From: an uncultured Acidobacteriota bacterium
Lineage (GTDB): Bacteria; Acidobacteriota; Thermoanaerobaculia; Multivoradales; JBCCEF01
DNA: 64,000 bases
NCBI GenBank assembly: GCA_963730155.1
Contig: CAVSQV010000002.1
Coordinates: forward strand, 960,944 to 1,024,943
Direction: 5' to 3'
Shown: piece after piece, positions 1 through 64,000 of the stretch
Position numbering within the stretch: the stretch's first letter is position 1
Layout of the letters: the number at the start of each line of letters is the position of its first letter
Position numbers and translations under genes: made by a program
Notes under the pieces: model-generated
The model's database searches: none
What the model saw: the letters and a program-made list of their open reading frames with translations, nothing else
Told to the model about the DNA's origin: nothing

Positions 1-415
1 GCGCTCGTGCCATTGCGAGCGCCATCCACGCTTGCTGAAGCAACGGGACAAGCCGGGGCCGGGCAGACTTGATGCCCACCGAGAGATGGCGGAGAGCTGC
101 TGGGCCCTGCCGGAGAGCATCGAGAAGTTCCTGTCTCCGAAGTGCAAGATCGCGATCCATTGCCGCCACATCTGCCGCCTGGCTCGGATCTGCAGGGTTT
201 CGACGCCCGGGGCGCCCGCCTGCGCCAGGAGATCGCCGTCTGGAACGCGCTGCTCGAATCGGAGCTCGGGCCGCCGCTCCCCGCCGTCGAGGAGTCGGAG
301 GAGACGGAGGAGGTGCCGGGGACGCCGGCGGGCAGCCCGGAGACGTGAGCGGGCCCGGTCAGGGGGCGAGTCGGCTACACTGGCTCCTGCGGCACAGCTC
401 AAGAGGGGGAAGAGG

Positions 416-736
416 ATGGGAACGCCAGCTACCGAGCAGATCGAGGAGATCACGCGGCGGCTGGTGGCCGAGTTCGCGCCGGAGACGGTCATCCTGTTCG
501 GCTCGTATGCCTGGGGCCACCCGGATGAGAACAGCGACCTCGACCTGCTCGTGGTAGTGCCTGAGAGCGATCAGCCGCCGCCGCGGCGCTCCGCACGGGC
601 CTATCGCTGCCTGCGCGACATTGCGGTCCCGCTGGACATCCTGGTCAAGACCCGGCAGGAGGTGGAGCGCACCCGGCACGTGCCCGCCTCGCTGGTCCAC
701 GAGGTCTTGGAGCGGGGGCGGGTCCTCTATGGATGA
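416..736 (+). CDS. Minimal nucleotidyltransferase-domain protein (MNT-type antitoxin candidate)
   Basis: In-frame ATG at 416 (codon 129 of track ORF 32..736). The product MGTPATEQIEEITRRLVAEFAPETVILFGSYAWG...DSDLDLLVV carries the GS...DxD minimal nucleotidyltransferase signature. The upstream 128 codons are Arg/Pro-rich read-through typical of high-GC DNA. Overlaps the next gene by 8 nt. Confidence 0.75.
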   Translation: MGTPATEQIEEITRRLVAEFAPETVILFGSYAWGHPDENSDLDLLVVVPESDQPPPRRSARAYRCLRDIAVPLDILVKTRQEVERTRHVPASLVHEVLERGRVLYG

Positions 737-1220
737 GGCCAGGCGCGGTCTCGTTCAGGGCTGGTTGATCAAGGCGCAGCGAGATCTGGCCACCGCCCGT
801 AAGCTGGCAGACGACCCGGACCCCCTCCTCGACACAGCGATCTACCACTGTCAGCAGGCCGCAGAGAAGGCGGTCAAAGGCTTCCTCGCCTTCCATGACC
901 AGACGGTCGTGAAGACCCACGACGTGCGCTTCCTCATCAACCAGGCTCGCGTGATCGAGCCGGGCTTCGAGGATTGGCTGGACGCGGCGGAGTGCGTGAC
1001 GCCCTACGCGACGGCCTATCGCTACCCTGACGAGGTGCTCGAGCCCGAGCGCGAGGAGTTCGAGGGGGCGAAGGATGCGGCCATCGGCTTGGTCGCGTTC
1101 GTCCTGAGCGTGCTGCCCGAGGACGTGCATCCCGGCGCAGAACCTCACGAGAGCCTCACTGGCGCCTCCTCGGGAGGCGGGAACGTCTCCGAGGAGGACG
1201 CGAGCGGCGAGGAGACCTGA
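729..1220 (+). CDS. HEPN-domain protein (toxin candidate paired with the upstream nucleotidyltransferase)
   Basis: ATG at 729 (codon 37 of track ORF 621..1220). MDEARRGLVQGWLIKAQRDLATARKL...AIYHCQQAAEKAVKGFLAF...KTHDVRFL is an all-helical HEPN-like sequence. It is translationally coupled to the NTase gene (ATGGATGA overlap), the classic MNT/HEPN arrangement. Confidence 0.7.
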   Translation: MDEARRGLVQGWLIKAQRDLATARKLADDPDPLLDTAIYHCQQAAEKAVKGFLAFHDQTVVKTHDVRFLINQARVIEPGFEDWLDAAECVTPYATAYRYPDEVLEPEREEFEGAKDAAIGLVAFVLSVLPEDVHPGAEPHESLTGASSGGGNVSEEDASGEET

Positions 1221-1312
1221 AGGTTCGGCGAGCAGCGGCCAGCCGGTGGCGCCGGCGTCCGCGGTGCGTCGGGGTGTAAAGGTCATGCCGCCGATTGTAG
1301 AATCCCCCGACC

Positions 1313-2635
1313 ATGGCCGCCCCGACCGCCCTCCCGAGCGCCCCGCCGACCATCCGCCATCTCGCCGCCCACGCCGGCGGCTCGGTCACCCTGCGCGGCT
1401 GGCTCGAGAACAAGCGCTCCTCGGGCAAGATCGCCTTCCTCCAGGTGCGCGACGGCAGCGGCACGGTGCAGGCGGTGGCGTCGCGCGCCGAGCTGTCCGA
1501 GGCGGAGTGGGAGGCGATCCAGCGCGCCGCCCAGGAGTCGACGGTCGAGGTCGCGGGTCTCGTCAAGGCGGACGCGCGGGCGCCCGGCGGGGTCGAGCTC
1601 CAGGTCGCCGGCTTCCGGCTCCTGCACCTGACCGAGGATTACCCGATCACGCCCAAGGAGCACGGCACGGCGTTCCTGATGGAGCACCGCCACCTCTGGC
1701 TGCGCTCGAAGCGCCAGCGGGCGGCGCTGGCGGTGCGGAGCGAGGTCGAGCAGGCGATCCGCGACTTCTTCTACGACCGCGAGTTCGTGCTCATCGACTC
1801 GCCGATCCTGACGCCGGCGGCGTGCGAGGGGACCTCGACGCTGTTTCAGACCGACTACTTCGGCGATCCGGCGTATCTCTCGCAGTCGGGCCAGCTCTAC
1901 CTCGAGCCGGCGTGCGCCGCGTTCGGCAAGGTCTACTGCTTCGGCCCGACGTTCCGGGCCGAGAAGTCGAAGACCCGGCGCCACCTGATGGAGTTCTGGA
2001 TGGTCGAGCCGGAGATCGCCTTCCTCGACTTCGACGGGGTGTGCGACCTGGCCGAGGAGTTCATCCGCGAGCTGGTCGGCCGGGTGCTCGAGCGCTGCGG
2101 CGAGGACCTGAAGCAGCTCGAGCGCGACCCGGCGCCGCTCGAGCGGGTGGTCGGCGCCGAGCCGTTCCCGCGCATCACCTACCGCCAGGCGCTCGAGGTG
2201 CTGGCCGCGGAGGGGGTGCCGGTGCCGTTCGGTGAGGACTTCGGCGCCGAGCACGAGACCAAGCTCGGCGAGCGCTACGGCGTGCCGGTGATGGTCACCC
2301 GCTACCCGGCGGCGATCAAGGCGTTCTACATGCAGCCCGATCCCGACGACCCGGAGGTGGCGCTCGGGGTCGACGTCATCGCGCCCGAGGGCTACGGCGA
2401 GATCGTCGGCGGCAGCCAGCGCATCCACGACCACGACCTCCTCCACCGCCGGATCGTCGACCACGGCCTGCCGCTCGCGGCCTTCCAGTGGTATCTCGAC
2501 GTGCGCAAGTACGGCGCCTTCCCGCACAGCGGCTTCGGCATGGGCCTCGAACGCTTCGTCGCATGGATGGGCGGCCTGTCCCACCTGCGGGAGGCGATCC
2601 CCTACCCGCGGATGCTGTACAAGATCTACCCGTAG
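1313..2635 (+). CDS. asnS: Asparagine--tRNA ligase
   Basis: Intact 440-aa ORF with class IIb aaRS motifs: FRAEKSKTRRHLMEFWMVEPE, GEIVGGSQR, GFGMGLERFVAWM. The length and the RHL.EFWM.E motif fit AsnRS rather than bacterial AspRS. Confidence 0.9.
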   Translation: MAAPTALPSAPPTIRHLAAHAGGSVTLRGWLENKRSSGKIAFLQVRDGSGTVQAVASRAELSEAEWEAIQRAAQESTVEVAGLVKADARAPGGVELQVAGFRLLHLTEDYPITPKEHGTAFLMEHRHLWLRSKRQRAALAVRSEVEQAIRDFFYDREFVLIDSPILTPAACEGTSTLFQTDYFGDPAYLSQSGQLYLEPACAAFGKVYCFGPTFRAEKSKTRRHLMEFWMVEPEIAFLDFDGVCDLAEEFIRELVGRVLERCGEDLKQLERDPAPLERVVGAEPFPRITYRQALEVLAAEGVPVPFGEDFGAEHETKLGERYGVPVMVTRYPAAIKAFYMQPDPDDPEVALGVDVIAPEGYGEIVGGSQRIHDHDLLHRRIVDHGLPLAAFQWYLDVRKYGAFPHSGFGMGLERFVAWMGGLSHLREAIPYPRMLYKIYP

Positions 2636-2639
2636 CGCC

Positions 2640-3554
2640 ATGTCGTCACGGATCCGGGTCGCCGCCGGCGTCGCGCTCCTGGTGGCGATCTGGGGCACCA
2701 CGTGGGCGGTGATCCGGATCGGGCTCGACCACCTGCCGCCGCTGACCGCGCTGGCCTGGCGCTTCGCGATCGCCGGCGCCCTGCTGCTGGCGCTGGTGCC
2801 GGCGTTCGGGGTCCGCCTCGGGCGCAACCGGCGCGAGCCGGCGCTCTGGGTGTCCAACGGCCTGCTCTCCTTCGCCGCCTCCTACGGCGTCGTCTACTGG
2901 GCCGAGCAGCGGGTTCCGTCGGGGCTGACCGCGCTGCTCTTCGCCACCTTCCCGCTCTTCGTCGCCGTGCTCGGCCACTTCCTGCTGCCGGCCGAGCGGC
3001 TGCACCCGCGCGGCGCCGCCGGCACCCTGGTCGGCTTCGCGGGCGTGGCGGTGATCTTCTCCGAGGACCTGTCGCGGCTGGGCGGGCCGGGGGTGGCGCG
3101 GGCGGCGGCGATCCTGCTCCTGGCGCCGGCGGTCTCGGCGGTCGGCAACGTCGCGGTCAAGCGCTGGGGGAAGGGGATCCACCCGCTGTCGCTGACCGCG
3201 CTGCCGCTCCTTGGCGCCGGCGCGCTGGTCGGCGGCGCCGCGGCGCTCCTCGAGGGCGACCGCGCGGCGCGCTGGACCCCGGCCGCGGTCGGCTCGGTGA
3301 TCTACCTGGCCCTCTTCGGCACGGCGGTCGCCTTCGTCGTCTACTTCTGGCTGCTCGAGCGGCTGCCGGCGACCCGGCTATCGCTGATCACCTATGCCGT
3401 GCCGGTGGTGGCGGTGGTCGTCGGAACCCTCGCGCTCGACGAGCCGATGACCGTGCGCGTGGCCGCCGGCGCCGCGCTGGTGATCGCCGGTACGGTGCTC
3501 GCCGGCCGGGGGGCGAAACCGCGTGCTACACTCCAGCCCAATCGCCTCGAATAG
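2640..3554 (+). CDS. EamA/DMT-family transporter
   Basis: 304-aa ORF, about 10 hydrophobic segments. Two-halves EamA pattern (WGTTWAVIRIGL...; second half ALFGTAVAFVVYFWLLERLPATRLSLITYAVPVVAVV). Confidence 0.8.
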   Translation: MSSRIRVAAGVALLVAIWGTTWAVIRIGLDHLPPLTALAWRFAIAGALLLALVPAFGVRLGRNRREPALWVSNGLLSFAASYGVVYWAEQRVPSGLTALLFATFPLFVAVLGHFLLPAERLHPRGAAGTLVGFAGVAVIFSEDLSRLGGPGVARAAAILLLAPAVSAVGNVAVKRWGKGIHPLSLTALPLLGAGALVGGAAALLEGDRAARWTPAAVGSVIYLALFGTAVAFVVYFWLLERLPATRLSLITYAVPVVAVVVGTLALDEPMTVRVAAGAALVIAGTVLAGRGAKPRATLQPNRLE

Positions 3555-3656
3555 CTGCATCGTCTCGAAAAGCTGCAGCGGAGTCGCTGCAGAGCATCAA
3601 ATAGGTCGCTGCGCTGCCATCGCGGGCGGCCACGAGCATCATCCGGGAGGAGAACC

Positions 3657-4823
3657 ATGCGAATCCGCGTCGCCGCCCTTTTCGCCCTGCTGGTCCTGTC
3701 CTTTCTCGCAACCCCGGCCGCAACCCAAGAGCTCACGGGCGCCCGTCCGGGCAGCACCCTGGGCGGGCCGGCCCCCGGCCCCGACGGCCCGGTGCCGCCG
3801 CTCTGCATCACCGAGGGCTTCGACGACATCCTGGTGTTGCCGGGCTGGTTCACGGACAACAACAGCTCTCCGATCGGGACCACCAACTGGTTCCAGGGCA
3901 ACCCGGCGGTCTTCCCGGCCCACTCGGGAGCGCCGACCTCCTACATCGGAGCCAACTTCAACAACGCCGCCGGCACCGGCACGATCAGCAACTGGCTGCT
4001 GACCCCGGAGCTCGACCTCGCCGCGATCGACACGCTGACCTTCTTCACCCGGGCGCCCACCGCGAGCACCTTCCCGGACCGCCTGCAGGTGCGCTACTCG
4101 ACCGCCGGCGCCTCGACCAACGTCGGCACCCTGGCGACCGACGTCGGCGACTTCACCAACCTGGCGCTGGACATCAATCCGACCCTGACGGTCGGCGGCT
4201 ACCCGCAGGTCTTCACCCAGTTCACCCTCGACAACACCGACATCGTCGCCGGCACCACCGGCCGCGTCGCGTTCCGCTACTTCGTCACCGGCGGCGGTCC
4301 GACCGGGGCCAACTCCGACTTCATCGGCATCGACACCTTCGAGTTCTGCGAGCTCAAGGGGCCCGTGGAGGCCGACCTCGTGGTCCTCAAGGACTGTGAG
4401 GTGCAGGGTTCGGTGGTGATCTGCACCGTCGAGGTCCAGAACCTGGGTCCGGCGGCCGCGACCAACGTGGTGGTAGTCGACAACATCCCGGTCGGCCTGA
4501 CCTGGACCGCCGACGACTGCGCCGCCGGACCGCCGGCGGGGCAGGTCTTGACCTGGAACGTCGGCAACCTGCCGGTCAACGCGTCGGCGACCTGCACGAT
4601 CGACATGTCGGTCGATCCGGGCACCACGGGAACCCTGATCAACACCGCCACCGCGTCCGCGGACAACGCCGATCCGGTGCCCGCGAACAACACGGACGAC
4701 GCGACCATCGTCCTCGGCAGCGTGCTCGAGATCCCGACGCTGTCGAGCCTCGGTCTGATCGCCCTGGTGGCCGCGCTCGCGCTCGCCTCGCTGGCGCTGC
4801 TGCGCCGCCGGGTCCGGGCGTAG
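3657..4823 (+). CDS. Secreted surface protein: choice-of-anchor-J-like N-domain, DUF11-like repeat, IPTL-CTERM sorting signal
   Basis: Signal peptide MRIRVAALFALLVLSFLATPAATQ. N-domain motifs GWFTDNNSSPIGTTNWFQGN...ISNWLLTPELDL. DUF11-like DLVVLKDC...VQNLGPAAATNVVVVDNIPVGLTW. C-terminus LEIPTLSSLGLIALVAALALASLALLRRRVRA (IPTL motif + TM + Arg cluster). Confidence 0.75.
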   Translation: MRIRVAALFALLVLSFLATPAATQELTGARPGSTLGGPAPGPDGPVPPLCITEGFDDILVLPGWFTDNNSSPIGTTNWFQGNPAVFPAHSGAPTSYIGANFNNAAGTGTISNWLLTPELDLAAIDTLTFFTRAPTASTFPDRLQVRYSTAGASTNVGTLATDVGDFTNLALDINPTLTVGGYPQVFTQFTLDNTDIVAGTTGRVAFRYFVTGGGPTGANSDFIGIDTFEFCELKGPVEADLVVLKDCEVQGSVVICTVEVQNLGPAAATNVVVVDNIPVGLTWTADDCAAGPPAGQVLTWNVGNLPVNASATCTIDMSVDPGTTGTLINTATASADNADPVPANNTDDATIVLGSVLEIPTLSSLGLIALVAALALASLALLRRRVRA

Positions 4824-5033
4824 CGCCTCGGCGCCCGGCTCCACCGGCCCGGCCGTGCGGCTCCCGTCGAGTCGCCGGCCGGGCCGCTGCCGTTTGGGGC
4901 CGCCGGCTGTTTCGGCCGCCGCCGCACCGATTGCCGTGGTGCGGCATGGCCTGGTATGATTTGCCGTAGTGCGGCAAACTCGACCGACCCGAGGTCTTGA
5001 CGAAACCGGGTCTTCCAAGAAGGGGGTCCGACC

Positions 5034-6952
5034 ATGGCACACCGAGAAGTCACCGAAAAGGAAGCGATGGAGGTTGCGGAGGCCTCCCGCGAGAAGGAGT
5101 GGAAGCAGCCGAGCTTCCTCCGCGAGCTCTTCCTCGGCAACTTCCGGCTCGACCTGATCCACCCCTACCCGCTGCCGCCGACCGAAGAGGAGGAGCGGCC
5201 GGAGTTCCGGGCCTTCTACGAGGCGTTCAAGGAGCTGCTCCGCCAGGAGGTCGATCCGGTCGCGATCGACGCCACCGGCGAGTACCCCGAGTCGTGGTCG
5301 ACGGCCTGCGCAAGCTCGGCGCCTTCGGCATGAAGATCCCGAAGGAGTACGGCGGCCTCGGCTTCACCTCGGTCGAGTACCAGAAGGTGATGCAGCTGGT
5401 CGGCAGCGTCGACGGCAACGTCTCGGCGCTGCTCTCGGCCCACCAGTCGATCGGCGTGCCGCAGCCGCTCAAGCTCTTCGGCAGCCCGGAGCTGAAGAAG
5501 AAGTACCTGCCGCGCTGCGCCGCCGGCGCGATCTCGGCCTTCGCGCTGACCGAGCGCAGCGTCGGCTCCGACCCGGCGCGCCTGCTGACCACCGCCGAGA
5601 AGACCCCCGACGGCGACTACATCCTCAACGGCGAGAAGCTCTGGTGCACCAACGGCACGCTCGCCGAGCTCCTGGTGGTCATGGCCGCGACCCCGAGACC
5701 AAGGCGATCAGCGCCTTCGTCGTCGAGACCGACTGGCCCGGCGTCAAGGTCGAGCACCGCTGCCACTTCATGGGGCTGCGCGCGCTCGCCAACGGCGTGA
5801 TCAGCTTCAAGGACGTGCGCGATCCCGGCCGAGAACCTGATCGGCAAGGAGGGGCATGGTCTCAAGATCGCGCTCATCACGTTCAACGACGGGCGCCTGT
5901 CGCTCCCCAACGGCTCGGTCGGCACCGCCAAGGCGTGCCTCGAGATCTGCCGCAAGTGGTCGAACGAGCGCGTGCAGTGGGGCAAGCCGATCGGCAAGCA
6001 CGAGGCGATCGCCCACAAGCTCGCCGACATGGCGGCCAACACCTTCGCCATGGAGTCGCTGGTCGGGCTCGCCACCGCGATGGCCGACCGCGGCGACTTC
6101 GACATCCGCCTCGAGGCGGCGGCGGCCAAGGAGTGGAACACGGTCCGCGCCTGGCAGATCGTCGACGAGACGATGCAGATCCGCGGCGGCCGCGGCTACG
6201 AGACCGAGACCTCGCTGGCCGCCCGCGGCGAGGAGCCGATGCCGGTCGAGCGCGTGATGCGCGACTACCGCATCAACCAGATCTTCGAGGGCTCGAGCGA
6301 GATCATGCACCTGTTCATGGCGCGCGAGGCGGTCGACAAGCACCTCGAGGTCGCCGGCGCCCTGATCGATCCCAAGAAGGGGCTGTCCGAGAAGCTCGCC
6401 GCGCTGCCGACGATCGGCGCCTTCTACGCCACCTGGTATCCGACCCGCTGGCTCGGCTGGGGGCACTTCCCGCGCTACCGCGAGTTCGGCGACCTCGCCG
6501 GCCACCTGCGCTTCGTCGAGCGCAGCTCGCGGCGGCTCGCGCGCGCGGTCTTCCACGGCATGGTGGTCCACGAGGCGAAGCTCGAGCACAAGCAGGCCTT
6601 CCTGTTCCGCCTGGTCGACATCGCGATGGAGCTCTTCGCGATGGCGACCTCGGCCTCGCGCGCCCACGCGATGACCGAGCGGCGCCACCCCGACGCCGTC
6701 AAGGCCCGTGAGCTGGCCGACCTCTTCTGCCGCATGTCGCGCCGCCGCGTCCGGGCGCTCTTCCGCGAGCTGTGGTCGAACGACGACGTGCGCAAGTACA
6801 AGACCGCCCAGAACGTCCTCGCCGGCCGCCACGTCTGGTTGGAGTCGGGGATCATGGGCCTCGGCGCCACCGCCAGGTCGCTCCAGCCGCCGACTCCGCT
6901 CGAGAGGCGTGGCGAGCGGGTACGGGCGGCACGGCCGGTGGCCGCGGGCTAA
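5034..6952 (+). pseudogene. Long-form acyl-CoA dehydrogenase, reading frame broken 3 times (about 5290, 5695, 5820)
   Basis: A continuous ACAD sequence is recovered only by joining four frames. MAHREVTEKEAMEVAE...GEYPES | VVDGLRKLGAFGMKIPKEYGGLG...LWCTNGTLAELLVVMAATP | ETKAISAFVVETDWPGVKVEHRCHFMGLRALANGVISFKDVR | IPAENLIGKEGHGLKIALITFNDGRLSL...IRGGRGYETE...INQIFEGSSEIM... to the stop at 6952. Confidence 0.8.
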
Positions 6953-7064
6953 GACGGCCGCACCGGCACTCGGCGAAGCCACCGGCCGGGGGTTCGTTCG
7001 TGCGTCGGGTCCGCGTGCGGGTCCGGCGCATGGTATTCTTGAACCCTCAGCTTGGAGGTAACGC

Positions 7065-7361
7065 ATGAGCAGGTTCGATCTCGAACGGTTCACCACGGAC
7101 TACGAGCGAGATCCGGCTCTGGCGGAAGGGTTCGCCGAGCTCGGTGACGACCCCCAGGGTTGGGCTCGGTTGGCGCGGGAGAAGGGCTACGAGATCACCC
7201 CGGACGAGGCCGGGAGCCTGCTCTCGAGCCGCCGCGAGCTCTCCGACGACGAGCTGGACGAGGTCGCCGGAGGCTGGGACGGAGACACCACCGGCGGAAG
7301 CGGAGGCAGCGGCGGCGGGACCGGCGACGGGACCGGCGGCGGCACGGGTGGCGGCCCCTGA
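7065..7361 (+). CDS. Nif11-like-leader RiPP precursor peptide with Gly-rich core
   Basis: 98 aa, GGAGG RBS 7 nt upstream. The leader MSRFDLERFTTDYERDPALAEGFAELGDDPQGWARLAREKGYEITPDEAGSLLSSRRELSDDELDEVAGG matches the Nif11-type leader pattern, ending in LSDxELxxVAGG (double-glycine cleavage motif). Predicted core: WDGDTTGGSGGSGGGTGDGTGGGTGGGP. Confidence 0.8.
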   Translation: MSRFDLERFTTDYERDPALAEGFAELGDDPQGWARLAREKGYEITPDEAGSLLSSRRELSDDELDEVAGGWDGDTTGGSGGSGGGTGDGTGGGTGGGP

Positions 7362-8454
7362 CCAGGACCCGCTCGCCGTCTTCGGCTGGGATGCCTGGCT
7401 CCCTCTCCTCGACCCTCGGCTCCCCTCTCGGCTGGTCGATCGCCGGGCCCGCGAGTGGCTCGCCGGCGTCTCCCGCCTGGCTCCGGGCGACTGCGCGGGC
7501 GTCCTCGAGCTGAGGCTCGCCGGCGATTCTCCCGCGGTCGACTTCGCCTTCCGCCTGATCCGCCCGGACCAGGCCCGATCGGTCTCCCCCCGGCTCTCCG
7601 CGGCGCGGGCGCGGAGCTTCGTCTCGCGCTGGGCGCGGCGGGAGCCCGAGCTGGAGCCGGTCTCCTCCCTCTGGCTGGAGTTCGACTCTCCCGGCGACGG
7701 CGCCGAGCGGGAGCCGGGGAAACCGCCGGCGCCGCTGCTCTGCGCCCGGTTCGGGCGCGTGGTCGACGCCGGCTGGCTGACCGGGTCGCTGGTGCCGGCG
7801 CTCTGCGGCGAGGCGCTTTCCGCCGCACGGCGCCACATCCTCGACCGCTGCCTCGAGGCGCTCCCCGCCGGGGCGCGCGTGCTCTACTTCTTCAGCCTCC
7901 TCGGCCGGCCCGGGGAAGCGGTGCGGATCGAGATCTTCGGCCTCGACCCGGCGGCCATGGCCGCGTACCTCCGGCAGGCGGCCTCCCCGCGGGAGGCCGA
8001 GCTGGTGGACGCCGCGGCGCCCCTGGTTGCGGGCGCCGGCCGCTACCACCTCTCGCTCGACGTCGGCGCGGAGGTCGCGCCGCGGATCGGCGTCGAGTGC
8101 GGGTTCGAGCGCCAGCCGCGGCGGGAGCCGCGGTGGGCCGAGCTGCTCGATCGGCTGGTTGCGCACCGCCTCGCCGACCCGGCCAAACGCGACGCCGTGC
8201 TCGCCTGGCCGGGCCAGGACAGCCCGTGGACCGCCCCCGGCCGCTGGCCGGCCGCCGCGCTCGGCCTCGGCGGCCACGGCGTCCGCGGCCTGAGCCATCT
8301 CAAGCTGGTGCTCCGCCCCGGCCGCGCGCCGAAGGCCAAGGCCTATCTGCTGTTCCAGCACCTGCCGGCGGGGGCCGGCGCCGGTCAGGGCGCGGCTGCG
8401 ACCGGCGCCGGCAGTCCGAGTGCGCCGGCCAGCTCCGCCACCTGTCCGCGCTGA
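7348..8454 (+). CDS. Hypothetical protein adjacent to the Nif11-type precursor (candidate tailoring enzyme)
   Basis: Track ORF 7144..8454. The part upstream of 7348 overlaps the precursor gene and is Arg/Pro-rich. GTG at 7348 is the first plausible start (start uncertain). About 368 aa with normal composition and five strand-turn-strand segments separated by helical stretches. No family recognised. Confidence 0.5.
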   Translation: MAAPDQDPLAVFGWDAWLPLLDPRLPSRLVDRRAREWLAGVSRLAPGDCAGVLELRLAGDSPAVDFAFRLIRPDQARSVSPRLSAARARSFVSRWARREPELEPVSSLWLEFDSPGDGAEREPGKPPAPLLCARFGRVVDAGWLTGSLVPALCGEALSAARRHILDRCLEALPAGARVLYFFSLLGRPGEAVRIEIFGLDPAAMAAYLRQAASPREAELVDAAAPLVAGAGRYHLSLDVGAEVAPRIGVECGFERQPRREPRWAELLDRLVAHRLADPAKRDAVLAWPGQDSPWTAPGRWPAAALGLGGHGVRGLSHLKLVLRPGRAPKAKAYLLFQHLPAGAGAGQGAAATGAGSPSAPASSATCPR

Positions 8455-10010
8455 GCCGCCAGGCCGAGCCCCGCGAAGGTCCGGTCGGCCTCGCCGAGCC
8501 TGGCGGCGGCGAGGTCGCGATCGCCCGCGGCGTGGGCCAGGCGGGCGAGGTCGAGCCGGGTCCAGGCGAGCTGGAACGGCGCCTCGATCGAGGCGAAGGT
8601 CGCCTCGGCCTCGCCCAGGCGCGCGGCGGCCTCGTCGCGGTCGCCGCCCGCCAGCGCAATCCGTCCCAGGGCGCGCAGCGCCAGCCCGGCGCCGTACGGG
8701 AAGCCGGCCTCGCGGGCGATCTCGTGCCCCTCGGTCCCGGCCTCGCGGGCCTCCTCGGGGCTGCCGGCGGCGAGGTGAGCCTCGGCGAGGAAGGCCGCGA
8801 ACCAGGCCTGGAGCTGCCGCATGCCGGTGCCGGCGAGGCGTGCGCCGGCCTCGCGCAGGGAGCCGATCGCCGCCCGGGCGTCGCCCTGGGCAAGGTAGGC
8901 GAAACCGAGGAATCCGGTCGCGACGGCGGTGTTGAGTGGATCCCTCGAGCGCTCGACGCCGCGCCGGCAGAACTCGACCGCCTCGTCGAGCCTCCCCTCG
9001 CAGGCGTGGAGATGGCCGATGCTCCACGAGGCGTCGAGGCGGTAGTCGTCGAGCGCCTCACCGATCGCGCAGGCGCGGTGGAACGCCCCGAGCGCCTGCT
9101 CGAGCTGGCCGAGGGCGAAGTGGTGGAAGCCGGCCACCCAGTAGGCCTGCCCCTGCCACCAGGGCTCGGCGCTACGCTCGAGCAGGACCACCGCGCGCAG
9201 GCTCTGCTCGAGCCCGGCCGATCCCTGCCCGGTCCAGAAGGCGACCCGGCCGAGGACGTAGCGGGCCTTGCCCTCGGTGGCCTCGTCGCCGCCCTGCTGC
9301 GCCGCCGCGATCGCGGCCTCGGCGTGCTCGCGCGCCGCCTCGGAGTTGCCGAGGTAGCTGTGGGTGTGGGCGAGCCAGAAGTGGTAGCGAGCGACCAGCG
9401 AGGGCTCGCCGATCCCCTCAAGGTGCTCGCGGTGACGCTCGAACACCTCCAGCGTCGCGGGCAGGCGCGCGAGCGGCAGGAGCGAGTCGGCGAGCTGGAG
9501 CAGGATCTCGACCACCCGCCGGTCGCGCCCCTCCGCGGGCAGGGCGCGGGCGTGCTCGAGCGCCTCGGACAGCGCCTTGGCCGCCTCGGCGTGGGCATAG
9601 CCGGCGGCGGCCCGGGCCGCGAACAGGCTCAGGTAGTGGACGGTCTTGCCGGGGTCGCCGGCACGGGGGTAGTGGTAGGCGAGGCGGTCGTAGACCTCCT
9701 CCAGGCGCCCGGCGTGGAGCGCCTCGAGGGCCGCCGCGGCCTGGGCGTGGAGCGCCCGCCGGCGGCTCTTGAGCAGGCTCTCGTAGGCCACCGTCTGGAT
9801 CAGCGAGTGCTTGAAGGTGTAGAGCTCGCGGTCGACCTCCGGCGCGCTGTAGAGGAGCTCGCGATGCTGGAGGTCGGCAAGGAGCGGCGGCAGCGGCTCG
9901 CCGCGGTCCCAGATCCGATCGAGCAGATCCACCGACAGCTCGCGCCCGAGCACCGAGGCGAGCTGGAGCAGGTGCTTCTGGGCCTCCGGCAGGCGGTCGA
10001 TGCGCGCCAT
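8385..10010 (-). CDS. Same regulator, C-terminal part: TPR-rich STAND-like domain
   Basis: Begins MARIDRLPEAQKHLLQLASVLGRE. In another frame just upstream, DADPATVQGVLMARIDRL joins it to the 10010..11608 ORF, so one indel near 10040-10060 splits a single protein of about 1070 aa. Repeated TPR-like helices follow (YLGNSEAAREHAEAAIA..., AQGDARAAIGSLREA...). Confidence 0.75.
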   Translation of the reverse strand: MARIDRLPEAQKHLLQLASVLGRELSVDLLDRIWDRGEPLPPLLADLQHRELLYSAPEVDRELYTFKHSLIQTVAYESLLKSRRRALHAQAAAALEALHAGRLEEVYDRLAYHYPRAGDPGKTVHYLSLFAARAAAGYAHAEAAKALSEALEHARALPAEGRDRRVVEILLQLADSLLPLARLPATLEVFERHREHLEGIGEPSLVARYHFWLAHTHSYLGNSEAAREHAEAAIAAAQQGGDEATEGKARYVLGRVAFWTGQGSAGLEQSLRAVVLLERSAEPWWQGQAYWVAGFHHFALGQLEQALGAFHRACAIGEALDDYRLDASWSIGHLHACEGRLDEAVEFCRRGVERSRDPLNTAVATGFLGFAYLAQGDARAAIGSLREAGARLAGTGMRQLQAWFAAFLAEAHLAAGSPEEAREAGTEGHEIAREAGFPYGAGLALRALGRIALAGGDRDEAAARLGEAEATFASIEAPFQLAWTRLDLARLAHAAGDRDLAAARLGEADRTFAGLGLAAQRGQVAELAGALGLPAPVAAAP

Positions 10011-11608
10011 CAGGACCCCCTGGACGGTGGCCGGATCGGCGTCTCCGACGGCAGCCCGGAATCGTCGCCGAGGGCGCGGGCCAGCTCCTCGAGGAAGAAC
10101 GGGTTGCCCTCGGCGCGCTCGACGATCCCGCGTACTGTCTCGGCGCCGACCTCGCGCCCGCGCAGGGCGGCGTTGACCACCGCCTCGCTGTCGGCGGGCG
10201 ACAGGCGGCGCATGACGATTTGGCTGGCGTAGGACTTCTGCAGCCAGCGCGGCTGGTAGCCCGAGCGGTAGGTGAGCAGCAGGAGCGCCCGCGCGCCGCC
10301 GATCTCCTCGATCAGCGACTCGAGGAACTCCTGCGAGGTCTCATCGATCCAGTGCAGGTCTTCGAGCTCCATCACCACCAGATTGCGGCGGCTGGCGGCC
10401 AGGACCATGCGGCGCATGGCGGCGAAGACGCTCGCCTGGAGCGCCCGCGGATCGCCTAGGTCGCCGCCGGCGGCGTCGCGGTGGCCGAGCAGGTGGAGCA
10501 ATGGCCCGAGGTGCTCCTCGTCCCCGAGCCCGACCGCCGCCAGGCTCGCGCGCAGCCGCTCGGCGGCGGTCTCGGCGTTGTCGCTCTCGTCTATCCTCGA
10601 GGCCCGGCGGACCATCCCGATGAACGGGAAGTAGGGGATGCCGCTGGCGTAGGACAGGCAGTGGCCGCGCAGGCGGCTGCCGGGCCGGTCGTGCAGGGTC
10701 CGAGAGAGTTCGATCAGCAGCCGCGACTTGCCCGCTCCGGCCTCGCCCGCGATCCCTGCCACCTGCCCGTGGCCGGCCTCGGCCTGGCCGCGCAGCTCCT
10801 CGAGTACCGCCATCTCGCGGGCACGGCCGACGAACGGGCTCAGCTCTTGCCCCCGGGGCCTCGCGGGTGCGCCGAGGGAGCGGGCGGTGCTGAGCACGCG
10901 CCAGACCGGCTCGGCGCCGGCATCGCCCTCCGGCAGCGGCCCCAGCGACTCCAGCTCCAGCTCCGGCTCGACCAGCGCCGCGATCTCGGCTCCGGCCAGG
11001 ATCCAGCCCGGTTGCGCGAGGTCCACCAAGCGGCGGGCGCGGTCGGCGGCCGGACCGACGATGGCGCCCGCCGGCCCGCCGATGATCACGCTTCCGCTCG
11101 CGAGCCCGATCCGGGCCTCGACGCTGGGCCCCTCGTCCTCCGACTCGCGGAGTCTGCGCGTGAGTTGGAGGGCGGCCAGGGCGGCTCGTTGCGGGTGGTC
11201 CTCGGCGGCGACCGGGGCGCCGAACAGGGCCAAAAAACCGCGACCGAGGAGCTGGGTCACAGTACCGCCGAAGCGCTCGACCTGCTCGCGTGCAACGTGC
11301 ACGAACTGGTTGAGCAGAGCGTGGAGGTCCTCCGCCTCGGCGTCGCCGGAGGTCGGGGTCATCAGCTCGCCGAGCAGGATGGTGATCTGCTTGATCTCAC
11401 CCTCTCGCGCCGCCGGACCGGGCGCGGCGCTCGCCTGCACGGCCGGATCGGGCGCGGCCAGCTCGGCGCCGCAGGAGCCGCAGAAGCGCGCGCCCGACAC
11501 CGCCGCCGCGCCGCAGCGGGGGCAGGCGGAGTCCAGCGGGGTTCCGCATCGCATGCAGAACCGGGCTTGCGGGGGACTCTCAAGGTCACAGCGCGAGCAA
11601 ACCATCAT
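10010..11608 (-). CDS. Signal-transduction regulator, N-terminal part: double zinc ribbon + adenylate/guanylate-cyclase-like domain + AAA/P-loop
   Basis: MMVCSRCDLESPPQARFCMRCGTPLDSACPRCGAAAVSGARFCGSCG (4 CxxC pairs). Cyclase-like GEIKQITILLGELM...RFGGTVTQLLGRGFLALFGAP. P-loop GIAGEAGAGKSRL. Ends in an out-of-frame tail; continues in 8385..10010. Confidence 0.8.
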   Translation of the reverse strand: MMVCSRCDLESPPQARFCMRCGTPLDSACPRCGAAAVSGARFCGSCGAELAAPDPAVQASAAPGPAAREGEIKQITILLGELMTPTSGDAEAEDLHALLNQFVHVAREQVERFGGTVTQLLGRGFLALFGAPVAAEDHPQRAALAALQLTRRLRESEDEGPSVEARIGLASGSVIIGGPAGAIVGPAADRARRLVDLAQPGWILAGAEIAALVEPELELESLGPLPEGDAGAEPVWRVLSTARSLGAPARPRGQELSPFVGRAREMAVLEELRGQAEAGHGQVAGIAGEAGAGKSRLLIELSRTLHDRPGSRLRGHCLSYASGIPYFPFIGMVRRASRIDESDNAETAAERLRASLAAVGLGDEEHLGPLLHLLGHRDAAGGDLGDPRALQASVFAAMRRMVLAASRRNLVVMELEDLHWIDETSQEFLESLIEEIGGARALLLLTYRSGYQPRWLQKSYASQIVMRRLSPADSEAVVNAALRGREVGAETVRGIVERAEGNPFFLEELARALGDDSGLPSETPIRPPSRGS

Positions 11609-11755
11609 AGGGGGCCTCGGCGGAAGTCTAGCGCTATCGAGTTCCCTGCTGAAGCATACATACGCATAACCGTGTATGAGTCGATTTGCATTCTGGACTC
11701 AAATGAGTTAAGCTTGGCTTTGTCGGCCTTGACTGCTCGCAACCAGCGTTCTCGG

Positions 11756-11950
11756 ATGGCTGAGTACCCCGATCCCGTCATGACCGCCAGCATCAACTGC
11801 AACCGGCGCCTCAACCGTCTGGTGCAGGTCTCCGTCCGCCACCGGCAGGCAGCTCCGTCCACCTGGTCCTTCCGCTACGGCAAGTGCGGCGAGCACCTGA
11901 AGATCCGCGTGCGCGGTCCGCCGGAGATGACGACATTGAGCAGCTATTGA
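11756..11950 (+). pseudogene. 64-codon fragment resembling the start of a SpaB_C / thiopeptide-type bacteriocin biosynthesis domain
   Basis: ATG at 11756 to TGA at 11948-11950 (tail of track ORF 10481..11950). In MAEYPDPVMTASINCNRRLNRLVQVSVRHRQAAPSTWSFRYGKCGEHLKIRVRGPPEMTTLSSY, the W.FRY....HLKIRVRG block resembles the WFF(I)RY..PHLRLR motif near the N-terminus of lanthipeptide-dehydratase C-terminal-type domains. It is far too short to be functional. Lies in lower-GC DNA. Confidence 0.3.
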
Positions 11951-11975
11951 CAAAACCAGTGGCGACTGTTAGACC
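11947..11975 (+). promoter_or_regulatory. Candidate sigma70-type promoter for the precursor operon
   Basis: Consensus TTGACA at 11947-11952, 17-nt spacer, weak -10 TAGACC at 11970-11975, about 50 nt upstream of the precursor ATG. Sits in the only lower-GC intergenic stretch of the locus. Pattern match only. Confidence 0.25.
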
Positions 11976-12026
11976 GTAAGCAGACTGTGTCAGAACCACA
12001 GAACCTCAACCCGACAGGAGGGCCCC

Positions 12027-12182
12027 ATGGCTGAAAACACCCCCAAGACCAAGGAAGAAATGGAGGAGCGCCTCGAAGATCTGCAGCTCGATCCGGAAGA
12101 CCTCGACGCCGTGGCCGGTGGCGCGACCTGCCAGACCTGCTACAGCTCGTACCAGCCCAAGGACGTGGAGGTCGAGTCCTGA
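12027..12182 (+). CDS. Double-glycine-leader RiPP precursor peptide (51 aa, not in ORF track)
   Basis: AGGAGG at 12016-12021, ATG at 12027, TGA at 12180-12182. Translation MAENTPKTKEEMEERLEDLQLDPEDLDAVAGGATCQTCYSSYQPKDVEVES: acidic leader ending DLDAVAGG (compare ELDEVAGG in the 7065 precursor). 19-aa core ATCQTCYSSYQPKDVEVES is rich in Cys/Ser/Thr/Tyr. Lies immediately upstream of the modification genes. Confidence 0.7.
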   Translation: MAENTPKTKEEMEERLEDLQLDPEDLDAVAGGATCQTCYSSYQPKDVEVES

Positions 12183-12226
12183 GCTGACATGCCGGCAGGG
12201 CTGCGCTCACCGCGCTCGCCCTTCCA

Positions 12227-12261
12227 GTGCGGCTTCCTGGCTGATTGCCAGGAAGCCGCAC
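12227..12261 (+). terminator. Perfect 15-bp stem-loop between precursor gene and enzyme genes (attenuator / transcript-stabilising hairpin)
   Basis: GTGCGGCTTCCTGGC (12227-12241), loop TGATT, GCCAGGAAGCCGCAC (12247-12261): exact reverse complements, 45 nt after the precursor stop. No U-tract follows, so it is not a canonical intrinsic terminator. Confidence 0.5.
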
Positions 12262-12307
12262 CGGAAGCCGAACGTCTCACTTCTGGTTAGAGAGGGCCCA
12301 GACCGTC

Positions 12308-13870
12308 GTGTACGTCGACCCCGTCAACGACAGCGTTGAACGTGCGTGGACTCACAATGTTCCTTTCGGTGACTGCCGGTACATCCGTCAACGGGTGATC
12401 GACAGCGTCAGCCGGCGGCTCGATCTTGCACAGCGCTTGTTCCCCCAGGCGACGCCTGTTCTGGAGCGACTCCGATCTCTGGATGACGCGACCGCCGCTC
12501 GTGTGCTTGAGCACCCGTTCCTGCGCTCCGTGGTGCTTGCCGCAATCCGGCACCTGAAACACCCGTGGGAAACCCTTACACACGAGCAAGTCGAGCAGTA
12601 CCTCGAACAGCTCGGGATCCTGCTCGCCGAAGGCTGGAGAGGCGGGAAGCTCTACTCGCTCTCCCTGCTGCTGGAAGAAGAGGATGACGAGGGTGCGGCC
12701 CGACACAAGCTCTGGCAGTGGACTGGCGAACAGGGAGATCGGACGCTCACGGGTATTACCCCCACGGTCTTCCTGAAGAACAGCCCCAACTGCGTCTTTC
12801 ATCGTCCCACCGAGGAGGAGGCCGGGAACCTCCGCCAGGGGATTGCGCTTCTCCGGGAGCTCTTCCCTCTCCTGGCGCCCAGCGTCCTGCGTCATGTCGA
12901 TGTCATCGCACTCGTCAGTGCCAAGCCCGCTCGCGGCGAGGCCAGGCTTCCCGACGGCAACCCCCTCACTACCGATCCGCTCCTCTCCTCTACCGCCGAT
13001 ACATCGCCCGGGGTGGTCTTCGTCAGCCCCAGTGTGCTGACCAACCCCTGGTATATCGCGGAAATCATCCTGCACGAGGGCCTTCATTCGAAGCTGTATG
13101 ACGTGATGGCGACACACAACCTGCTTCGGCCGAACTACACGAATGAAGAGTCTGCCCAGATCCACCCGCTGTGGCACAGATCTTCCGTATCGTGGGATGT
13201 GCACCGCTCCCTCTTCGCCATGCACGTCTATGCCCACCTCGCCCTGTTCTTCCAGCGGGTGGCCAGGAACTTCGATGCGCTGGCACCACGCTTCGGACCT
13301 CTCCATGTCATCGATGCACGGCTGTCGATGCGCCGCTCGCTCGATCGAGCGCACTTCCTCGGAATGAAGCTGGCGGAGGTCGGCACCCGGGACCTGGGAG
13401 CCGCTGGCCAGCTCCTGCTTGCGCAGCTTCAGGAGATGCTGCTGGTGCTCGATGGCGCGTACGGAGAGGATGCTTCCGTGAATGCCGCGCCCAGGCCCGA
13501 AGAGGTGGCTCAGCGACTCGTCGGGGACCTGTATGCTCGACAGACCCTGGCGCTGGAGCGCGTCCTCGCCCACTGGCGCACGATCTCCTCGCACCCCCAG
13601 GGCGCCGGCATCCCCGCCCTCCTCACCGAAGTCGCCCAACTGGACGCCGCGCTCGTTGGGCAGGATGCGGCCATACCGCCGATCTCCGCTGAGGTCAAGG
13701 ACACGCTGAGAGTACTCATCGACCTCCGGAAGCAGGTGGCCCATCGGTTTATGAACGGGGGGGCATCGCCCAGCCGCTCGGAGATCAGCCTCGACACCCT
13801 GATGGACTCCGCCGACCGCTCGGGAAGCCTGTTCGCTCGAGCCAACATCACGATCGAACTCGACCCCTGA
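12308..13870 (+). CDS. HExxH-motif domain protein 1 (TIGR04267-like; candidate peptide-modifying metalloenzyme)
   Basis: Track ORF 12245..13870. The TTG at 12245 lies inside the hairpin, so GTG at 12308 is preferred. Motifs: VPFGDCRYIRQR, LLRELFPLLAP, NPWYIAEIILHEGLHSKLYD (HExxH), HPLWH, HVYAHLALFF. Paralogous to the next gene. Confidence 0.8.
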   Translation: MYVDPVNDSVERAWTHNVPFGDCRYIRQRVIDSVSRRLDLAQRLFPQATPVLERLRSLDDATAARVLEHPFLRSVVLAAIRHLKHPWETLTHEQVEQYLEQLGILLAEGWRGGKLYSLSLLLEEEDDEGAARHKLWQWTGEQGDRTLTGITPTVFLKNSPNCVFHRPTEEEAGNLRQGIALLRELFPLLAPSVLRHVDVIALVSAKPARGEARLPDGNPLTTDPLLSSTADTSPGVVFVSPSVLTNPWYIAEIILHEGLHSKLYDVMATHNLLRPNYTNEESAQIHPLWHRSSVSWDVHRSLFAMHVYAHLALFFQRVARNFDALAPRFGPLHVIDARLSMRRSLDRAHFLGMKLAEVGTRDLGAAGQLLLAQLQEMLLVLDGAYGEDASVNAAPRPEEVAQRLVGDLYARQTLALERVLAHWRTISSHPQGAGIPALLTEVAQLDAALVGQDAAIPPISAEVKDTLRVLIDLRKQVAHRFMNGGASPSRSEISLDTLMDSADRSGSLFARANITIELDP

Positions 13871-13880
13871 GGATTGTCTC

Positions 13881-15002
13881 TTGACGAGCTACGCCGAGAC
13901 ACAGACAGCATGGCTATCTGCGGAGAAGCAGCTGGCTCAGGACGTGCCGTTTGGCTCCGCCGACTACATCCGCGAGCGAGCTGCCGCGAGCTACCACCGT
14001 CGCCTGGAGTTGCTGGGCGAGCACCTACCCGCGGCCGAGCGGTTCGCCGAGGCGCTCGGCCCCGCCGCGAGCAGCGACTCCATCCAGGTCTTTGCGGATC
14101 CGGTCGTCCGGGGTTCCATCGACGATCTTCTTCGGGCCTTCAGGTTCGCCGGAGAGCGGAAGCCCAATGACGACCAGCTCGAGCTCTTCGCGTACTACAG
14201 CGCGCGTCTCGACGAGCTGAAGCGCGATGCCGCGGACACCGCTGACAGCTTTCGACAGGAGCTCCTCGACCGGCCGATTCGATATTGGTCCGATGCGAGC
14301 GCCCGGACGGTCCGTGACCGCGCCTTCGCTGCGATGTTGCGGCGGCACCTGCCGGGGGCGCGCGTCTACGAGGCGGAGGCGGAGACGGAGGCCGCCATCA
14401 GCCAAGGCTTGGCGCTCCTCCAGGAGCTGCTGCCGCTGGCTGCACACAGCGCCGTGTCTCATCTTCACTTCGTCATAGTCGACGAGTTCTACGACAAGGT
14501 GGGTTCCGCGACGATCGCCCCCATTCTCGGGACGATCTTTCTGGCTCGAAGCACGCTACGGAGCCCCTGGACCATCGCGGAGGGCATCCTCCACGAGTGC
14601 ATGCACCTCAAGTTCGTGGAGCTTGAGCATACGCATTCGCTCCTGCCCCGGGGTTACTCCGAGCAGGCCTCTCCTCGTCTTCATCCGCCCTGGCACCCCG
14701 AGACGGAGGCCTGGCCGATGAACCGGGCGCTCACGGCGGCCCATGTCTACGTCACCCTCGCCCTGTACTCGGTGGCCTCCGAAGCAGCGGCGCCGGAGTT
14801 TCAGGCGCGCTATGGTCCGTGCCGGCGTTCGCAGCTTCTCGTTGATCCGATCGCTGCCGGCGCACGCGCGCGCAGTCTCATCGACCTCGCGTCGGGGCAC
14901 CCCGAGAGCCTGGGCAAGGCAGGGCGGGCGTTCCTCGAATGGATGAGGGATGTCCTTGAGAAGCTGGCGGCAGGGCCCACCGTGCTGCGCAAGGCTGTCT
15001 GA
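13881..15002 (+). CDS. HExxH-motif domain protein 2 (paralog of the preceding gene)
   Basis: TTG at 13881, 7 nt after GAGGA (13869-13873). 373 aa. Motifs: VPFGSADYIRER, LLQELLPLAAH, SPWTIAEGILHECMHLKFVE (HExxH), HPPWH, HVYVTLALYS. Collinear with protein 1 but lacks its C-terminal extension of about 150 aa. Confidence 0.8.
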   Translation: MTSYAETQTAWLSAEKQLAQDVPFGSADYIRERAAASYHRRLELLGEHLPAAERFAEALGPAASSDSIQVFADPVVRGSIDDLLRAFRFAGERKPNDDQLELFAYYSARLDELKRDAADTADSFRQELLDRPIRYWSDASARTVRDRAFAAMLRRHLPGARVYEAEAETEAAISQGLALLQELLPLAAHSAVSHLHFVIVDEFYDKVGSATIAPILGTIFLARSTLRSPWTIAEGILHECMHLKFVELEHTHSLLPRGYSEQASPRLHPPWHPETEAWPMNRALTAAHVYVTLALYSVASEAAAPEFQARYGPCRRSQLLVDPIAAGARARSLIDLASGHPESLGKAGRAFLEWMRDVLEKLAAGPTVLRKAV

Positions 15003-15006
15003 GACC

Positions 15007-16155
15007 TTGCCCGTACACGAGCTGCCGGCGGTGCCCCCTGCCGAAACAGCCGCGCCCATTCCCGGCCGCGCCACGGCAGCCGCAACAGCCGAGTACGCCC
15101 GGCGTCTTCAACGGGTCGCTCGTCCTGAGCACTTCCGCGACGTCCATGGCTTGACGGTCTCGTCGATCGGCATCGGCACCTTCCTGGGTCCCGCGACCAG
15201 CGAGGCCGATGCAACCTACCGCAGCGCCATCGCTCGAGCCATCGAGCTCGGGTGCAATCTCATCGACACGGCGATCAACTACCGCCACCAGCGCGGCGAG
15301 CGGTGCGTCGGCGCGGCGGTGCGCGCTGCCTGTGAAGACGCCACCCGGCGCAGTGAGCTCGTCGTCTCGACCAAGGCCGGCTACCTGCCGTTCGACGGAG
15401 AGATGCCTCAGGACGCGAACCGATACCTGCACGAGCAGTACGGGGAGCGCTTGCAGCTCGCGCCCGACGAGATCGTCGAGGGTCACTGCATCGCTCCCGC
15501 ATTCCTGCGGGACCAGATTGCCAAGAGTCGCGTCAACCTCGGGCTTGAGACCCTCGACGTCTTTTACCTGCACAACCCCGAAGAGCAGCTCCGTTTCGTC
15601 GATCGGGCGATCTTCGAGCGCCGACTGCGCGCCGCCATGGCCACCCTCGAGGAGTCCTGCCGGCAGGGGCACGTCGCCAGCTATGGCCTGGCGACCTGGA
15701 CTGCCTTTCGCGAGAGTACGGAGCACCCGCAGTACCTGTCACTCGACGAGGTCGTCCGGTGGGCGGCCGAGGTGGGGGGGCCGCAGCATCACTTCCGCTT
15801 TCTTCAACTGCCGTTGAACCTGAAGGCACTTGAGCCCTGTATGCTCGCCAACCAGTGGCACGATGGCCGGTGGTGCACTCTGCTTCAAGTCGCGCAGGCC
15901 CATGGCATTTACATCGTCACCTCCGCCCCTCTGTTGCAGGGGCGCATCCTCGGTCGGCTGCCCCTGCCCATCAAGGAGGCCTTCGCCACGCTGTCCAGCG
16001 ATGTGCAGCGCACCGTGCAGTTCGTGCGCTCGATACCCGGAGTCGGCAGCGTGCTGGTGGGAATGAGTCGTCCCCAGCACGTGGAGGAGAACCTGGCGCT
16101 GGCGGGTTTCGCCCCGGACACCGCCGCCGTGCAGCAAGTGTTCCGGCGCAGCTGA
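15007..16155 (+). CDS. Aldo/keto reductase family oxidoreductase
   Basis: Track ORF 14950..16155. TTG at 15007 is 5 nt after the upstream stop; the ATG at 14950 would overlap by 53 nt, so the start is uncertain. AKR pattern GLTVSSIGIGTFLG...AIELGCNLIDTAINYRHQRGERCVG...VVSTKAGY...LDVFYLHNP. Confidence 0.8.
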   Translation: MPVHELPAVPPAETAAPIPGRATAAATAEYARRLQRVARPEHFRDVHGLTVSSIGIGTFLGPATSEADATYRSAIARAIELGCNLIDTAINYRHQRGERCVGAAVRAACEDATRRSELVVSTKAGYLPFDGEMPQDANRYLHEQYGERLQLAPDEIVEGHCIAPAFLRDQIAKSRVNLGLETLDVFYLHNPEEQLRFVDRAIFERRLRAAMATLEESCRQGHVASYGLATWTAFRESTEHPQYLSLDEVVRWAAEVGGPQHHFRFLQLPLNLKALEPCMLANQWHDGRWCTLLQVAQAHGIYIVTSAPLLQGRILGRLPLPIKEAFATLSSDVQRTVQFVRSIPGVGSVLVGMSRPQHVEENLALAGFAPDTAAVQQVFRRS

Positions 16156-16240
16156 CACACGACGGGCGGGGGGCGCTCTACCGTTGAGCGCCAGCGTGTG
16201 GGCACTCATCGGGCGCTCGGCTAGGAGCCCTGGATTCTTC

Positions 16241-17326
16241 ATGTCGGGTCCACTGGTTTCCATTGTCATTCTGTCGTGGAACCGGCCCAGGTCCACCCGC
16301 TCGACCCTTCGGGCTCTCGCCGACGTTCCGGCCGGCGTGCCGCGCGAGGTCATCGTCGTGGACAACGGCTCCAACGAACGAACAGGCGACGAGCTGACGG
16401 CGCTCCAGGGCCTGGGGCTCATCGATCGCCTCGTCCTGCTGCCCGAGAACCGGGGAACGTCTCCTGGTTACAACGTGGGCTTCCGTGCCGCAGATCTCCG
16501 CTCGAGCTTCTTCACTAAGCTCGACAGCGACGTCGAGATCCTGACGCCGGACTGGCTGAAGGAGCTGATCGGGCTGCTGGACGAGAATCCCGGCGTCGGA
16601 ATTGCCTCGACCGAAATCGTCAACCACGTTGGCATCCAGGAGCTGCCCGTCATCCGCCTGGAGACCGGGCACCAGGTGCGGGACTGGCAAGGGTGCCCGG
16701 CGGGAGGCGGCGGGATGACGTTTCGCCGCTCGCTCTACGAGGATGTCCGCGGCTTTCGGGAGAGCTACGGTGAAGGCCTGTTGCTGATGCCGGACGACCT
16801 GGAGTTCTTCTACAGGATCCGAGAGCGAAACCTGAAGGCCTACTACGCCCACGCCATCCACTCGCGGACGATCGACCACCTCGAGGAGAGCCCCGCCTCC
16901 TATCACGCCTTCAAGAAACGGCAGTACTTCCTACTGCGCACCCGCTACTTCGATCTAGCCCGCACCGGCGACACGGTCTTCGTACCCCACTTCGTTTCCG
17001 TGGAGGCTCTTCCGACCCTCATCCATCCCGGGCAATCGATCCATGTGCGCTGCTCCATCGCGGCGGCAGATCGACGCAGCATGGCCCTTGGATGCACGGT
17101 GGTCTCGGCGGAGACGAACAGCATCGCGGACTGTAGCGTGACCGCGGACATCCAGACCGCGGCGCCCCTCTCCGTGCACGAGTTGCCGCTCCGGATTCCA
17201 CCCACCTTGCTGCCCGGGCCCTACCTCGTGAAAGCGATCCTTTGGAGCGACCCCACCGCAGGGGTCGTTTCCGAACGCCTGGCGGACCTCGTGCAGATGG
17301 GCGAGATCACTCTCGAGCCTGGTTGA
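16241..17326 (+). CDS. Family 2 glycosyltransferase with a C-terminal extension of about 120 aa
   Basis: ATG at 16241 (codon 20 of track ORF 16184..17326). GT-A signature [12 protein letters not shown]...[13 protein letters not shown]...[12 protein letters not shown]...KLDSDVEI (DxD). The C-terminal third ([23 protein letters not shown]...[10 protein letters not shown]) is beta-rich and unassigned. Confidence 0.8.
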
Positions 17327-17396
17327 AACCGACGAGCGGGACCCGCGCCGACTCCGGCGGCCGAGCAGATCGGCGGGGAGGACGGGCGGCATCCGA

Positions 17397-20300
17397 TCAG
17401 ACCTGCTGCCGCTCGACCATGCGGCGGAAGGTGCCCCGGCCCCCGGCCAGCTCGTCGTACGTCCCAGCCTCCACCACCCGACCCCGTTCCAGCACGTAGA
17501 TGCGGTCGGCGTTCTGGATCGTGCTCAGGCGGTGGGCGATGACGATGCGCGTCGCCTTCAGGCCCTCCAGGCTGTCGGCTGACGATCTCCTGCGTGCGGT
17601 TGTCGAGGGCGCTCGTCGCCTCGTCGAAGAGGATGATCCGCGGCCGGTGGACGATCGCGCGGGCGATCAGCAGGCGCTGCTTCTGGCCGCCGGAGAAGGT
17701 CTCCGCCGCCCTCGCTGATCACGGTGTGCATGCCCATCGGCATGGCCTTGATGTCCTCCTCCAGGCCGGCCATGCGCGCCGCCTCCCAGGCGTCGTCGAT
17801 CCCCAGGTTGCGAGCTGCCGACGATGTTGGAGAAGATGTCCCCGGCCATCGGCCGGCCGTTCTGGAGGACGACGCCGATCTGGCGGCGCACCGACTGGAG
17901 GGCGAGCGCGGCGAGGTCCTGGCCGTCGAAGTAGATCGAGCCCGGCGGTCGGCTTCTCGAAGCCGAGGATCAGCCGCAGGCAGGTCGACTTGCCGGCGCC
18001 CGAGGGCCCGACCAGGGCGATGAACTCCCCGGGCCGGGCCCGGAACGAGACGTCGTCGAGGATCAGCGGCCCGTCCTCCTGGTAGCGGAAGGAGACGTGG
18101 CTGAACTCGATCTCGCCGGCCAGCTCGCCGGCCTCGGCCTTGGATCGGATCGACCTCCGGGGACTGCCTCGAGGATCGGCTGCAGGCGCTCGTAGACCGG
18201 CACCATGGCCAGCACGCTGGAGAAGATCGCCGATCATCGTCAGCGCCGCCGCCAGGAACTGGCCGAAGGCGGCGTTGAAGGCCAGGAACTCGCCGATCGA
18301 CAGGCGATCTCCTCCGGCGGAGAAGCCGACCATCGGCGAAGATGGCCAGCGAGGTGAGCACGCCGTAGACGGCGTTGAACGCGGCCTGGACGTTGGCGAC
18401 CCGCTGCGCCGCGACGGCCTGCTCGCCGCTGCTCGGCGAAGCGCTCGGCCCAGCGGCGCGAAGGCGCGCGTGCTCGGCGCCGCCGACCCGGAGCTTGGCG
18501 ATGCCGTGGATCAGGCCGAAGAGGAGGCTCGCGATCTTGCCCTGCGAGGCTCGAGGAAGCGGCGCTGGTGGCGGAGCTGGAGGTAGGCGCAGGCCGGTGG
18601 TCACCGCCACCAGCAGCGGCCACCAGGCCGGTCGCCACCAGGGCCAGCCGCCAGCTGTAGTAGAAGAGCAGCGCCGAAGCTGAAGACGGAGAAGACCGCC
18701 GCCAGGACCGAGGTCAGGACGTTGCCCGGTCAGCAGCTCGCGGATGGTGTCGATGCCCAGCGAGCGGTTCGCCAGGTCGCCCACGGTGAAGCGGCGGAAG
18801 AAGGACACCGGCAGCGACAGCAGCCGGTCCCAGACGGCGGCCTGGAGCGAGCCGTCCATCTTGCCGCCGAGGCGCAGCACCGCGATGCTGCGGGTCACCT
18901 GGAAGACCGGCGCGGCGAGCGCGGCGAGCGATCAGGGCCAGGGTGATCTGGACGAGGCGGGCGCGGTCGGCCGCCGGGATGACGTTGCCGAAGAGCTGGC
19001 CGGTCAGGATCGGCACCAGCAGCCCGAGCAGGCCGCCGCCGAGCCCCATCAGCAGGATGGTCGCGAGGTCGCGCCGGCGGCCCGCGAAGGCGAGGCCGCA
19101 GGAGGTCCCGCAGGCGCAGCGGCCGCTCGGGCAGCGGCGGATAGAACATGTACGCCTCGCCGGCGAGGCTCTCCGCCACGGCCGGCGTCGACCGGCGTGC
19201 GGCGTCCGCTCGACCGGATCGACCAGCTCGTAGCTGCGGGGCGAGGTGGGCAGCAGGGCCACCGGCCGGCCGGCGCTTCTGCTGCGTCGTCCGCGGACCG
19301 GAAGCGCCACGAGCGGGCCGTTGTCGCGGCGCCACCAGTCGTCGCGCAGGATCACCCGCCGGTGGCGGATCCGCGACGCCGCGCAGATCCGGGCGAGCCG
19401 GTCTCCGCTGGCGGCAGCTCGGCCGTCGCGTCCGGCGGGCTGCGGATGCTCGATGCCCTGGACCTCGCCGACCAGCCGGCAGGCGGCGAGCAGGGGGTCG
19501 GAGCCGGCGTCGAGCGGCGCGCCCGCGGCGGTCCGGGCGCCGAGCACCGAGGCCAGCCGGGCGTAGCGCCGTCTCCAGGGTCGGGCGGTCGAGGTCGGTC
19601 TTGCGGCCGAGCCGCTCCCGCTCGTCGCTGCGCGTCCTCCTCGCGCAGCCGGTGCGACGTAGGCGAGCAGCAGGCGGTGGAAGCGGTCGAGCCCCTCCCA
19701 GAGCGCCGCCGCTCCGTAGCAGGCGCTCGCGGTCGACGCACGAGAGGGATCCGCACCTCGCCGTCGCTGACCAGCCAGGTCTCGTCGGGGACCGGCAGGA
19801 GGAAGTCCTCGGGCGGCGAGGGCCAGGTCGTCGCCGGCCGAGGAAGCGGAGCGACCCGTCCAGGTGGCGCACCCAGACGACGCCGTCGGGCGGTGCGCAG
19901 CGCGCCGTCCCCACCTCGGCCAGGCGCACCTCGGCGCCGGGCCGCAGCTCCTGGAAGACCTTCGGCGGCCGGCCGCGGACGACCTCGCCGGTCAGCCGCC
20001 GCACCCAGCCGTCGAGCCAGCGGGTCAGCGCCGGCGGCGAGCTCCGTCCGGCGCGCCAGCTCGCGGAGGGCGGCGGCGGGCAGCCGGAGCAGCCGGGTGC
20101 CGGGGTGGCCCACCGCCAGGAGGGCGCTCCGGGGCTCGCGCGCGTCGCCGACGCGCCGCTCGACGGCCTGGAACGGCGGAGCTGCCGGCCGAGGTCGAGG
20201 CTCGCCACGAGCTCGCCGCCGTCGAGGGTGGCGAGATGCTGCGGACGCCGTCGCCCGCGCCGGCGCCGCTCCCGCCGCGCGGCGGCGCACGGCGAAGAGC

Positions 20301-20439
20301 TCGACCCGCCCGGTGCGCACCAGCCAGGCCGCTCGCGCCGGCGCCGAGCCGCAGCGGCGGGTTGCCGCCGGCCTCGATCTCCTCGCGCCGTCGGCTCGGC
20401 GAGGCAGGCGGTCAGGTCCAGGTCGGCCGGGGTGCTCAT
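17397..20439 (-). pseudogene. NHLM/NHLP-type bacteriocin export ABC transporter, permease/ATPase subunit with long N-terminal regulatory-like domain; heavily frame-disrupted
   Basis: ATG at 20439, TGA at 17397-17399. Real sequence is spread over all three frames. Recognisable pieces: [180 protein letters not shown] (Walker A), [14 protein letters not shown] (signature), [11 protein letters not shown] (Walker B), [30 protein letters not shown]. Four frame changes traced in the last 520 nt alone. Confidence 0.8.
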
Positions 20440-20446
20440 CGGTCGC

Positions 20447-22699
20447 TCACTCGGCTGCGATCAGCCGGGCGTAGGGGCCTTCCGCACGCGCCTTGAGCTC
20501 GTCGTGGGTCCCGCGCTGCGACGACCTTGCCGCGCTCGAGGACGATGATCTCGTCGGCGTCGCGGATGGTGCTCAGGCGGTGGGCGATGATCAGGCAGGT
20601 GCAGCCGCGCCGCCGCAGGCTCTCGTCGATCCGCTTCTCGGTCGTCGGGATCGAGCGCGCTGGTCGCCTCGTCGAGCACCAGGAGCGTCGGCCGGCCGAC
20701 CAGCGCGCGGGCGATCTCCAGCCGCTGGCGCTGGCCGCCGCTCAAGTTGGCGCCGCCCTCCTCGACCGGGCTGTCGTAGCCGCCGGGCCGGGCCGCGATG
20801 TCGTCGTGGATGCAGGCGTCCTTGGCCGCGGCCACCACCTCCGGGCAGCGGCACCGTCGCGTCCCACAGCGTCAGGTTCTCGCGCACCGTCCCCTCGAAC
20901 AGGAAGACGTTCTGGTCGACCACGGCCAGCGAGTTGGTCGAGCACGCCGCGGCGGGATCTCGGCGCGGCTGCCGGCCGTCGAACAGGATCTCGCCGCTCC
21001 CACGGCTGGTAGAGCCCGGTGACCAGCCGGGCGACCGTCGACTTGCCGCTCCCCGAGCCGCCGACCAGGGCGACGCGGGCGCCGGGCTCGAGCCGCGAGG
21101 TCGAGGCCCTCGATCAGCGGCGGGTCGAGCCGGCTGTAGCCGAAGGTGACGCCGCGCAGCTCCAGCCGGCCGGCGAGCTTGACCGGCAGCTCCGCGGGCG
21201 GCTCCTCCGGCGCCGCCCCCGGTCGGCCGCGGTCGCGCGGTCGACCTGGTAGCGCAGCACGTCGTCGAGCCGGTTCATGTCCCCCTCGACCACCTGGAGC
21301 CGGCCGCCGAGGCTGACCAGCCGGTTGACCGGCGCGATGAAGCTGCGCCATCAGGACCTGGAAGGCCACCAGCCCGCCGAGCGTCAGGTCGCCGTCCATC
21401 ACCCGCAGGCCGCCGAGGCCCAGGATCAGCGCGGTGTTGACCGCCGGCGAGCAGCGGCGGCACGGCGTCGAGCATCTGGGTGTAGCGCTCCAGCTCCTGC
21501 CGGCGCGTTGACCACCTTGGCCTGGTAGCCGGCCCAGCGGGCGAAGAGGTCCGCCTCGCCGCCGGTCGCCTTCAGGGTCTCGATGATCTGCAGGCCGCCG
21601 ATCGCCGTGCCCATGGAGCTTGCCCTGGTCCTGGAGCAGGCGGCGGTTGCCGTCGACCCGCTTGCGCGAGACCCAGCGCAGGGCCGCGACGTTGAGCGAG
21701 ACGACGCCGATGCCCGACCAGGGTCAGCAGCGGGTCGTACTGGACCATCAGGACGGCGAAGAAGACGATCATCAGCGCGCCCAGGGCGTTGGTCGCGAGG
21801 TCGCGCGACGAGGAGCTGGGCCACGCGGTCGTTGATCGCCGACCCGCGAGCTGATGTCGCCGGCGAAGCGCTGGGTGAAGAACTCGATCGGCAGGCGCAG
21901 CACGTGCCAGAGGAAGCGGCTCGAGCCGGCCACCGCCAGCCGGGTCTCCAGGCGCAGCAGGTAGGCCTGCTGCAGCCAGGTCAGGAGCGCCGGTCAGCGA
22001 GCGCGGCGAGCGCCCATGCCGAGGAGCAGCGGCGGCAGCCAGTCGCGGCGGCCCTCGAGCAGGACGCTCGTCGACGAAGACCTTGGAGAAGACCGGCGAC
22101 GACCAGCCCCGGGACGACCAGGGCCAGGCCGGCGAGGCAGCACGAAGGCGAGCGCCGCCGCCGGCGCCGGCGAGCCGGCGGCGCGAGCGCCGGGAGCAGG
22201 CTGCGGCGGCGCGCCGCCGCGTCTCGAACTCCGGACCCGGCTCGAAGGTCAGCACCACGCCGGTGAAGCGCCTGGTCGAGCTCCTCCTCGCGTCACCGCG
22301 CGCGGCCCGGCGGCCGGGTCGTTCAGGTGGACGCCGCCCCTTGCGGAAGCCCTCGAGGACCACGAAGTGGTTGAAGTTCCAGTGCAGGATCATCGGCGGC
22401 TGCGAGCGTCGCGCAGGGCCTGCCGGCTCCTTCTTGAACCCCTTGGCCTCCAGGCCGTAGCGGCGCGCCGCCTTGACCATGTTGCTCGGCCTTGCTGCCG
22501 TCGCGCGAGACGCCGCAGGCGATGCGCAGCTCCTCGAGCGGCACCCAGCGGCCGTAGTGGGCGAGGACGATGGCGAGGGCCGCCGCGCCGCACTCGACCG
22601 CCTCCATCTGGAGGACGGTCGGGCGTGCGCACCGGCCGCGGCGAGCGCGGTCGCCGCCGCCGCGGCCGAGCCAGCGGGCGAGGAGCGCCGGAGCTTCAT
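20447..22699 (-). pseudogene. NHLM/NHLP-type bacteriocin export ABC transporter with N-terminal C39 peptidase domain (PCAT); heavily frame-disrupted
   Basis: ATG at 22699 overlaps the HlyD stop (ATGA). TGA at 20447-20449, 7 nt before the next gene. C39 domain: [88 protein letters not shown] part: [32 protein letters not shown], and in another frame [24 protein letters not shown]...[18 protein letters not shown]. Many frame changes. Confidence 0.8.
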
Positions 22700-23967
22700 C
22701 CCAGCCGGACCCCAGCTTCTCGCGCAGCCAGGGCATGAGCAGGCGGATCGGACGCTCCTGCGCGGACGACGACGTCGCCGCCGGCCAGGGTGCCGCTGCT
22801 GATCTCGACGTCGGGGCCGCGTCGAGGAGGACCAGCGGAAGCCGGTCGGCGTCGACGGGTCGCGCGCCAGGGCGACGTTGACCTGGATCGGCGGTCCCTC
22901 CTCCATCAGCCGCGTGACCAGCGCCTCGTTGCCGAGGAGGCGCAGTCATGCCGCGCGCGGTCGAGGGGTACTCGGCGACCCAGGTGACCGTGCCGAGCAT
23001 CGAGCCGTACTCCTCGCGCTTGACGGTCGAGGGCGAGATCCGCACCTCCATGCCGGGCTGGACCTGCTTGCCCGGCCGGCGGGCACGAAGAGCACCGCCA
23101 TCAGCTCCTCGGAGATCACCTCCAGGTTGAGGATCGGCGTGCCGGGGTTGACCACGTCGCCGCGGTCCGACCAGCAGCTCGAGCACGCGGCCGGCGTGCG
23201 GCGACGTCACGCGCACGCTCTCCTCGAGGCGCGCCTGGCAGCTCGCGCAGCTCGAGCTCGAGGTCGCGGATCTCGGCCGCGCCGCGTCTCGAGCTGCTGG
23301 TCGACCTGCTGCTCGGCCTCCAGCCGCTCGAGCTCGAGGCCGTTGAGCTCCAGCCGCCGGGCGCGCGAGCTGGTCCTGGGCGGTGTTGAGGCTCCTGCTC
23401 GGTGGCGAGCAGGGTCTGCTTGGTGATCAGACCGTCCTGGAGGAGGTCGCGCTCGGCCGCGACCCGCTCGCGCGCCAGCAGTGCGATCTGGCGGCTCGAG
23501 GGCGACGATGCTCTGCTCCAGGTTGGCCCGCTGCTGGGCGAGGTCGCCGGCCGCGCAGGCGCCGCTGCTCGCCGGCGTAGCGCAGCAGGTCCGCGGTACT
23601 CCGCCTGCAGCCGGCGAGCCTGCTGCGCTCGGCTGTCCTCGATCTGCCGCAGCAGCTCCTCCTGGCGGATGCGCGCCACCACCTGCCCCTTCTCGATGAC
23701 GTCGCCGACCGCCACCAGCAGCTCCTCGACCTGGCCCGGTGCTCGGCGGCCACCAGCTCGACGACGCCGCCCTGGCGCAGCAGGATCCCCTCGCCCCGCG
23801 CCTCGGTGGGGATCGAGCCGAAGACGCCCCAGGCGAGCGACCCGGCGAGGAGCACGCCCCAGCGCCCCGAGGGCGAGCCAGCCGCGTCGGGTCGGTGACC
23901 TGCAGGAGCTGGTCGAGCTGCTCCGGCGAGGAGAGCCGCTCGAGCGGCCACCTTGCGGAAGAGTCAT
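22696..23967 (-). pseudogene. HlyD-family membrane fusion protein of the NHLM bacteriocin secretion type; frame-disrupted
   Basis: ATG at 23967 overlaps the TolC stop. Pieces across frames: [251 protein letters not shown]. Confidence 0.75.
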
Positions 23968-25512
23968 GGCTCGCCTCCTGGAGGTGGGAGGGTGGTCAGG
24001 TCGGCCGCCGCGATCGTCCCCGACTCGCCGGCGCCGCCGATCAGGGTGCCGGTCTCGAAGCGCAGCTCGGCGAGGGCGAGCGCCAGCGCGAGCTGCGCCG
24101 AGACCCGGTTGCGCCGGGCGGCGGTCAGGCGGTCGCGCTGGCGAGATCACGTCGATCAGCGTCGAGCGTGCCGGCCCGCAGCTTCTTCTCCTCGTTCTCG
24201 ACCGCCCGCTCGAACAGGCCGACCGCGGCGACCGCCCGCTCGAGATGCTGGGCCGACCGCGCCACCGCGTCGAGCGCGACCGGCACGTCGGCGCCGATCT
24301 GCCTTGGCGGTCCGCTCGACCGCGAGCGCGCTCTGCCGGACGCCGGCCTCGGACTGGATCAGCGCGCCCCGGCCTCGCGGTTCGCGTCGGCCAGGAGAAG
24401 CTGAAACCGAGCTGCCCGGAGACGCCCGGGCACGTTGCGGAAGAGCGGCGTGAAGAAGTCGCCGGCGCCGCCGCCCTCGACCAGGCCGGAGTAGCTGGGG
24501 GTGAAGCACCAGGTCGAGCTCGGGGCAGGAGGGCGTTTCGGCGGCGCGCGAGAAGGATCTCCGACGCCGCCAGGCGCTCGCGGGCCGCCGCGAGGTCGGC
24601 GCGCAGCGCCAGGGCCCGGGGCCGTACTCCTCGGCCCGCGCGTGCGGCACCGCCGCGGCGTCGAGCTCGGGGAAGGACGCCGTAGGGAGCGGCAGGGCGC
24701 GCGACGCTGCCGGGCTCCAGCCCGATCTCCCGCCCGAGGTCCTGGCGCGCCTCGAAGAGAGCCTGCTCGCCGCCGATCCGGGCCGCCTCCTTGGCGACCA
24801 GGTTGGCCTCGACCTGGACGAGCTCGGCCGCCGGCGTGACGTCGGCCTCGATCAGGCGCCGGGTGGTCGCCAGGAGGTCGCGCGAGCTGGCCTCGCTGGC
24901 GCGCAGGACCTCGAGGTCCTCGGCCGCCGCGCGCACCGTCCAGTACTGGAAGATCACCGCCCGCAGCCGGAGCGCGACGGTCTGGCGGAGGTCGAGGCCG
25001 CTCGCCGCCATCTCGCGCTCGGCGGCGCGCTCGCCGGCGGCCACCGCCGCGCGCCCGCGCCCGCGCAGGAGCGGCTGGCGGAACGTGAACCCGACGCTGG
25101 CGCTGTTGATCGCCGGCGCGTCCTCCTCGGTGCGGTCGAGCAGCACCTCGGGGCTCACCAGCAGGCCGTTGCGGAACAGCGCATCGACGCCGGCCGTGCC
25201 GCTCACCACCGTGGATTCGCTCGCCTCGCCGTCGGCCCCGGGGAGGTCGACCTCGCGCACCCCCAGGCTGCTGGTGACCAGCGGGTCGAAGAGGCCCGAG
25301 GCGAACAGCAGCGAGCCGCGAGAGGCGTCGAGCCGGCTCTCGGCGAGCGCGATGTCGGGATCGTGGGCCAGCGCCAGCTCGACCGCCGCGAGCAGGTCGA
25401 GGCCTCCGGCGGGCGCGCCCGGGGGCGGCGCCGCGAGAGCCGCGGCCGGAATCAGCAGCAGGGCCAGCGCCGTGGCCCTCTGGCGAAGACCCTTCCTCGC
25501 TTTCACGAGCAT
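23964..25512 (-). pseudogene. TolC-like outer membrane efflux protein; N-terminal ~270 aa in one frame, C-terminal half frame-disrupted
   Basis: Signal peptide MLVKARKGLRQRATALALLLIPAAALAAPP. OEP repeats: LLAAVELALAHDPDIALAESRLDASRGSL..., RAAEREMAASGLDLRQTVALRLRAVIFQYW. After about 24700 the frame changes repeatedly. Later pieces: LRADLAAARERLAASEILLARRRNALLPELDL, FTPLFRNVPG, GALIQSEAGVRQSALAVER, TLIDVI, AELRFETGTLIGGAGESGTIAAADLTTLPPPGGEP-stop. Confidence 0.7.
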
Positions 25513-25528
25513 TGGCTAAGCTACATCC

Positions 25529-26716
25529 GTGCAACGCTCGTTGCAAGCCGCCCTGCGCGCCGCCGGCGTGGCCGAGGCCGACCTGGCCGAGCTCGCCGGC
25601 TACACCGCGCGCCGCTTCGAGCCGGCCGCCGGCGCTGCGGTCCGGGTGCCCCTGCCCGACGAACCGCTCGCCGCGGCCTGGCGCGCGTGGGCGGAGGAGG
25701 CGCGCGGCGAGGGCGCCGCCGCCGTGCTGCGCCGGGCCCTGGTGCCGCTCTCGTTCCCGGTCCGCGCCGGGATCAGCGCCACGCCGGACTACCTCGCCGC
25801 CACCCGGCAGGGGGTCGCGCCCGAGCGCCTCGCCGGTGCCACGGGCCTGCGCCTCGAGCGGCCGGAGGCGGTCGATCTCGAGCTCCACCCCAGCATCGCC
25901 GGCCGGGTCCCGGTCCTGACGGTGCGCCATCGCGTCGATTTCGTGACCCTGGTGCAGGCCCTGACCCGCCGCAACGAGCCGGTGCCGGTGCCCGATGCGC
26001 AGGGCGCGTCGATGGTCGCGGGCCTGACCAACTGGGAGCGGGTGCGCGCCCTGCGCCGGGAGTGGGAGGCGCGGCCGCGCGGCGCGGGTGACTCGCCGAC
26101 GTGGGAGGAGGCGTTCGAGCGCCTCCGCGAGCGCAAGGAGTTGTACCAGGACCGGCTGATCCTGCTCAGCGACGGCCCATACAGCGGCGTGCCGGCGGCC
26201 GAGCTGGGGCTCGCCGAGGACGACTGGCGGCGGCTGTCGCTGGTGCTCCGCCGCGAGCACGAGTGCACCCACTACTTCACCCGCCGCGCCTACGGCTCGA
26301 TGCAGAACCACCTGCTCGACGAGCTGCTCGCCGACTACGCCGGGATCGCCGCCGCCGCCGGGTCGTTCCGCGCCGATTGGCTGCTGCGCTTCCTCGGGCT
26401 CGCCGGCCCGGGCGAAACGCGGAGCCGGCGCTTCGACATCTACCGCGGCACCCCGCCGCTGGCCGACGGCGCCTTCCGCGCCCTCGAGCGGGTGGCCGCG
26501 TGGGCGGCGGCGAACCTCGAGGCGTGCGAGCGCGCCATTTGGCCGGCGGGGCCGCCGGGCGCCGCCGAGCGGGCGGCGATGGTCCAGGCGGCGGCTGTCC
26601 TGGGCCTCGACGAGTTGGCAGCGCCCGGCGGCGCGGAGCGCCTCGAGCGGGCGTGCGCGGCGATTCGGCCGCCCTCTGTTACTCGGGGAAGGCCCGGCCG
26701 GCGAGACGGTTCTTGA
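25529..26716 (+). CDS. Conserved-looking hypothetical protein containing an HECTH (HExxH) motif
   Basis: Intact 395-aa ORF (GTG start, only 16 nt from the divergent TolC start). Normal composition, e.g. LTVRHRVDFVTLVQALTRRNEPVPVPDAQGASMVAGLTNWERV, LYQDRLILLSDGPYSG, LVLRREHECTHYFTRRAYGSMQNHLLDELLADYAGI. No family recognised. Confidence 0.55.
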   Translation: MQRSLQAALRAAGVAEADLAELAGYTARRFEPAAGAAVRVPLPDEPLAAAWRAWAEEARGEGAAAVLRRALVPLSFPVRAGISATPDYLAATRQGVAPERLAGATGLRLERPEAVDLELHPSIAGRVPVLTVRHRVDFVTLVQALTRRNEPVPVPDAQGASMVAGLTNWERVRALRREWEARPRGAGDSPTWEEAFERLRERKELYQDRLILLSDGPYSGVPAAELGLAEDDWRRLSLVLRREHECTHYFTRRAYGSMQNHLLDELLADYAGIAAAAGSFRADWLLRFLGLAGPGETRSRRFDIYRGTPPLADGAFRALERVAAWAAANLEACERAIWPAGPPGAAERAAMVQAAAVLGLDELAAPGGAERLERACAAIRPPSVTRGRPGRRDGS

Positions 26717-27149
26717 GGTCCTCAAGGTATTCGCGGAGCTCGATCGCGGTCACCTCGCCGGGCACGCTCGCGTACTCGCCGATCTCGATCTGTGAGAGCA
26801 CCCAGGCGAGCTGACCCGGAGTCAGGCCGCCGTCCTTGCGCTGCGCCGACGCCAGATGCTCGTCGACCGAGTACCCCGCCATCTCCAGCGCCCTGACGTC
26901 GACGAGGTCGCGGATCTCGGCACGCGACAGGAGGGCGCAGAGCTTGTTCGCGAGGATCTCCTGAGGGGGATCGACGCGGATGGTCCCGCGGGCCACTTCG
27001 GTCAGCGCGGCGACGCCTTCCTCGATGCGATCCTCGGTCGTGAAGAGATCGAGGTCCTTCGTAGTCCGGTGCCCGAGGTGATAGCCGGCGAGCGCGGCAC
27101 CTCCGGTCAGGAAGAAGCCGCTCTCGCGCCCGAAGAACCCGGCGAGCAC
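26679..27149 (-). CDS. AbiEii/AbiGii-like nucleotidyltransferase toxin family protein (short)
   Basis: C-terminal part of track ORF 26679..27662. GTG at 27149 proposed as start. VLAGFFGRESGFFLTGGAALAGYHLGHRTTKDLDLFT matches the GG.AL...R.T.DLD nucleotidyltransferase motif of the DUF1814/AbiEii family. Shorter than typical members. Confidence 0.5.
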   Translation of the reverse strand: MLAGFFGRESGFFLTGGAALAGYHLGHRTTKDLDLFTTEDRIEEGVAALTEVARGTIRVDPPQEILANKLCALLSRAEIRDLVDVRALEMAGYSVDEHLASAQRKDGGLTPGQLAWVLSQIEIGEYASVPGEVTAIELREYLEDLKNRLAGRAFPE

Positions 27150-27162
27150 CTCTTGCTGAAGG

Positions 27163-27494
27163 TCATCGAGGCGGGTCAGGGTCGATCCGTCCTTGTTGCT
27201 TCCAGGTGTTGAGAAGGAAGTCCCAGAAGGCCCGTCGTCGTCCGAGGTGGGGGGACAGATCGGACCAGAGCGCGGCGACCTCTCCCGGGTGGTGAACTCC
27301 CAGACTTCCGTATCTCGCGCCTCGCGCAGGATCTTGGCCAGGAGACGGACCTTCTCGGCATGAGCGGAGCTCCGGAGGCGCCGCCGCACTTCGCGCACCG
27401 GAATCGGGTCGTCCCAGAGGAAATAGGGGAACGCCTCCGGATCGCGCAGATCGGTGGAGAGTGCCACCCCGGTCGGCCGAATCGATGTTTCCAT
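27163..27494 (-). pseudogene. Putative cognate antitoxin-like gene, one frame disruption near 27284-27289
   Basis: METSIRPTGVALSTDLRDPEAFPYFLWDDPIPVREVRRRLRSSAHAEKVRLLAKILREARDTEVWEFTT continues sensibly only after a +1 shift as PGEVAALWSDLSPHLGRRRAFWDFLLNTWKQQGRIDPDPPR-stop (TGA at 27163-27165). The shift falls at a CCC/GGG run. Confidence 0.45.
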
Positions 27495-27839
27495 GACGGT
27501 CGAGATCCTCAGGTCACTGGCCCAGGCAATGCTAACCCAGGCCGAGAACGGGCGGCCTGTCGACCGGGTTGGCGAAGAGGGCCCCGGGGGCCAGGCGGTT
27601 GGCCCAGCGCTCGGGGGGACGGTGAAGGTGAGGCCGACGACCACGAGGTCGAAGAGCAACACGAGGACGAACCAGGCGACCAGGACCAGAGCGTAGGCGC
27701 GGAGGCTGCGGCGGTCGAACAGAGAGCTTCCGCCCCGAAGGCGGCGTCACCGAGCAGTTTCTAGCGCTAGCCGAGCGAGGCCGCCGGCTCCCGGCCCGGA
27801 GAGCCTGGGCGTGACCGGCAAGGCGCTCGTGCCCGAGGG

Positions 27840-28028
27840 CTACAGCCCGACGGCTCCGGCAGCGATGCTCAGGAAACGGCGGAGCGCTCTGGAGCAACCG
27901 AGGACGCCGGCGACGCCTTCGACGTACTGCGCGACAAACCCAGTGAGCCGCGAGGTCGATGCAATCCTGGGTCGCCAGGAAGAGTGAGCCGAAGCGACCT
28001 TCTGGGAGAGGACGTCACGCTGGACCAT
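27840..28028 (-). pseudogene. HepT/DUF86-like toxin remnant downstream of an MNT gene
   Basis: Starts MVQRDVLSQKVAS and overlaps the upstream MNT gene by 14 nt. An alternative frame reads LFLATQDCIDLAAHWV, the conserved DUF86 helix. No single frame gives a full-length protein, so it is degraded or error-ridden. Confidence 0.3.
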
Positions 28029-28428
28029 GTTCCAGCCTGCGCCGCAGCCGTTCGATGGCGCGCCTGTGGAGCCGCCGGGCGGTGGGTGCCCAGTCCCACC
28101 AGTCGCGGAGCGCGCGGAGCTTGAACTGCTTCCAGTCGCCCTCGCGGCGCTCTACGAGCAAGCGGCCCTCGCGGGCGACCTGGCAGCGGAGCAGCGGAGG
28201 GGCCCGGCGCAGGTCGACGAGGTCGAGCGGCCTGGCAACCGCCGCGGCCAGGGCGGTCTCCACCTGCCAGAGAGTGGTGCCGCCGTCCTCTTCGAGCAGC
28301 ACCCCGACGTCCAGGTCGCTGCTCGCCGTCTCCCGCCCCCGGGCGGTGGAACCGAACAGCACGGCCAAGCGGACCCCCGGGAGGTCCGCGAGCGTCCGGC
28401 AGAGGGCCTCCAGGCTCTTCTCGTGCAT
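28015..28428 (-). CDS. Nucleotidyltransferase-domain protein (MNT-type antitoxin)
   Basis: ATG at 28428 (codon 24 of track ORF 28015..28497). MHEKSLEALCRTLADLPGVRLAVLFGSTARGRETASSDLDVGVLL carries the GS...DxD motif. Confidence 0.7.
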   Translation of the reverse strand: MHEKSLEALCRTLADLPGVRLAVLFGSTARGRETASSDLDVGVLLEEDGGTTLWQVETALAAAVARPLDLVDLRRAPPLLRCQVAREGRLLVERREGDWKQFKLRALRDWWDWAPTARRLHRRAIERLRRRLEHGPA

Positions 28429-28510
28429 CGGGGGGATGCTAGCACCCGGCCTCGGGTGCTTAGTCCGGGCCGCAGGGCCGGCGGCCCTCGATGGCACATC
28501 TCCGGGAGCG

Positions 28511-30172
28511 CTACCGGAGGTTCACCACCTGCCCGTCGACCAGGTCGATCTCCGCCGCCTGCGGCACCTTGGGCAGCCCCGGCATGCGCAGGACGTCGCC
28601 CAGGAGCGCGACCACGAACCCGGCCCCCGGCGCCGGGATGAAGCGCCGGCAGGTGACCTCGAAGCCGTGGGGGAGGCCCGGGCGCGACGGGTCGTCGGAG
28701 AGCGAGGCCGGGGTCTTGGCGACGCACAGCGGCGTGCCGCTCATGCCCAGGCGCTCGACGAAGGCGAGATCCTTCTCGGCCTCCGCGGTGTAGGCGACGC
28801 CGGAGGCGCCGTACAGCTCGCGCGCGATGTGGACCAGCTTCTCCTTGACCGGCTGCTCGTTGCGGTAGACCGGCGTGAACGGCTGGGGCGGATGGACCGC
28901 GGCGCCCTGGACCGCCTCGGCGAGCGCGGTCGCGCCCTCGCCGCCGCGGGCGAAGTGGTCGGAGGCCGCGGCCGCCACGCCGCGCGCGGCGCAGGCGTCG
29001 ATCACCGCCCGGACCTCGTCGTCGGTGTCGGTGCCGAAGCGGTTGATCGCCACCACCGCCGGCTTGCCCAGGCGGCGGACGTTGTCGACGTGCTTCCAGA
29101 GGTTGGGCAGCCCCGCCTCGACCGCCGCCGGGTCGGGCTTGTCGAGGTCGCCGGGGGCGGCGCCGCCGTGGTGCTTGAGCGCGCGGATCGTCGCCACGAC
29201 CACCACGCAGGCGGCGTCGAGGCCGGCGCTCCGGCACTTGATGTCGAAGAACTTCTCGGCCCCCAGCTCGCTGGCGAAGCCGGCCTCGGTGATCGTCCAG
29301 TCGGCGTAGGCGAGCGCGGTCTTGGTCGCGAGCACCGAGTTGCAGCCGTGGGCGATGTTGGCGAAGGGCCCGCCGTGGACGAACGCCGGCACCCCCTCGA
29401 GGCTCTGCACCAGGTTCGGGCGCAGGGCGTCCTTGAGCAGCACCAGCATCGAGCCGACGGCGCCGAGATCGGCGGCGGTCACCGGCTCGCCGGCGGCGGT
29501 GAGCGCGACCAGCAGGCGGGAGAGGCGGGCGCGCAGGTCCTCGGCGTTCTCCGCCAGGCAGAGCGCGGCCATCACCTCCGAGGCCGGGGTGATGTCGAAG
29601 CCGGTCTCGCGGGGCACGCCGTGGATCGGCCCGCCGAGCCCGATCACGGCCTTGCGCAGCGAGCGGTCGTTGAGGTCGATCACCCGCGGCCAGAGCACCT
29701 TGCGCGGGTCGATGCCGAGCGCGTTGCCGTAGTGGAGGTGGTTGTCGAGCAGCGCGGCGAGCAGGTTGTGGGCGGTCGTGACGGCGTGGAAGTCGCCGGT
29801 GAAGTGGAGGTTGATGTCCTCCGCCGGCACCAGGATCGAGCGCCCGCCGCCGGTGGCGCCCCCCTTGCGCCCGAAGGTCGGCCCGAGCGACGGCTCGCGC
29901 AGAGCCAGGCAGACCCTCTCGCCGAGGAGCGCGAGCCCCTGGGCGAGGCCGATCGAGGTCGTGGTCTTGCCCTCGCCCGCGGGGGTCGGGGTGATCGCGG
30001 TCACCAGCACCAGCCGCCCGCGCGGCCGGTCCCCGGCCAGCGCCTGGAGGCGCACCTTGGCCTTCCCCTCGCCATACGGCACCACGTGATCGGGCGCCAG
30101 CCCGAGCTGCGCCGCCACCTCGGCGATCGGGCGCGGTCCCCGCACCGATCCCATGCTCCCGTCCCCGCTCAT
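28511..30172 (-). CDS. fhs: Formate--tetrahydrofolate ligase
   Basis: Intact 553-aa ORF. PTPAGEGKTTTSIGLAQGL P-loop, EPSLGPTFGRKGGATGGG, FDIKCR, GFVVALLGDVLRMPGLPKVPQA are typical FTHFS blocks. Confidence 0.9.
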   Translation of the reverse strand: MSGDGSMGSVRGPRPIAEVAAQLGLAPDHVVPYGEGKAKVRLQALAGDRPRGRLVLVTAITPTPAGEGKTTTSIGLAQGLALLGERVCLALREPSLGPTFGRKGGATGGGRSILVPAEDINLHFTGDFHAVTTAHNLLAALLDNHLHYGNALGIDPRKVLWPRVIDLNDRSLRKAVIGLGGPIHGVPRETGFDITPASEVMAALCLAENAEDLRARLSRLLVALTAAGEPVTAADLGAVGSMLVLLKDALRPNLVQSLEGVPAFVHGGPFANIAHGCNSVLATKTALAYADWTITEAGFASELGAEKFFDIKCRSAGLDAACVVVVATIRALKHHGGAAPGDLDKPDPAAVEAGLPNLWKHVDNVRRLGKPAVVAINRFGTDTDDEVRAVIDACAARGVAAAASDHFARGGEGATALAEAVQGAAVHPPQPFTPVYRNEQPVKEKLVHIARELYGASGVAYTAEAEKDLAFVERLGMSGTPLCVAKTPASLSDDPSRPGLPHGFEVTCRRFIPAPGAGFVVALLGDVLRMPGLPKVPQAAEIDLVDGQVVNLR

Positions 30173-30329
30173 GGTCCCCTCCTCGCGGGCCCCGGCCCCG
30201 GTCGTCGCTGGCGTCGTTCTCGTTTTCGGCCGCCGGAGATTATCGCAGCGGCTGCGAAACGGCCACGCCCCCGGGTGGAGTGGTGAAGCGTTTCTTCCGG
30301 GGTGGCCGGGGAGGTCCGCGGGGGGGCGG

Positions 30330-30866
30330 TCAGGAATCGAGATCTCGCTCCTCGCCTCGGAGCGTTCGGATCACCTTTTCACAGAGGCTCCGGTGGACCC
30401 AGATGTCGGGTCGCTCCCCGATCGCCGTTACGAGGTCAATGGCTCGCCGGGTCGGCAGTCGGCCTTCACGGACCGCCGAGACGAGGATCCCCAGGGTGCC
30501 CTTGATCCGGGTCGAAACCCGTGCGGCTTGAAAGCTGCTCTCCGCCGCCCGCCGAGCCGCAAGATCGTCGACCAGTAGCCACGTCGCCCGCCGCTCGATC
30601 GCCAGCCCGATCGCCTCGAGCTCCCCGCGTCCCAGCCGCGCCTCCACCGGAAGAGCAGCCGCGGGTGCAGCCGTCACCTCCAATGCGCGGTCGCGGACGT
30701 GGGCCTCCAGCGCTAGCGCGTCCGGCGCCTGCGGCTCACGGTCCGGAGCGATCGCCTCGCGGTAGACCGCCGGCGGGATCAAGATCGAGGGGTAGAGGGA
30801 GAGAGCGTCAAGGGCGTCGATCTTGGCCAGTGCAATGAGCGGCCCGGCGTCGGCGACGACGATCAA
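30330..30866 (-). CDS. DUF3368/PIN-like domain protein (toxin candidate)
   Basis: TTG at 30866 overlaps the upstream stop. LIVVADAGPLIALAKIDALDAL...LGRGELEAIGLAIERRATWLLVDDLAARRAA fits the PIN-like DUF3368 pattern. The upstream part of track ORF 30330..31052 is read-through. Confidence 0.6.
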   Translation of the reverse strand: MIVVADAGPLIALAKIDALDALSLYPSILIPPAVYREAIAPDREPQAPDALALEAHVRDRALEVTAAPAAALPVEARLGRGELEAIGLAIERRATWLLVDDLAARRAAESSFQAARVSTRIKGTLGILVSAVREGRLPTRRAIDLVTAIGERPDIWVHRSLCEKVIRTLRGEERDLDS

Positions 30867-31156
30867 AGATCGGCGGCCTCGTCGAGGGTCAAGCGGTCCT
30901 TCCGGCGCAGCTCCGGAGCGATCCGGGGCTCGATCCCGTGGGCGTAGGCGAGCGGGATCATCTCGCGCAGCGGCACCTGCGCCTGCTCGGCGGCGAAGGC
31001 CAACGATCCCTCGCCGGCCTGGTAGGCGGCGAGGGCCTTGCGGATCCGCCACTCGCGCAGGCCGAGCTCGAGGACCAGGCCTCTTTCGAGGGGGTCGACG
31101 GGGAGCTGGTCGGCGACCTCGGGGGGCAGGAGGACGGGTACGGGGCGTGCGGACAT
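30863..31156 (-). CDS. UPF0175-family antitoxin candidate
   Basis: 97 aa. GLREWRIRKALAAYQAGEGSLAFAAEQAQVPLREMIPLAYAHGI is the UPF0175 helix-turn-helix-like core that usually precedes DUF3368 genes. Confidence 0.6.
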   Translation of the reverse strand: MSARPVPVLLPPEVADQLPVDPLERGLVLELGLREWRIRKALAAYQAGEGSLAFAAEQAQVPLREMIPLAYAHGIEPRIAPELRRKDRLTLDEAADL

Positions 31157-31224
31157 CGCGGCGGTCTCTCGGTGTCGTCGGCGGGTCAGGCTAGCACAGG
31201 GCCCGGCGGTAGACTGCCGCCTTG

Positions 31225-32214
31225 ATGCGCGCCGTCCTGCCCACCGCCGACCCTCCGGACCCGCGCCCGCGGCTGGGCGAGCTGCCGGATCCGGTGCCCG
31301 GTCCGGGCGAGGTGCTGGTCGCGGTGCGCGCGGCCGGGCTCAACCGGGCCGACCTTCTGCAGCTCCGCGGCCTGTACCCGCCGCCGTCGGGCGAGAGCGA
31401 GGTGCCGGGGCTCGAGCTCGCCGGCGAGGTGGTCGCGGCGGGCGAGGGCGCCGGCGACTGGGTGCCCGGGCGGCGGGTGATGGCGCTGGTCGCCGGCGGC
31501 GGGCAGGGGGGGCTGGCGGTGGTGCCCGCGGGACAGCTCATGGCGCTGCCCTACGGTCTGAGCTTCGTCGAGGGGGGTGCGATCCCCGAGGCCGGGCTGA
31601 CCGCGTGGACGAATCTGGTCACCGAGGGCGGCCTGCAACCGGGCGAGACGGTGCTGATCAGCGGCGCCAACGGCGGCGTCGGCAGCTTCGCCGTCCAGCT
31701 CGCCGCGGCGCTCGGCGCGCGGGTGCTCGCCGCCGGCCGCGACCTCGGCCGGCTCGAGCCGCTGCGCGCTCTCGGCGCCGAGGAGCTGCTCCTCCTCGAC
31801 GACGACCTCCCCGCCCGCGCCCGTGCGGCGACCGGCGGCCGCGGCGCCGACCTCGTCCTCGACCTCGTCGCCGGCGAGCACCTGCCGCGCCTCCTCGCCG
31901 CGCTCGTCCCGCGCGGGCGGTTGATCCTGGTCGGGATCACCGCCGGCCGGCGCGCCGAGGTCGACCTCGGGCTGATCCTGCGCCACCGCCTGCGCCTGGT
32001 CGGCTCGGTGCTGCGGCCGCGGCCGCGCTCCGAGAAGGCCGCCCTGGTCGCCGCCTTCGCCGAGTTCGCGCTGCCGCGGCTGGTCGCCGGCGAGCTGCGC
32101 GCGGTGGTCGACCGGGTGTTCCCGTTCGAGCGCGCGGCGGAGGCGTACGGGGCGCTCGAGGCGGGCGGGGTGAGCGGGAAGGTGGTGCTGTCGTTCGAGC
32201 CGGTAGACCGCTGA
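31225..32214 (+). CDS. NAD(P)H:quinone oxidoreductase / zinc-type alcohol dehydrogenase superfamily protein
   Basis: GEVLVAVRAAGLNRADLLQLRGLYPPP, GETVLISGANGGVGSFAVQLAAALGARV (Rossmann), GKVVL C-terminus: MDR/Qor pattern. Confidence 0.8.
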   Translation: MRAVLPTADPPDPRPRLGELPDPVPGPGEVLVAVRAAGLNRADLLQLRGLYPPPSGESEVPGLELAGEVVAAGEGAGDWVPGRRVMALVAGGGQGGLAVVPAGQLMALPYGLSFVEGGAIPEAGLTAWTNLVTEGGLQPGETVLISGANGGVGSFAVQLAAALGARVLAAGRDLGRLEPLRALGAEELLLLDDDLPARARAATGGRGADLVLDLVAGEHLPRLLAALVPRGRLILVGITAGRRAEVDLGLILRHRLRLVGSVLRPRPRSEKAALVAAFAEFALPRLVAGELRAVVDRVFPFERAAEAYGALEAGGVSGKVVLSFEPVDR

Positions 32215-32343
32215 GCCGACCGGCCTGGTCCGAGATCGGGAACTCCATCGCGACTACAGCCGGGAGGCCGTTGCGACCGGCGCGGCCGTGCGACGGGACG
32301 CCGTCCAAGCGCTGGGCGGCCGGCTCGGCGCAGAAGGAGGCTC

Positions 32344-33039
32344 GTGATCTTCCGCAGGTTGGTCGCCGGCTGCGGGACGCTCTTCTTGCTCCTCGCATCT
32401 CCCGCCGCCGCCCAGGACGTACCGATCGAGGCCCGCGTCGCCGCCGTCCGCGACGGCGACACGCTCGAGGTCGAGCGCGGCGGCCGCACCTTCAGCCTCG
32501 ACGTTGCCGAGATCGACTGCCCCGAAGTCGAACAACCGTTCGGCGTCGAGGCGCGGCGTGCGGCGGCCAACCTGGCCGCCGGGGCGCGGATCGGGATCGA
32601 GTTGCGCGGGGTCCCGGCCGGCGGCCGGATGACCGGCTCGGTGCGTCTCCCCGACGGCCGCGACTTCGCCGCCGAGCTCTTGCGCCGCGGGCTCGCCTGG
32701 TGGACCGGCGGTGCCGAGGGGAGCGCCGAGCTACGCGCCCTCGAGCGCCAGGCGCGGGCGGCCCGGCGCGGGCTCTGGTCCCTCGACGATCCCGAGCCGC
32801 CGTGGCGGTTCCGCGGCGAGGCCGGCCCGCGGGTCGAGCGCCCCGAGGCGGAGGCGGTGCGGGCCGTCCCCGCGCCGCCGCGCGAAGCGCCCCGGCGCGG
32901 CGCCGACTGCATCCCGCGGAGCCGCTGCTGCCGGGTCTGCGGCAAGGGCAAGGCGTGCGGCGACTCGTGCATCCAGGCGAGCCTGACCTGCCACAAGGGG
33001 CGCGGCTGCGCGTGCGACGGCTTCGAGGTCTGCGGCTAG
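32344..33039 (+). CDS. Secreted thermonuclease (SNase-like) protein with Cys-rich C-terminal tail
   Basis: Signal peptide MIFRRLVAGCGTLFLLLASPAAAQ. SNase-like VAAVRDGDTLEV...IDCPEVEQPFG...AELLRRGLAW...ARAARRGLW. Tail CIPRSRCCRVCGKGKACGDSCIQASLTCHKGRGCACDGFEVCG. Confidence 0.7.
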   Translation: MIFRRLVAGCGTLFLLLASPAAAQDVPIEARVAAVRDGDTLEVERGGRTFSLDVAEIDCPEVEQPFGVEARRAAANLAAGARIGIELRGVPAGGRMTGSVRLPDGRDFAAELLRRGLAWWTGGAEGSAELRALERQARAARRGLWSLDDPEPPWRFRGEAGPRVERPEAEAVRAVPAPPREAPRRGADCIPRSRCCRVCGKGKACGDSCIQASLTCHKGRGCACDGFEVCG

Positions 33040-35132
33040 CTAGGCCGCGCCGGGGGTCTCCTGCGCCTGCGGCCGGCACCGATGGGGGCGCGCGTCAGCT
33101 CAAGGACGATGCGGAGACCGGAATCCCGGTGCCGGATCCGACCCTGGACGAAAGCGGAGGCCGAAATGGTGCACTTCTCGGGCTTGCTGGCGTAGCTCCC
33201 ACCGCGGCGGACGTGGTGGCGTTCGTCGTAGTCCGATCCCGGCGGGTCACTGACCCACTCCCAGACGTTGCCGTGGACGTCGTAGAGGCCCAACGCGTTG
33301 GCCTGATAGGTGCCGACGGGCGCGAAGTCGTTCTCGAAACCGTCGTTCGTCCCGCCGCTACTGCGACAGTTGCCGTGCCGGTACAGCTCGAGCTGGTCGT
33401 CGCCGAAGCTGTACCTCCCCTTGCTGCCGCCCCGCGCGGCGAACTCCCATTCGGCGCCCGTCGGCAACCGGTAGATGCGGTCCGGAAACCGCTCGTTGAG
33501 CTTCTCCAGGAATTGCAGGGAGAGGTCCCAGCTCATCCCAAAGGCCGGCAGCTCGCCGGCTGGCGGCTTCTCGCCCTCCGTCTCATCCTCGCCGAGCACC
33601 GATCGCCTCTGTGTCCAGGTGACCTCCCGCCGGCCGATGCAGAACGCCTTCTCGATGAGCAGCAGTCGGGTCGAATCAGGTTCCTCGGCTAACAGCTCGA
33701 GAACGCCGGGCTCGATCAGGATCCACTCGAAACCAGGGAGCAGCTCGTGCGGCGGGCAGGCCCAGTCCGGCGCCACGCGGGAGTCCCGAGCGTGGTGGTC
33801 GGGCGGTCGTGCCTCGAGGCCGGCGGCGGGCGGCTGCATTTCGGGCGCTGCCGGCCGCGTCAGCCGCCATGCTCCCCAGCCGAGCGCCACCAGCAGCACG
33901 AGCGCACCCGTGGCGACGAGCCAGCGGCGCCGGCGGTGAGGAGCGGGCGGGGCCGACAGCAACGGCAACGGCAACGGTGGCGGCGGCTCGGTCCGCTCGA
34001 AGAGGCGCCCGTCGGGGACACGCAGGTGGAGCGCCGGAGTCGCCCACTCGAGGCTCCCGCGGTTGCGGAGGATCTCCAGCCGTCCACGGGTCACCGCCGC
34101 GTCGACCGGGTCACCGTGGGCGAGGGAGGCATAGAGCGTCTCGGCGAAGCAGGCGGCCGCGCGGTCAGAGATCGCGAACTGCATGCCGATGACCGCCGGC
34201 ACCGCCGAACGGATCAGCGCGGAGGCGACGCCGCGGTAGGGATCGGCCCCCGGGACCCGTGGAGCCTTGCCGCTGTCGCAGGCGTTGATCACCGCGAGAC
34301 GGAGCGCGGGAGCCTCGTCGAAGGTCGCGGTCAAGATCTCGGCGCCGATCGCCTCGGCGGTGCCGTCGGCGCGTTCGAAGGCGAGGGTGCCGCGTCCGCC
34401 GGCGAAGCCGCCGTGGCCGCTGAAGTGGAAGACGTGGAACACCTCGTCGCGCAGCCGCTCGCGGGCCTCGTCGAAGCTCGCGCGCTCCAGGAAGCTGACC
34501 TGGACGCCGGGGATCGCGGCCCAGCGCTGCAACGCCGCGCGCTCAGCGGCGCACTCGAGACGCGGGAGATTTCCGGGGGCGCAGAACGCCGCCAGCACGC
34601 GGAGGTCGCCAGTCAGCGGCAGCGGTTTGTGGGCGTCGGTGCCTTCGAGGTAGCGGACCACGGCGAAGTGGGACCTCGAGGTCAAGAAACCATCGCCGTC
34701 CGGGTCGTGGAGCAGTTCCCAGGGGAGCGCCGCGATCGCCGCGCTGTCGGCGCGGAGGGGATTGATCAGCAGCCGGATCCGCAGCCTGGGGTCGCCTGGC
34801 CGGGGCCGGGCGCGCGCGAACGCGAGCCCCACCTCGCCCTGGAACAACGCTCGGAAGAGAAGGGTCCCCACCTCCGCGGGGTCGTACCGGCGGCTCGAGC
34901 AGCGGACGGGGGCCTCGAGATGGCGCGACCGCCTCCGGGTGCGGCCGTGGAGCGCGCGTTGGAGGTCGCCCAGCAGCACGGGGATCTCGACCTCCGCGAA
35001 CGGCGGGACGAAGGGAGCGCGGCTGCCGCCGCCGGCCGGCGCGAAGACGACCTCCGATACGTAGCCGCCGGCTCCGTCCGGCGCGATCCGGACGGCGAAG
35101 TCGGCGTACTCGATCCTGCGGCCGCTGACCAT
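33036..35132 (-). CDS. CHAT-domain protease-like protein fused through one TM helix to an FGE-sulfatase (SUMF1-like) domain
   Basis: Intact 698-aa ORF. CHAT dyad context VFHVFHFSGHGGF and LRLAVINACDSGK. TM RRWLVATGALVLLVALGWGAW. C-terminal FGE-like RLPTGAEWEFAARGG...GLYDVHGNVWEWVSD...RGGSY. Confidence 0.75.
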   Translation of the reverse strand: MVSGRRIEYADFAVRIAPDGAGGYVSEVVFAPAGGGSRAPFVPPFAEVEIPVLLGDLQRALHGRTRRRSRHLEAPVRCSSRRYDPAEVGTLLFRALFQGEVGLAFARARPRPGDPRLRIRLLINPLRADSAAIAALPWELLHDPDGDGFLTSRSHFAVVRYLEGTDAHKPLPLTGDLRVLAAFCAPGNLPRLECAAERAALQRWAAIPGVQVSFLERASFDEARERLRDEVFHVFHFSGHGGFAGGRGTLAFERADGTAEAIGAEILTATFDEAPALRLAVINACDSGKAPRVPGADPYRGVASALIRSAVPAVIGMQFAISDRAAACFAETLYASLAHGDPVDAAVTRGRLEILRNRGSLEWATPALHLRVPDGRLFERTEPPPPLPLPLLSAPPAPHRRRRWLVATGALVLLVALGWGAWRLTRPAAPEMQPPAAGLEARPPDHHARDSRVAPDWACPPHELLPGFEWILIEPGVLELLAEEPDSTRLLLIEKAFCIGRREVTWTQRRSVLGEDETEGEKPPAGELPAFGMSWDLSLQFLEKLNERFPDRIYRLPTGAEWEFAARGGSKGRYSFGDDQLELYRHGNCRSSGGTNDGFENDFAPVGTYQANALGLYDVHGNVWEWVSDPPGSDYDERHHVRRGGSYASKPEKCTISASAFVQGRIRHRDSGLRIVLELTRAPIGAGRRRRRPPARPS

Positions 35133-35313
35133 CGTCGTTGCCCCGCGGTCCGTCCACCGCCGGTGCCGGTGCCGGCTCCCGCACCGCCGAGGAGGGGCTC
35201 ACACACTTCGCGAGATCGCCGGCCGGCGGGGGCCACGGCCGCGAGGGCGTCCCACTGTAGCGCTGCCGGCCGAGGGGCGGGCCGGACCCCGGACTTCCGG
35301 GCGGACGAGGCCG

Positions 35314-37273
35314 CTACGCCGCGTCCGCGGCGGTCTCCTCCTCCTGCGCCTCCTCCCACCCCAGGATCTCGTCGATCGTGCCGCGGCTGACCGCGTGGTA
35401 GCCGGGACGGGCGCGCTCGTAGACCTCGAGCGCCCAGGCCTTGCCCTCCGGGGTCGCCGCCAGTGCGCCGTAGAGCGGGGAGAGGAACTTGCGCCGGCCG
35501 ACCCGGAGCAGGAACTCCTCGAGCGCCGGGTAGGCCGGCCGGTAGTCCGCGGCGATCGCGCGCAGGAACCACTCGGCGCGGATCTCGGAGTTGCGGGCGG
35601 CGAGGTCGAAGCGCCGGTCCAGCTCGGCGAGGAGCGCCTGCGGCGTCTCCTCGGGGAGGCCGCGCAGGAAGTGCAGCCACTCATGGGTGGTCCAGGCGTC
35701 GGTCGCCAGCTCCGCGGTCGGGCGCCCACCCAGCCACGCCTCGCGCTGGGCGTCGACCGCGGCGAAGCGGTCGGAGGCCGGCGCCGCCAGGTTCTCGGGC
35801 AGGCCGGGCTGGTAGATCCAGCGCTCGACGCCGATCGCTTCCACCTCCTCGGGGCTCAAGAGCTCGCGCTCCAGGTAGTCGACGAAGTCGGCGGTGGTGA
35901 TCGACTGGAACGCGAAGTGGTCGAAGTAGCGCGCGAGGAAGGCGTCCCAGCGCTCGCGGCCGACCGCCGCTTCGAGGGTGCGGAGGAAGAAGCGCCCCTT
36001 CTCGTAGGCGATGTCGTCAGCCCGTCGTCGGGATCGCGGCCGGCGAGGTCGAGGTGGAGGCGGGTGTCCGGGCTCTCCGGCCCCATCTCCTCGACCGTCC
36101 CGCGGAGTTCCTGGAGCGAGAGCGCGGCGAGCATGTCGGCGTACTCGCGGCCGTACACCGCCTCCATGATCCGCCGCTTCGAAGTAGGTGGTGAACCCCT
36201 CGTTGAGCCAGAAGTCGTTCCAGGTCGCGTTGGTCACCAGGTTGCCCGACCAGGAGTGCGCCAGCTCGTGCGCGATCAGCGACACCAGCGAGCGGTCGCC
36301 GGCGATGATGGTCGGCGTGGCGAAGGTCAGCCGCGGGTTCTCCATGCCGCCGAACGGGAAGCTCGGCGGCAGCACCAGCATGTCGTAGCGCCCCCAGCGG
36401 TACGGGCCGTAGAGCTTCTCGGCCTGGTCGATCATCTGCTCGCGTGTCGGCGAACTCCGCGGCGGCCGGCTCGAGCATCGCCGGCTCGGCGTAGACGCCG
36501 GCGTCCTCGCCCAGCGGCGCGAAGCCGATGTCGCCCACCGCGAGCGCCAGCAGGTAGGACGGGATCGGCTGCGGCATGTCGAATCGGTAGACGCCGTCGG
36601 CCGAGGCCGCGGCCGGGTTGGCGGCGCTCATCAGCGCGAGGAGGCCCGCCGGCACCCGCACCGTCGCCTCGTAGGTGAAGCGCACGCCGGGGGAGTCCTG
36701 GATCGGCACCCAGGTGCGGGCCAGGATCGCCTGCGACTGGGTGTAGAGATAGGGCTGCGCGCCGCCGGCGGTCTGCGCCGGGTCGAGCCACTGGAGCGCC
36801 GCCGCGTCCGGGCTGGTCGCGTAGTCGACGTGCACCACCGCGGTGCCCGGCTCGATCGCCACGGTCAGCGGCCGGCCCAGGAAAGGCTGCCCATCGGTCG
36901 CCTCGCCGAGGGTGAAGCGCGCCGGCTCGGCGGCGCCGTCGAGCGTGACGCCGGAGATTTCGAGGTCCCGCGTGTCGAGCACCACCTCGCGCGCCCCGCC
37001 CGGGTTGTCGAGCGTCAGCGAGGCGCGCCCGGAGAGCTTCCTCGCCTCGAAATCGACCGTCAGGTCGAGCGCCAGGTGGCTCACCCGCACCTCCTCGGGC
37101 CGCGCGAAGGAGTGGGGATCGTCGGCCACCGCGGGCGGCGCCGCGGCCGGCTCGGGCTCCTCGGCGGGGCCGCAGGCGACGGCGAGCAGCGCGGCGAGGG
37201 CGAGCAGGGAGGCCGCCGGCAGGAGGCGGCGGGAGGGGAAGGTGCGGGCGTGGCGGTTCCGGCGCTGGGTCAT
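35314..37273 (-). pseudogene. M1-family (leukotriene A4 hydrolase-like) aminopeptidase lipoprotein, 3 frame disruptions (about 36440, 36175, 36015)
   Basis: Lipoprotein signal LLALAALLAVAC. GAMEN-like FGGMENP. Zinc site LIAHELAHSWSGNLV...WLNEGFTTYFE. C-terminal Leuk-A4-hydro_C-like WTTHEWLHFL. The sequence is recovered only by joining four frames of track ORFs 36017..37273, 35314..36435 and 35856..36167. Confidence 0.8.
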
Positions 37274-37366
37274 CTGGGGACTCCTCTCGGGGGACGGGTC
37301 GGGCGGGGCGGCTGACGGCGCCGCGGCGGCAAAGAGTATACGCCGGGGCGGAGGCCGGGTTCTCGC

Positions 37367-38287
37367 TCAAGCCGCCGGCCGTCCCGCCTCGAGGTCTCGC
37401 TCGAGGTCGGCCGCGATCGCGTAGACCTCGGGGCGGGTCAGCCTGGCACCGACGCCGCGGGTCTCGACGCGGTCGAGGGCGGCGGCGGCGAGGCGGACGG
37501 GGAGGGCGCAGAAGGCGACCAGGCCGCGCTCGGCGGGGCGGACTCGGCCCTGGAGATCGGCGACGTAGCGGCTGGCGACGGCGAGGCTGGCGCGGGCGCG
37601 GCCGAAGACGGCGGCGGCGGGAAGGTGAGTCGGGAGGAAGCGGCGCCCCTCGCCGGCGTCGACGGCGGCGTCCTTCAGGATGTTGACGAGCTGGAGGCCC
37701 TCGCCGAAGCGGGGGGCGCGGCGGCGCAGGTCGGCGGCCGCCGGTTCGAGCACCGGCCGGCCGAGCAGGAACAGCTCGGTGAGCATCTCGCCGACGATGC
37801 CGGCGACCACGTAGCAGTAGGCGGCGAGGTCGTCGAGGTCGGCCAGCTCGAGGTCGCCGCCGTCGCCGGCGCGGGCGACGAAGCAGGCCATGCCGCGGGC
37901 GGTGCGCACGGTGTGGCGGCCGACCACGGCGCGGGCGGCGGGGGAGAGGGCGCGGAAGGCGGCGAGCACGGCCGGCGCCTCGGCCAGGAGCTCGAGGTAG
38001 CCGGCATGCTCGCTCGGCAGGTCGCCGGCCCAGGAGGCCGCCAGCTCCTCGGCGGCGTCCGCGGCCGGCCGCTCGACCAGCCCGGCGAAGCGGCCGAGCG
38101 CCTCGATCCGCCGCGCCGCCGGCCACGCCGCGGCGTCCTCGAAGGTGTCGGCGATCCGGAACAAGAGGTAGGCCACCGTCACCTCGCGCCGGGTCGGCTC
38201 GGGCAGGAGCGGGATCGCCAGCGCGAAGGTCCGGCTGGTCTTCTCGAGCAGGTCGTCGAGGTCGAGGAGGCGGTCGAGGTCGGACAT
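37367..38287 (-). CDS. Squalene/phytoene synthase family protein
   Basis: 306 aa. TSRTFALAI, YLLFRIADTFEDA (first Asp-rich motif), YCYVVAGIVGEM, GLQLVNILKDAAVD (second motif). Confidence 0.8.
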   Translation of the reverse strand: MSDLDRLLDLDDLLEKTSRTFALAIPLLPEPTRREVTVAYLLFRIADTFEDAAAWPAARRIEALGRFAGLVERPAADAAEELAASWAGDLPSEHAGYLELLAEAPAVLAAFRALSPAARAVVGRHTVRTARGMACFVARAGDGGDLELADLDDLAAYCYVVAGIVGEMLTELFLLGRPVLEPAAADLRRRAPRFGEGLQLVNILKDAAVDAGEGRRFLPTHLPAAAVFGRARASLAVASRYVADLQGRVRPAERGLVAFCALPVRLAAAALDRVETRGVGARLTRPEVYAIAADLERDLEAGRPAA

Positions 38288-38499
38288 GGCCGTTGTCGAA
38301 AGGCCGCAAAGGCTATCAGAGCCGGCGCCGCCGATGGCTTCGCGCCGGCCGGGGGTGGTGTCCTACCAGTGTGTGGGCGCGTCCACCCCTTGACCGCGCG
38401 CTAGCTTCGCCGGTTGCTGGCCCGGAATGCCCCGGCCGGGGACTTGCCGCCCAAGCGAGCTCCGCGCTCAGGTTGCTCCACTCCGGCTGAATCCGTTGG

Positions 38500-39363
38500 T
38501 CAACCGCGTGAACCGCCGGCTGGCGGTCGGGGTGGCGCGGGCTCCGTGGTCGATGGCGGAGCTGATCGCGACGTAAACCATACATCCTCGGGAACGAGCG
38601 AGAAGCGGTGCTCCTGGTTTAGCTGCATCACCGGAAGCTCGATGGGGTGTTCCCCGGCCTTGAGACGAAATATGAAATCGTCGATCACGTCAGCAGTAAA
38701 GCAGTACCCGCCGCCTCCCGCTTCGCGAATGCCCATGATCCGCGAGAAGGAACGCCTGATGGGCCGACTCGATCCCGCGAGTTGATCCGCGAAGTATTTG
38801 TACACCTCGTAGGCATGGAGGTCCGCCGCTTGCAACGGAGGAGACAGGCGCCTATCGCCAAGGCGTAGGGCCCCCATTCGATAGAAGTCGGGATCCCGCC
38901 TCTGTTGCACAAGGAATGCATCGAGCGCTCGACGCCCACCGAGACCGCCTTGCTCAAACATGCACGGAATGTAGGTTGATCTCCTGTCTGCTATGCGCCG
39001 CAACCTGGATGCGCAGCCGATGGCAGACAGCGTATACATCATGTGGTCGGAGTTCTCTATTACAAACTGACGATAATCGTTGACCACAATTACCGTCCAA
39101 AGACGGAAGCTGACGCGACGACAAATAATATCTATCAGACGAGTTATGAACATCTTGCTGCGTTCAGCCTCCCAACCCTTGAATTGCCCGATTGAATGAG
39201 AGAAATCCACCATGTGAAAGTCCGTTATGCCCTCGTTCGAAAGCGCCTTCATCCACTCTCCGCTAAACCTCTCCCACTGGTGCGCCGGAGTGACAAGTCC
39301 GGACAGGACAAAGACCCTTGAATCTCCATGACTGCCGCTTTCATCAAAGTAGGCGCTTAGCAT
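38500..39363 (-). CDS. DUF3800-domain protein on a low-GC islet
   Basis: ATG at 39363 (codon 64 of track ORF 38500..39552). MLSAYFDESGSHGDSRVFVLSGLV is the DUF3800 N-terminal DESG motif. LQAADLHAYEVYKY near the C-terminal third. Local DNA is visibly AT-richer than its flanks. Confidence 0.65.
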   Translation of the reverse strand: MLSAYFDESGSHGDSRVFVLSGLVTPAHQWERFSGEWMKALSNEGITDFHMVDFSHSIGQFKGWEAERSKMFITRLIDIICRRVSFRLWTVIVVNDYRQFVIENSDHMMYTLSAIGCASRLRRIADRRSTYIPCMFEQGGLGGRRALDAFLVQQRRDPDFYRMGALRLGDRRLSPPLQAADLHAYEVYKYFADQLAGSSRPIRRSFSRIMGIREAGGGGYCFTADVIDDFIFRLKAGEHPIELPVMQLNQEHRFSLVPEDVWFTSRSAPPSTTEPAPPRPPAGGSRG

Positions 39364-39642
39364 CGCCCAGAGCCTCCGTCTCCGGGAGCCAAAGAGCGCC
39401 GCGACTGTCGCTGCGAAGTACGCTCTTGCGTCATCGGACACCTCCCGCAGGTGCGCAACGGCGCCCCACGCGCCGCACCGGGGAAGTCTACAGCGGTGCC
39501 TTGAATGCGGGAGCGAGCGGGTGAGGGAGGCGGTCGGCGGGTCACGGCGCACCCGCGACGGTGCCCGGCCGGAGCGGCGCCCACCCCCACACGGGGATAG
39601 GACACTACCCGGCGGTCGGGGCGGATGCGCCGGGGCTCGTGG

Positions 39643-40506
39643 TCAGGCGGGCGAGACGTGGGTGCCGGCGGGGCGGCCCCCCAGGGCATCGGCGAGGGCG
39701 CCGGGCTCGCGGCCGTCGAGGATCCACGACTCGACGCCCAGGCTGGCGAGCGCCAGCGCGGCGTCCACCCGGTGGCGCATGCCGCCGGTGACGTCGGTGC
39801 CGGCGGCGGCGCCGGCGGCGGCCGCGGCCAGGACGGACGACGGTTCGGCCGCGGAGATCTCGGCGATCGGACGGCCGGCCTCGTCGAGCACGCCGGCGGT
39901 GGCGCCGAGCCAGAGCGCCCGCTCGGCGCGCCAGCCGAGGGCGGGCAGCCGCTCGGCGAGCGCCAGGAGGACGCGCTCGGTGGAGCAGATCGCGACCCCC
40001 TGCTCGCGGTCGAGGACGACGTCGCCGTAGACCACCGGCAGGAGGCCGAGCCCGAGCGCCAGGGCCGCCGGCTCGGCGGCCAGCTCGGCCGGGCGGCCGC
40101 CGGCGGCGACCAGGGCGCTCGACGGCGCGATCGAGAACGGCAGAGCGCCGGCCGCGGCCAGCTCGGCGACGACCAGCCGGTGCAGCTCGGCGGCCCGCGC
40201 CTGGGTCTCGCCGATGCCGGCGAGGCGGGCGCGGTCCGCGCTCGCCGGAGGGAAGAGCCCCTCGGCGAGCCGATGCCGCTCGGCCACGACGTGCCCGAAC
40301 GAGCCGCTGCCGTGGCCGAGGACGACGTGCGGCGCGCCCTCGCCGGCGAGCACCTCGGCCAGCTCGCGGGCGAGCCGGCGGATCACCTCCGGGCGCGGGG
40401 TATCGGGGCGGGTCTTGTCGGTGATCAGGCTGCCGCCGAGCTTGACCAGCACCACCGGCCGCGGCGCCGGCTCGGCGGGCGGTGGGGAAGTGGAGTGCGT
40501 CGGCAT
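39643..40506 (-). CDS. Isopentenyl phosphate kinase (amino acid kinase fold)
   Basis: ATG at 40506 (last 287 codons of track ORF 39643..41610). VVLVKLGGSLITDK, VVLGHGSGSFGH, TDVTGGM: IPK-type motifs. Last gene of the mevalonate operon. Confidence 0.75.
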   Translation of the reverse strand: MPTHSTSPPPAEPAPRPVVLVKLGGSLITDKTRPDTPRPEVIRRLARELAEVLAGEGAPHVVLGHGSGSFGHVVAERHRLAEGLFPPASADRARLAGIGETQARAAELHRLVVAELAAAGALPFSIAPSSALVAAGGRPAELAAEPAALALGLGLLPVVYGDVVLDREQGVAICSTERVLLALAERLPALGWRAERALWLGATAGVLDEAGRPIAEISAAEPSSVLAAAAAGAAAGTDVTGGMRHRVDAALALASLGVESWILDGREPGALADALGGRPAGTHVSPA

Positions 40507-40526
40507 CGGCTGGTGCTCCGGCCGGA

Positions 40527-41657
40527 TCAGAACAGGTGGTCCGAGTGGATCCGCGGTCCGTCGCCGACCCGGTCGCGGATCACGCCGCGCACCGCCGGCA
40601 GGCGCTCGAGGCGCGCCGCCACCTCGGCGGCTTCGGCCTCGGCGCAGATCACGTGGACGTTGGCGCCGGCGTCCATCGTCGCCCAGGCGCCGAGGCCGGC
40701 GCCCGGCGCCCGCATCGCGCGCACCGCGGCGAGCACTTCGAGCGTCCCGGGCTGCCAGTAGAAGACCGGCGGGCGCGACGACATCGCGATCAGGTGCAGC
40801 TCGATCGCCTCCTCCTCGACCACCGGGCCGAGCCGGCCGAGGTCGCGGCCGTGGATCGCCGCCCGCACCTCGGCGAGCCGGCGCGGCAGCTCGGCGAGCC
40901 GGCGCTCGAAGTGCGGGCTGGTCGGTGCGAGGCGGTGGCCGTCGAGCGACGGGACCTCCTTCGGCCGCTCCTCGACTAGGGCGATGACGTCGGCGAGCGC
41001 CCAGTGGTCGGCGGGAAAGAGCTGGGCCGCCCGGGGGTCGTCGTCGCCGCCGACCGCGGCGTCCTCGCCGCCTGCGCCGGCCGGCCACTCGACGTAGCCG
41101 CCGAGGACCGAGCGCGCCGCCGAGCCCGAGCCGCTGCGGCGGGCCAGCGACGACAGCTCGCCGCGCCCGAGGCCGCCGGCCGCCGGATCCCCGAGCGGGT
41201 CCTTCCCGAGCGCCTCGGCCACCGCCACCGCCAGCGCGGCGAAACCGGAGGCCGACGACGCCAGCCCGGCGGCGGCGGGGAAGGAGTTCTCGGTGGCGAC
41301 GCGAAAGCGCGGGCCGCTCCCCGCCGGTGGAGCCTCGCCGCCGGCCGCCCACTCGCGCAGCGCGTCGAGGTGGCGGTGGACGCGCGCGGCGAAGCGCTCG
41401 GGGGCCGGCCCGAGGCGCCCGTCGGGCCCGGCGAGCAGCACTTCGTCGGCCGTGGCGGCGATCAACTCGACCGTGGTCCGGCTGCGGCAGCGCTCCAGCG
41501 TCATCGAGATCGACGGCGCCAGCGGCAGCGCCCGCGGCAGGTCGCGTGCGCCCCAGTACTTGACGAAGGCGATGTTGGCCGGGGCGCTGGCCGTCGCCTT
41601 GCCGCCGCAAGGTCTGCCGAAGGGACTGGCGCCGCCGGGACTGCCGCCGGCGGTCAC
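40527..41657 (-). CDS. Mevalonate (di)phosphate decarboxylase family protein (MVD or phosphomevalonate decarboxylase)
   Basis: 376 aa. APANIAFVKYWG, ENSFPAAAGLASSASGFAALAVA: GHMP decarboxylase motifs. Start overlaps the mevalonate kinase stop by 4 nt. Confidence 0.8.
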   Translation of the reverse strand: MTAGGSPGGASPFGRPCGGKATASAPANIAFVKYWGARDLPRALPLAPSISMTLERCRSRTTVELIAATADEVLLAGPDGRLGPAPERFAARVHRHLDALREWAAGGEAPPAGSGPRFRVATENSFPAAAGLASSASGFAALAVAVAEALGKDPLGDPAAGGLGRGELSSLARRSGSGSAARSVLGGYVEWPAGAGGEDAAVGGDDDPRAAQLFPADHWALADVIALVEERPKEVPSLDGHRLAPTSPHFERRLAELPRRLAEVRAAIHGRDLGRLGPVVEEEAIELHLIAMSSRPPVFYWQPGTLEVLAAVRAMRAPGAGLGAWATMDAGANVHVICAEAEAAEVAARLERLPAVRGVIRDRVGDGPRIHSDHLF

Positions 41658-42853
41658 GGCGCCGCCTCGTCGCCGGCGCGGGGCGGCTCGGGGATGGTGA
41701 GGCGCAGCCCGTCGGCGCCCAGGGTCACCCGGTGGCGGCGGAGGCCGGCGAGCGCCGGGATCTCGGCCAGCCGCTCCGGCTCGGGGTGGTAGACCAGGAG
41801 CGAGCCGGCGGCGGGGCCAGCGAGCGAACCGGCGCCCGAGACCTTGGCCGCGCCGCCCGCCGCCTCGACCGCGCGCACCCGCTCGCGCACCGGCTCGGGC
41901 ACCACGCCCAGCTCCTCGAGCGCCCGCTCGCAGGCCGCGAACAGCTCACGCGCGCGGACCGGGTCCTCGCGCTCGGCCAAGAGCTCCTCGCGCAGCGCCC
42001 GCGTCGCCTGCTCGATGCGGTCGAAGAGCAGCCCGCCCCACGACGGGTCGGCGTCGAGCCGGGCGCGCACCGCCGCCACCACCTCGCCGGTGGCCTCGGG
42101 GGGGCGGCCGGTGTCGTAGACGGCGAGCCGGCCGAGGAGGCCCGAGCGGGGGACGAAGCGCGAGAAGGCGAGCCCGCCGTCGAAGCCGGCGGCCTCGGCC
42201 CAGACCAGCCCGCCGTGGAGCACGGTGGCGCTGTCGGCGCCGGAGGGGAGGCCGTGCTGGCGGCGCTCGACCTCGAACGCCAGCCGCTCGACGTCGTCGA
42301 GGCCCGCGGGGGCGCTGCGCAGCGCCAGGTAGCCGGCGACCACGGCCACCGCCGCCGCCGCCGAGCTGCCGAACCCCGAACCGACCGGCAGCCGGCCGGC
42401 GAGCGCGAGGTCGATCGACGGTCCGCCCGTTTCGCCGAGGAGACCGGCGGCCTCGCCCAACGCCACCATCACGACGTGGGCCGGGTCGTCGCCGCGGACG
42501 GCGGCGAAACCGTCGGCGCTCGGCCGCAGCGCATAGCGCTCCCAGTGCGAGCGGGTGCCGCGGGCGTGGCGGACGATCTCCGACCACGCCAGCTCGCGCG
42601 GCGGCCCGAGGGCGGGGGCGTCGAGGCGCACCGTGGTCTCAGCGGGCGACCCGCCGCGGTCGCCGGAGCGGCGCGGTCGGGGCCCGGCGAAGCGCGCCTC
42701 CAGGCGCAGCCCGACCGCGGCCACCAGCGCCGGGCGCCGGTAGACCACGGCGTGCTCGCCCATCAGGATGAGCTTGCCCGGCACCGAGGCGACGACCCGC
42801 CGCACCGGTGCCGGCCGCGGCGGGGACGGAGGGGTCTCTGCGGGAATGATCAA
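41654..42853 (-). CDS. mvk: Mevalonate kinase
   Basis: 399 aa. ASVPGKLILMGEHAVVY, LPVGSGFGSSAAAAVAV: GHMP kinase motifs in the mevalonate kinase arrangement. 4-nt overlaps with both neighbours. Confidence 0.8.
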   Translation of the reverse strand: MIIPAETPPSPPRPAPVRRVVASVPGKLILMGEHAVVYRRPALVAAVGLRLEARFAGPRPRRSGDRGGSPAETTVRLDAPALGPPRELAWSEIVRHARGTRSHWERYALRPSADGFAAVRGDDPAHVVMVALGEAAGLLGETGGPSIDLALAGRLPVGSGFGSSAAAAVAVVAGYLALRSAPAGLDDVERLAFEVERRQHGLPSGADSATVLHGGLVWAEAAGFDGGLAFSRFVPRSGLLGRLAVYDTGRPPEATGEVVAAVRARLDADPSWGGLLFDRIEQATRALREELLAEREDPVRARELFAACERALEELGVVPEPVRERVRAVEAAGGAAKVSGAGSLAGPAAGSLLVYHPEPERLAEIPALAGLRRHRVTLGADGLRLTIPEPPRAGDEAAP

Positions 42854-44139
42854 CCGGCGTCGAGCTTACCGCGGCCGAGCCGCTCGTGAGCGCGGGCGAG
42901 GTCCTGGGAAGTGAGGGCGGCCATCAGCGAGATCTCGCCCGCGAGCACCGCGCCGCCGAGGATCTCGGCCAGCCGCCGCGAGGCGTCGCCGGGCCGCTCG
43001 GGGTCGGGCTCGACGCCGAGCATCGCCAGCGCCTCGCTCTGGGTCGCGAGGCCGGTGCCGCCGCCGATCGCGCCGATCGGCACCGCGGGCATGTAGATCG
43101 AGCAGTAGACCGCCTCGGGGCCGCGTGGCTCGATGCAGGTCACGCCCATCGAGCCCTCGACGACGTGCGCCGGGTCCTGGCCGGTGGCCAGGAAGAAGGC
43201 GGCGAGGACGTTGGCGTAGTGGGCGTTGAACCCCTTCGAGCCGGCCGCGATCGAGCCCAGGAGGTTCTTCCGGTACTGCGCCTCGACCAGGTCGCGGGCG
43301 GTGGTCTTGAGATAGCGCTTGAGCACCGGCGCCTCGATCACCACCTCGGCGAACACCCGCTTGCCGCGCCCCTCGAGGAAGTTGATCTCGGCCGGCTTCT
43401 TGTCGACGCAGAAGTTGCCCGAGAGCGCGATGCACGAGATCCCGGTCGCCGGCTCGATGAGCTGGGTGACCACCCGGTCGCAGGCGATGGTCGCCATGTT
43501 CATGCCCATCGCGTCGCCGGTCTCGAAGCGGAAGCGGAGGAAGACCGTGGTGCCGAACGCCGCGGGCTTGATGTCGATCAGGCGCAGGTAGCGGCTGGTG
43601 CCCTCGGCGACGGCGCGGATCTCGTCGACGTGCTCGCGGATCCAGGCCAGGAACTCGCGCGACTGCTCGACGCCCGAGGTGCGGAACGCCGGCGCCCGGG
43701 TCATCCCGACCTCCTCGACGCGGACGGTGGCGCCGCCCGACTCGCGGATCGCCGCGCAGCCGCGATTGGTCGAGGCCACGAGCGCCGCCTCGGTGGTCGC
43801 CAGCGGCACGAAGAGATCGCCTTGGACGTGCTCGCCGGAGAGGCGCAGCGGGCCGATCACCCCGATCGGCACCTGCACCGCGCCGATGAAGTTCTCGCAG
43901 TTGCGGCAGGAGGCGCGGTCGGCGTCGAGGGTGTAGCTGCCGGTGTGGTCGAGCCGGGCGCCGCTGATCCGCTCCAGCGCGTCGCGGCGGACCCGCGCCG
44001 CCTCGTCGGCGTCGAGGTCGGCGGGCAGCTCGTGGAAGCGCCGCTCGCCGCTCGCGAGCTGCCGCGCCAGCTCCTGTCGTTCGCTCTCGGGGTCCATCGT
44101 GGGCCTCTTGGCTACTGCCGCGTGGGTGCGGTTGCTCAT
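42850..44139 (-). CDS. Hydroxymethylglutaryl-CoA reductase (class I-like)
   Basis: ATG at 44139 (codon 178 of track ORF 42850..44670). CENFIGAVQVPIGVIGPL, LATTEAALVAS, ETGDAMGMNM, GGGTGL: HMGR catalytic blocks. Confidence 0.9.
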   Translation of the reverse strand: MSNRTHAAVAKRPTMDPESERQELARQLASGERRFHELPADLDADEAARVRRDALERISGARLDHTGSYTLDADRASCRNCENFIGAVQVPIGVIGPLRLSGEHVQGDLFVPLATTEAALVASTNRGCAAIRESGGATVRVEEVGMTRAPAFRTSGVEQSREFLAWIREHVDEIRAVAEGTSRYLRLIDIKPAAFGTTVFLRFRFETGDAMGMNMATIACDRVVTQLIEPATGISCIALSGNFCVDKKPAEINFLEGRGKRVFAEVVIEAPVLKRYLKTTARDLVEAQYRKNLLGSIAAGSKGFNAHYANVLAAFFLATGQDPAHVVEGSMGVTCIEPRGPEAVYCSIYMPAVPIGAIGGGTGLATQSEALAMLGVEPDPERPGDASRRLAEILGGAVLAGEISLMAALTSQDLARAHERLGRGKLDAG

Positions 44140-45214
44140 GGCGCGGTCCTCTCCCGGATCGAAACCGGTTCGATGGGCGCCCGCTTCAACTCGGCGACGG
44201 TGCGGGCGCCGGTGCAGAACATCGCGATGCGGAGCTCTTCGACGATGCGCTCGATCCTCGCCACCACCGCCTCCGGCGACTCGGTGGCGGCGGCCAGGAA
44301 CGGGAAGGCCATGCCGGCGAGGTCGGCGCCGAGCGCGATCGCCTTGGCGACGTCGACGCCGTGGCGCAGCCCGCCGCTGCCGATCACGGTCACCCCCGGC
44401 ACCTGGCTGCACTGGCGGATCGACTCCGGGGTCGGGATGCCCCAGTCGGCGAACACCTCGCCGAGCGGCAGGTCGCCGGCGCGCGCCGCCTCGATCCGCG
44501 CCCAGCTCGTGCCGCCGACGCCGGCGATGTCGACGATCGCGATGCCGCGCGCGGCGAGCGCGGCGGCCAGCGCGCCCGAGATCCCGGCGCCGACCTCCTT
44601 GGCGATCACCGGCACGGGGAGCCCGGCGGCGACCGCGGCCATCTTGTCGAGCAGACCCGCGAAGTCGCACTGCCCTCGGGCTGGATCGCCTCCTGGAGCG
44701 GATTGAGGTGCAGCACCAGCGCGTCGGCCTCGATCATCTCCACCGCGCGCCGGCACTCGTCGACGCCGAAGCCGTAGTTGAGCTGCACGGCGCCGAGGTT
44801 GGCGAGGAGGACGGTGGTCGGGGCGTCGGCGCGCACCGTGAAGGTCTCGGTGGTCGCAGCGTCCTCGAGCGCCTTGCGCTGCGAGCCGACGCCGACCGCG
44901 ATGCCGGTCGCCTCGGCGGCGATCGCGAGGTTGCGGTTGATCCGCGACGCGACCTCGGTGCCGCCGGTCATGCACGAGATCAGGAGCGGCGCCCGGAGGC
45001 GCTTGCCGAGGAAGTCGACCGAGGTGTCGATCGCCGCGCGGTCGATCTCGGGGGCCGCGGCGTGGCCGAGGCGCCAGCCGTCGAAGTAGGAGGCGCCGAG
45101 CTGCATCCGCTCCTCGAGCGCGAGCCGGATGTGGTCGGCCTTGCGGTCGGCGGTGCCGTCCGCGGCGAGCTGGCCGGCCGGGGCCGGCGCGAGGGAGCGG
45201 TGGAGCGCGCTCAC
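44136..45214 (-). pseudogene. fni: Type 2 isopentenyl-diphosphate delta-isomerase, one frame disruption near 44660
   Basis: GTG at 45214 overlaps the upstream stop. N-terminal part (tail of track ORF 44606..47152): DRKADHIRLALE...LLISCMTGG...LHLNPLQEAIQPEG. C-terminal part (track ORF 44136..44975): PVIAKEVGAGIS...AGVGGTSWARIE...GSGGLRHG. Confidence 0.8.
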
Positions 45215-46410
45215 CGGCGGCGCCTCCCGAGGCCGTCGATCAGGCCGGCGAGGAAGTCGCGGCCGTCGCGGGCGGCGGTTTCCCCGCTCGTGAGATCGGC
45301 GTCCGCGAGCGCGGCGCGCGCCGCGGCGAGCCGCTCGTCGATCATCGCGCGCACCCGCTCGAGGGCGCCCGAGTCGCGGATCAGGGCCACCGCCTCGGCG
45401 GCGGCCCCGGGAGCCGGGTCGCGCCGGCCGAGGGCGGCGCGCACCGCCGCGGCGCCGTCGTGGTCTTCGCCGTCGAGGCGCTCCAGCGCCAGGTGGACCA
45501 GCCAGGTGTACTTCCCCTCGGCGAGGTCGCCGCCGACCGGCTTGCCCACGGTGTCGGCGTCGCCGAAGAGGCCGAGGACGTCGTCCTGGAGCTGGAACGC
45601 CTCGCCCAGGGCGACGCCGTAGCGGGCGAGCGCGGCGCGGGTCGCCGCCGGCGCGCCGGCGAGCGCCGCCCCCAGCTCGATCGGCCGCTCGACGCTGTAG
45701 CGGCCCGACTTCAGGCGGAGGACGCGCGAGAGGTCGCGCTCGTCGCCGGCGCGCTCCTCGGCCAGCCGCAGCTCGAGGAGCTGGCCGCCGATCACCTCGG
45801 CGCTCATCGCCGACAAGATCCGCCGCAGCTCGCCGCCGGTCTCGCCGGGGCGGCCGGCGGCGGCCTCGCCAAAGAGTTCGACCGCCCAGGCGTGCGCGAG
45901 GTCGCCGGCCAGGATCGCCGCCGAGCGGCCGAAGTCGGCGGCGTCGCCGCGCCAGCCGCGGGCGCGGTGCTCGGCCGCGAAGCGCTCGTGGACCGCCGGC
46001 CGGCCGCGGCGGACCGCGGCGTGGTCCATGACGTCGTCGTGGACCAGGAGATAGGTGTGGAACAGCTCGGCGGCGATGCCGAGCCGGAGCGCGGTCTCGG
46101 GATCGCGGCCGCCGCAGGCGAGGTGGGTGAAGTGGACGAGTGCCGGGCGCAGCCGCTTGCCGCCGGCCCCGGCGAGGTCGGCGAGGGCGTCGGCGAGCGG
46201 CAGCACCTCGGGCAGCTCGGCACGGGCGGTGGCGCGGCGATCGGCGAGCCAGGCGGTGAGCCCGCTCTCGAAGCGCGAGCGGAAGGCCGCGAGGAGCGCC
46301 TCGAAACGATCGCCGACGTCCGCCTGATAGGCGGCTCCCGGCGTCCTCTGGTGCGCCCTCGGCGCGGTCTGGACTGGCATCGACTCCCTCGTTCGGAAAA
46401 CCCACTTCAC
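45211..46410 (-). CDS. Polyprenyl diphosphate synthase (FPP/GGPP synthase family)
   Basis: [18 protein letters not shown] (first DDxxD), [20 protein letters not shown] (second DDxxD). The start may be the internal ATG at 46380. Confidence 0.85.
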
Positions 46411-46485
46411 GATGGGCCGGTCTCGTACGCTCGATCACCGCCGGTGGCGGCGGCGCGCACGGAACGAGCGGCCCGCGGGCCTGGA

Positions 46486-46794
46486 TCAGCCCTCGTGGGT
46501 CTTCGAACGGGGGAGCTGCTGGGGAATGCGGCCGCGGCCGCAGGGGGTGGCGTTGCGCTCGGCCAGGACCGGCCGCGCGAGCGTCATCCGGGTCGAGGTG
46601 GGGAGGATCTTGACCTTCTGGAAGCGCGACAGCAGCCGGTCCGCCATCGCCACCGCGGGCTGCAGGAACTCCGGCAGCCGGGTGAGGACGAACGTCTTGG
46701 CGAAGTTGCGGGCGATCAGGATCACTGGGCGTTCTCGCGCTTCGGGTCTCTCGTACTGCTCCTGCGTGCATCCGGCCCTTCGCCGGTGGGGCAC
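46486..46794 (-). CDS. Hypothetical small protein (weak call)
   Basis: Only ORF with non-degenerate composition in the 470-bp gap between the polyprenyl synthase and rimO ([47 protein letters not shown]). No family recognised and start unclear. Confidence 0.3.
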
Positions 46795-46885
46795 GGTCGG
46801 ATGCGCCGAAGTCTATATCAGTTCGTCCCGCCGGCGTCGATTCCCGGCACCGGGCCGGCGCCGGCGATCGGCTAGACTCCGCGGG

Positions 46886-48358
46886 ATGGAACGTGGAACC
46901 CGCCCCGGCCGCGTGGGCATGATCAGCCTCGGCTGCCCGAAGAACCTCGTCGACACCGAGATGATGCTCGGCGAGCTGGAGCGCCGGGGCTACCGCATCG
47001 TCGACGACGCCGGCGAGGCCGACACGGTGATCGTCAACACCTGCGGCTTCATCGAGGAGGCCAAGCAGGAGTCGATCGACACCATCCTCGAGCTGGCCGC
47101 GGGCAAGCGCGAGAGCGGCCGAGCGCCTCCTGGTCGCCGGCTGCATGGTCAACCGCTACGGCCGCGAGCTGCCGCAGTCGATCCCCGAGATCGACGGCTT
47201 CGTCGGGCTCGACCAGCTCCGCGAGGTCGGCGACCTGGTCGCCGCCGCCACGGGCGAGGCGTTGCGCAGGCAGGCGGCGACGACAAGCTGGTCCGGCTCG
47301 GCGGCCCGCCGCTGCCGGCGCCGTCGCACATGGTCTTCGACCACACCGCGCCGCGGCGGCTGACCACCCGCGGCTACGCGCTACCTCAAGGTCGCCGAGG
47401 GGTGCAACAACCCCTGCACCTTCTGCGCCATCCCGAAGTGGCGCGGCACGCTTCCGCAGCCGCACGATCGACAGCCTGGTCGCCGAGGCGCGCGCGCTCG
47501 AGGAGCAGGGGCCCGAGGGACAGAAACTGGCCGAGCTGTACCTGATCGCCCAGGACACCACCCGCTACGGCGAGGACCTCGACCTCGGCCGCCACGGCCT
47601 GGTGCGGCTCGTCGAGGCGCTGCTCGCCGGCACCGACGTTCCCCTGGATCCGCTTCCTCTACGCCTACCCGACCACGCTCGACCGCGACCTCCTGCGACC
47701 TGATGGGGAGCGAGGAGCGCTTCGTCTCCTACCTCGACATGCCGCTCCAGCACAGCCATCCGCGAGATGCTCAAGTCGATGCGCCGCGGCGGCGACGCCG
47801 GGCGCTACCTGCGCCAGCTCGAGCGAGGCGCGCCGAGCTGGCGCCCGACGTCTTCCTGCGCACCACCTTCATCGTCGGCTTCCCCGGCGAGACCGACGAG
47901 CACTTCGAGCACCTCGTCGACTTCGTGCGCGAGGCGCGCTTCGACCACCTCGGCGCCTTCGCCTACAGCGCCGAGCCGGGTACGCCGGCGGCCGAGTTGC
48001 CCGGCGCGGTGCCGCGGGCGGTGGCGCGCCGGCGCCACCGAGCGCCTCCTCGCGGTCCAGGAGCCGATCGCCCGCGCTCAGCGCGAGCGCCTGATCGGCC
48101 GGCGGATGCGGGCGCTCGTCGAAGGCGTCCGCGAGGAGACCGAGCACCTGCTGGTCAGGCCGCCACCATGGCCAGGCGCCGGAGATCGACGGCCGCATCC
48201 TGATCAACGACGGAACCGCGCCTGCCGGGACGCTGGTCGAGGTCGAGATCACCGACGCCTACGCCGACGACCTGGTCGGCCGAGTGGTCGGCCCGGCGGG
48301 GGTAGCCGGGGTCGTGCCGGCGCCGCCGCGCGAGGCGGTCGAGGCCGCCGCCGGCTGA
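46886..48358 (+). pseudogene. rimO: Ribosomal protein S12 methylthiotransferase RimO, about ten frame disruptions
   Basis: ATG at 46886, TGA at 48356-48358. Pieces over three frames: [20 protein letters not shown]...[62 protein letters not shown] (radical SAM CxxxCxxC), [71 protein letters not shown]...[16 protein letters not shown] (TRAM). Confidence 0.8.
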
Positions 48359-48363
48359 CCGCG

Positions 48364-49335
48364 ATGCTGGTCGTCCACGACGCCTACCACGCCGGCGACC
48401 TGCCGCGCGGCGGGGTCGGCGCGATCGGCAACTTCGACGGCGTCCACCGCGGCCAGCGCGCGCTGCTCGACCGGGTCGTCGAGCGGGCGGGGGCGACCGG
48501 GCTGACGCCGATGGCGGTCACTTTCGAGCCCCACCCGCTCGACGTGCTGCGCCCGGCCGAGGCGCCGCCGCGGCTGACCTCGCCCGAGCACAAGCTCGAG
48601 CTGCTCGAGGCGGCGGGGATCGAGGCGGCGCTGGTGGTCGCCTTCACCCACGACCTGGCGCGCACCCCGGCCGCGACCTTCGCGCGCGAGCTGCTGCACA
48701 AGGGCCTCGGCCTCTCCGAGCTCTACGTCGGCCCCGGCTTCGTCTTCGGGCACCGCCGCGAGGGGGACCTCGACCTCCTGCAGCGGCTCGGCGGCGAGCT
48801 GGGCTTCGCCGCCGCCGAGGTCGAGGCGGTGACCTTCCGCGGCGAGCGGATCTCCTCGACCCGGGTGCGCCGGGCGCTCGGCGAAGGGAAGGTCGAGGAG
48901 GCGGCGGAGATGCTCGGCCGGCCGCACTCGGTGCGCGGCACCATCGCCCGCGGCGACCGCATGGGCCAGCGGCTCGGCTGGCCGACCGCCAACCTCGAGG
49001 GCGAGACCGAGCTGGTGCCGCTCGAGGGCGTCTACGCCACCCGCATCCGCTTCGAGGAGGCGGAGTTCGACTCGGTGACCAACGTCGGCACCCGGCCGAC
49101 GGTCTACGAGAACTACCGGCGGGTGGTCGAGAGCCACATCCTGGGCTTCGCCGGCGACGCCTACGGCCGCGCCGTCGAGCTGTCGTTCTACAAGCGGCTG
49201 CGCGAGGAACGGCTGTTTCCGAGCGTGATGGACCTGTCGGCCCAGATCGGCCGCGACGTCGAAGCGACGCGAGAATTTTTCGCCGCCCGGCGGCGGTTGG
49301 AGCAGGCGGTCCGGGCGGGGAGCCCGGACTCCTGA
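48364..49335 (+). CDS. ribF: Bifunctional riboflavin kinase / FMN adenylyltransferase
   Basis: ATG at 48364 (codon 200 of track ORF 47767..49335). IGNFDGVHRGQRALL, TFEPHP, and the kinase half GWPTANL...GVYATRI...ESHILGF. Confidence 0.9.
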   Translation: MLVVHDAYHAGDLPRGGVGAIGNFDGVHRGQRALLDRVVERAGATGLTPMAVTFEPHPLDVLRPAEAPPRLTSPEHKLELLEAAGIEAALVVAFTHDLARTPAATFARELLHKGLGLSELYVGPGFVFGHRREGDLDLLQRLGGELGFAAAEVEAVTFRGERISSTRVRRALGEGKVEEAAEMLGRPHSVRGTIARGDRMGQRLGWPTANLEGETELVPLEGVYATRIRFEEAEFDSVTNVGTRPTVYENYRRVVESHILGFAGDAYGRAVELSFYKRLREERLFPSVMDLSAQIGRDVEATREFFAARRRLEQAVRAGSPDS

Positions 49336-49387
49336 TCCGAATCCCTCTGCGATCCCAACGAATCCGAGTGCCAGGAGAGAGACCGAT

Positions 49388-49717
49388 ATGGCCAGCGACA
49401 AGATCGTCACCCTGACCCACGACAACTTCGACACCGAGGTGAAGTCCTCCGACGTCCCGGTGATGGTGGACTTCTGGGCCTCGTGGTGCGGCCCCTGCCG
49501 GATGGTCGCCCCGACCCTCGACCAGCTCGCCGAGGAGATGGCGGGCAAGGTGCGCATCGGCAAGCTCAACGTCGACGACCACCAGCAGCTCGCGATTCAG
49601 TACCAGGTCCAGAGCATCCCGACCTTCATCCTGTTCAAGGGCGGCCAGGTCGCCGACCGCATGATGGGCGCCATGCCCAAGGCCGCCTTCCAGAGCTTCC
49701 TCGACCGCAACCTCTGA
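49388..49717 (+). CDS. trxA: Thioredoxin
   Basis: 109 aa. VMVDFWASWCGPCRMVAP active site, IPTFILFKGG. Confidence 0.9.
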   Translation: MASDKIVTLTHDNFDTEVKSSDVPVMVDFWASWCGPCRMVAPTLDQLAEEMAGKVRIGKLNVDDHQQLAIQYQVQSIPTFILFKGGQVADRMMGAMPKAAFQSFLDRNL

Positions 49718-49718
49718 T

Positions 49719-50972
49719 TTGACCAGCGGAGCCGACGCCGCGGCCGCCCGCCGCGCGGCGCTCGAACGAGGCCTCGACGGCCTCGGCTGCGCCGCGCTGG
49801 CGGTGGTCGCGGCGTCCGCGTACGACCCCGACCTCGCCCCGTGGGCCGGCGCCGCTCACGTCGGCCGCGCGGTGCTGGCGCTGCCGCGAGAGGGCGCTCC
49901 GCGGCTCGCCTACGCGACGCCCATGGAGCGCGACGAGGCGGCGGCGACCGGCCTGCCGCTGGTCGCCCCCGAGGCGCTCGGGCTCCCCGAGCTGGCGCGG
50001 AACGGCGCCGGCGAGGACGCCGAGCTGGCGGTCAAGCTCCGCGGCGCGCTCGGCGCCGCCGGCATCGCCCCGGGGCGGGTGGCGCTGACCGGCCGGGTGT
50101 CCGCCGGCATCCTCCACGCCGCCTGCCGCGTGCTCGAGGCGGAGGGCTGGCGCTTCGTCCCCGGCGAGCAGCTCGGCCGGCTGCTGCGCAAGCCGAAGAG
50201 CGCCGCCGATCTTGCCGCGATCCGCCGCGCCGCGGACGGTGCCGTCGCCGCCCTGCGCCGGGTCGCGGGCCTCCTCGCGGCGGCGGTGCCGGCTCACGAA
50301 CGGGGCGGCGCCCTCGTCGCCGGCGGTGCACCGCTGACCGCCGGGCGCCTGCGCGGCGAGGCGGCGGCGGAGCTGTCCGCGCGCGGCCTCTCGATGCCCG
50401 AGGGGAGCATCGTCGCCGCCGGCGCCGAGGGGGCGGTGCCGCACAACCGCGGCGACGACATCCGCCGGATCGCTCCCGGCGAGTCGGTGGTGGTCGACCT
50501 CTTCCCGCGCGGCGCCCTGTTCGCCGACTGCACCCGCACCTTCTGCGCCGGCCCGCCGTCCCCGGCGCTCGCGGCCGCCCACGCCGCGGTCTGCGCGGCG
50601 CTCGACGCCGCGGCGGCGCACGCGGCGCCCGGCCTCCGCGCCTGGGACCTCCAGCTCGTCGCCTGCCGCGAGATCGGCGAGCGCGGCTGGCCCACTCCGG
50701 TCTCCGACCCCGGCACCCTGCGCGGCTACGTCCACAACCTCGGCCACGGCGTCGGGCACGAGCTGCACGAGCTGCCGTCGTTCCGCAAGGAGAGCGGCAT
50801 CGAGGGGATGCTCGATGCCGGCGACGTCTTCACCCTCGAGCCGGGGATCTACGAGCCCGAGGCGGGCTGGGCGGTGCGGGTCGAGGACCTTTGGTTTCTC
50901 GGCGCCGCTGGCCTGGAGCGCCTCACCGGGCTGCCGCGCGATCTCGACCCGCGGGCGTACGGCCCGGCGTAG
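49719..50972 (+). CDS. M24-family metallopeptidase (Xaa-Pro aminopeptidase-like)
   Basis: 417 aa. Pita-bread motifs VVVDLFPR...ADCTRTF, HNLGHGVGHELHELP, FTLEPGIYEP...VRVEDL. Confidence 0.8.
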   Translation: MTSGADAAAARRAALERGLDGLGCAALAVVAASAYDPDLAPWAGAAHVGRAVLALPREGAPRLAYATPMERDEAAATGLPLVAPEALGLPELARNGAGEDAELAVKLRGALGAAGIAPGRVALTGRVSAGILHAACRVLEAEGWRFVPGEQLGRLLRKPKSAADLAAIRRAADGAVAALRRVAGLLAAAVPAHERGGALVAGGAPLTAGRLRGEAAAELSARGLSMPEGSIVAAGAEGAVPHNRGDDIRRIAPGESVVVDLFPRGALFADCTRTFCAGPPSPALAAAHAAVCAALDAAAAHAAPGLRAWDLQLVACREIGERGWPTPVSDPGTLRGYVHNLGHGVGHELHELPSFRKESGIEGMLDAGDVFTLEPGIYEPEAGWAVRVEDLWFLGAAGLERLTGLPRDLDPRAYGPA

Positions 50973-50990
50973 GCCGCGCCAGGCCGGCGA

Positions 50991-51560
50991 TCAGGCCGCG
51001 GCCGCGGCCCGCCGCCCGCGGCGCAGCAGCCGCCGGGCCGCGATCCAGAGCAGCAGCACGACCAGTACGAACGCGGCCACCGGCACCACGATCGCGAGCA
51101 GCGCGAGCCCCGCCGAGGCGGCGGCCTCGCCGGTGGCGACCACCGGATTGCCGAAGCCCAGGGTGGTCAGCGACGAGAGCTGGCGCAGGCCGGTGGTCAG
51201 CCCCTGGAAGACCGTGGCGCTGCCGCCGCCGGCGAGGATCGCCAGCGTCCAGCGCACCACCGGGTCGACGTCGGTGAGCACCGCCGCGGTGAGCACCACC
51301 CCGGCGACGGTGGCGGCCGGGGTGGCGATCGCGTCGAGGGCGTTGTCGACCCACGGCACGTAGTAGGCGAGGATCTCGACCGCCGTCGCCACCGCGAAGA
51401 TCACCAGCGCCGTGGTCGAGCCGAGCCAGGCGAAGCCGCCAGTGACTTCGAGGTAGTCGAAGCGGTTGGCGAGGCCGACGATCAGGAGCGGGACGAAGAT
51501 GCGGAACCCGGCCGCCGAGCTGAGGCCGACGCCGAGCAGGACGCTGAGCAGGATCTCCAT
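50991..51560 (-). CDS. DUF4126-like integral membrane protein
   Basis: ATG at 51560 (codon 106 of track ORF 50991..51875). MEILLSVLLGVGLSSAAGFRIFVPLLIVGLA...LAYYVPWVDNALD. Multiple TM segments. Confidence 0.65.
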   Translation of the reverse strand: MEILLSVLLGVGLSSAAGFRIFVPLLIVGLANRFDYLEVTGGFAWLGSTTALVIFAVATAVEILAYYVPWVDNALDAIATPAATVAGVVLTAAVLTDVDPVVRWTLAILAGGGSATVFQGLTTGLRQLSSLTTLGFGNPVVATGEAAASAGLALLAIVVPVAAFVLVVLLLWIAARRLLRRGRRAAAAA

Positions 51561-51652
51561 GGTCGCACCTCCGAAGGGCGATTGTACGCAAGGAGCCGGC
51601 GGGCTGTTCCTCGGGATGCGGCCGCGGCCACGGAGGGACGGCCGCCGGGGCG

Positions 51653-54034
51653 TTACGGATCGAAGGTCAGGATCACCGGCTCGGCCTCCGAGGCGCCGTC
51701 GAGCGCGATGGCGCCGCCGGGTCTTCCCGCGACCGCCACCGTGGGCGTCACCGGAGCGGACGGATCGACGCCGGGAAGGGCGGCCTCGCCCCGGTCGTCC
51801 GTCCGTGGATAGAGGGAGGAGAGGTGCCGGGCTGCGAAGACGAACTGGTCGGGTCCGAGGTGGATGCCGTTCCACCCGAGCACCAGGGGGACCCGCGCCA
51901 CCGGCCGGCCCTCGGTGTCCTCGACGCGGACCACCAGGGGCGGGTCGGGAGCCGGGTCCAGCTCGATCTCGGCGGCGGCGGCGAAGGTCTCACCGGGCAG
52001 CGGCGAGATCGCGGCTCGCGGATGGAGGACGAGCGCGGTCCGTCCGCTCAGACAGCCGGACGGGAAGTCGACTCGGCCCTCGGGATCCGCGGCTCGCGAA
52101 CAGCGTCGATCCCACCGATCCTCGTCGAAGATCAGGACCGTGGCGCCCGTCAGCGGCGTACCGTCGCCGAGAGCGATCTTCGAGCCGCCTTCCTCGAGAT
52201 CCGGCATCAGCTCCAAGGTGGTCTGGAGGACCTCGCCCTCCGGCACCTCGACCTCGATCCCGGCCGGCCGGTAGCCCTCCGCGGAGGCGCCCAGGCGGAG
52301 GGTGCCCGCGGGCAGCGCTCGCAACCGAGCCTTGCCGTCGGCGCCGGTAGTCCCGCCGCTCGGGTGCGCGTCGCCGGGCTCCGCCCATCGCACTTCGCCG
52401 TGGGCAAAATGCAACTCCCGATCTGCGGGCCGGTAGCCGACGAAGGCCCGCTCGATCGGCTCGCCGGTGCTCCGGTCGCGGACCGTCACCTCGATCGTGC
52501 GCGGCGGCCCGAGGTCGAGATCGAGCCTTCCTTCGCCGATCAGGGTCGAGTCGAGGTGGAAGCCGCGGCAGGCACCGCCAGCATCGCATGCTCGCAGCGG
52601 CCGGTGGAACAGCCCGAGGCGCTCTTCCGACGGCCGCTCGAGCGCGCTCTCTTCGATACCCGCTGCGCGCAGGTCGTAGCGGTTCGCGGCGTTGCCGAAG
52701 TAGGTCAAGCGGTAGTAGCCGTCGTCGCCGGTGGGAAACCGGCGGGAGGGGCCGAGCCCGGGCTCGCCGATCACGACCGTTCCCGCCACCGGTTCGCCGT
52801 CGCGCAGCAGGTGACCGTAGATCTCGAGCTCCCACAGCGGCAGCGGCCCGAGCGGCTCGAACCCCGAGTCGTCGGCGCCGAGGTAGGGCCGGAGCGCGTG
52901 ACCGGCCCCGGGCACTCGCTCGTCGTCGATCCAGGCATCGATCTGGTACTGGCCCTCGTCCAGGGCGCGGAAGGTGTAGGTGCCGACCCCTGCCTCGAGC
53001 GCGAGCCGCTCGGGCAGCTCGAGGCACGCCCGGGCGTCGAGGCTCGGATCCACGGTGGTGCGATCGCCGCAGCGGTAGAGGCGGAGCTCCTCCGTGCGGT
53101 GCGGCCGCTTCGGCCGATAGTCGAGGGTGACCTCGAGACCGGGACGGCGCCGGAGCGCGACGGCGGCGAGCTCCCTCGCCTCGCCGGGCCGAGGCTCGAA
53201 CGTTCGCTGGGCGGTTCGAAGCAGCGGATGCTCGAGCCGGAGTCGAGCCTCGCGGCCGGCGGGAGCGCCGAGGAAGAACAGTGTCGCGCGGCCGGGCGAC
53301 CAGGCTGCGACGGTGGGAAGCAGCGTCGACAGCGGCCCGCCGCCGTCGCCGGTGAGCACCGCCATCAGCTCGGACCGGTCGACGTCTTCGGGCAGGGTGA
53401 TCGGCAGCAGCAGGTCTTGCAGGTCGCGCGGCGGTGGCGACGGCGCCTCGATCTCGAGGCGCTGGCCGGCGCCGCATCGGCTGGGTCTCGCGATCCCCTC
53501 GAGGCCGCGCGCTCCGACGCCGTAGGCCAGGAACCGGCCGGCCGGCACCCAGGCCGCGGGCCGCTCGCCGGGGAGGAGCGGGTAGGTGGCGCCGCGATCC
53601 AGCGAGACGACGTCGAGCCGCCGCAGGCGTCGGAAGTCCTCCCCTTCGCGAGCCGCGATCCGGCAGGCCGGCACCGCCGGCCACACCAGCCGGACCGCCC
53701 GTTCCTCGCCTTCGCGGACGGTGAGAACCCCGGCCGACGCGGTGACGAAGCCTGGCGCCTCGCCGATCCAGGTCCACTCACCCGGGGGAATCGCAAGCGG
53801 TTCGTTGAGCGGAGATCGCAGCGCGGGCGCATAGGTGCCCGTGCGGTAGAGGAGGATCTCCCCCTCGGTCAGGAAGGTCTCCGGGGTGATCCGATCCGCG
53901 GCGAACTCCGACTCCGGGACGAGATGGACGGTCAGCTCGACGGCGCCGGCCGGCGAGCCCACCAGCAGGAGCGGGACCAACAGGCCGCGCGCCGATCCTC
54001 CAAGGCGCCACGTACCCGAGCGCCGCGTCGTCAT
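51653..54034 (-). CDS. Large secreted protein with carboxypeptidase-regulatory-like beta-sandwich repeats
   Basis: ATG at 54034 (codon 103 of track ORF 51653..54340) overlaps the upstream small gene stop (ATGA). Signal-like LLVPLLLVGSPAGAVE. Repeated segments such as TVRDRSTGEPIERAFV, GGTTGADGKARLRALPAGTLRLGASAEGYRP and VEDTEGRPVARVPL. Function unknown. Confidence 0.6.
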   Translation of the reverse strand: MTTRRSGTWRLGGSARGLLVPLLLVGSPAGAVELTVHLVPESEFAADRITPETFLTEGEILLYRTGTYAPALRSPLNEPLAIPPGEWTWIGEAPGFVTASAGVLTVREGEERAVRLVWPAVPACRIAAREGEDFRRLRRLDVVSLDRGATYPLLPGERPAAWVPAGRFLAYGVGARGLEGIARPSRCGAGQRLEIEAPSPPPRDLQDLLLPITLPEDVDRSELMAVLTGDGGGPLSTLLPTVAAWSPGRATLFFLGAPAGREARLRLEHPLLRTAQRTFEPRPGEARELAAVALRRRPGLEVTLDYRPKRPHRTEELRLYRCGDRTTVDPSLDARACLELPERLALEAGVGTYTFRALDEGQYQIDAWIDDERVPGAGHALRPYLGADDSGFEPLGPLPLWELEIYGHLLRDGEPVAGTVVIGEPGLGPSRRFPTGDDGYYRLTYFGNAANRYDLRAAGIEESALERPSEERLGLFHRPLRACDAGGACRGFHLDSTLIGEGRLDLDLGPPRTIEVTVRDRSTGEPIERAFVGYRPADRELHFAHGEVRWAEPGDAHPSGGTTGADGKARLRALPAGTLRLGASAEGYRPAGIEVEVPEGEVLQTTLELMPDLEEGGSKIALGDGTPLTGATVLIFDEDRWDRRCSRAADPEGRVDFPSGCLSGRTALVLHPRAAISPLPGETFAAAAEIELDPAPDPPLVVRVEDTEGRPVARVPLVLGWNGIHLGPDQFVFAARHLSSLYPRTDDRGEAALPGVDPSAPVTPTVAVAGRPGGAIALDGASEAEPVILTFDP

Positions 54035-54327
54035 CCGCAGGGCCACCAGTTGCAGGCCATGTGACACGTATCGCCGGGGCTGGCCACGCACGCCTCGCAG
54101 CCCACCACGACGCTGCAGTCCGCATCCTGGATCAGGAGGGGGCGGATGCCTTCCGAGGGCGGCGGCGGAGGATGCGCGGCGCCCGCTCCGCCCGAATTCG
54201 CGCCGGGCACGAAGGCGGGGCGTCCCTCGGGCGCTGTGTCCCGGGTCTCGTTGACCGATGCGGAGGAGGCGCCGCCGACCAGGATTGCGAGCAGGACGGC
54301 CACGAACCGAAGACTCAGGGGCTGCAT
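54031..54327 (-). CDS. Small secreted Cys-rich protein (98 aa)
   Basis: GGGAGG RBS then ATG at 54327. Signal peptide MQPLSLRFVAVLLAILVGGASSASV. Pro/Gly linker. C-terminal CSVVVGCEACVASPGDTCHMACNWWPCG (6 Cys). Translationally coupled to the large secreted protein. Confidence 0.55.
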   Translation of the reverse strand: MQPLSLRFVAVLLAILVGGASSASVNETRDTAPEGRPAFVPGANSGGAGAAHPPPPPSEGIRPLLIQDADCSVVVGCEACVASPGDTCHMACNWWPCG

Positions 54328-54373
54328 GAAGACCTCCCAATTCTCGCCGGCATTGGACTGGCTAGCATGCAGA

Positions 54374-54403
54374 TATATTACATAACGACACTTCTCATTC
54401 ACA
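54374..54403 (-). promoter_or_regulatory. Candidate sigma70-type promoter for the small Cys-rich gene operon
   Basis: On the minus strand: TTGTGA (54403-54398), 18-nt spacer, TAATAT (54379-54374). It lies in an unusually AT-rich 80-bp gap, about 45 nt upstream of the ATG at 54327. Pattern match only. Confidence 0.25.
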
Positions 54404-54421
54404 AGTGCGCTGGGTTAGCCC

Positions 54422-55759
54422 TCACGCCTCGAACCGCATCGCCGGGTCGTGCCGGGCGCGGTGGAGGTAGGCGAGGAGGTGCTGGACCATGGCGGTGGTG
54501 ACCAGCTCGACTTCGGCGGCCTGCTGGAAGTAGGCGAGGGCGCGGCGGGCCTCCTTGTGGACGCCGCGGGCGTTGAACACCGGGAGCATCTCGCGCGCCA
54601 GGCGGCGGAGGTCCTCGGCGCGGCGCCGGCGGGCGTAGACCGCGGCGAGGTCGAGCGAGACCAGCGCCGCGTCGTAGACGATCTCCTGCTCGAGGAAGCC
54701 CTGACGGGCGCGCTCGAGGTGACGCTCGGCGGCGTCGAGTTGGCCGAGGCCGAGGTCGATCCGGCCCGCAAGCCAGAGCCGGCGGCGCTGGGTCCAGGGG
54801 TCGTCGAACGCGAGGTAGAGGGGCAGGGTGGTGCGGAAGACGCGGCGCGCCTCCATGTGCTGGTCGAGGGCGACCAGGTTGGATGCGAGGTTGTGGCGCG
54901 CGCAGAGGAGGAGCCGGCGGTCGTGCTTCGGGTCGAAGTCGTCGGCGGCCTCTCGCAGGAGGGTGACGGCCTCCTCGGGACGCCCCGCGACCTCCTGAAC
55001 CGCCGCCAGGGTGATCATCGCCTTGCCGGCGTTTCGAGTCTCGCCGGCGGCGCGGTAGGCGGCGATGGAGCGGCGGAGCAGGCGGGCCGCCTCGTCGAGA
55101 CGCCGCTGCTCCTTGCGCAGCGACGCCTCGAGGTCGAGGAGGCGCGCCCGCTCCACCGGGTCGCCGGTGCCGCGGGCGATCCAGGCGCGCGCCTCGCCGA
55201 TCGCGCGGTCGGCGCCTTCGAGGTCCGAGCGCATCCGGCGGGCGTTGGCCAGATAGGCGAGGCCGCGGGCGCGGAGGTCGGCGATCAGCGCCGGGCCGAT
55301 GTCGGTCTGCTCCAAGGTCGCGGTGACGGCGAGGCCCAGATCGGCGAGCGTCTCGCCGTACTCGGGGTCCTCGAAGCTGACCTCGAGGCTCCGGTCCAGC
55401 GCCAGGTCGGCGAGCGCCCAGCTCCTGAAGCGGGGGTCCTCCTCGAGCCGCCGCCGGCGCTCCCGGTCAGTGAGCAACAGCAGCTCGCCGAAGAGCACCG
55501 GCGCCGCGGCCTGGTCGCGCCGCACCGGGATGCCCGCGCGGTTGGCCCGCGCGATCACCCGCTCGAGGATCGGACGGTAGTCGCCGGACGGCCAGGCGAG
55601 CACCCGCGCCGGGCCGTCCCCCTCGCCGTCGAGGATTCCCCGAAGCCGCTCCCGGCAACGGCGGCACTCGGTGACGTGGCGCAGGACACGGCGCACCAAC
55701 GACGCCCGGATCCCCTCCACCAGGCGCCGCAACAGGTCGTCGTTGGGATGGACGCGCAT
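54422..55759 (-). CDS. Zinc-finger (HC2-like) + TPR-like repeat regulator-type protein
   Basis: 445 aa. N-terminus HPNDDLLRRLVEG...RHVTECRRCRERL resembles anti-sigma zf-HC2. The rest is helical-repeat (LGLAVTATLE..., RAIGEARAWIARG..., ALVSLDLAAVYARRRRAEDLRRLAREMLPVF). Paralog of 57999..59378. Confidence 0.6.
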   Translation of the reverse strand: MRVHPNDDLLRRLVEGIRASLVRRVLRHVTECRRCRERLRGILDGEGDGPARVLAWPSGDYRPILERVIARANRAGIPVRRDQAAAPVLFGELLLLTDRERRRRLEEDPRFRSWALADLALDRSLEVSFEDPEYGETLADLGLAVTATLEQTDIGPALIADLRARGLAYLANARRMRSDLEGADRAIGEARAWIARGTGDPVERARLLDLEASLRKEQRRLDEAARLLRRSIAAYRAAGETRNAGKAMITLAAVQEVAGRPEEAVTLLREAADDFDPKHDRRLLLCARHNLASNLVALDQHMEARRVFRTTLPLYLAFDDPWTQRRRLWLAGRIDLGLGQLDAAERHLERARQGFLEQEIVYDAALVSLDLAAVYARRRRAEDLRRLAREMLPVFNARGVHKEARRALAYFQQAAEVELVTTAMVQHLLAYLHRARHDPAMRFEA

Positions 55760-55985
55760 CGGCAGCCTCCTCTGGAGAGCGACGTCGCACCAGTGCGCGT
55801 AACGTCGCTAAGGCAATTTATTTCCGCAGAAGGATAGTTGAGTCTTCTTCTTCTGTAAACGCCGAGTTCCGCCGGAGCGCTGGCGAAGGCCGCGAGGAAG
55901 GGCCGGCGCCCCCCCTCGCAGAGAAGGGAGGCACCGGGCGAGGTGAAATGGCGGGGGTGCGGGAGAGACGCAGCCGGGCTGCGGG

Positions 55986-56330
55986 TCAGCCGTTGGGATC
56001 CATGTGAGGACCGTCGTCGCCGTTGCCGCCGAGACCGTTGGGGTCCATGTGGGGCCCGTCGTCCCCGCCGGCCGAGAAGCCGTCGGGGTCCATGCCAGGG
56101 CCGTGATCGCTGCCGGCGGACAATGATCCTGGGCCGAAGCCGAACCACTGCGCGATCACCGAGCCGAAGTGGCTCCAGGGCTTCGCCCATCCGTCGCCTT
56201 CGCCACGCCCGTCGGGCGCCGAGGCGGCGGCCGGCGCGGCCGCGCCGAAGCCGAGGAGCAGGGCGATGACGACCGCAGCGGCGGCGGTCCGGATCGAGGA
56301 GCGGCGACGGAAAGTGGTGACGTGAAGCAT
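55986..56330 (-). CDS. Small secreted protein with triple GP(G/H)MDP(D/N)G repeat
   Basis: GGGAGG RBS. Signal/TM RTAAAAVVIALLLGFGAAAPAAASA. C-terminal repeats DHGPGMDPDGF, DDGPHMDPNGL, DDGPHMDPNG. Confidence 0.55.
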   Translation of the reverse strand: MLHVTTFRRRSSIRTAAAAVVIALLLGFGAAAPAAASAPDGRGEGDGWAKPWSHFGSVIAQWFGFGPGSLSAGSDHGPGMDPDGFSAGGDDGPHMDPNGLGGNGDDGPHMDPNG

Positions 56331-56679
56331 GATGCCTCCCTTGCCTGCGGGTCGCCCCCGGCCCGCATGGCCGCGGCCGCCCGCATTACCTATGTGAGTA
56401 AAAGTTTATGGAAGAGGGCAAGGCGAGGCCTGGACGTGGCCTGGAGAGCCGGGCTCAGGGATGCGGCGGCCGCTCCATCGCGTGCATCATCGCGTCGTAA
56501 GCGCGCGGGAATCGTGCGTCGTGGCGGCCTGTTGGCCGGTTCGAGTACGGTCGGCCGTGAAGGCGGCAATCCAGCGCGCCGCGCGCCGGCACCGATCCGT
56601 CCACGGCCCCGACCCGTTATGATCCCCGCGCCGAGGCGCCGCGCCTCGCGACGCGATCACGCCCCACAGGAGGTTGCCC

Positions 56680-57111
56680 GTGCCCTACAGCCCCATGCTC
56701 GTCCAGCCGATGCGCGAAGAGCTGTCCCGGATCGGAGTCGAAGAGCTGCTGACCGCGGAGGACGTCGACCGCTGGTTGGCGGCGAAGGAGGGGACGGCCC
56801 TCCTGGTCGTCAACTCGGTGTGCGGCTGCGCCGCCGGCATGGCCCGCCCCGGCATCCGCCGGGCGCTCGAGCACGGGCAGCGCCCGGACCGCGCCGCCAG
56901 CGTCTTCGCCGGCCAGGACCTCGAGGCCACCGCCCGCGCCCGCGGCCACTTCCCGGACATCCCGCCGTCGAGCCCGTCGATCGCCTTCTTCAAGGACGGC
57001 GAGCTGGTCTACTTCCTGCCCCGGCACCGCATCGAGGGGCGCTCGGCGGACGACGTCGCGCGCGACCTGGTGGCGGCGTTCGAGGAGCACTGCGCCGTCC
57101 CCGCCGGCTGA
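56680..57111 (+). CDS. Bacilliredoxin (BrxA/BrxB, YphP/YqiW family)
   Basis: AGGAGG at 56668-56673 then GTG at 56680 (track ORF starts at the TTG at 56674). VPYSPMLVQPMREEL...LLVVNSVCGCAAGMARP (CGC redox motif)...IAFFKDGELV. Confidence 0.8.
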   Translation: MPYSPMLVQPMREELSRIGVEELLTAEDVDRWLAAKEGTALLVVNSVCGCAAGMARPGIRRALEHGQRPDRAASVFAGQDLEATARARGHFPDIPPSSPSIAFFKDGELVYFLPRHRIEGRSADDVARDLVAAFEEHCAVPAG

Positions 57112-57383
57112 TGGGCACCTTCCACCAGGGCAAGAGCGAGCTCCACGGGATCACGGTCGTGGTCGACACCGCCGGCCCCGAGATCTACGTCGGCCGCTGC
57201 GACGACATGGACGACGACAAGGTGATCCTGCTCGACGCCGACGTCCACCGCGACGGCGAGGGCGGCCGCAGCAAGGACGACTACCTCGCCGCGGCCGCCC
57301 GCTACGGCGTCTGGAAGCGCCACGCGCGGGTGGTGCTGCCGCGGCAGCGGGTGACTTCGGTGCGGCGGCTGGGCGAGCTGTGA
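57111..57383 (+). CDS. Hypothetical small protein coupled to bacilliredoxin gene
   Basis: ATG at 57111 overlaps the brx stop (TGATG). 90 aa, MGTFHQGKSELHGITVVVDTAGPEIYVGRCDDMDDDKVILLDADVHRDGEGG, normal composition. It is the tail of the much longer spurious track ORF 56169..57383. Confidence 0.5.
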   Translation: MGTFHQGKSELHGITVVVDTAGPEIYVGRCDDMDDDKVILLDADVHRDGEGGRSKDDYLAAAARYGVWKRHARVVLPRQRVTSVRRLGEL

Positions 57384-57584
57384 AGGCAGCTGTCCCCCTC
57401 GTTTTCCCAGTGCGAATGATCGCCGACGCAGGCCTGGATTTCATTGATTTAAGATGATGTGACCCTCCCCCGGGAAGCCGTCCATGTCCACGGTGCACTG
57501 CGGAGGGGTACACACGCTTTTAGAGCGGACTTCCCCTCGCCATTCGGGCGGGGGGACGGTAGTCGCTCTCCAGGAGGCCAGGCC

Positions 57585-57884
57585 ATGACCCGTTTCACCC
57601 GCGCTCTTACCGTCCTCGCGCTCGTCATTTCGTTGCTCGTGCTGCCGGCGACGGCGGATGCTTCGCCGCGCCATTCGGACGTCGACCGCGACTCGTACTC
57701 ATTCCTTCTCCGGCTCTGGGAGCGGGTTTCGTTGCTCTGGGGCGCTGGCGGTGGCTCCCTGGACCCGTCGGGCGTCGTCCGTAATCTGGCGCCGACTCCC
57801 GCCCCGGTGGTCTCCGGAGCGTCTTCTGTCGCCGCGGGCGTGGAGCGGCAATCAGCAGGGCAGCGCATAGAGAACCGCTTCTGA
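57585..57884 (+). CDS. Small secreted protein (99 aa)
   Basis: GGAGG RBS, ATG at 57585 (codon 43 of track ORF 57459..57884). Signal peptide MTRFTRALTVLALVISLLVLPATADA. Contains GGGSLDPSGVV, reminiscent of the MDP(D/N)G repeats of 55986..56330. Confidence 0.5.
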   Translation: MTRFTRALTVLALVISLLVLPATADASPRHSDVDRDSYSFLLRLWERVSLLWGAGGGSLDPSGVVRNLAPTPAPVVSGASSVAAGVERQSAGQRIENRF

Positions 57885-57998
57885 TTCCGTGCTCACGCTC
57901 CCACAGACATCGGTCCGTTTGTTTCTTGTCCCGGATTGACGCTGTGGCTAAACTAATGGAATCAGGGAGGCAGTGTTCCGCCGCGAGCTTCAGGCGTC

Positions 57999-59378
57999 GT
58001 GGCGCGCCCTGTCTCGCTGGGTGGGGTCGAGGGCACCCCCACAGGTGGATCGCGGCAGTCGGGAGGTACTGCCCGAACGAAGTGGACCTGCCAGCGTGAG
58101 CGCCGCCGCCGGACGGCAGCGCAGGACTCTCGACAGACCGAGGGAGAGGACGAGTTGCTCGCAAAGGTTCTTCCGTACCCCGCCGGCCGGACGATGCTGG
58201 CGCAGGCCTCATCGCCCGGCGCCGGGAAGCCGCGCCTGCGGGCGCGCCTAGACACGGCGATCGCGGAGATCGGCGCCAGCGAGACGTTGCTCGCGGAGCT
58301 GAGGCGCCGACCCGTCGATCAGTGGCCAGTGCTTTTCGGCAACTCCTCTCGGTTCCACTCGCTGGCGCTGGCTCGAGACCTTCTGCAGGCAGGGCACCGC
58401 GAAGCGTTTGAGGACCCCGTTCGTGGCGTAGCGATGGCCCGAATGGGGGTCGATCTCGTCGATCGTCTCGATCCGGAGCTCTATGGTTCCCGACTGCTCT
58501 CCGACGTGCGCGGACGGGGTTGGGCGGTGATCGGCGAGGGCTACCGCCTGGCCGGTGATCTCAAGGCGGCCGACGCGGCCTTTCGCAAGGCTCTGCGGTG
58601 GGCCGATGACAGCCCGGACCCCGAGGAGAAGGCGTTCCTCCTCTACTTGCTGGGCCTACTGCGCAAAGACCAGCGCCGCTTCGACCAGGCAATGAGGCTC
58701 TTCGGCCGAGCTCGACGGTTGAGCGAGGAGATCTGCGATCGCGAGAAGGTGGCGCGCATCCTCACCTCCACCGGTGGCATGCAGCTCGATCGAGGGCAGC
58801 CGGAAGAAGCCCTGCCGATACTGCTCGAGGCCCTCGAGTGGGTCGACGACGACACGGATTCGCGCGTTGCGCTGTTCGCTCGCACCAACGCCGCGATCTG
58901 CCTGGTCGAGCTCGGCGACGCCCTCGGCGCCCGGGAGCTCGTCGACGAATGCCGAAGCGGCTACCATGCGATCGCCGATTCCTATGTACGGCTCCGCGTC
59001 CGCTGGCTCGAGGGGCGCATCGCCGCCGGGCTCGACGAGACCGAGCGGGCGGAGGGCCTGCTCGCCGCCGCCCGCGCCGAATACCTCGAGCGTGGCCAGC
59101 CCTACAACGCCGCGCTGGTTTCGCTCCATCTCGCAGCCCTCTACGCCCGCCAGGGCCGCAGCGTCGAGCTCAAGGCGCTGGCCGAGGAGATGGCTGCGGT
59201 GTTCGTCGCCCAGGACGTGCCGGCGGAGGCGATCGCGGCGCTCGCGCTGTTCCGCCAGGCGGTCGAGCAGGAGCGGGCGACCGAGGAGCTGGTCGGCGGC
59301 GTCACGCGGTCCCTGCAGCGCGCTCGGACCGAGCCCGGCCTGCGCCTCCGCGCCGCCGGGAGCAAGACCTCCCGCTAG
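57999..59378 (+). CDS. TPR-like repeat regulator-type protein, paralog of 54422..55759
   Basis: Collinear similarity to the paralog: KWTCQRERRRR vs HVTECRRCRERL (zinc ligands partly lost), LLAKVLPYPAG vs ARVLAWPSGD, ALVSLHLAALYARQGRSVELKALAEEMAAVF vs ALVSLDLAAVYARRRRAEDLRRLAREMLPVF. Start uncertain (alternative ATG at 58194). Confidence 0.6.
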   Translation: MARPVSLGGVEGTPTGGSRQSGGTARTKWTCQRERRRRTAAQDSRQTEGEDELLAKVLPYPAGRTMLAQASSPGAGKPRLRARLDTAIAEIGASETLLAELRRRPVDQWPVLFGNSSRFHSLALARDLLQAGHREAFEDPVRGVAMARMGVDLVDRLDPELYGSRLLSDVRGRGWAVIGEGYRLAGDLKAADAAFRKALRWADDSPDPEEKAFLLYLLGLLRKDQRRFDQAMRLFGRARRLSEEICDREKVARILTSTGGMQLDRGQPEEALPILLEALEWVDDDTDSRVALFARTNAAICLVELGDALGARELVDECRSGYHAIADSYVRLRVRWLEGRIAAGLDETERAEGLLAAARAEYLERGQPYNAALVSLHLAALYARQGRSVELKALAEEMAAVFVAQDVPAEAIAALALFRQAVEQERATEELVGGVTRSLQRARTEPGLRLRAAGSKTSR

Positions 59379-59431
59379 CTTCCGCCCAGCCGCGGGCCGG
59401 TGGCGCAGACGGCCGCGGCTACAATGGCCCC

Positions 59432-59797
59432 ATGCTGATCCCTGCCTGGATCGCCGCCGGCGCCTTCCTCGCCGCGGTCGCGATCGCGGCCGGCGCCTTC
59501 GGCGCCCACGGCTTGGCCGACCGCCTCGAGCCGCGCGCGCTCGAACTGTGGGAGACCGCCGCCCGCTATCTGATCTACGCCGCCTTCGGACTGATCGCGG
59601 TCGGCCTTGCCGGCGACCGCCTCGGGCGCGGCGCCGCGGTCGCCGGCTGGGCGCTCGCGGCCGGCGGGGTGATCTTCAGCGGCACGGTGGCGGCGCTCGC
59701 CCTCGGCGCGCCGCGCTGGCTCGGGGCGATCACGCCGATCGGCGGCTTGCTGCTGATCGCCGGCTTCCTGGCGCTGGCCTGGTCGGTCCTGCGCTAG
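59432..59797 (+). CDS. DUF423-family membrane protein
   Basis: ATG at 59432 (last 121 codons of track ORF 58838..59797). AIAAGAFGAHGL...YLIYAAFGLIAVG...GGVIFSGTV: four-TM DUF423 pattern. Confidence 0.75.
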   Translation: MLIPAWIAAGAFLAAVAIAAGAFGAHGLADRLEPRALELWETAARYLIYAAFGLIAVGLAGDRLGRGAAVAGWALAAGGVIFSGTVAALALGAPRWLGAITPIGGLLLIAGFLALAWSVLR

Positions 59798-59861
59798 CCC
59801 GGCCGCGGCCGTCCCCGGCCCCTGGCGGCTCGTCGAGGGGCGGTGCTACGATCCGCGCCGC

Positions 59862-61496
59862 ATGGCCAACGCCGTATTCACACCGCCCCCCCCAGTCAAC
59901 GAGACCGTCCGACCCTACGCCCCGGGCACCCCGGAGCGCGCCACCCTCAAGCAGCGGCTCGACCGGATGCTCGGCGAGCGAGTCGAGATCCCGGTGATCC
60001 TCGGCGGCGAGGAGGTGCGCACCGGCGACGTCGTCGAGGTGGTCTGCCCGCACGACCACGGCCACGTCCTCGCCACCGTCCACCAGGCCGGCGAGGCCGA
60101 GGTGGCGCGCGCCGCCGAGGCCGCCGCGGCGGCGTGGGGCGAGTGGTCGGAGCTGGCGTGGGAGGACCGCGCCGCGATCTTCCTGCGCGCCGCCGAGCTG
60201 CTCGCCGGGCCGTGGCGCGACACGCTTGAACGCCGCCACCATGCTCGGCCAGTCGAAGACCGCGCATCAGGCCGAGATCGACGCCGCCTGCGAGCTGATC
60301 GACTTCTGGCGCTTCAACGTCCAGTTCATGCGCCGGATCTACGAGGAGCAGCCGATCTCGGCGCGCGGCCACTGGAACCGGGTCGAGTACCGGCCGCTCG
60401 AGGGATTCGTGTTCGCGGTCACGCCCGTTCAACTTCACCTCGATCGGCGGCAACCTGCCGACCGCGCCGGCGCTGATGGGCAACACCGTGCTCTGGAAGC
60501 CGGCGTCGACCGCGGTGCTGTCGGCGTACTGGATCCTGCGCCTGCTTGATCGAGGCCGGGCTCCCGCCCGGGGTGATCAACTTCCTCCCCGGCAAGGGAC
60601 GCCACGTCGGCGACCCGGTGCTCGCCCGGCCGGAGCTCGCCGGCATCCACTTCACCGGCTCGACCGGCACCTTCCACGGCATGTGGAGGACGATCGGCGA
60701 GAACATCGCGAGCTACCGCGGCTACCCGCGGATCGTCGGCGAGACCGGCGGCAAGGACTTCGTCTTCGCCCATCCCTCGGCGGATCCCGACGAGGTGCTG
60801 GTGGCGCTCGTCCGCGGCGCCTTCGAGTACCAGGGGCAGAAGTGCTCGGCGGCGTCGCGGGCATACATCCCGCGCTCGATCTGGCGGACCCTCGAGGGCC
60901 GGCTGGCCGAGCAGGTGGGCCGGATCCGCATGGGCACGCCGCTCGACTTCCGCAACTTCATGGGCGCGGTGATCGACGCCAAGGCGTTCCGCGACATCAC
61001 CGGCTACATCGAGCATGCCCGCGCCTCGGACGACGCCGAGATCCTGGTCGGCGGCGGCAGCGACGACTCCGAGGGCTGGTTCATCGAGCCGACCGTGGTG
61101 GTCGCCCGCGACCCGCGCTTCAAGCTGATGCGCGAGGAGATCTTCGGCCCGGTGCTGACCGTCCACGTCTACGACGACGCCGATCTCGACGCCACCGTCG
61201 AGCTGGTCGACACCACCAGCCCCTATGCGCTGACCGGCGCCGTCTTCGCGCGCGAGCGGGCGGTGATCGCGCGGCTCACCAGGGCGCTACGCCACGCCGC
61301 GGGCAACTTCTACATCAACGACAAGCCGACCGGCGCGGTGGTCGGCCAGCAGCCGTTCGGCGGCGCCCGCGCCTCGGGCACCAACGACAAGGCGGGCTCG
61401 GTGGTCAACCTCCTGCGCTGGACCTCGCAGCGCGCGATCAAGGAGAACTTCATCCCGGCGACGAGCTGGGAGTACCCGTACATGCGGGAGCCGTAG
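59862..61496 (+). pseudogene. pruA: L-glutamate gamma-semialdehyde (1-pyrroline-5-carboxylate) dehydrogenase, 3 frame disruptions (about 60225, 60425, 60545)
   Basis: Joined frames: MANAVFTPPPPVNETVRPYAPGTPER...LLAGPWRDTL | NAATMLGQSKTAHQAEIDAACELIDFWRFNV...EGFVFAVTP | FNFTSIGGNLPTAPALMGNTVLWKPAS | IEAGLPPGVINFLPG...ETGGKDF...YQGQKCSAASR...EEIFGPVL...PFGGARASGTNDKAG...YPYMREP. Confidence 0.85.
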
Positions 61497-61498
61497 CC

Positions 61499-61582
61499 CC
61501 GGAGAACCCGCCTGCGGCGGATTCTCCGGCCCAGCCCCGCCTAAGAACTAGGAGCCCGTCCGATACTCGGACGGGCTCCTAG
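61499..61582 (+). terminator. Two tandem GC-rich hairpins after pruA (terminator-like)
   Basis: Hairpin 1: CCGGAGAA...TTCTCCGG (61499-61529) with an inner 5-bp extension. Hairpin 2: a perfect 15-bp stem, CTAGGAGCCCGTCCG (61548-61562), loop ATACT, CGGACGGGCTCCTAG (61568-61582). No U-tract. Confidence 0.5.
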
Positions 61583-61652
61583 CGCCCCGGGCACCGATCC
61601 GCGTCCTCGCGCGTCTAATGCACCAGGTCTCCCGACGAGACCGGTCGTACCG

Positions 61653-64000
61653 ATGCCGAGGAGGTGCCCCGTGGCCCGGATCGCCGCTCACCGCACCCTG
61701 ATCGTCTTCGCCGCCGCCGGGCTGGCGGTCGTCCTGGCCGCCGGCGCCCGGGCGTCCCGGCCCTCGCCGCCGGCCGGCCCCGTCACCGAGTCGTTCCGCT
61801 TCGCAGAGGCCGCGCCGGCGGCCGGCGGCACCGCTCCGGCCTCGGCACCGGCCGCCGCGGCGCCCGTCAGCCTCACCGCCGCGCGACGGCACCGGCCTGC
61901 GCCTGGTCGCGCTCGAGGCCGAACGGCGTGCTCGAGCCGCCGCTCGCCTTCACCGAGCTGCACCTGACCTTCGAGAACCCGCGCGACGAGGTGATCGAGG
62001 GGCGCTTCCGGATCGCCCTGCCGCCGGGCGCGGCGATCTCGCGCTTCGCCATGAAGATCGGCGACTCCTGGCAGGAGGGGGAGGTGGTGGAGCGCCAGCG
62101 CGCCCGCCAGGCCTACGAGGACTTCCTCCACCGCGCGGCAGGACCCGGCGCTGCTCGAGCAGGAGGCCGGCAACGAGTTTTCGGCCCGCGTCTTTCCGAT
62201 CCCGGCGCGCGGGCGCAAGGAGCTGATCGTCTCCTACTCGCACGCGCTCGAGCGCGGCCGGCGAGCCCTACGTGCTGCCGCTCCTCGGCCTGCCGGAGAT
62301 CGGCCGAGCTCGACGTCCGCGTGCTCCTCGGCGAGCGCCCCGTCGCCGGCGCGCCGGCGAGCAGCCTCGGCGGCGAGGTCCAGCGACCGCCGCGTGGTCG
62401 AGCTGCACAAGCGCGACTGGACTCCCGACCGCGACTTCGAGATCGGCCAGGACGCCCGTCGCGGTCCGGTCCGGCCTGCGCCACGGCAACCTCGCGGTGG
62501 TGCGGGTCGCGCCCCCGGTCGACGCCGAGCCGCAGGAGATCGCCGGCCTCTACGTGCTGGTCGATTCGAGCGCGTCGCGCGCCCTCGGCTACGCGGCCCA
62601 GGTGCGCCGGCTCGGCGAGCTGGTCGCCGGCTTGCGCGACGGCGCCGGCGGCTCGACGCCGGTCGGGATCGCCGCCTTCGACCAGGAGGTCGCGCCGATC
62701 TTCGAGGGCCCGGCCGGCGGGTTCGGCGCGGCCGAGCTGCGGCGGCTCGGCGACCGCCGGCCGCTCGGCGCCTCCGACCTCCACCGCGCGCTCGCGCTGG
62801 CTCGGCCGAGCCGGCTGGCCGCCAACGCCCGGGACGCCATCCCCGGGTCCTGCTGATCACCGACGGCGTCGCCACCGCCGGCGAGACCGAGACGCGGGCG
62901 CTCAAGGCGGCGGTCGCGCCCTCGGCGCGCACGGCGTCGAGCGCCTCGACGTGCTGGCGGTCGGCGGGCTGCGCGACGAGGCGGTGCTGCGCGCGCTGAC
63001 CACCGGCAACCTGGCGCACGACGGCCAGCGCGATCGACGGCGCCGCGCCGCTCGCCCGAGATCGCCCGCCGGCTGACCCTCGCCTGCCGCTCCGGGATCG
63101 CGGTCGCGGTCGAGGGGGCGAGCCTGGGTCTGGCCCGAGACCCTCGACGGCGTCCAGCCCGGCGACGAGGCGCTGGTCTACGCGCTGGCCGACCTGCCGG
63201 CGGGCCGGCCGCTCGCGGTCACTCTCGCGGGCCGGCCGGCGGCAGCTCTCCGGCGAGCTCGCGGCGGCCGAGCGGCCGCTCCTCGAACGGGCCTGGGTGC
63301 AGGCGCGCATCGAGCGCCTGCTCCACCTGCGCGAGACCGCGCTCGCCGGCGACGACGACCTGCGCCGGGCGCTCGTGCTCGAGGTCGTCGAGCTCGAGCG
63401 TCCGCCACCGCGTGCTCAGCCCGTTCACGGCGCTGCTGGTGCTCGAGACCGAGGTCGACTACGCAGCGCTTCGGGCTCGACCGCACGGCGCTCGCCGACA
63501 TCCTGACCGTCGGCCCGGGCGGGCTCGAGGTCGCCGCGCGGAGCGCTGCCCGCCCCGGACGCGATCGCGGACCGCGCCGAGGAGTCCAAGCTCCTCGAGA
63601 GCGTCGGCACGCTCGGCGACGAGACGGCCGACCCGGACCTCGAGCCGGCCGCGGAGGAGATCGCCGGGATCCCCGGCGGGGTGGCGGGCGGCATCGTGGG
63701 CGGAGTGCCGGGTGGCACCGCGGGCGGAGTGCCGGGGGGCATCGCGGGCGGAGTGCCGAGCGGCATCTCATCGTCCCAGTCGGCCGCATCGGTCGAGGTG
63801 CCTGCGCCTCTGCGCGTCGGCGAGCCGGAGGAGGTCGCGGTCGCCGAGGAGATCGCCGTCGAGAGCCCGCCGCCGCCGCATGCTCGGGCGCGGCGGCCGT
63901 AGCGACGAGCAGGGGGAGCCCGAGCCCGAGGCCGACGAGTCGGGCCGTACAGCGGGCGCTTCGCCGAGGTCATGGAGCGCCTGGCCGCCGGCCGGCTCGC
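61653..64000 (+). pseudogene. VIT + von Willebrand factor A domain protein with Gly/Pro repeat tail; many frame disruptions; runs off the window end
   Basis: Signal/TM IAAHRTLIVFAAAGLAVVLAAGA. VIT-like FTELHLTFENPRDEVIEGRFRIALPPGAAISRFAMKIGDSWQEGEVVERQRARQAYEDF, EAGNEFSARVFPIPARGRKELIVSYSH. vWA-like LYVLVDSSASR...IAAFDQEV...LLITDGVATAG. Later pieces: HRVLSPFTALLVLETEVDY, IAGIPGGVAGGIVGGVPGG. The pieces lie in all three frames. Confidence 0.7.
63698..63769 (+). repeat. Three 24-nt tandem repeats encoding GGVPGG(T/I)A
   Basis: GGGCGGAGTGCCG recurs at 63698, 63722 and 63746 (period 24 nt). It translates to GGVPGGTAGGVPGGIAGGVPSG, a TonB-like flexible linker inside the VIT-vWA reading frame. Confidence 0.6.

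Follow-up and report, generated by a model that had tools for sequence, protein, structure and literature searches.

Two divergent predicted aKG-HExxH peptide oxygenases beside a precursor peptide gene in an uncultured acidobacterium

A 64,000-nucleotide stretch of DNA from an uncultured Acidobacteriota bacterium (hereafter the window) carries two adjacent genes for HExxH-motif proteins (proteins 1 and 2) immediately downstream of a gene for a small precursor peptide. The reading that we favour, and that we regard as reasonably probable, is that the two are divergent, standalone aKG-HExxH enzymes, that is Fe(II)/alpha-ketoglutarate (aKG) peptide oxygenases, which tailor the adjoining precursor, probably at its two tyrosines. 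The small operon to which they belong is kept in soil Acidobacteriota and in myxobacteria and should make a modified peptide. Enzymes of the aKG-HExxH type have been recognised as oxygenases only since 2024; the oxygenases thus belong to a known, recently characterised family, while the peptide cluster itself is uncharacterised. The features of the locus are the following (coordinates are those of the window):

12027 to 12182, plus strand: precursor peptide gene, 51 aa, with leader MAENTPKTKEEMEERLEDLQLDPEDLDAVAGG and core ATCQTCYSSYQPKDVEVES (AGGAGG ahead of the ATG; homologous small ORFs)
12227 to 12261, plus strand: hairpin of 15 perfect bp and a 5-nt loop, in the gap that separates the precursor gene from protein 1 (RNA fold)
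12308 to 13870, plus strand: protein 1, predicted aKG-HExxH-type peptide oxygenase with a C-terminal helical tail (TIGR04267, AF2, Foldseek)
13073 to 13087, plus strand: HExxH of protein 1, HEGLH, H256 E257 G L H260 (translation)
13460 to 13867, plus strand: helical tail of protein 1, residues ~385-520, about 135 aa (AF2; missing from protein 2)
13881 to 15002, plus strand: protein 2, predicted aKG-HExxH-type peptide oxygenase, core domain only (TIGR04267, AF2, Foldseek)
14592 to 14606, plus strand: HExxH of protein 2, HECMH, H238 E239 C M H242 (translation)
14950 to 16155, plus strand: aldo-keto reductase (AKR), fourth operon member (PF00248, E 1.6e-22)
16184 to 17326, plus strand: GT2-family glycosyltransferase, accessory (PF00535, E 1.6e-14)
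17558 to 23216, minus strand: ABC transporter gene remnants with a C39 peptidase domain (Pfam; several frameshifts)

The gene pair and its family

Protein 1 (520 aa) is read from a GTG-start ORF (12308-13870, plus strand), the start of which coincides with the starts of its orthologues; a longer, TTG-start form from 12245 was rejected because the orthologues give it no support. Protein 2 (373 aa) is read from a TTG-start ORF (13881-15002, plus strand) that begins after a gap of 10 nt from the protein 1 stop. Third-position GC agrees with both plus-strand frames, and an independent Logan assembly yields identical 520-aa and 373-aa products. The opposite strand also has an ORF of 485 aa (12287-13744), which we discarded as a high-GC artefact, GC3 and homologues both favouring the plus strand. 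We found 41 homologues of protein 1, with orthologue identities of 71-84% in Acidobacteriota metagenomes and 51% in Corallococcus, and the orthologues of protein 2 share contigs with those of protein 1.

Aligned by BLASTP, the two proteins share 27% identity over 373 columns (93.6 bits, E=3e-25). All five blocks on which an earlier note on this DNA had based its description of tandem paralogues are present in this alignment, namely VPFG(D/S)..YIR(Q/E)R, LL(R/Q)EL.PL, PW(Y/T)IAE.ILHE..H.K, HP(L/P)WH and HVY..LAL(F/Y). That note also spoke of a duplication, and here the comparison points instead to an ancient pairing of divergent clade members: the identity of each protein to the other ranks only 86th of 154 and 107th of 155, and the distance between them is about that of either to most of the clade. 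We judged kinship by these ranks because a neighbour-joining tree of 160 sequences was star-like and placed the branching of proteins 1 and 2 without resolution. As judged from the sequence comparisons, a recent duplication is excluded and the pair is divergent and distantly related.

The assignment of both proteins to TIGR04267 (NCBIfam TIGR04267/IPR026337), an aKG/O2-dependent family of HExxH peptide-modifying enzymes, had been suggested before and is now backed by HMM matches, by fold, by profile-to-ChlH homology and by the adjoining precursor. Against the curated cutoff of 40 bits, protein 2 scored 50 bits over profile positions 2-177 of 177 (E 3.4e-13). Protein 1, with 38.5 bits over positions 38-134 (E 1.1e-9), falls short of the cutoff by 1.5 bits, a gap made up by its homology to protein 2 and by its fold match. 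The AF2 models (pLDDT 87.4 and pTM 0.89 for protein 1, pLDDT 89.7 and pTM 0.91 for protein 2) were compared with the PDB by Foldseek, and 8S5F (ChlH) and 22OB (SjiH) were the sole matches with E <0.01 for either model. For protein 2 these matches had E 2.4e-9 and 2.7e-7, respectively, with the next match at E 0.018; for protein 1, E 1e-7 and 1e-6, with the next match at E 0.45. Chains of 8S5F ranked first for both models, with a probability of 1.00 and a TM of 0.61-0.69 by target (0.65-0.69 for protein 1). Direct sequence searches of the two proteins against the PDB returned nothing relevant, ChlH being reached by sequence profiles only (E 6e-4 and 6e-7). NCBI labels the Corallococcus orthologues 'aKG-HExxH-type peptide beta-hydroxylase'. 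By sequence and predicted fold, proteins 1 and 2 are members of the aKG-HExxH peptide oxygenase family.

The HExxH motif, which sits inside a predicted helix in both models (HEGLH, 256-260, in helix 247-269 of protein 1; HECMH, 238-242, in helix 229-251 of protein 2), does not vary among the orthologues of either protein or across the clade alignment of 160 sequences. Of the 81 sequences in the orthologue set, 64 keep all of H194/H196, HExxH, K, W, W, R, H, Y and R, the remaining ones being mostly truncated fragments or distant homologues. Since proteins 1 and 2 each retain every clade-invariant residue, both look catalytic. A metal centre had been expected from three His-rich blocks; the HExxH and the HVY histidine (H306 in protein 1, H288 in protein 2) fit clade-wide conservation, but the HP.WH histidines are not conserved. 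In this last block the Trp occurs in 160 of 160 clade sequences and the two His in just 20 and 26, so that these histidines are unlikely metal ligands. In two orthologues of protein 2 (P0075 and P0076), the HVY His is replaced by Gln. When aligned by HMM with ChlH, the HExxHxK motif and the PW Trp have counterparts, while the clade-invariant W278, R282, H288 and Y290 are without identical ones; no ChlH His lies opposite the HVY His, and ChlH has His at -3 and +4 of that helix.

The extra helical tail noted earlier on protein 1 does exist, with five predicted helices (397-421, 423-427, 430-450, 463-482 and 495-511), and a Pfam search with it gave no match. It is, however, no add-on but clade-ancestral: its motif LVGDLYARQ is found again in clade members of ~500 aa and in each half of a fusion protein (P0082), and 82 of 225 sequences, with a median length of 515 aa, have a motif of the DLYxRE type. 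The proposal that the tail serves as a recognition or partner-binding module is weakened by three protein 1 orthologues (P0032-P0034, 397-398 aa) that lack it, because of which it cannot be indispensable in such a role.

The precursor peptide and its operon

The precursor gene lies 125 nt upstream of protein 1, with AGGAGG 6-7 nt 5' of its ATG, and 14 other loci have a homologue of it directly 5' of their protein 1 orthologue. Its leader LQLDPEDLDAVAGG is acidic and helix-prone and has a double-glycine end. Across the precursors the leader motif reads LQ(L/I)DPEDLDAVAGG, with an (A/V)GG end in 13 of 15 and VVAA in the two most divergent. The core C-x-T-C-Y-(S/T)-x-Y is invariant in 15/15, and the linker and tail of the precursors are variable. 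Two distinct modification sites, as suggested earlier, would fit the two Cys, two Tyr, Thr and Ser/Thr of this core, but their placement on 'one or both precursors' must be narrowed to one, as the window holds a single precursor. A 64-aa ORF at 11756-11950 (a Logan call) was considered as a second precursor and rejected, having no family match, no precursor likeness and no conservation. Further afield, a Sorangium relative of protein 1 adjoins a precursor with an LQLDxxDLDAVA leader and a different core. Near more distant tandem HExxH pairs in Archangium we looked for precursor-like ORFs and saw no convincing one; in Pfam searches the neighbours of these pairs were an M4 peptidase and a di-haem peroxidase, with no AKR.

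The operon runs in the order precursor, hairpin, protein 1, protein 2 and AKR, followed in some loci by the GT2 glycosyltransferase. A metagenome scan for such loci returned 6. Precursor, both HExxH proteins and AKR are kept together in the Acidobacteriota loci; in Corallococcus, the precursor and both proteins are seen on a contig that ends before any AKR. The AKR stands 3' of protein 2 in all sufficiently long loci (L001/L003, L002, L004, L006, L048 and L050), and its catalytic D/Y/K/H motif residues are readable (IDTAINY, STKAG, YLHNP); its true start is perhaps ~26 codons downstream of 14950, as in the orthologue calls. The window, L001/L003, L004 and L006 have the GT2 gene, L048 and L050 lack it, and none was detected in L002. 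In NCBIfam the GT2 of the window matches MftF best, with a score (47.7 bits) far under the cutoff of 280. Neither the GT2 nor the AKR gave informative matches in PDB sequence searches.

On the opposite strand, directly beyond the cluster on its downstream side, Pfam matches to ABC_tran, ABC_membrane and Peptidase_C39 are spread over separate ORFs and frames, with three 1-nt frame breaks within ~300 nt (17700-17940) and repeated changes of the GC3 frame over 17400-24500. These broken C39 ABC transporter genes are candidates for leader cleavage and export. No C39 ABC transporter was found adjoining the cluster in L001 or L050.

Gene fusions within the clade bear on how the operon may work. In P0082 two HExxH units are naturally fused, HExxH-AKR fusions occur with two independent AKR lineages, and methyltransferase fusions are seen in nine other clade members. 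The window AKR is 41-44% identical to the HExxH-fused AKR domains of P0179 and P0185 (E 8e-73 and 2e-75). The HExxH-HExxH fusion and the HExxH-AKR fusions, which involve the same reductase subfamily, imply a functional coupling of the paired putative HExxH enzymes and the reductase.

Predicted chemistry and its alternatives

Under the favoured reading, proteins 1 and 2 would be mononuclear non-haem Fe(II)/aKG-dependent oxygenases with a zincin-like helical fold, their genes being co-transcribed with the 51-aa precursor. Fe(II) would be held by both HExxH histidines and by a third His, probably that of HVY, from the long helix that follows; aKG and O2 would then generate Fe(IV)=O, and hydrogen would be abstracted from one specific core residue per enzyme, the two enzymes acting at two different core positions. 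The most likely targets would be the beta-carbons of both invariant Tyr, by analogy with the action of BipH on an aromatic residue, the outcome probably being site-specific oxidation at two core positions by beta-hydroxylation of both Tyr. The Cys, Thr and Ser of the core equal the Tyr in invariance, which counts against singling out Tyr. The AKR would then process the oxidised intermediate, the GT2 glycosyltransferase would decorate the product in some lineages, and a C39-type ABC exporter would remove the leader at GG. We infer metal and cosubstrate use from the family, and we also infer which residues are modified, in what order the steps follow and what the reductase does.

Plain hydroxylation leaves the reductase without a role, so the oxygenases may make a carbonyl instead of an alcohol. 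A possible but doubtful alternative within the same family is that oxidation by one or both enzymes gives a carbonyl or a crosslink, not a stable beta-hydroxyl. This could take the form of PflC-type alpha-hydroxylation and backbone scission that trims the variable linker or tail, leaving an alpha-ketoacyl or amide terminus, the keto group of which the AKR would reduce to an alpha-hydroxyacyl group; of desaturation or over-oxidation followed by AKR reduction, with net epimerisation or keto-to-alcohol conversion; or of a Cys-Tyr crosslink, Cys1-Tyr5 and Cys4-Tyr8 both being spaced i,i+4. The AKR is as conserved as both oxygenases, and its fusion to HExxH in two separate lineages argues that the oxygenase product is the AKR substrate. 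Oxidative backbone cleavage occurs within the family, by PflC/PosC (PMC12636437), and the flanks of the octapeptide vary widely in length and sequence, as expected if they were discarded. Two Cys and two Tyr are among the invariant residues, and an aKG-dependent RiPP Cys-Tyr crosslink is reported by Xia et al. 2025, according to its citation in PMC12636437. However, most characterised family members perform plain beta-hydroxylation, the double-glycine leader and the nearby C39 transporter suggest proteolytic removal of the leader, the residues flanking the motif are not limited to the small ones that favour PflC-type cleavage, and the nine methyltransferase fusions fit O-methylation of a stable hydroxyl. 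Tentatively, then, the oxygenase pair and the AKR could form an oxidation-reduction module that puts a modification new to the family on the octapeptide, candidates being oxidative excision of the octapeptide with alpha-ketoacyl reduction, net epimerisation, or paired Cys-Tyr (i,i+4) crosslinks.

Two further explanations concern the proteins themselves. It is improbable that they form an obligate heteromer with one catalytic subunit, the other (e.g. the tail-bearing protein 1) mainly recruiting the leader peptide. The two genes are always together, 10 nt apart, P0082 joins two units in one chain, only protein 1 of the pair has the helical tail, Gln replaces the HVY His in the two protein 2 orthologues mentioned above, and partner proteins of other RiPP enzymes offer a precedent; yet the clade-invariant residues are kept in ~40 orthologues of each protein, which argues for purifying selection on both active sites, tail-less orthologues of protein 1 exist, and other HExxH enzymes work singly (PMC12636437, PMC13060819). 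Least probable by far is that the two are zinc metallopeptidases (zincins) that cut the leader or unrelated peptides. An HExxH helix followed by a second long helix is indeed zincin-like, no protease lies near several of the orthologous loci, and PflC has a latent capacity for metal-dependent hydrolysis when its substrate lacks the leader (PMC12636437). Against this, neither protein matched a Pfam peptidase family at E 0.01 or better; the motif reads HExxHxK(F/L), with no metzincin or gluzincin extension, a Gly-x-x-His as in HExxHxxGxxH being absent; and Foldseek found no peptidase in the PDB with E <0.01 (anthrax lethal factor and BepA came at E 1.9-3.8, TM 0.09-0.15), although both aKG-HExxH structures matched. 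The invariant Arg, Lys, His and Tyr are moreover suited to aKG binding, and experiments show that the native reaction of the family is not that of a peptidase.

Characterised relatives, wider interest and a recurrent hairpin

The closest structural relative, ChlH, is the HExxH domain of the radical SAM-HExxH fusion ChlBH of Chlorogloeopsis (PDB 8S5F; Morishita et al., Nat Chem 2024) and catalyses beta-hydroxylation of Asp and His. It shares with proteins 1 and 2 the fold (TM 0.64-0.69 when normalised to ChlH), the HExxHxK and PW motifs, profile-detectable homology (E 6e-7) and a RiPP precursor as substrate, but identity is only 14-15%. Whereas ChlH forms one chain with a radical SAM cyclophane synthase and requires a pre-formed cyclophane, the enzymes here are standalone and paired, with no radical SAM gene, and face a Cys/Thr/Tyr/Ser core instead of Asp/His. 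SjiH (PDB 22OB, Ni-bound, released February 2026) matched with TMq 0.60 for protein 2 and 0.49 for protein 1 (E 3e-7 and 1e-6).

The best precedent for Tyr beta-hydroxylation at the window core is, by analogy, BipH/BpmH of the biphenomycin pathway, which beta-hydroxylates ortho-Tyr (PMC12707348, PMC12257519) and is likewise a standalone aKG-HExxH enzyme acting on an aromatic residue of a short RiPP core (PMC12707348). Its precursor family (FRF core) is unrelated to the window precursor, and a single HExxH enzyme stands there beside an MNIO, a B12-radical SAM enzyme, an arginase and a JmjC hydroxylase, with no AKR. PflC/PosC of Pseudomonas are also standalone; they are leader-dependent and catalyse more than one type of reaction, namely beta-hydroxylation of Gln and Asn and oxidative C-terminal cleavage (PMC12636437). 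Their substrates are Gln runs and the ARMD tail of a precursor with a nitrile-hydratase-like leader, and their partners are an MNIO-nitroreductase and a GNAT, as opposed to AKR and GT2 here. PesO of the nitrilobacillin pathway, a standalone beta-hydroxylase of Pro in a RiPP operon (PMC13060819), differs in its precursor and in its partners, an MNIO, an asparagine-synthetase-like nitrile synthetase and M16 peptidases.

With five genes or fewer, the locus is a compact test system, and two divergent family members on one eight-residue invariant motif would be useful for the study of site selectivity. To our knowledge, each newly studied aKG-HExxH member has brought a new substrate or reaction (Asp, His, aromatic residues, Gln/Asn, Pro, backbone cleavage). 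Given the reductase-oxygenase fusions elsewhere, this pathway may show family chemistry beyond hydroxylation. Acidobacteriota are a dominant soil phylum from which we know of almost no characterised natural products. If the oxidation-reduction module were true, it would represent a new RiPP class from these largely uncultured bacteria, and the MftF-like glycosyltransferase would be a hint that the small peptide is glycosylated and possibly redox-active or able to bind metal. If the enzymes are plain hydroxylases, the gain would be modest, one more substrate for a known family.

The hairpin between the precursor gene and protein 1 was considered as a canonical intrinsic terminator and rejected as such because no T-run follows it on the 3' side. 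Folding of the RNA over 12176-12312 gave -72 kcal/mol (z=-4.9), and 0 of 200 shuffles folded as well. The hairpin recurs in 7 acidobacterial loci, and Corallococcus has a different strong hairpin at the equivalent position.

The paired HExxH enzymes and their family

The two paralogous HExxH-domain proteins, protein 1 and protein 2, are encoded in tandem.

12308-13870 (+), protein 1, 520 aa, GTG start
13073-13087 (+), HExxH motif of protein 1
13460-13867 (+), C-terminal tail of protein 1 (residues ~385-520), five helices predicted by AF2
13881-15002 (+), protein 2, 373 aa, TTG start, AGGA upstream
14592-14606 (+), HExxH motif of protein 2

Both ORFs stand where the earlier note had placed them, with 10 nt between the stop of protein 1 and the start of protein 2: third-position GC agrees with the two frames, homologue comparison puts the start of protein 1 at the same position in its orthologues, and an independent Logan assembly contains identical products for both genes. 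A longer TTG ORF from 12245 was considered for protein 1 and rejected, since the orthologues begin at the GTG. In BLASTP, the proteins align at 27% identity over 373 columns (E=3e-25), a sequence similarity far beyond chance, and the alignment recovers all five collinear blocks previously described as common to the pair.

Proteins 1 and 2 very probably belong to the aKG-HExxH peptide oxygenases (aKG, alpha-ketoglutarate). The NCBIfam model TIGR04267, presently named 'aKG-HExxH-type peptide beta-hydroxylase' (cutoff 40), gives 50 bits for protein 2 and 38.5 bits for protein 1. AF2 models built from homologue alignments (pLDDT 89.7 and pTM 0.91 for protein 2; 87.4 and 0.89 for protein 1) match only two PDB structures: ChlH, the HExxH domain of ChlBH (8S5F; E 2.4e-9 for protein 2 and 1.2e-7 for protein 1, TM 0.61-0.69 by target), described as 'a novel alpha-ketoglutarate dependent oxygenase', and SjiH-Ni (22OB; E 2.7e-7 and 1e-6). 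The next PDB matches lie at E 0.018 (protein 2) and 0.45 (protein 1). Sequence profiles of the clade, the relatives of proteins 1 and 2 within this family, also reach ChlH (E 6e-4 and 6e-7). The guess of an aKG-dependent, peptide-modifying TIGR04267 enzyme is thus upheld by HMM, fold and profile. Such enzymes are not proteases but mononuclear Fe(II)/aKG oxygenases, with RiPP precursors as their substrates (PMC12636437, PMC12707348, PMC12257519, PMC13060819). Zinc peptidase activity is an unlikely alternative for either protein: no Pfam model, hence no peptidase family, matches them, no peptidase structure appears among the PDB matches of their models below E 0.01, and their motif reads HExxHxK. 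Scanned in full with HMMER, 1.84 billion cluster representatives yielded 1058 relatives with E<=1e-3, 348 of them with E<=1e-30. The pair are additional members of a known, recently characterised family, and NCBI already names their orthologues so; the uncharacterised parts are the modified peptide family and the conserved grouping of two oxygenases with a reductase.

We counted conservation in a 160-sequence clade alignment (protein 2 numbering). H194, H238, E239, H242, K244, W271, W278, R282, H288, Y290 and R329 are each conserved in at least 87% of sequences, and both proteins and nearly all their orthologues retain every one of them. Of the three blocks singled out earlier as His-rich, HExxH and HVY hold, but the histidines of HP.WH do not: these two are present in 20 and 26 of the 160 sequences, and only the Trp is invariant (160/160). 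H288 is a candidate third metal ligand; on its helix, the profile alignment places ChlH histidines at -3 and +4 from it. Gln replaces H288, the HVY-block His, in two protein 2 orthologues, P0075 (locus L048, 4291-5424) and P0076, which come from the most divergent version of the cluster, where the precursor leader ends VVAA and not GG.

As a recent event, the duplication named in the earlier note was not borne out. At about 26% identity, proteins 1 and 2 resemble each other no more than each resembles most other clade members: ranked by identity to protein 1, protein 2 comes 86th of 154, and in the converse ranking protein 1 comes 107th of 155. The two have separate sets of orthologues, 71-84% (protein 1) and 72-83% (protein 2) identical in Acidobacteriota MAGs and metagenomes, 51% and 55% in Corallococcus llansteffanensis, and 41-45% in a more distant lineage, and the two orthologue sets always share contigs. 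From these sequence comparisons, the pairing is old and maintained. Tandem HExxH genes also occur in Archangium loci, and in one database protein, P0082 (1044 aa), two complete HExxH units are naturally fused.

The helical tail of protein 1 is real, with its five AF2 helices and no Pfam match, but it is not an addition to this protein. Most clade members are about 500-540 aa long, and a tail motif around LVGDLYARQ is found in 82 of 225 sequences (median length 515 aa) and in both halves of P0082. The tail is thus ancestral to the clade, and protein 2-type proteins lost it. Since three protein 1 orthologues of 397-398 aa are without it, the tail is not indispensable; leader binding is a reasonable idea for its putative role.

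The precursor peptide and operon partners

12027-12182 (+), precursor ORF, 51 aa, good ribosome-binding site, 125 nt upstream of protein 1
12227-12261 (+), perfect 15-bp hairpin with a 5-nt loop, between precursor gene and protein 1 (z=-4.9)
14950-16155 (+), aldo-keto reductase (AKR), downstream of protein 2
16184-17326 (+), GT2 glycosyltransferase, in some loci only
17400-25500 (-), ABC_tran, ABC_membrane, Peptidase_C39 and outer-membrane efflux fragments, split across frames, directly downstream

The precursor (MAENTPKTKEEMEERLEDLQLDPEDLDAVAGG-ATCQTCYSSYQPKDVEVES) has homologous small ORFs upstream of protein 1 orthologues in 14 other loci. Across loci, a strongly conserved leader, LQ(L/I)DPEDLDAVAGG, is followed by a linker of 1 to 7 residues, an invariant octapeptide, C-x-T-C-Y-(S/T)-x-Y, and a C-terminal tail of 1 to about 20 residues. 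One metagenomic contig (L047) carries two copies (51-230 and 619-800) with the same leader and C-S-T-C-Y-S-D-Y core and different tails. In Sorangium cellulosum (L051, 7723-7881), a 52-aa precursor adjoining a single protein 1-like HExxH enzyme keeps the LQLDxxDLDAVA motif with a different core (RCVSLSPDGAACGMYYEIFEF), which suggests, at the level of sequence, that enzymes of this clade recognise their substrates by the leader motif. Next in this locus come PEP-utilising (rifampicin-phosphotransferase-like) genes and an MFS transporter. In an Acidimicrobiaceae MAG (L007, 9160-9411), a more distant HExxH gene is closely preceded by a small ORF whose C-terminus is rich in His and Asp (DPGHHHDHMDDHDHG); this ORF may encode a precursor of the ChlH-like, Asp/His-hydroxylated type.

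Seven orthologous acidobacterial loci keep the hairpin and show one compensatory pair, and Corallococcus has a different strong hairpin at the same position. No T-run lies 3' of it, and it probably sets the precursor:enzyme transcript ratio.

The five operon genes of the window are intact, and the AKR comes after protein 2 in all loci of sufficient length. Among the best 150 clade representatives, we found three HExxH-AKR fusions and nine HExxH-methyltransferase fusions; the clade also has one HExxH-DUF6875 fusion and the single HExxH-HExxH protein (P0087, P0179, P0185, P0082 and nine others, all database matches outside the window). Aligned along its whole length, the window AKR shares 41-44% identity with the AKR domains of two fusions (E 8e-73 and 2e-75); the AKR of the third is of another lineage (E 4e-5). 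The existence of two independent fusions is an argument for the reductase acting on the product of the oxygenase. Among the papers searched, none links HExxH enzymes with aldo-keto reductases.

Proposed pathway and alternative chemistry

Characterised relatives modify varied residues: Asp and His for ChlH, the beta-carbon of an ortho-Tyr for BipH/BpmH (PMC12707348, PMC12257519), Gln and Asn for PflC/PosC, with oxidative C-terminal cleavage (PMC12636437), and Pro for PesO (PMC13060819). In the pathway that we propose, proteins 1 and 2, as Fe(II)/aKG oxygenases, would be brought to the peptide by its conserved leader and would oxidise two distinct positions of the octapeptide, a two-site scheme to which we give an even chance. 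The likeliest targets, by analogy with BipH, would be the beta-carbons of Tyr5 and Tyr8 (octapeptide numbering), a tentative assignment that we hold to be rather doubtful. The AKR, and the GT2 where encoded, would process the oxidised product afterwards, and a C39 ABC exporter would remove the leader at GG.

The chemistry may, however, be of another kind: PflC-like alpha-hydroxylation with backbone scission, reduction after an over-oxidation or desaturation step, or a crosslink between Cys and Tyr. We retain these alternatives mainly because the reductase, tied to the oxygenases by two independent fusions, would act on their product, a step that plain beta-hydroxylation does not predict. Interest in the system would climb substantially if the oxygenase pair and reductase go beyond hydroxylation.

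Surroundings of the operon

The operon region (12000-18000) has 64-67% GC versus 70-79% in most of the remaining window, consistent with horizontal acquisition; Acidobacteriota and Myxococcota both carry this operon. In one Acidobacteriota MAG (L002, 11559-12644), a transposase-like ORF of 361 aa has entered the protein 1 orthologue at its 3' end, replacing the last ~25 tail residues and leaving a gap of about 1.2 kb before protein 2.

In the transporter region, the genes are disrupted by many frameshifts: three single-base frame breaks fall within about 300 nt (17700-17940), the GC3 frame switches repeatedly over 17400-24500, and the C39 domain is divided between ORFs 21572-22906 and 22323-23216 (-). 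Because long-read MAGs are the nearest genomes, local assembly error and pseudogene formation are equally probable. Upstream of the operon lies a divergently oriented regulator.

8385-11608 (-), large regulator in two ORFs, one-base overlap at 10010

Double zinc ribbon, guanylate-cyclase-like and AAA_16 domains lie in its first ORF and MalT-like TPR repeats in its second; this may be one gene split in two or a pair of coupled genes. An acyl-CoA dehydrogenase ORF at 5801-6952 (+) has the C-terminal domains only and may be another assembly frameshift. Beyond the transporter region, 25529-26716 (+) encodes a full-length DUF7005 protein (E 1e-120) and 26679-27662 (-) an AbiEii-type toxin nucleotidyltransferase.

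Follow-up and report, generated by a model that had tools for sequence, protein, structure and literature searches.

The minus strand of the window, i.e. the whole 64,000-nt stretch of DNA that was analysed, carries four genes for a predicted export system between positions 17397 and 25512, within an assembly of a member of the Thermoanaerobaculia (Acidobacteriota) that comprises 6.2 Mb in 11 contigs and has an estimated completeness of only 79.5%. The first gene (23964..25512, 1549 nt), delimited by frameshift-aware alignment and recognized by two Pfam OEP matches, encodes a TolC-like outer-membrane channel; it is followed by a gene for an HlyD-like periplasmic adaptor (22697..23967, the exact 3' end being uncertain owing to frame errors), a gene for an ABC exporter with an N-terminal C39 peptidase domain (C39-ABC; 20447..22699) and a gene for a second ABC exporter that lacks the peptidase domain (ABC2; 17397..20439). 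This is the gene order that the first-pass annotation had read from the sequence, together with a tight coupling through two ATGA overlaps and a 7-nt gap, and the coordinates agree with both. The stop codon of the TolC-like gene and the start codon of the HlyD-like gene overlap in ATGA at 23967-23964, and a second ATGA lies at 22699-22696 between the HlyD-like and C39-ABC genes, a junction that is unprovable given the frame errors nearby. The C39-ABC gene ends with a TGA codon at 20449-20447, and the 7-nt gap (20446-20440) separates it from the ATG of the ABC2 gene at 20439.

The assignment of the products to families was checked by profile searches on translations that followed the window's own codons after frame correction. 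The adaptor matched TIGR03794 with 377.7 bits (cut-off, 156.2) over profile positions 1-420 of 421, the C39-ABC protein matched TIGR03796 with 1108.1 bits (equivalog cut-off, 853.3) over positions 3-709 of 710, and residues 292-981 of ABC2 matched TIGR03797 with 968.6 bits (cut-off, 709.4) over positions 2-685 of 686. The NHLP/Nif11-associated transport cluster described by Haft, Basu and Mitchell (2010; PMC2887384) comprises the same three families. Pfam recognized Peptidase_C39 (115.4 bits), ABC_membrane and ABC_tran domains in the C39-ABC protein, whose pieces keep the catalytic Cys/His context of C39 peptidases, the Walker A, ABC signature and Walker B motifs and the H-loop; after frame correction the exporter proteins retain every catalytic and ATPase motif. 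In ABC2, Pfam found ABC_membrane and ABC_tran domains, no C39 match and no domain within the first ~430 residues, and an extra N-terminal region of ~290 residues precedes the part covered by the TIGR03797 model. The TolC-like protein contains two OEP repeats (PF02321 twice, 113.7 bits), and its score on TIGR01844, the TolC subfamily of type I secretion, was 71.9 bits, below the cut-off of 225.15; the first gene product is thus predicted to belong to the TolC/OEP family only when that family is taken broadly. The proposal that a three-component NHLM exporter is accompanied here by an outer-membrane channel was therefore supported, since all three TIGR cut-offs were passed and two OEP repeats were found.

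Two candidate substrates are encoded on the plus strand of the window. A 98-residue Nif11-type precursor peptide (7065..7361), located 10 kb from the exporter operon, matched Pfam Nif11 and gave the single TIGR03798 match above the cut-off (38.2 bits, spanning 7065-7274); its leader ends in ...ELSDDELDEVAGG, after which comes a core rich in Gly and Thr. A candidate 51-residue precursor (12027..12182) was recognized by ORF translation and by a double-glycine motif read from the sequence, with a leader that ends in ...EDLDAVAGG and the core ATCQTCYSSYQPKDVEVES. Both peptides share VAGG as the end of the leader. The co-occurrence of precursor and exporter that characterizes the NHLP/Nif11 export cluster was found through the TIGR03798 match. 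Of the earlier suggestion that the exporter is linked to Nif11/NHLP precursors, the Nif11-type part held, whereas no match to TIGR03793 (NHLP precursor) was found in the genome, an absence that is not proven because the control genomes gave none either.

When the region 17397-25512 was translated in three frames, protein-like text was seen to jump between frames. In the DNA as assembled, the TIGR03796 and TIGR03797 matches were split into 8-9 pieces in different frames, the TIGR03796 match alone into ~9 pieces of 20-115 bits each. A standard tblastn search with the intact orthologs as queries was of no help, because wrong frames stay open in DNA of 74% G+C and the HSPs run through the frame changes. 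With a frameshift-aware dynamic programme of our own for protein-to-DNA alignment, guided by intact orthologs, ~80 frame changes with a mean spacing of 89 nt were located between 17574 and 24702, a sharply bounded patch with clean flanks on both sides. The per-gene counts, which are lower bounds where conservation is poor and perhaps slightly high in divergent stretches, were ~9 for the TolC-like gene (from ~24702 to ~24141), ~16 for the HlyD-like gene, ~26 for the C39-ABC gene and ~31 for the ABC2 gene. Only the first ~270 codons of the TolC-like gene lie in one frame, as had been reported when it was claimed that no gene but the first half of TolC can be read without interruption; likewise, the four single-base changes described at the 3' end of the ABC2 gene were matched in number by the alignment, which placed four within the last ~550 nt, near 17574, 17707, 17810 and 17943.

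The density of frame changes at the locus (~11 per kb, as against 0.087 per kb outside the patches of the same genome under a codon model) is far beyond chance. The net effect was +1 in 69 changes (~85%) and +2/-1 in 12, and the base skipped at the +1 sites was C in 35, G in 30 and A in 4. Skipped bases extended a homopolymer in 46% of cases, no excess over the 43% expected by chance, and the sequences surrounding the sites showed no common context. This mix of features fits no single platform's textbook error profile that we can name.

Loss of a continuous reading frame, as all four genes show in the assembled sequence, would also be expected of a genuinely decayed relic, that is, a string of pseudogenes with real frameshifts beside intact biosynthetic genes, and the damage is local, since rpoB and many neighboring genes are clean. 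Nevertheless, the frame-corrected proteins argue strongly against decay. In a leave-one-out test on each window protein and its four intact orthologs, we scored the deviation of each sequence at the columns that are invariant in the other four. The window proteins deviated at 1.0% (C39-ABC), 3.1% (HlyD), 3.6% (ABC2) and 10.4% (TolC) of these columns, and the intact relatives at 4.9-10.8, 10.8-16.9, 8.1-12.8 and 11.1-22.1%, respectively, so that each intact relative deviated at least as much as the window proteins at invariant sites. The ortholog-guided correction does bias the residues at junction codons towards similarity, but it touches only ~80 of ~2650 codons. In the corrected frames GC3 was 94-98% and the codon log-odds equaled those of clean genes, and the corrected reading contained no more than two stops, both of them alignment artefacts, so that there is no genuine in-frame stop. 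The signs of relaxed selection that would mark a pseudogene were therefore absent, with invariant-site deviation confined to 1.0-10.4%, GC3 kept and no real stops. Pseudogenes do not decay by dense indels alone while conserved sites and codon bias are preserved, and yet the locus combines ~80 indels with essentially no substitutions at invariant sites. Moreover, insertions exceed deletions 6:1, opposite to the deletion bias that bacterial pseudogenes usually show.

The same signature was found throughout the genome. A codon-usage Viterbi model applied to the whole assembly called 2290 frame changes, 81% of them net +1, and 1776 fell within 220 sharply bounded patches that together make up 4.7% of the genome; their frequency was 6.1 per kb inside the patches and 0.087 per kb outside, i.e. 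70 times denser. The genes broken by patches, whose identities were confirmed by NCBIfam, include rpsB (5 changes), metG (~12), dnaB (~11), tsf, pyrH, frr, hisS, plsX/fabD/fabG and nuo genes, and no second copy of rpsB or metG was found in the genome. That single-copy rpsB and metG carry the same kind of damage is a further argument against a relic. A uniform genome-wide error was rejected, because rpoB (4.3 kb) is wholly clean and forms a single frame of 1436 codons, and the errors are thus patchy rather than uniform. Long G/C homopolymers are depleted in the patches. We also considered and rejected the possibility that the patches are G+C-rich segments subject to short-read dropout, since their G+C content is 0.733, equal to that of the genome (0.733). 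A search within the genome for second, clean copies of patch sequence yielded one useful pair only, a duplication in inverted orientation close to the end of one contig (C3), with 7 single-base indels and 1 mismatch between its copies in 1.3 kb.

An independent assembly bears on the same point. Two Logan contigs of run ERR12035939, of 5031 and 2654 nt, encode, respectively, a 395-residue DUF7005 protein and a 361-residue glycosyltransferase identical to those that flank the operon in the window. At the position of the TolC-like gene, a Logan contig contains an intact OEP gene of 513 codons (1542 nt) with a 4-nt overlap with the next gene, and the 3' end of the ABC2 gene is open over 203 codons, its stop lying 70 nt from the glycosyltransferase gene, the same distance as in the window. 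The TolC-like gene of the window (1549 nt) is 7 nt longer than its Logan counterpart, exactly the net gain expected from the 8 insertions and 1 deletion deduced by alignment, although the comparison is one of gene calls and lengths only, and 1542 nt is one of the few lengths that the frame arithmetic allows. Exact look-ups of five corrected variants of the TolC-like protein and of the 203-residue ABC2 C terminus gave no match, the residues at the junctions being uncertain; a homolog search with the corrected TolC-like protein returned a top match of 82% identity and did not return the 513-residue Logan protein, and none of the protein searches brought up a near-identical relative. All four exporter genes were intact and in the same order in the four related genomes in which the orthologous locus was compared. 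An intact 513-residue TolC-like protein beside identical flanking proteins is hard to reconcile with a relic, and we judge genuine decay of the exporter to be very unlikely.

The Logan contigs end inside the patch, which may reflect locally poor or mixed coverage, and this raises the possibility that strain heterogeneity or low coverage gave rise to the patches as consensus artefacts, through collapsed variants that were mis-polished. The sharp boundaries and scattered distribution of the patches are compatible with such an origin, and a G+C content equal to the genome mean gives no obvious sign of a GC-driven dropout of coverage. However, systematic errors in base calling or consensus building would more typically give so strong a bias in one direction (+1) than would a mixture of strains, and heterogeneity or low coverage appears to be a very unlikely source of the patches. 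A different proposal would take the extra bases as real and have them bypassed by dense programmed frameshifting or by base deletion at the transcript level in ~5% of the genome. It could account for the regularity of the pattern, which consists mostly of a single extra G or C about once per 90 nt between perfectly conserved codons, and for the frame changes in essential genes. Against it, the sites share no visible sequence context, the DNA of the TolC-like gene in the independent assembly is itself intact and shorter by 7 nt, and the low completeness estimate is in keeping with simple error; moreover, we know of no bacterial mechanism that bypasses such dense extra bases. The chance that the extra bases are real and bypassed is, in our opinion, very small; were the extra G and C residues in ~220 blocks (including those in rpsB, metG and dnaB) nonetheless true, they would reveal a bacterial recoding or editing system without precedent.

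Taken together, these results make it highly probable that the locus encodes a working double-glycine-peptide exporter and that its ~80 frame changes are sequence errors absent from the organism. The apparent frameshifts are almost certainly errors of the assembly, as ~220 similar patches interrupt essential genes as well, rpsB and metG among them. Of the two alternatives that the first-pass annotation had offered, a decayed relic, which it described as biologically odd, and a poorly polished sequence, the second is strongly favored by the conservation of the corrected proteins, the ~220 patches, the damaged essential genes and the intact TolC-like gene of the Logan contigs. The most plausible cause would lie in sequencing or polishing, the locus falling in one of ~220 patches of a long-read-style metagenome-assembled genome (MAG) that would have stayed unpolished and kept single-base errors, in most cases an additional G or C. 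As for the exporter itself, the shared VAGG leader ends and the proximity of the genes suggest that the leaders of the Nif11-type and 51-residue precursors may be cleaved after VAGG by the peptidase domain of C39-ABC and that both peptides may be exported by this system. Judging from their families, the two ABC proteins would power transport, the HlyD-like adaptor would span the periplasm, and export across the outer membrane would run through the TolC-like protein, as in type I secretion.

The locus is a standard Nif11/NHLP-type export operon with its own TolC-like gene, conserved intact in related Thermoanaerobaculia, and as such it holds little biological news; the RiPP locus is best treated as having a predicted working export route. 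The finding that about 5% of the assembly consists of sharply bounded blocks of indel errors is a warning for users of this genome, in which calls of pseudogenes, split genes or degraded clusters need a prior check against the patch map. Within the window, the same caution covers the regions 47.1-48.2 kb and 60.2-64 kb.

In indel-rich long-read assemblies and MAGs, frameshifts break genes and depress completeness estimates (PMC9262707, PMC8103633). The present assembly resembles them in that single-base indels fragment its ORFs, its completeness is 79.5% despite only 11 contigs, and the copies of its one useful repeat differ almost only by 1-nt indels; it departs from them in that the errors are mostly insertions, have no clear tie to homopolymers and are gathered in ~220 sharp patches. 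The exporter shares with type I secretion (HlyB-HlyD-TolC) the combination of an ABC protein, a membrane-fusion adaptor and a TolC-family channel. However, its candidate substrates have N-terminal leaders and are not RTX proteins with a C-terminal signal, and the TolC-like gene lies inside the operon. Membership in the corresponding families was excluded, since all scores fell far short of the cut-offs, with 343-369 bits for the ABC proteins against TIGR01846 (HlyB type) and 64.6 bits for the adaptor against TIGR01843.

Peptidase-containing ABC transporters of the PCAT/AMS type, e.g. those of the LahT type studied in PMC6363468, cleave double-glycine leaders. Like them, the C39-ABC protein joins a C39 domain, a permease and an ATPase in one polypeptide, and the leaders of its candidate substrates end in VAGG; unlike them, it is accompanied by a second, peptidase-less ABC protein, an HlyD adaptor and a TolC channel, in a predicted Gram-negative tripartite layout. 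The closest counterpart in gene content is the NHLP/Nif11 export cluster (PMC2887384), with which the locus has in common the three families above their cut-offs, the adjacent and coupled genes and a nearby Nif11-type double-glycine precursor. It differs from that three-gene cluster in the ~290 extra N-terminal residues of ABC2, in the lack of a TIGR03793 match in the genome and in the TolC-like gene, which heads the operon here and is kept in the four relatives.

A three-frame translation of the minus strand at 17397-25512 gave protein-like text hopping from frame to frame through a TolC-like protein, an HlyD-like adaptor, an ABC exporter with an N-terminal C39 peptidase (C39-ABC) and a second ABC exporter without peptidase (ABC2), which is the gene order proposed in the first-pass annotation. 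The two ATGA sequences and the 7-nt gap reported there were also found: the TolC stop overlaps the next gene at 23967-23964, the candidate HlyD/C39-ABC junction lies at 22699-22696, and the C39-ABC stop TGA (20449-20447) is followed by 7 nt and by the ABC2 ATG at 20439, the 3' end of this last gene being at 17397. ORF lists were misleading because stop codons are scarce in all frames at ~73% G+C; a 798-codon "ORF" starting at the TolC ATG (25512) spans three reading frames' worth of real genes. When the orthologous locus was compared in related genomes, the four genes were intact and in the same order in 4 relatives.

In a genome HMM search the profile matches at the locus were fragmented (8 pieces for TIGR03797 and about 9 for TIGR03796, all in different frames). 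Searches by tblastn with the orthologs were uninformative because HSPs continued through wrong frames, and a dynamic programme that aligns protein to DNA and allows frameshift moves was therefore written, guided by the intact orthologs of the relative G032 and, for TolC, by an 82%-identical homolog. The alignments revealed 9 frame changes in TolC, none of them in the first ~270 codons, 16 in HlyD, 26 in C39-ABC and 31 in ABC2, i.e. about 80 across 17574-24702 with a mean spacing of 89 nt, so that the earlier description of these genes as riddled with frame disruptions holds; four changes had been traced in the last 520 nt of ABC2, and 4 were found in the last ~550 nt. Net +1 events accounted for 69 of the changes (skipped base C in 35, G in 30 and A in 4) and the remaining 12 were +2/-1. 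The extra base was usually flanked on both sides by codons identical to those of the ortholog, and the share of cases in which it stood beside an identical base was in line with chance (46% versus 43%).

The first-pass annotation had left two explanations, a decayed exporter beside intact biosynthetic genes or poorly polished sequence. A gene with about 26 genuine frameshifts would have gained substitutions as well, and this has not happened. In a leave-one-out test with five sequences (the window and 4 intact relatives), we counted departures from the columns in which the other four agree, and the window's copy showed the fewest for all four proteins: 1.0% in C39-ABC (4.9-10.8% in each intact relative), 3.1% in HlyD (10.8-16.9%), 3.6% in ABC2 (8.1-12.8%) and 10.4% in TolC (11.1-22.1%). 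The corrected frames, i.e. the window's own codons read along the alignment path, had a GC3 of 94-98% and codon log-odds equal to those of clean genes; any bias from the ortholog guide is confined to the junction codons (roughly 80). The two "stops" in the corrected reading are artefacts: one is the codon that ends TolC within its ATGA overlap, and the other falls in a short inter-shift stretch that the alignment left unresolved.

Frame changes were also called over all contigs of the assembly (6.2 Mb, 11 contigs, G+C ~73%; the window is C2:960944-1024943) with a Viterbi model of seven states, one for each of the six frames and one for non-coding sequence. Its codon table had been trained on contig C7 ORFs that were long and high in GC3, and the calls are same-strand frame switches without a nearby stop codon. 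As many as 1776 of the 2290 calls fell within 220 patches covering 4.7% of the genome (6.1 per kb inside versus 0.087 per kb outside), and 81% of all calls were net +1; the exporter patch is among the largest. Path translations revealed many internal frame changes in rpsI-rpsB-tsf-pyrH-frr, dnaB and alr, metG, hisS, plsX-fabD-fabG-acpP and nuoH-N, and NCBIfam confirmed rpsB, tsf, pyrH, frr, DnaB and MetG. According to tblastn, the broken rpsB and metG loci are the only copies in the genome, and because five frameshifts in the sole rpsB and twelve in the sole metG are incompatible with life, the patches must be errors. That the same kind of patch breaks these genes speaks against decay of the exporter. 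The estimated completeness of only 79.5% despite 11 contigs fits such error patches, and since rpoB is one clean frame of 1436 codons, the errors come in patches and are not spread evenly.

The patches are not G+C-rich. G/C homopolymers of at least 5 bases are 2.5-4 times rarer in them than genome-wide, and they nonetheless carry mostly net insertions, without a clear homopolymer tie. Two other patches lie in the window, at 47.1-48.2 kb and 60.2-64 kb. The former (47117-48155, plus strand) has about 10 frame changes in a RimO/MiaB-type radical-SAM methylthiotransferase-like gene (motif CNNPCTFC, identified by eye in the path translation) and is followed by a clean ribF-like gene; the latter (60221-64000, plus strand; genome coordinates C2:1022826-1025505) has about 17, begins in an aldehyde/P5C-dehydrogenase-like gene, continues through a gene for a large VIT/vWA-like secreted protein and runs past the window end. 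Small clusters of 2-3 frame changes are at 5693-5816 and 36017-36443; one of them breaks an acyl-CoA dehydrogenase gene (identified with Pfam) into two ORFs, 4997-5797 and 5972-6949, and the other falls within a gene resembling an M1 aminopeptidase. Outside the window, contig C3 carries close to its end (C3:3459503-3473085) an inverted duplication that looks like a fold-back assembly artefact: seven 1-nt indels and a single mismatch separate two inverted 1.3-kb copies (99.4% identity), and another arm pair has 32 gaps and an identity of only 90%.

Two clean flanking genes were used in exact-protein look-ups, and each matched one short Logan contig of run ERR12035939. The contig with the identical 395-aa DUF7005 protein carries an adjoining 513-aa OEP gene of 1542 nt, which is spaced by the same 16 nt and overlaps the gene after it by 4 nt; the window TolC gene has 1549 nt, and the 7-nt excess equals the inferred 8 insertions minus 1 deletion. 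The contig with the identical 361-aa glycosyltransferase has the same 70-nt spacer followed by a 203-codon open frame to the contig end, whose window counterpart closes within 100 codons. Exact look-ups with the corrected sequences gave no match. These gene calls and lengths support, short of proof, an error in the window sequence. In the window the DUF7005 gene (25529-26716, plus strand; PF22541, 403 bits) is intact and diverges from TolC with 16 nt between the start codons, a neighbourhood that recurs in the independent contig. Taken together, the conserved invariant sites, the codon bias, the genome-wide patches and the independent assembly indicate that the sequence is, with little doubt, poorly polished, and a truly decayed exporter is very improbable.

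A single Nif11-type precursor above cut-off was found in the genome (7065-7361), with the leader end ELSDDELDEVAGG, and a 51-aa ORF (12027-12182) has the leader end EDLDAVAGG. No NHLP-type precursor was found in the genome, nor did the same search match in any control genome. The 51-aa GG-leader peptide is directly followed by two ORFs that look like paralogs (541 and 373 aa; 12245-13870 and 13881-15002, plus strand); neither has a Pfam match, and both are candidates for novel modification enzymes in this RiPP locus.

The corrected translations matched TIGR03794 (377.7 bits, cut-off 156.2), TIGR03796 (1108.1 bits, cut-off 853.3) and TIGR03797 (968.6 bits, cut-off 709.4) essentially at full length, which bears out the earlier assignment to NHLM-type export and, at the level of sequence, supports a predicted function as an NHLP/Nif11-type exporter. 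C39-ABC contains Peptidase_C39, ABC_membrane and ABC_tran domains, and ABC2 contains ABC_membrane and ABC_tran, with no Pfam domain in its first ~430 residues. ABC2 (17397-20439, minus strand) has a long N-terminal region (~290-430 codons) ahead of the TIGR03797 model, shared by the intact orthologs of 973-1050 aa. The TolC-like protein has two OEP repeats and scored 71.9 bits against TIGR01844, under the cut-off of 225.15, and is therefore TolC-family in the broad sense only. The locus is of little interest except as a warning on this assembly. The TIGR03794/03796/03797 transport cluster was tied to NHLP and Nif11-type precursors through phylogenetic profiling (Haft, Basu and Mitchell; PMC2887384), and the exporter described here is an ordinary member of that known export system.
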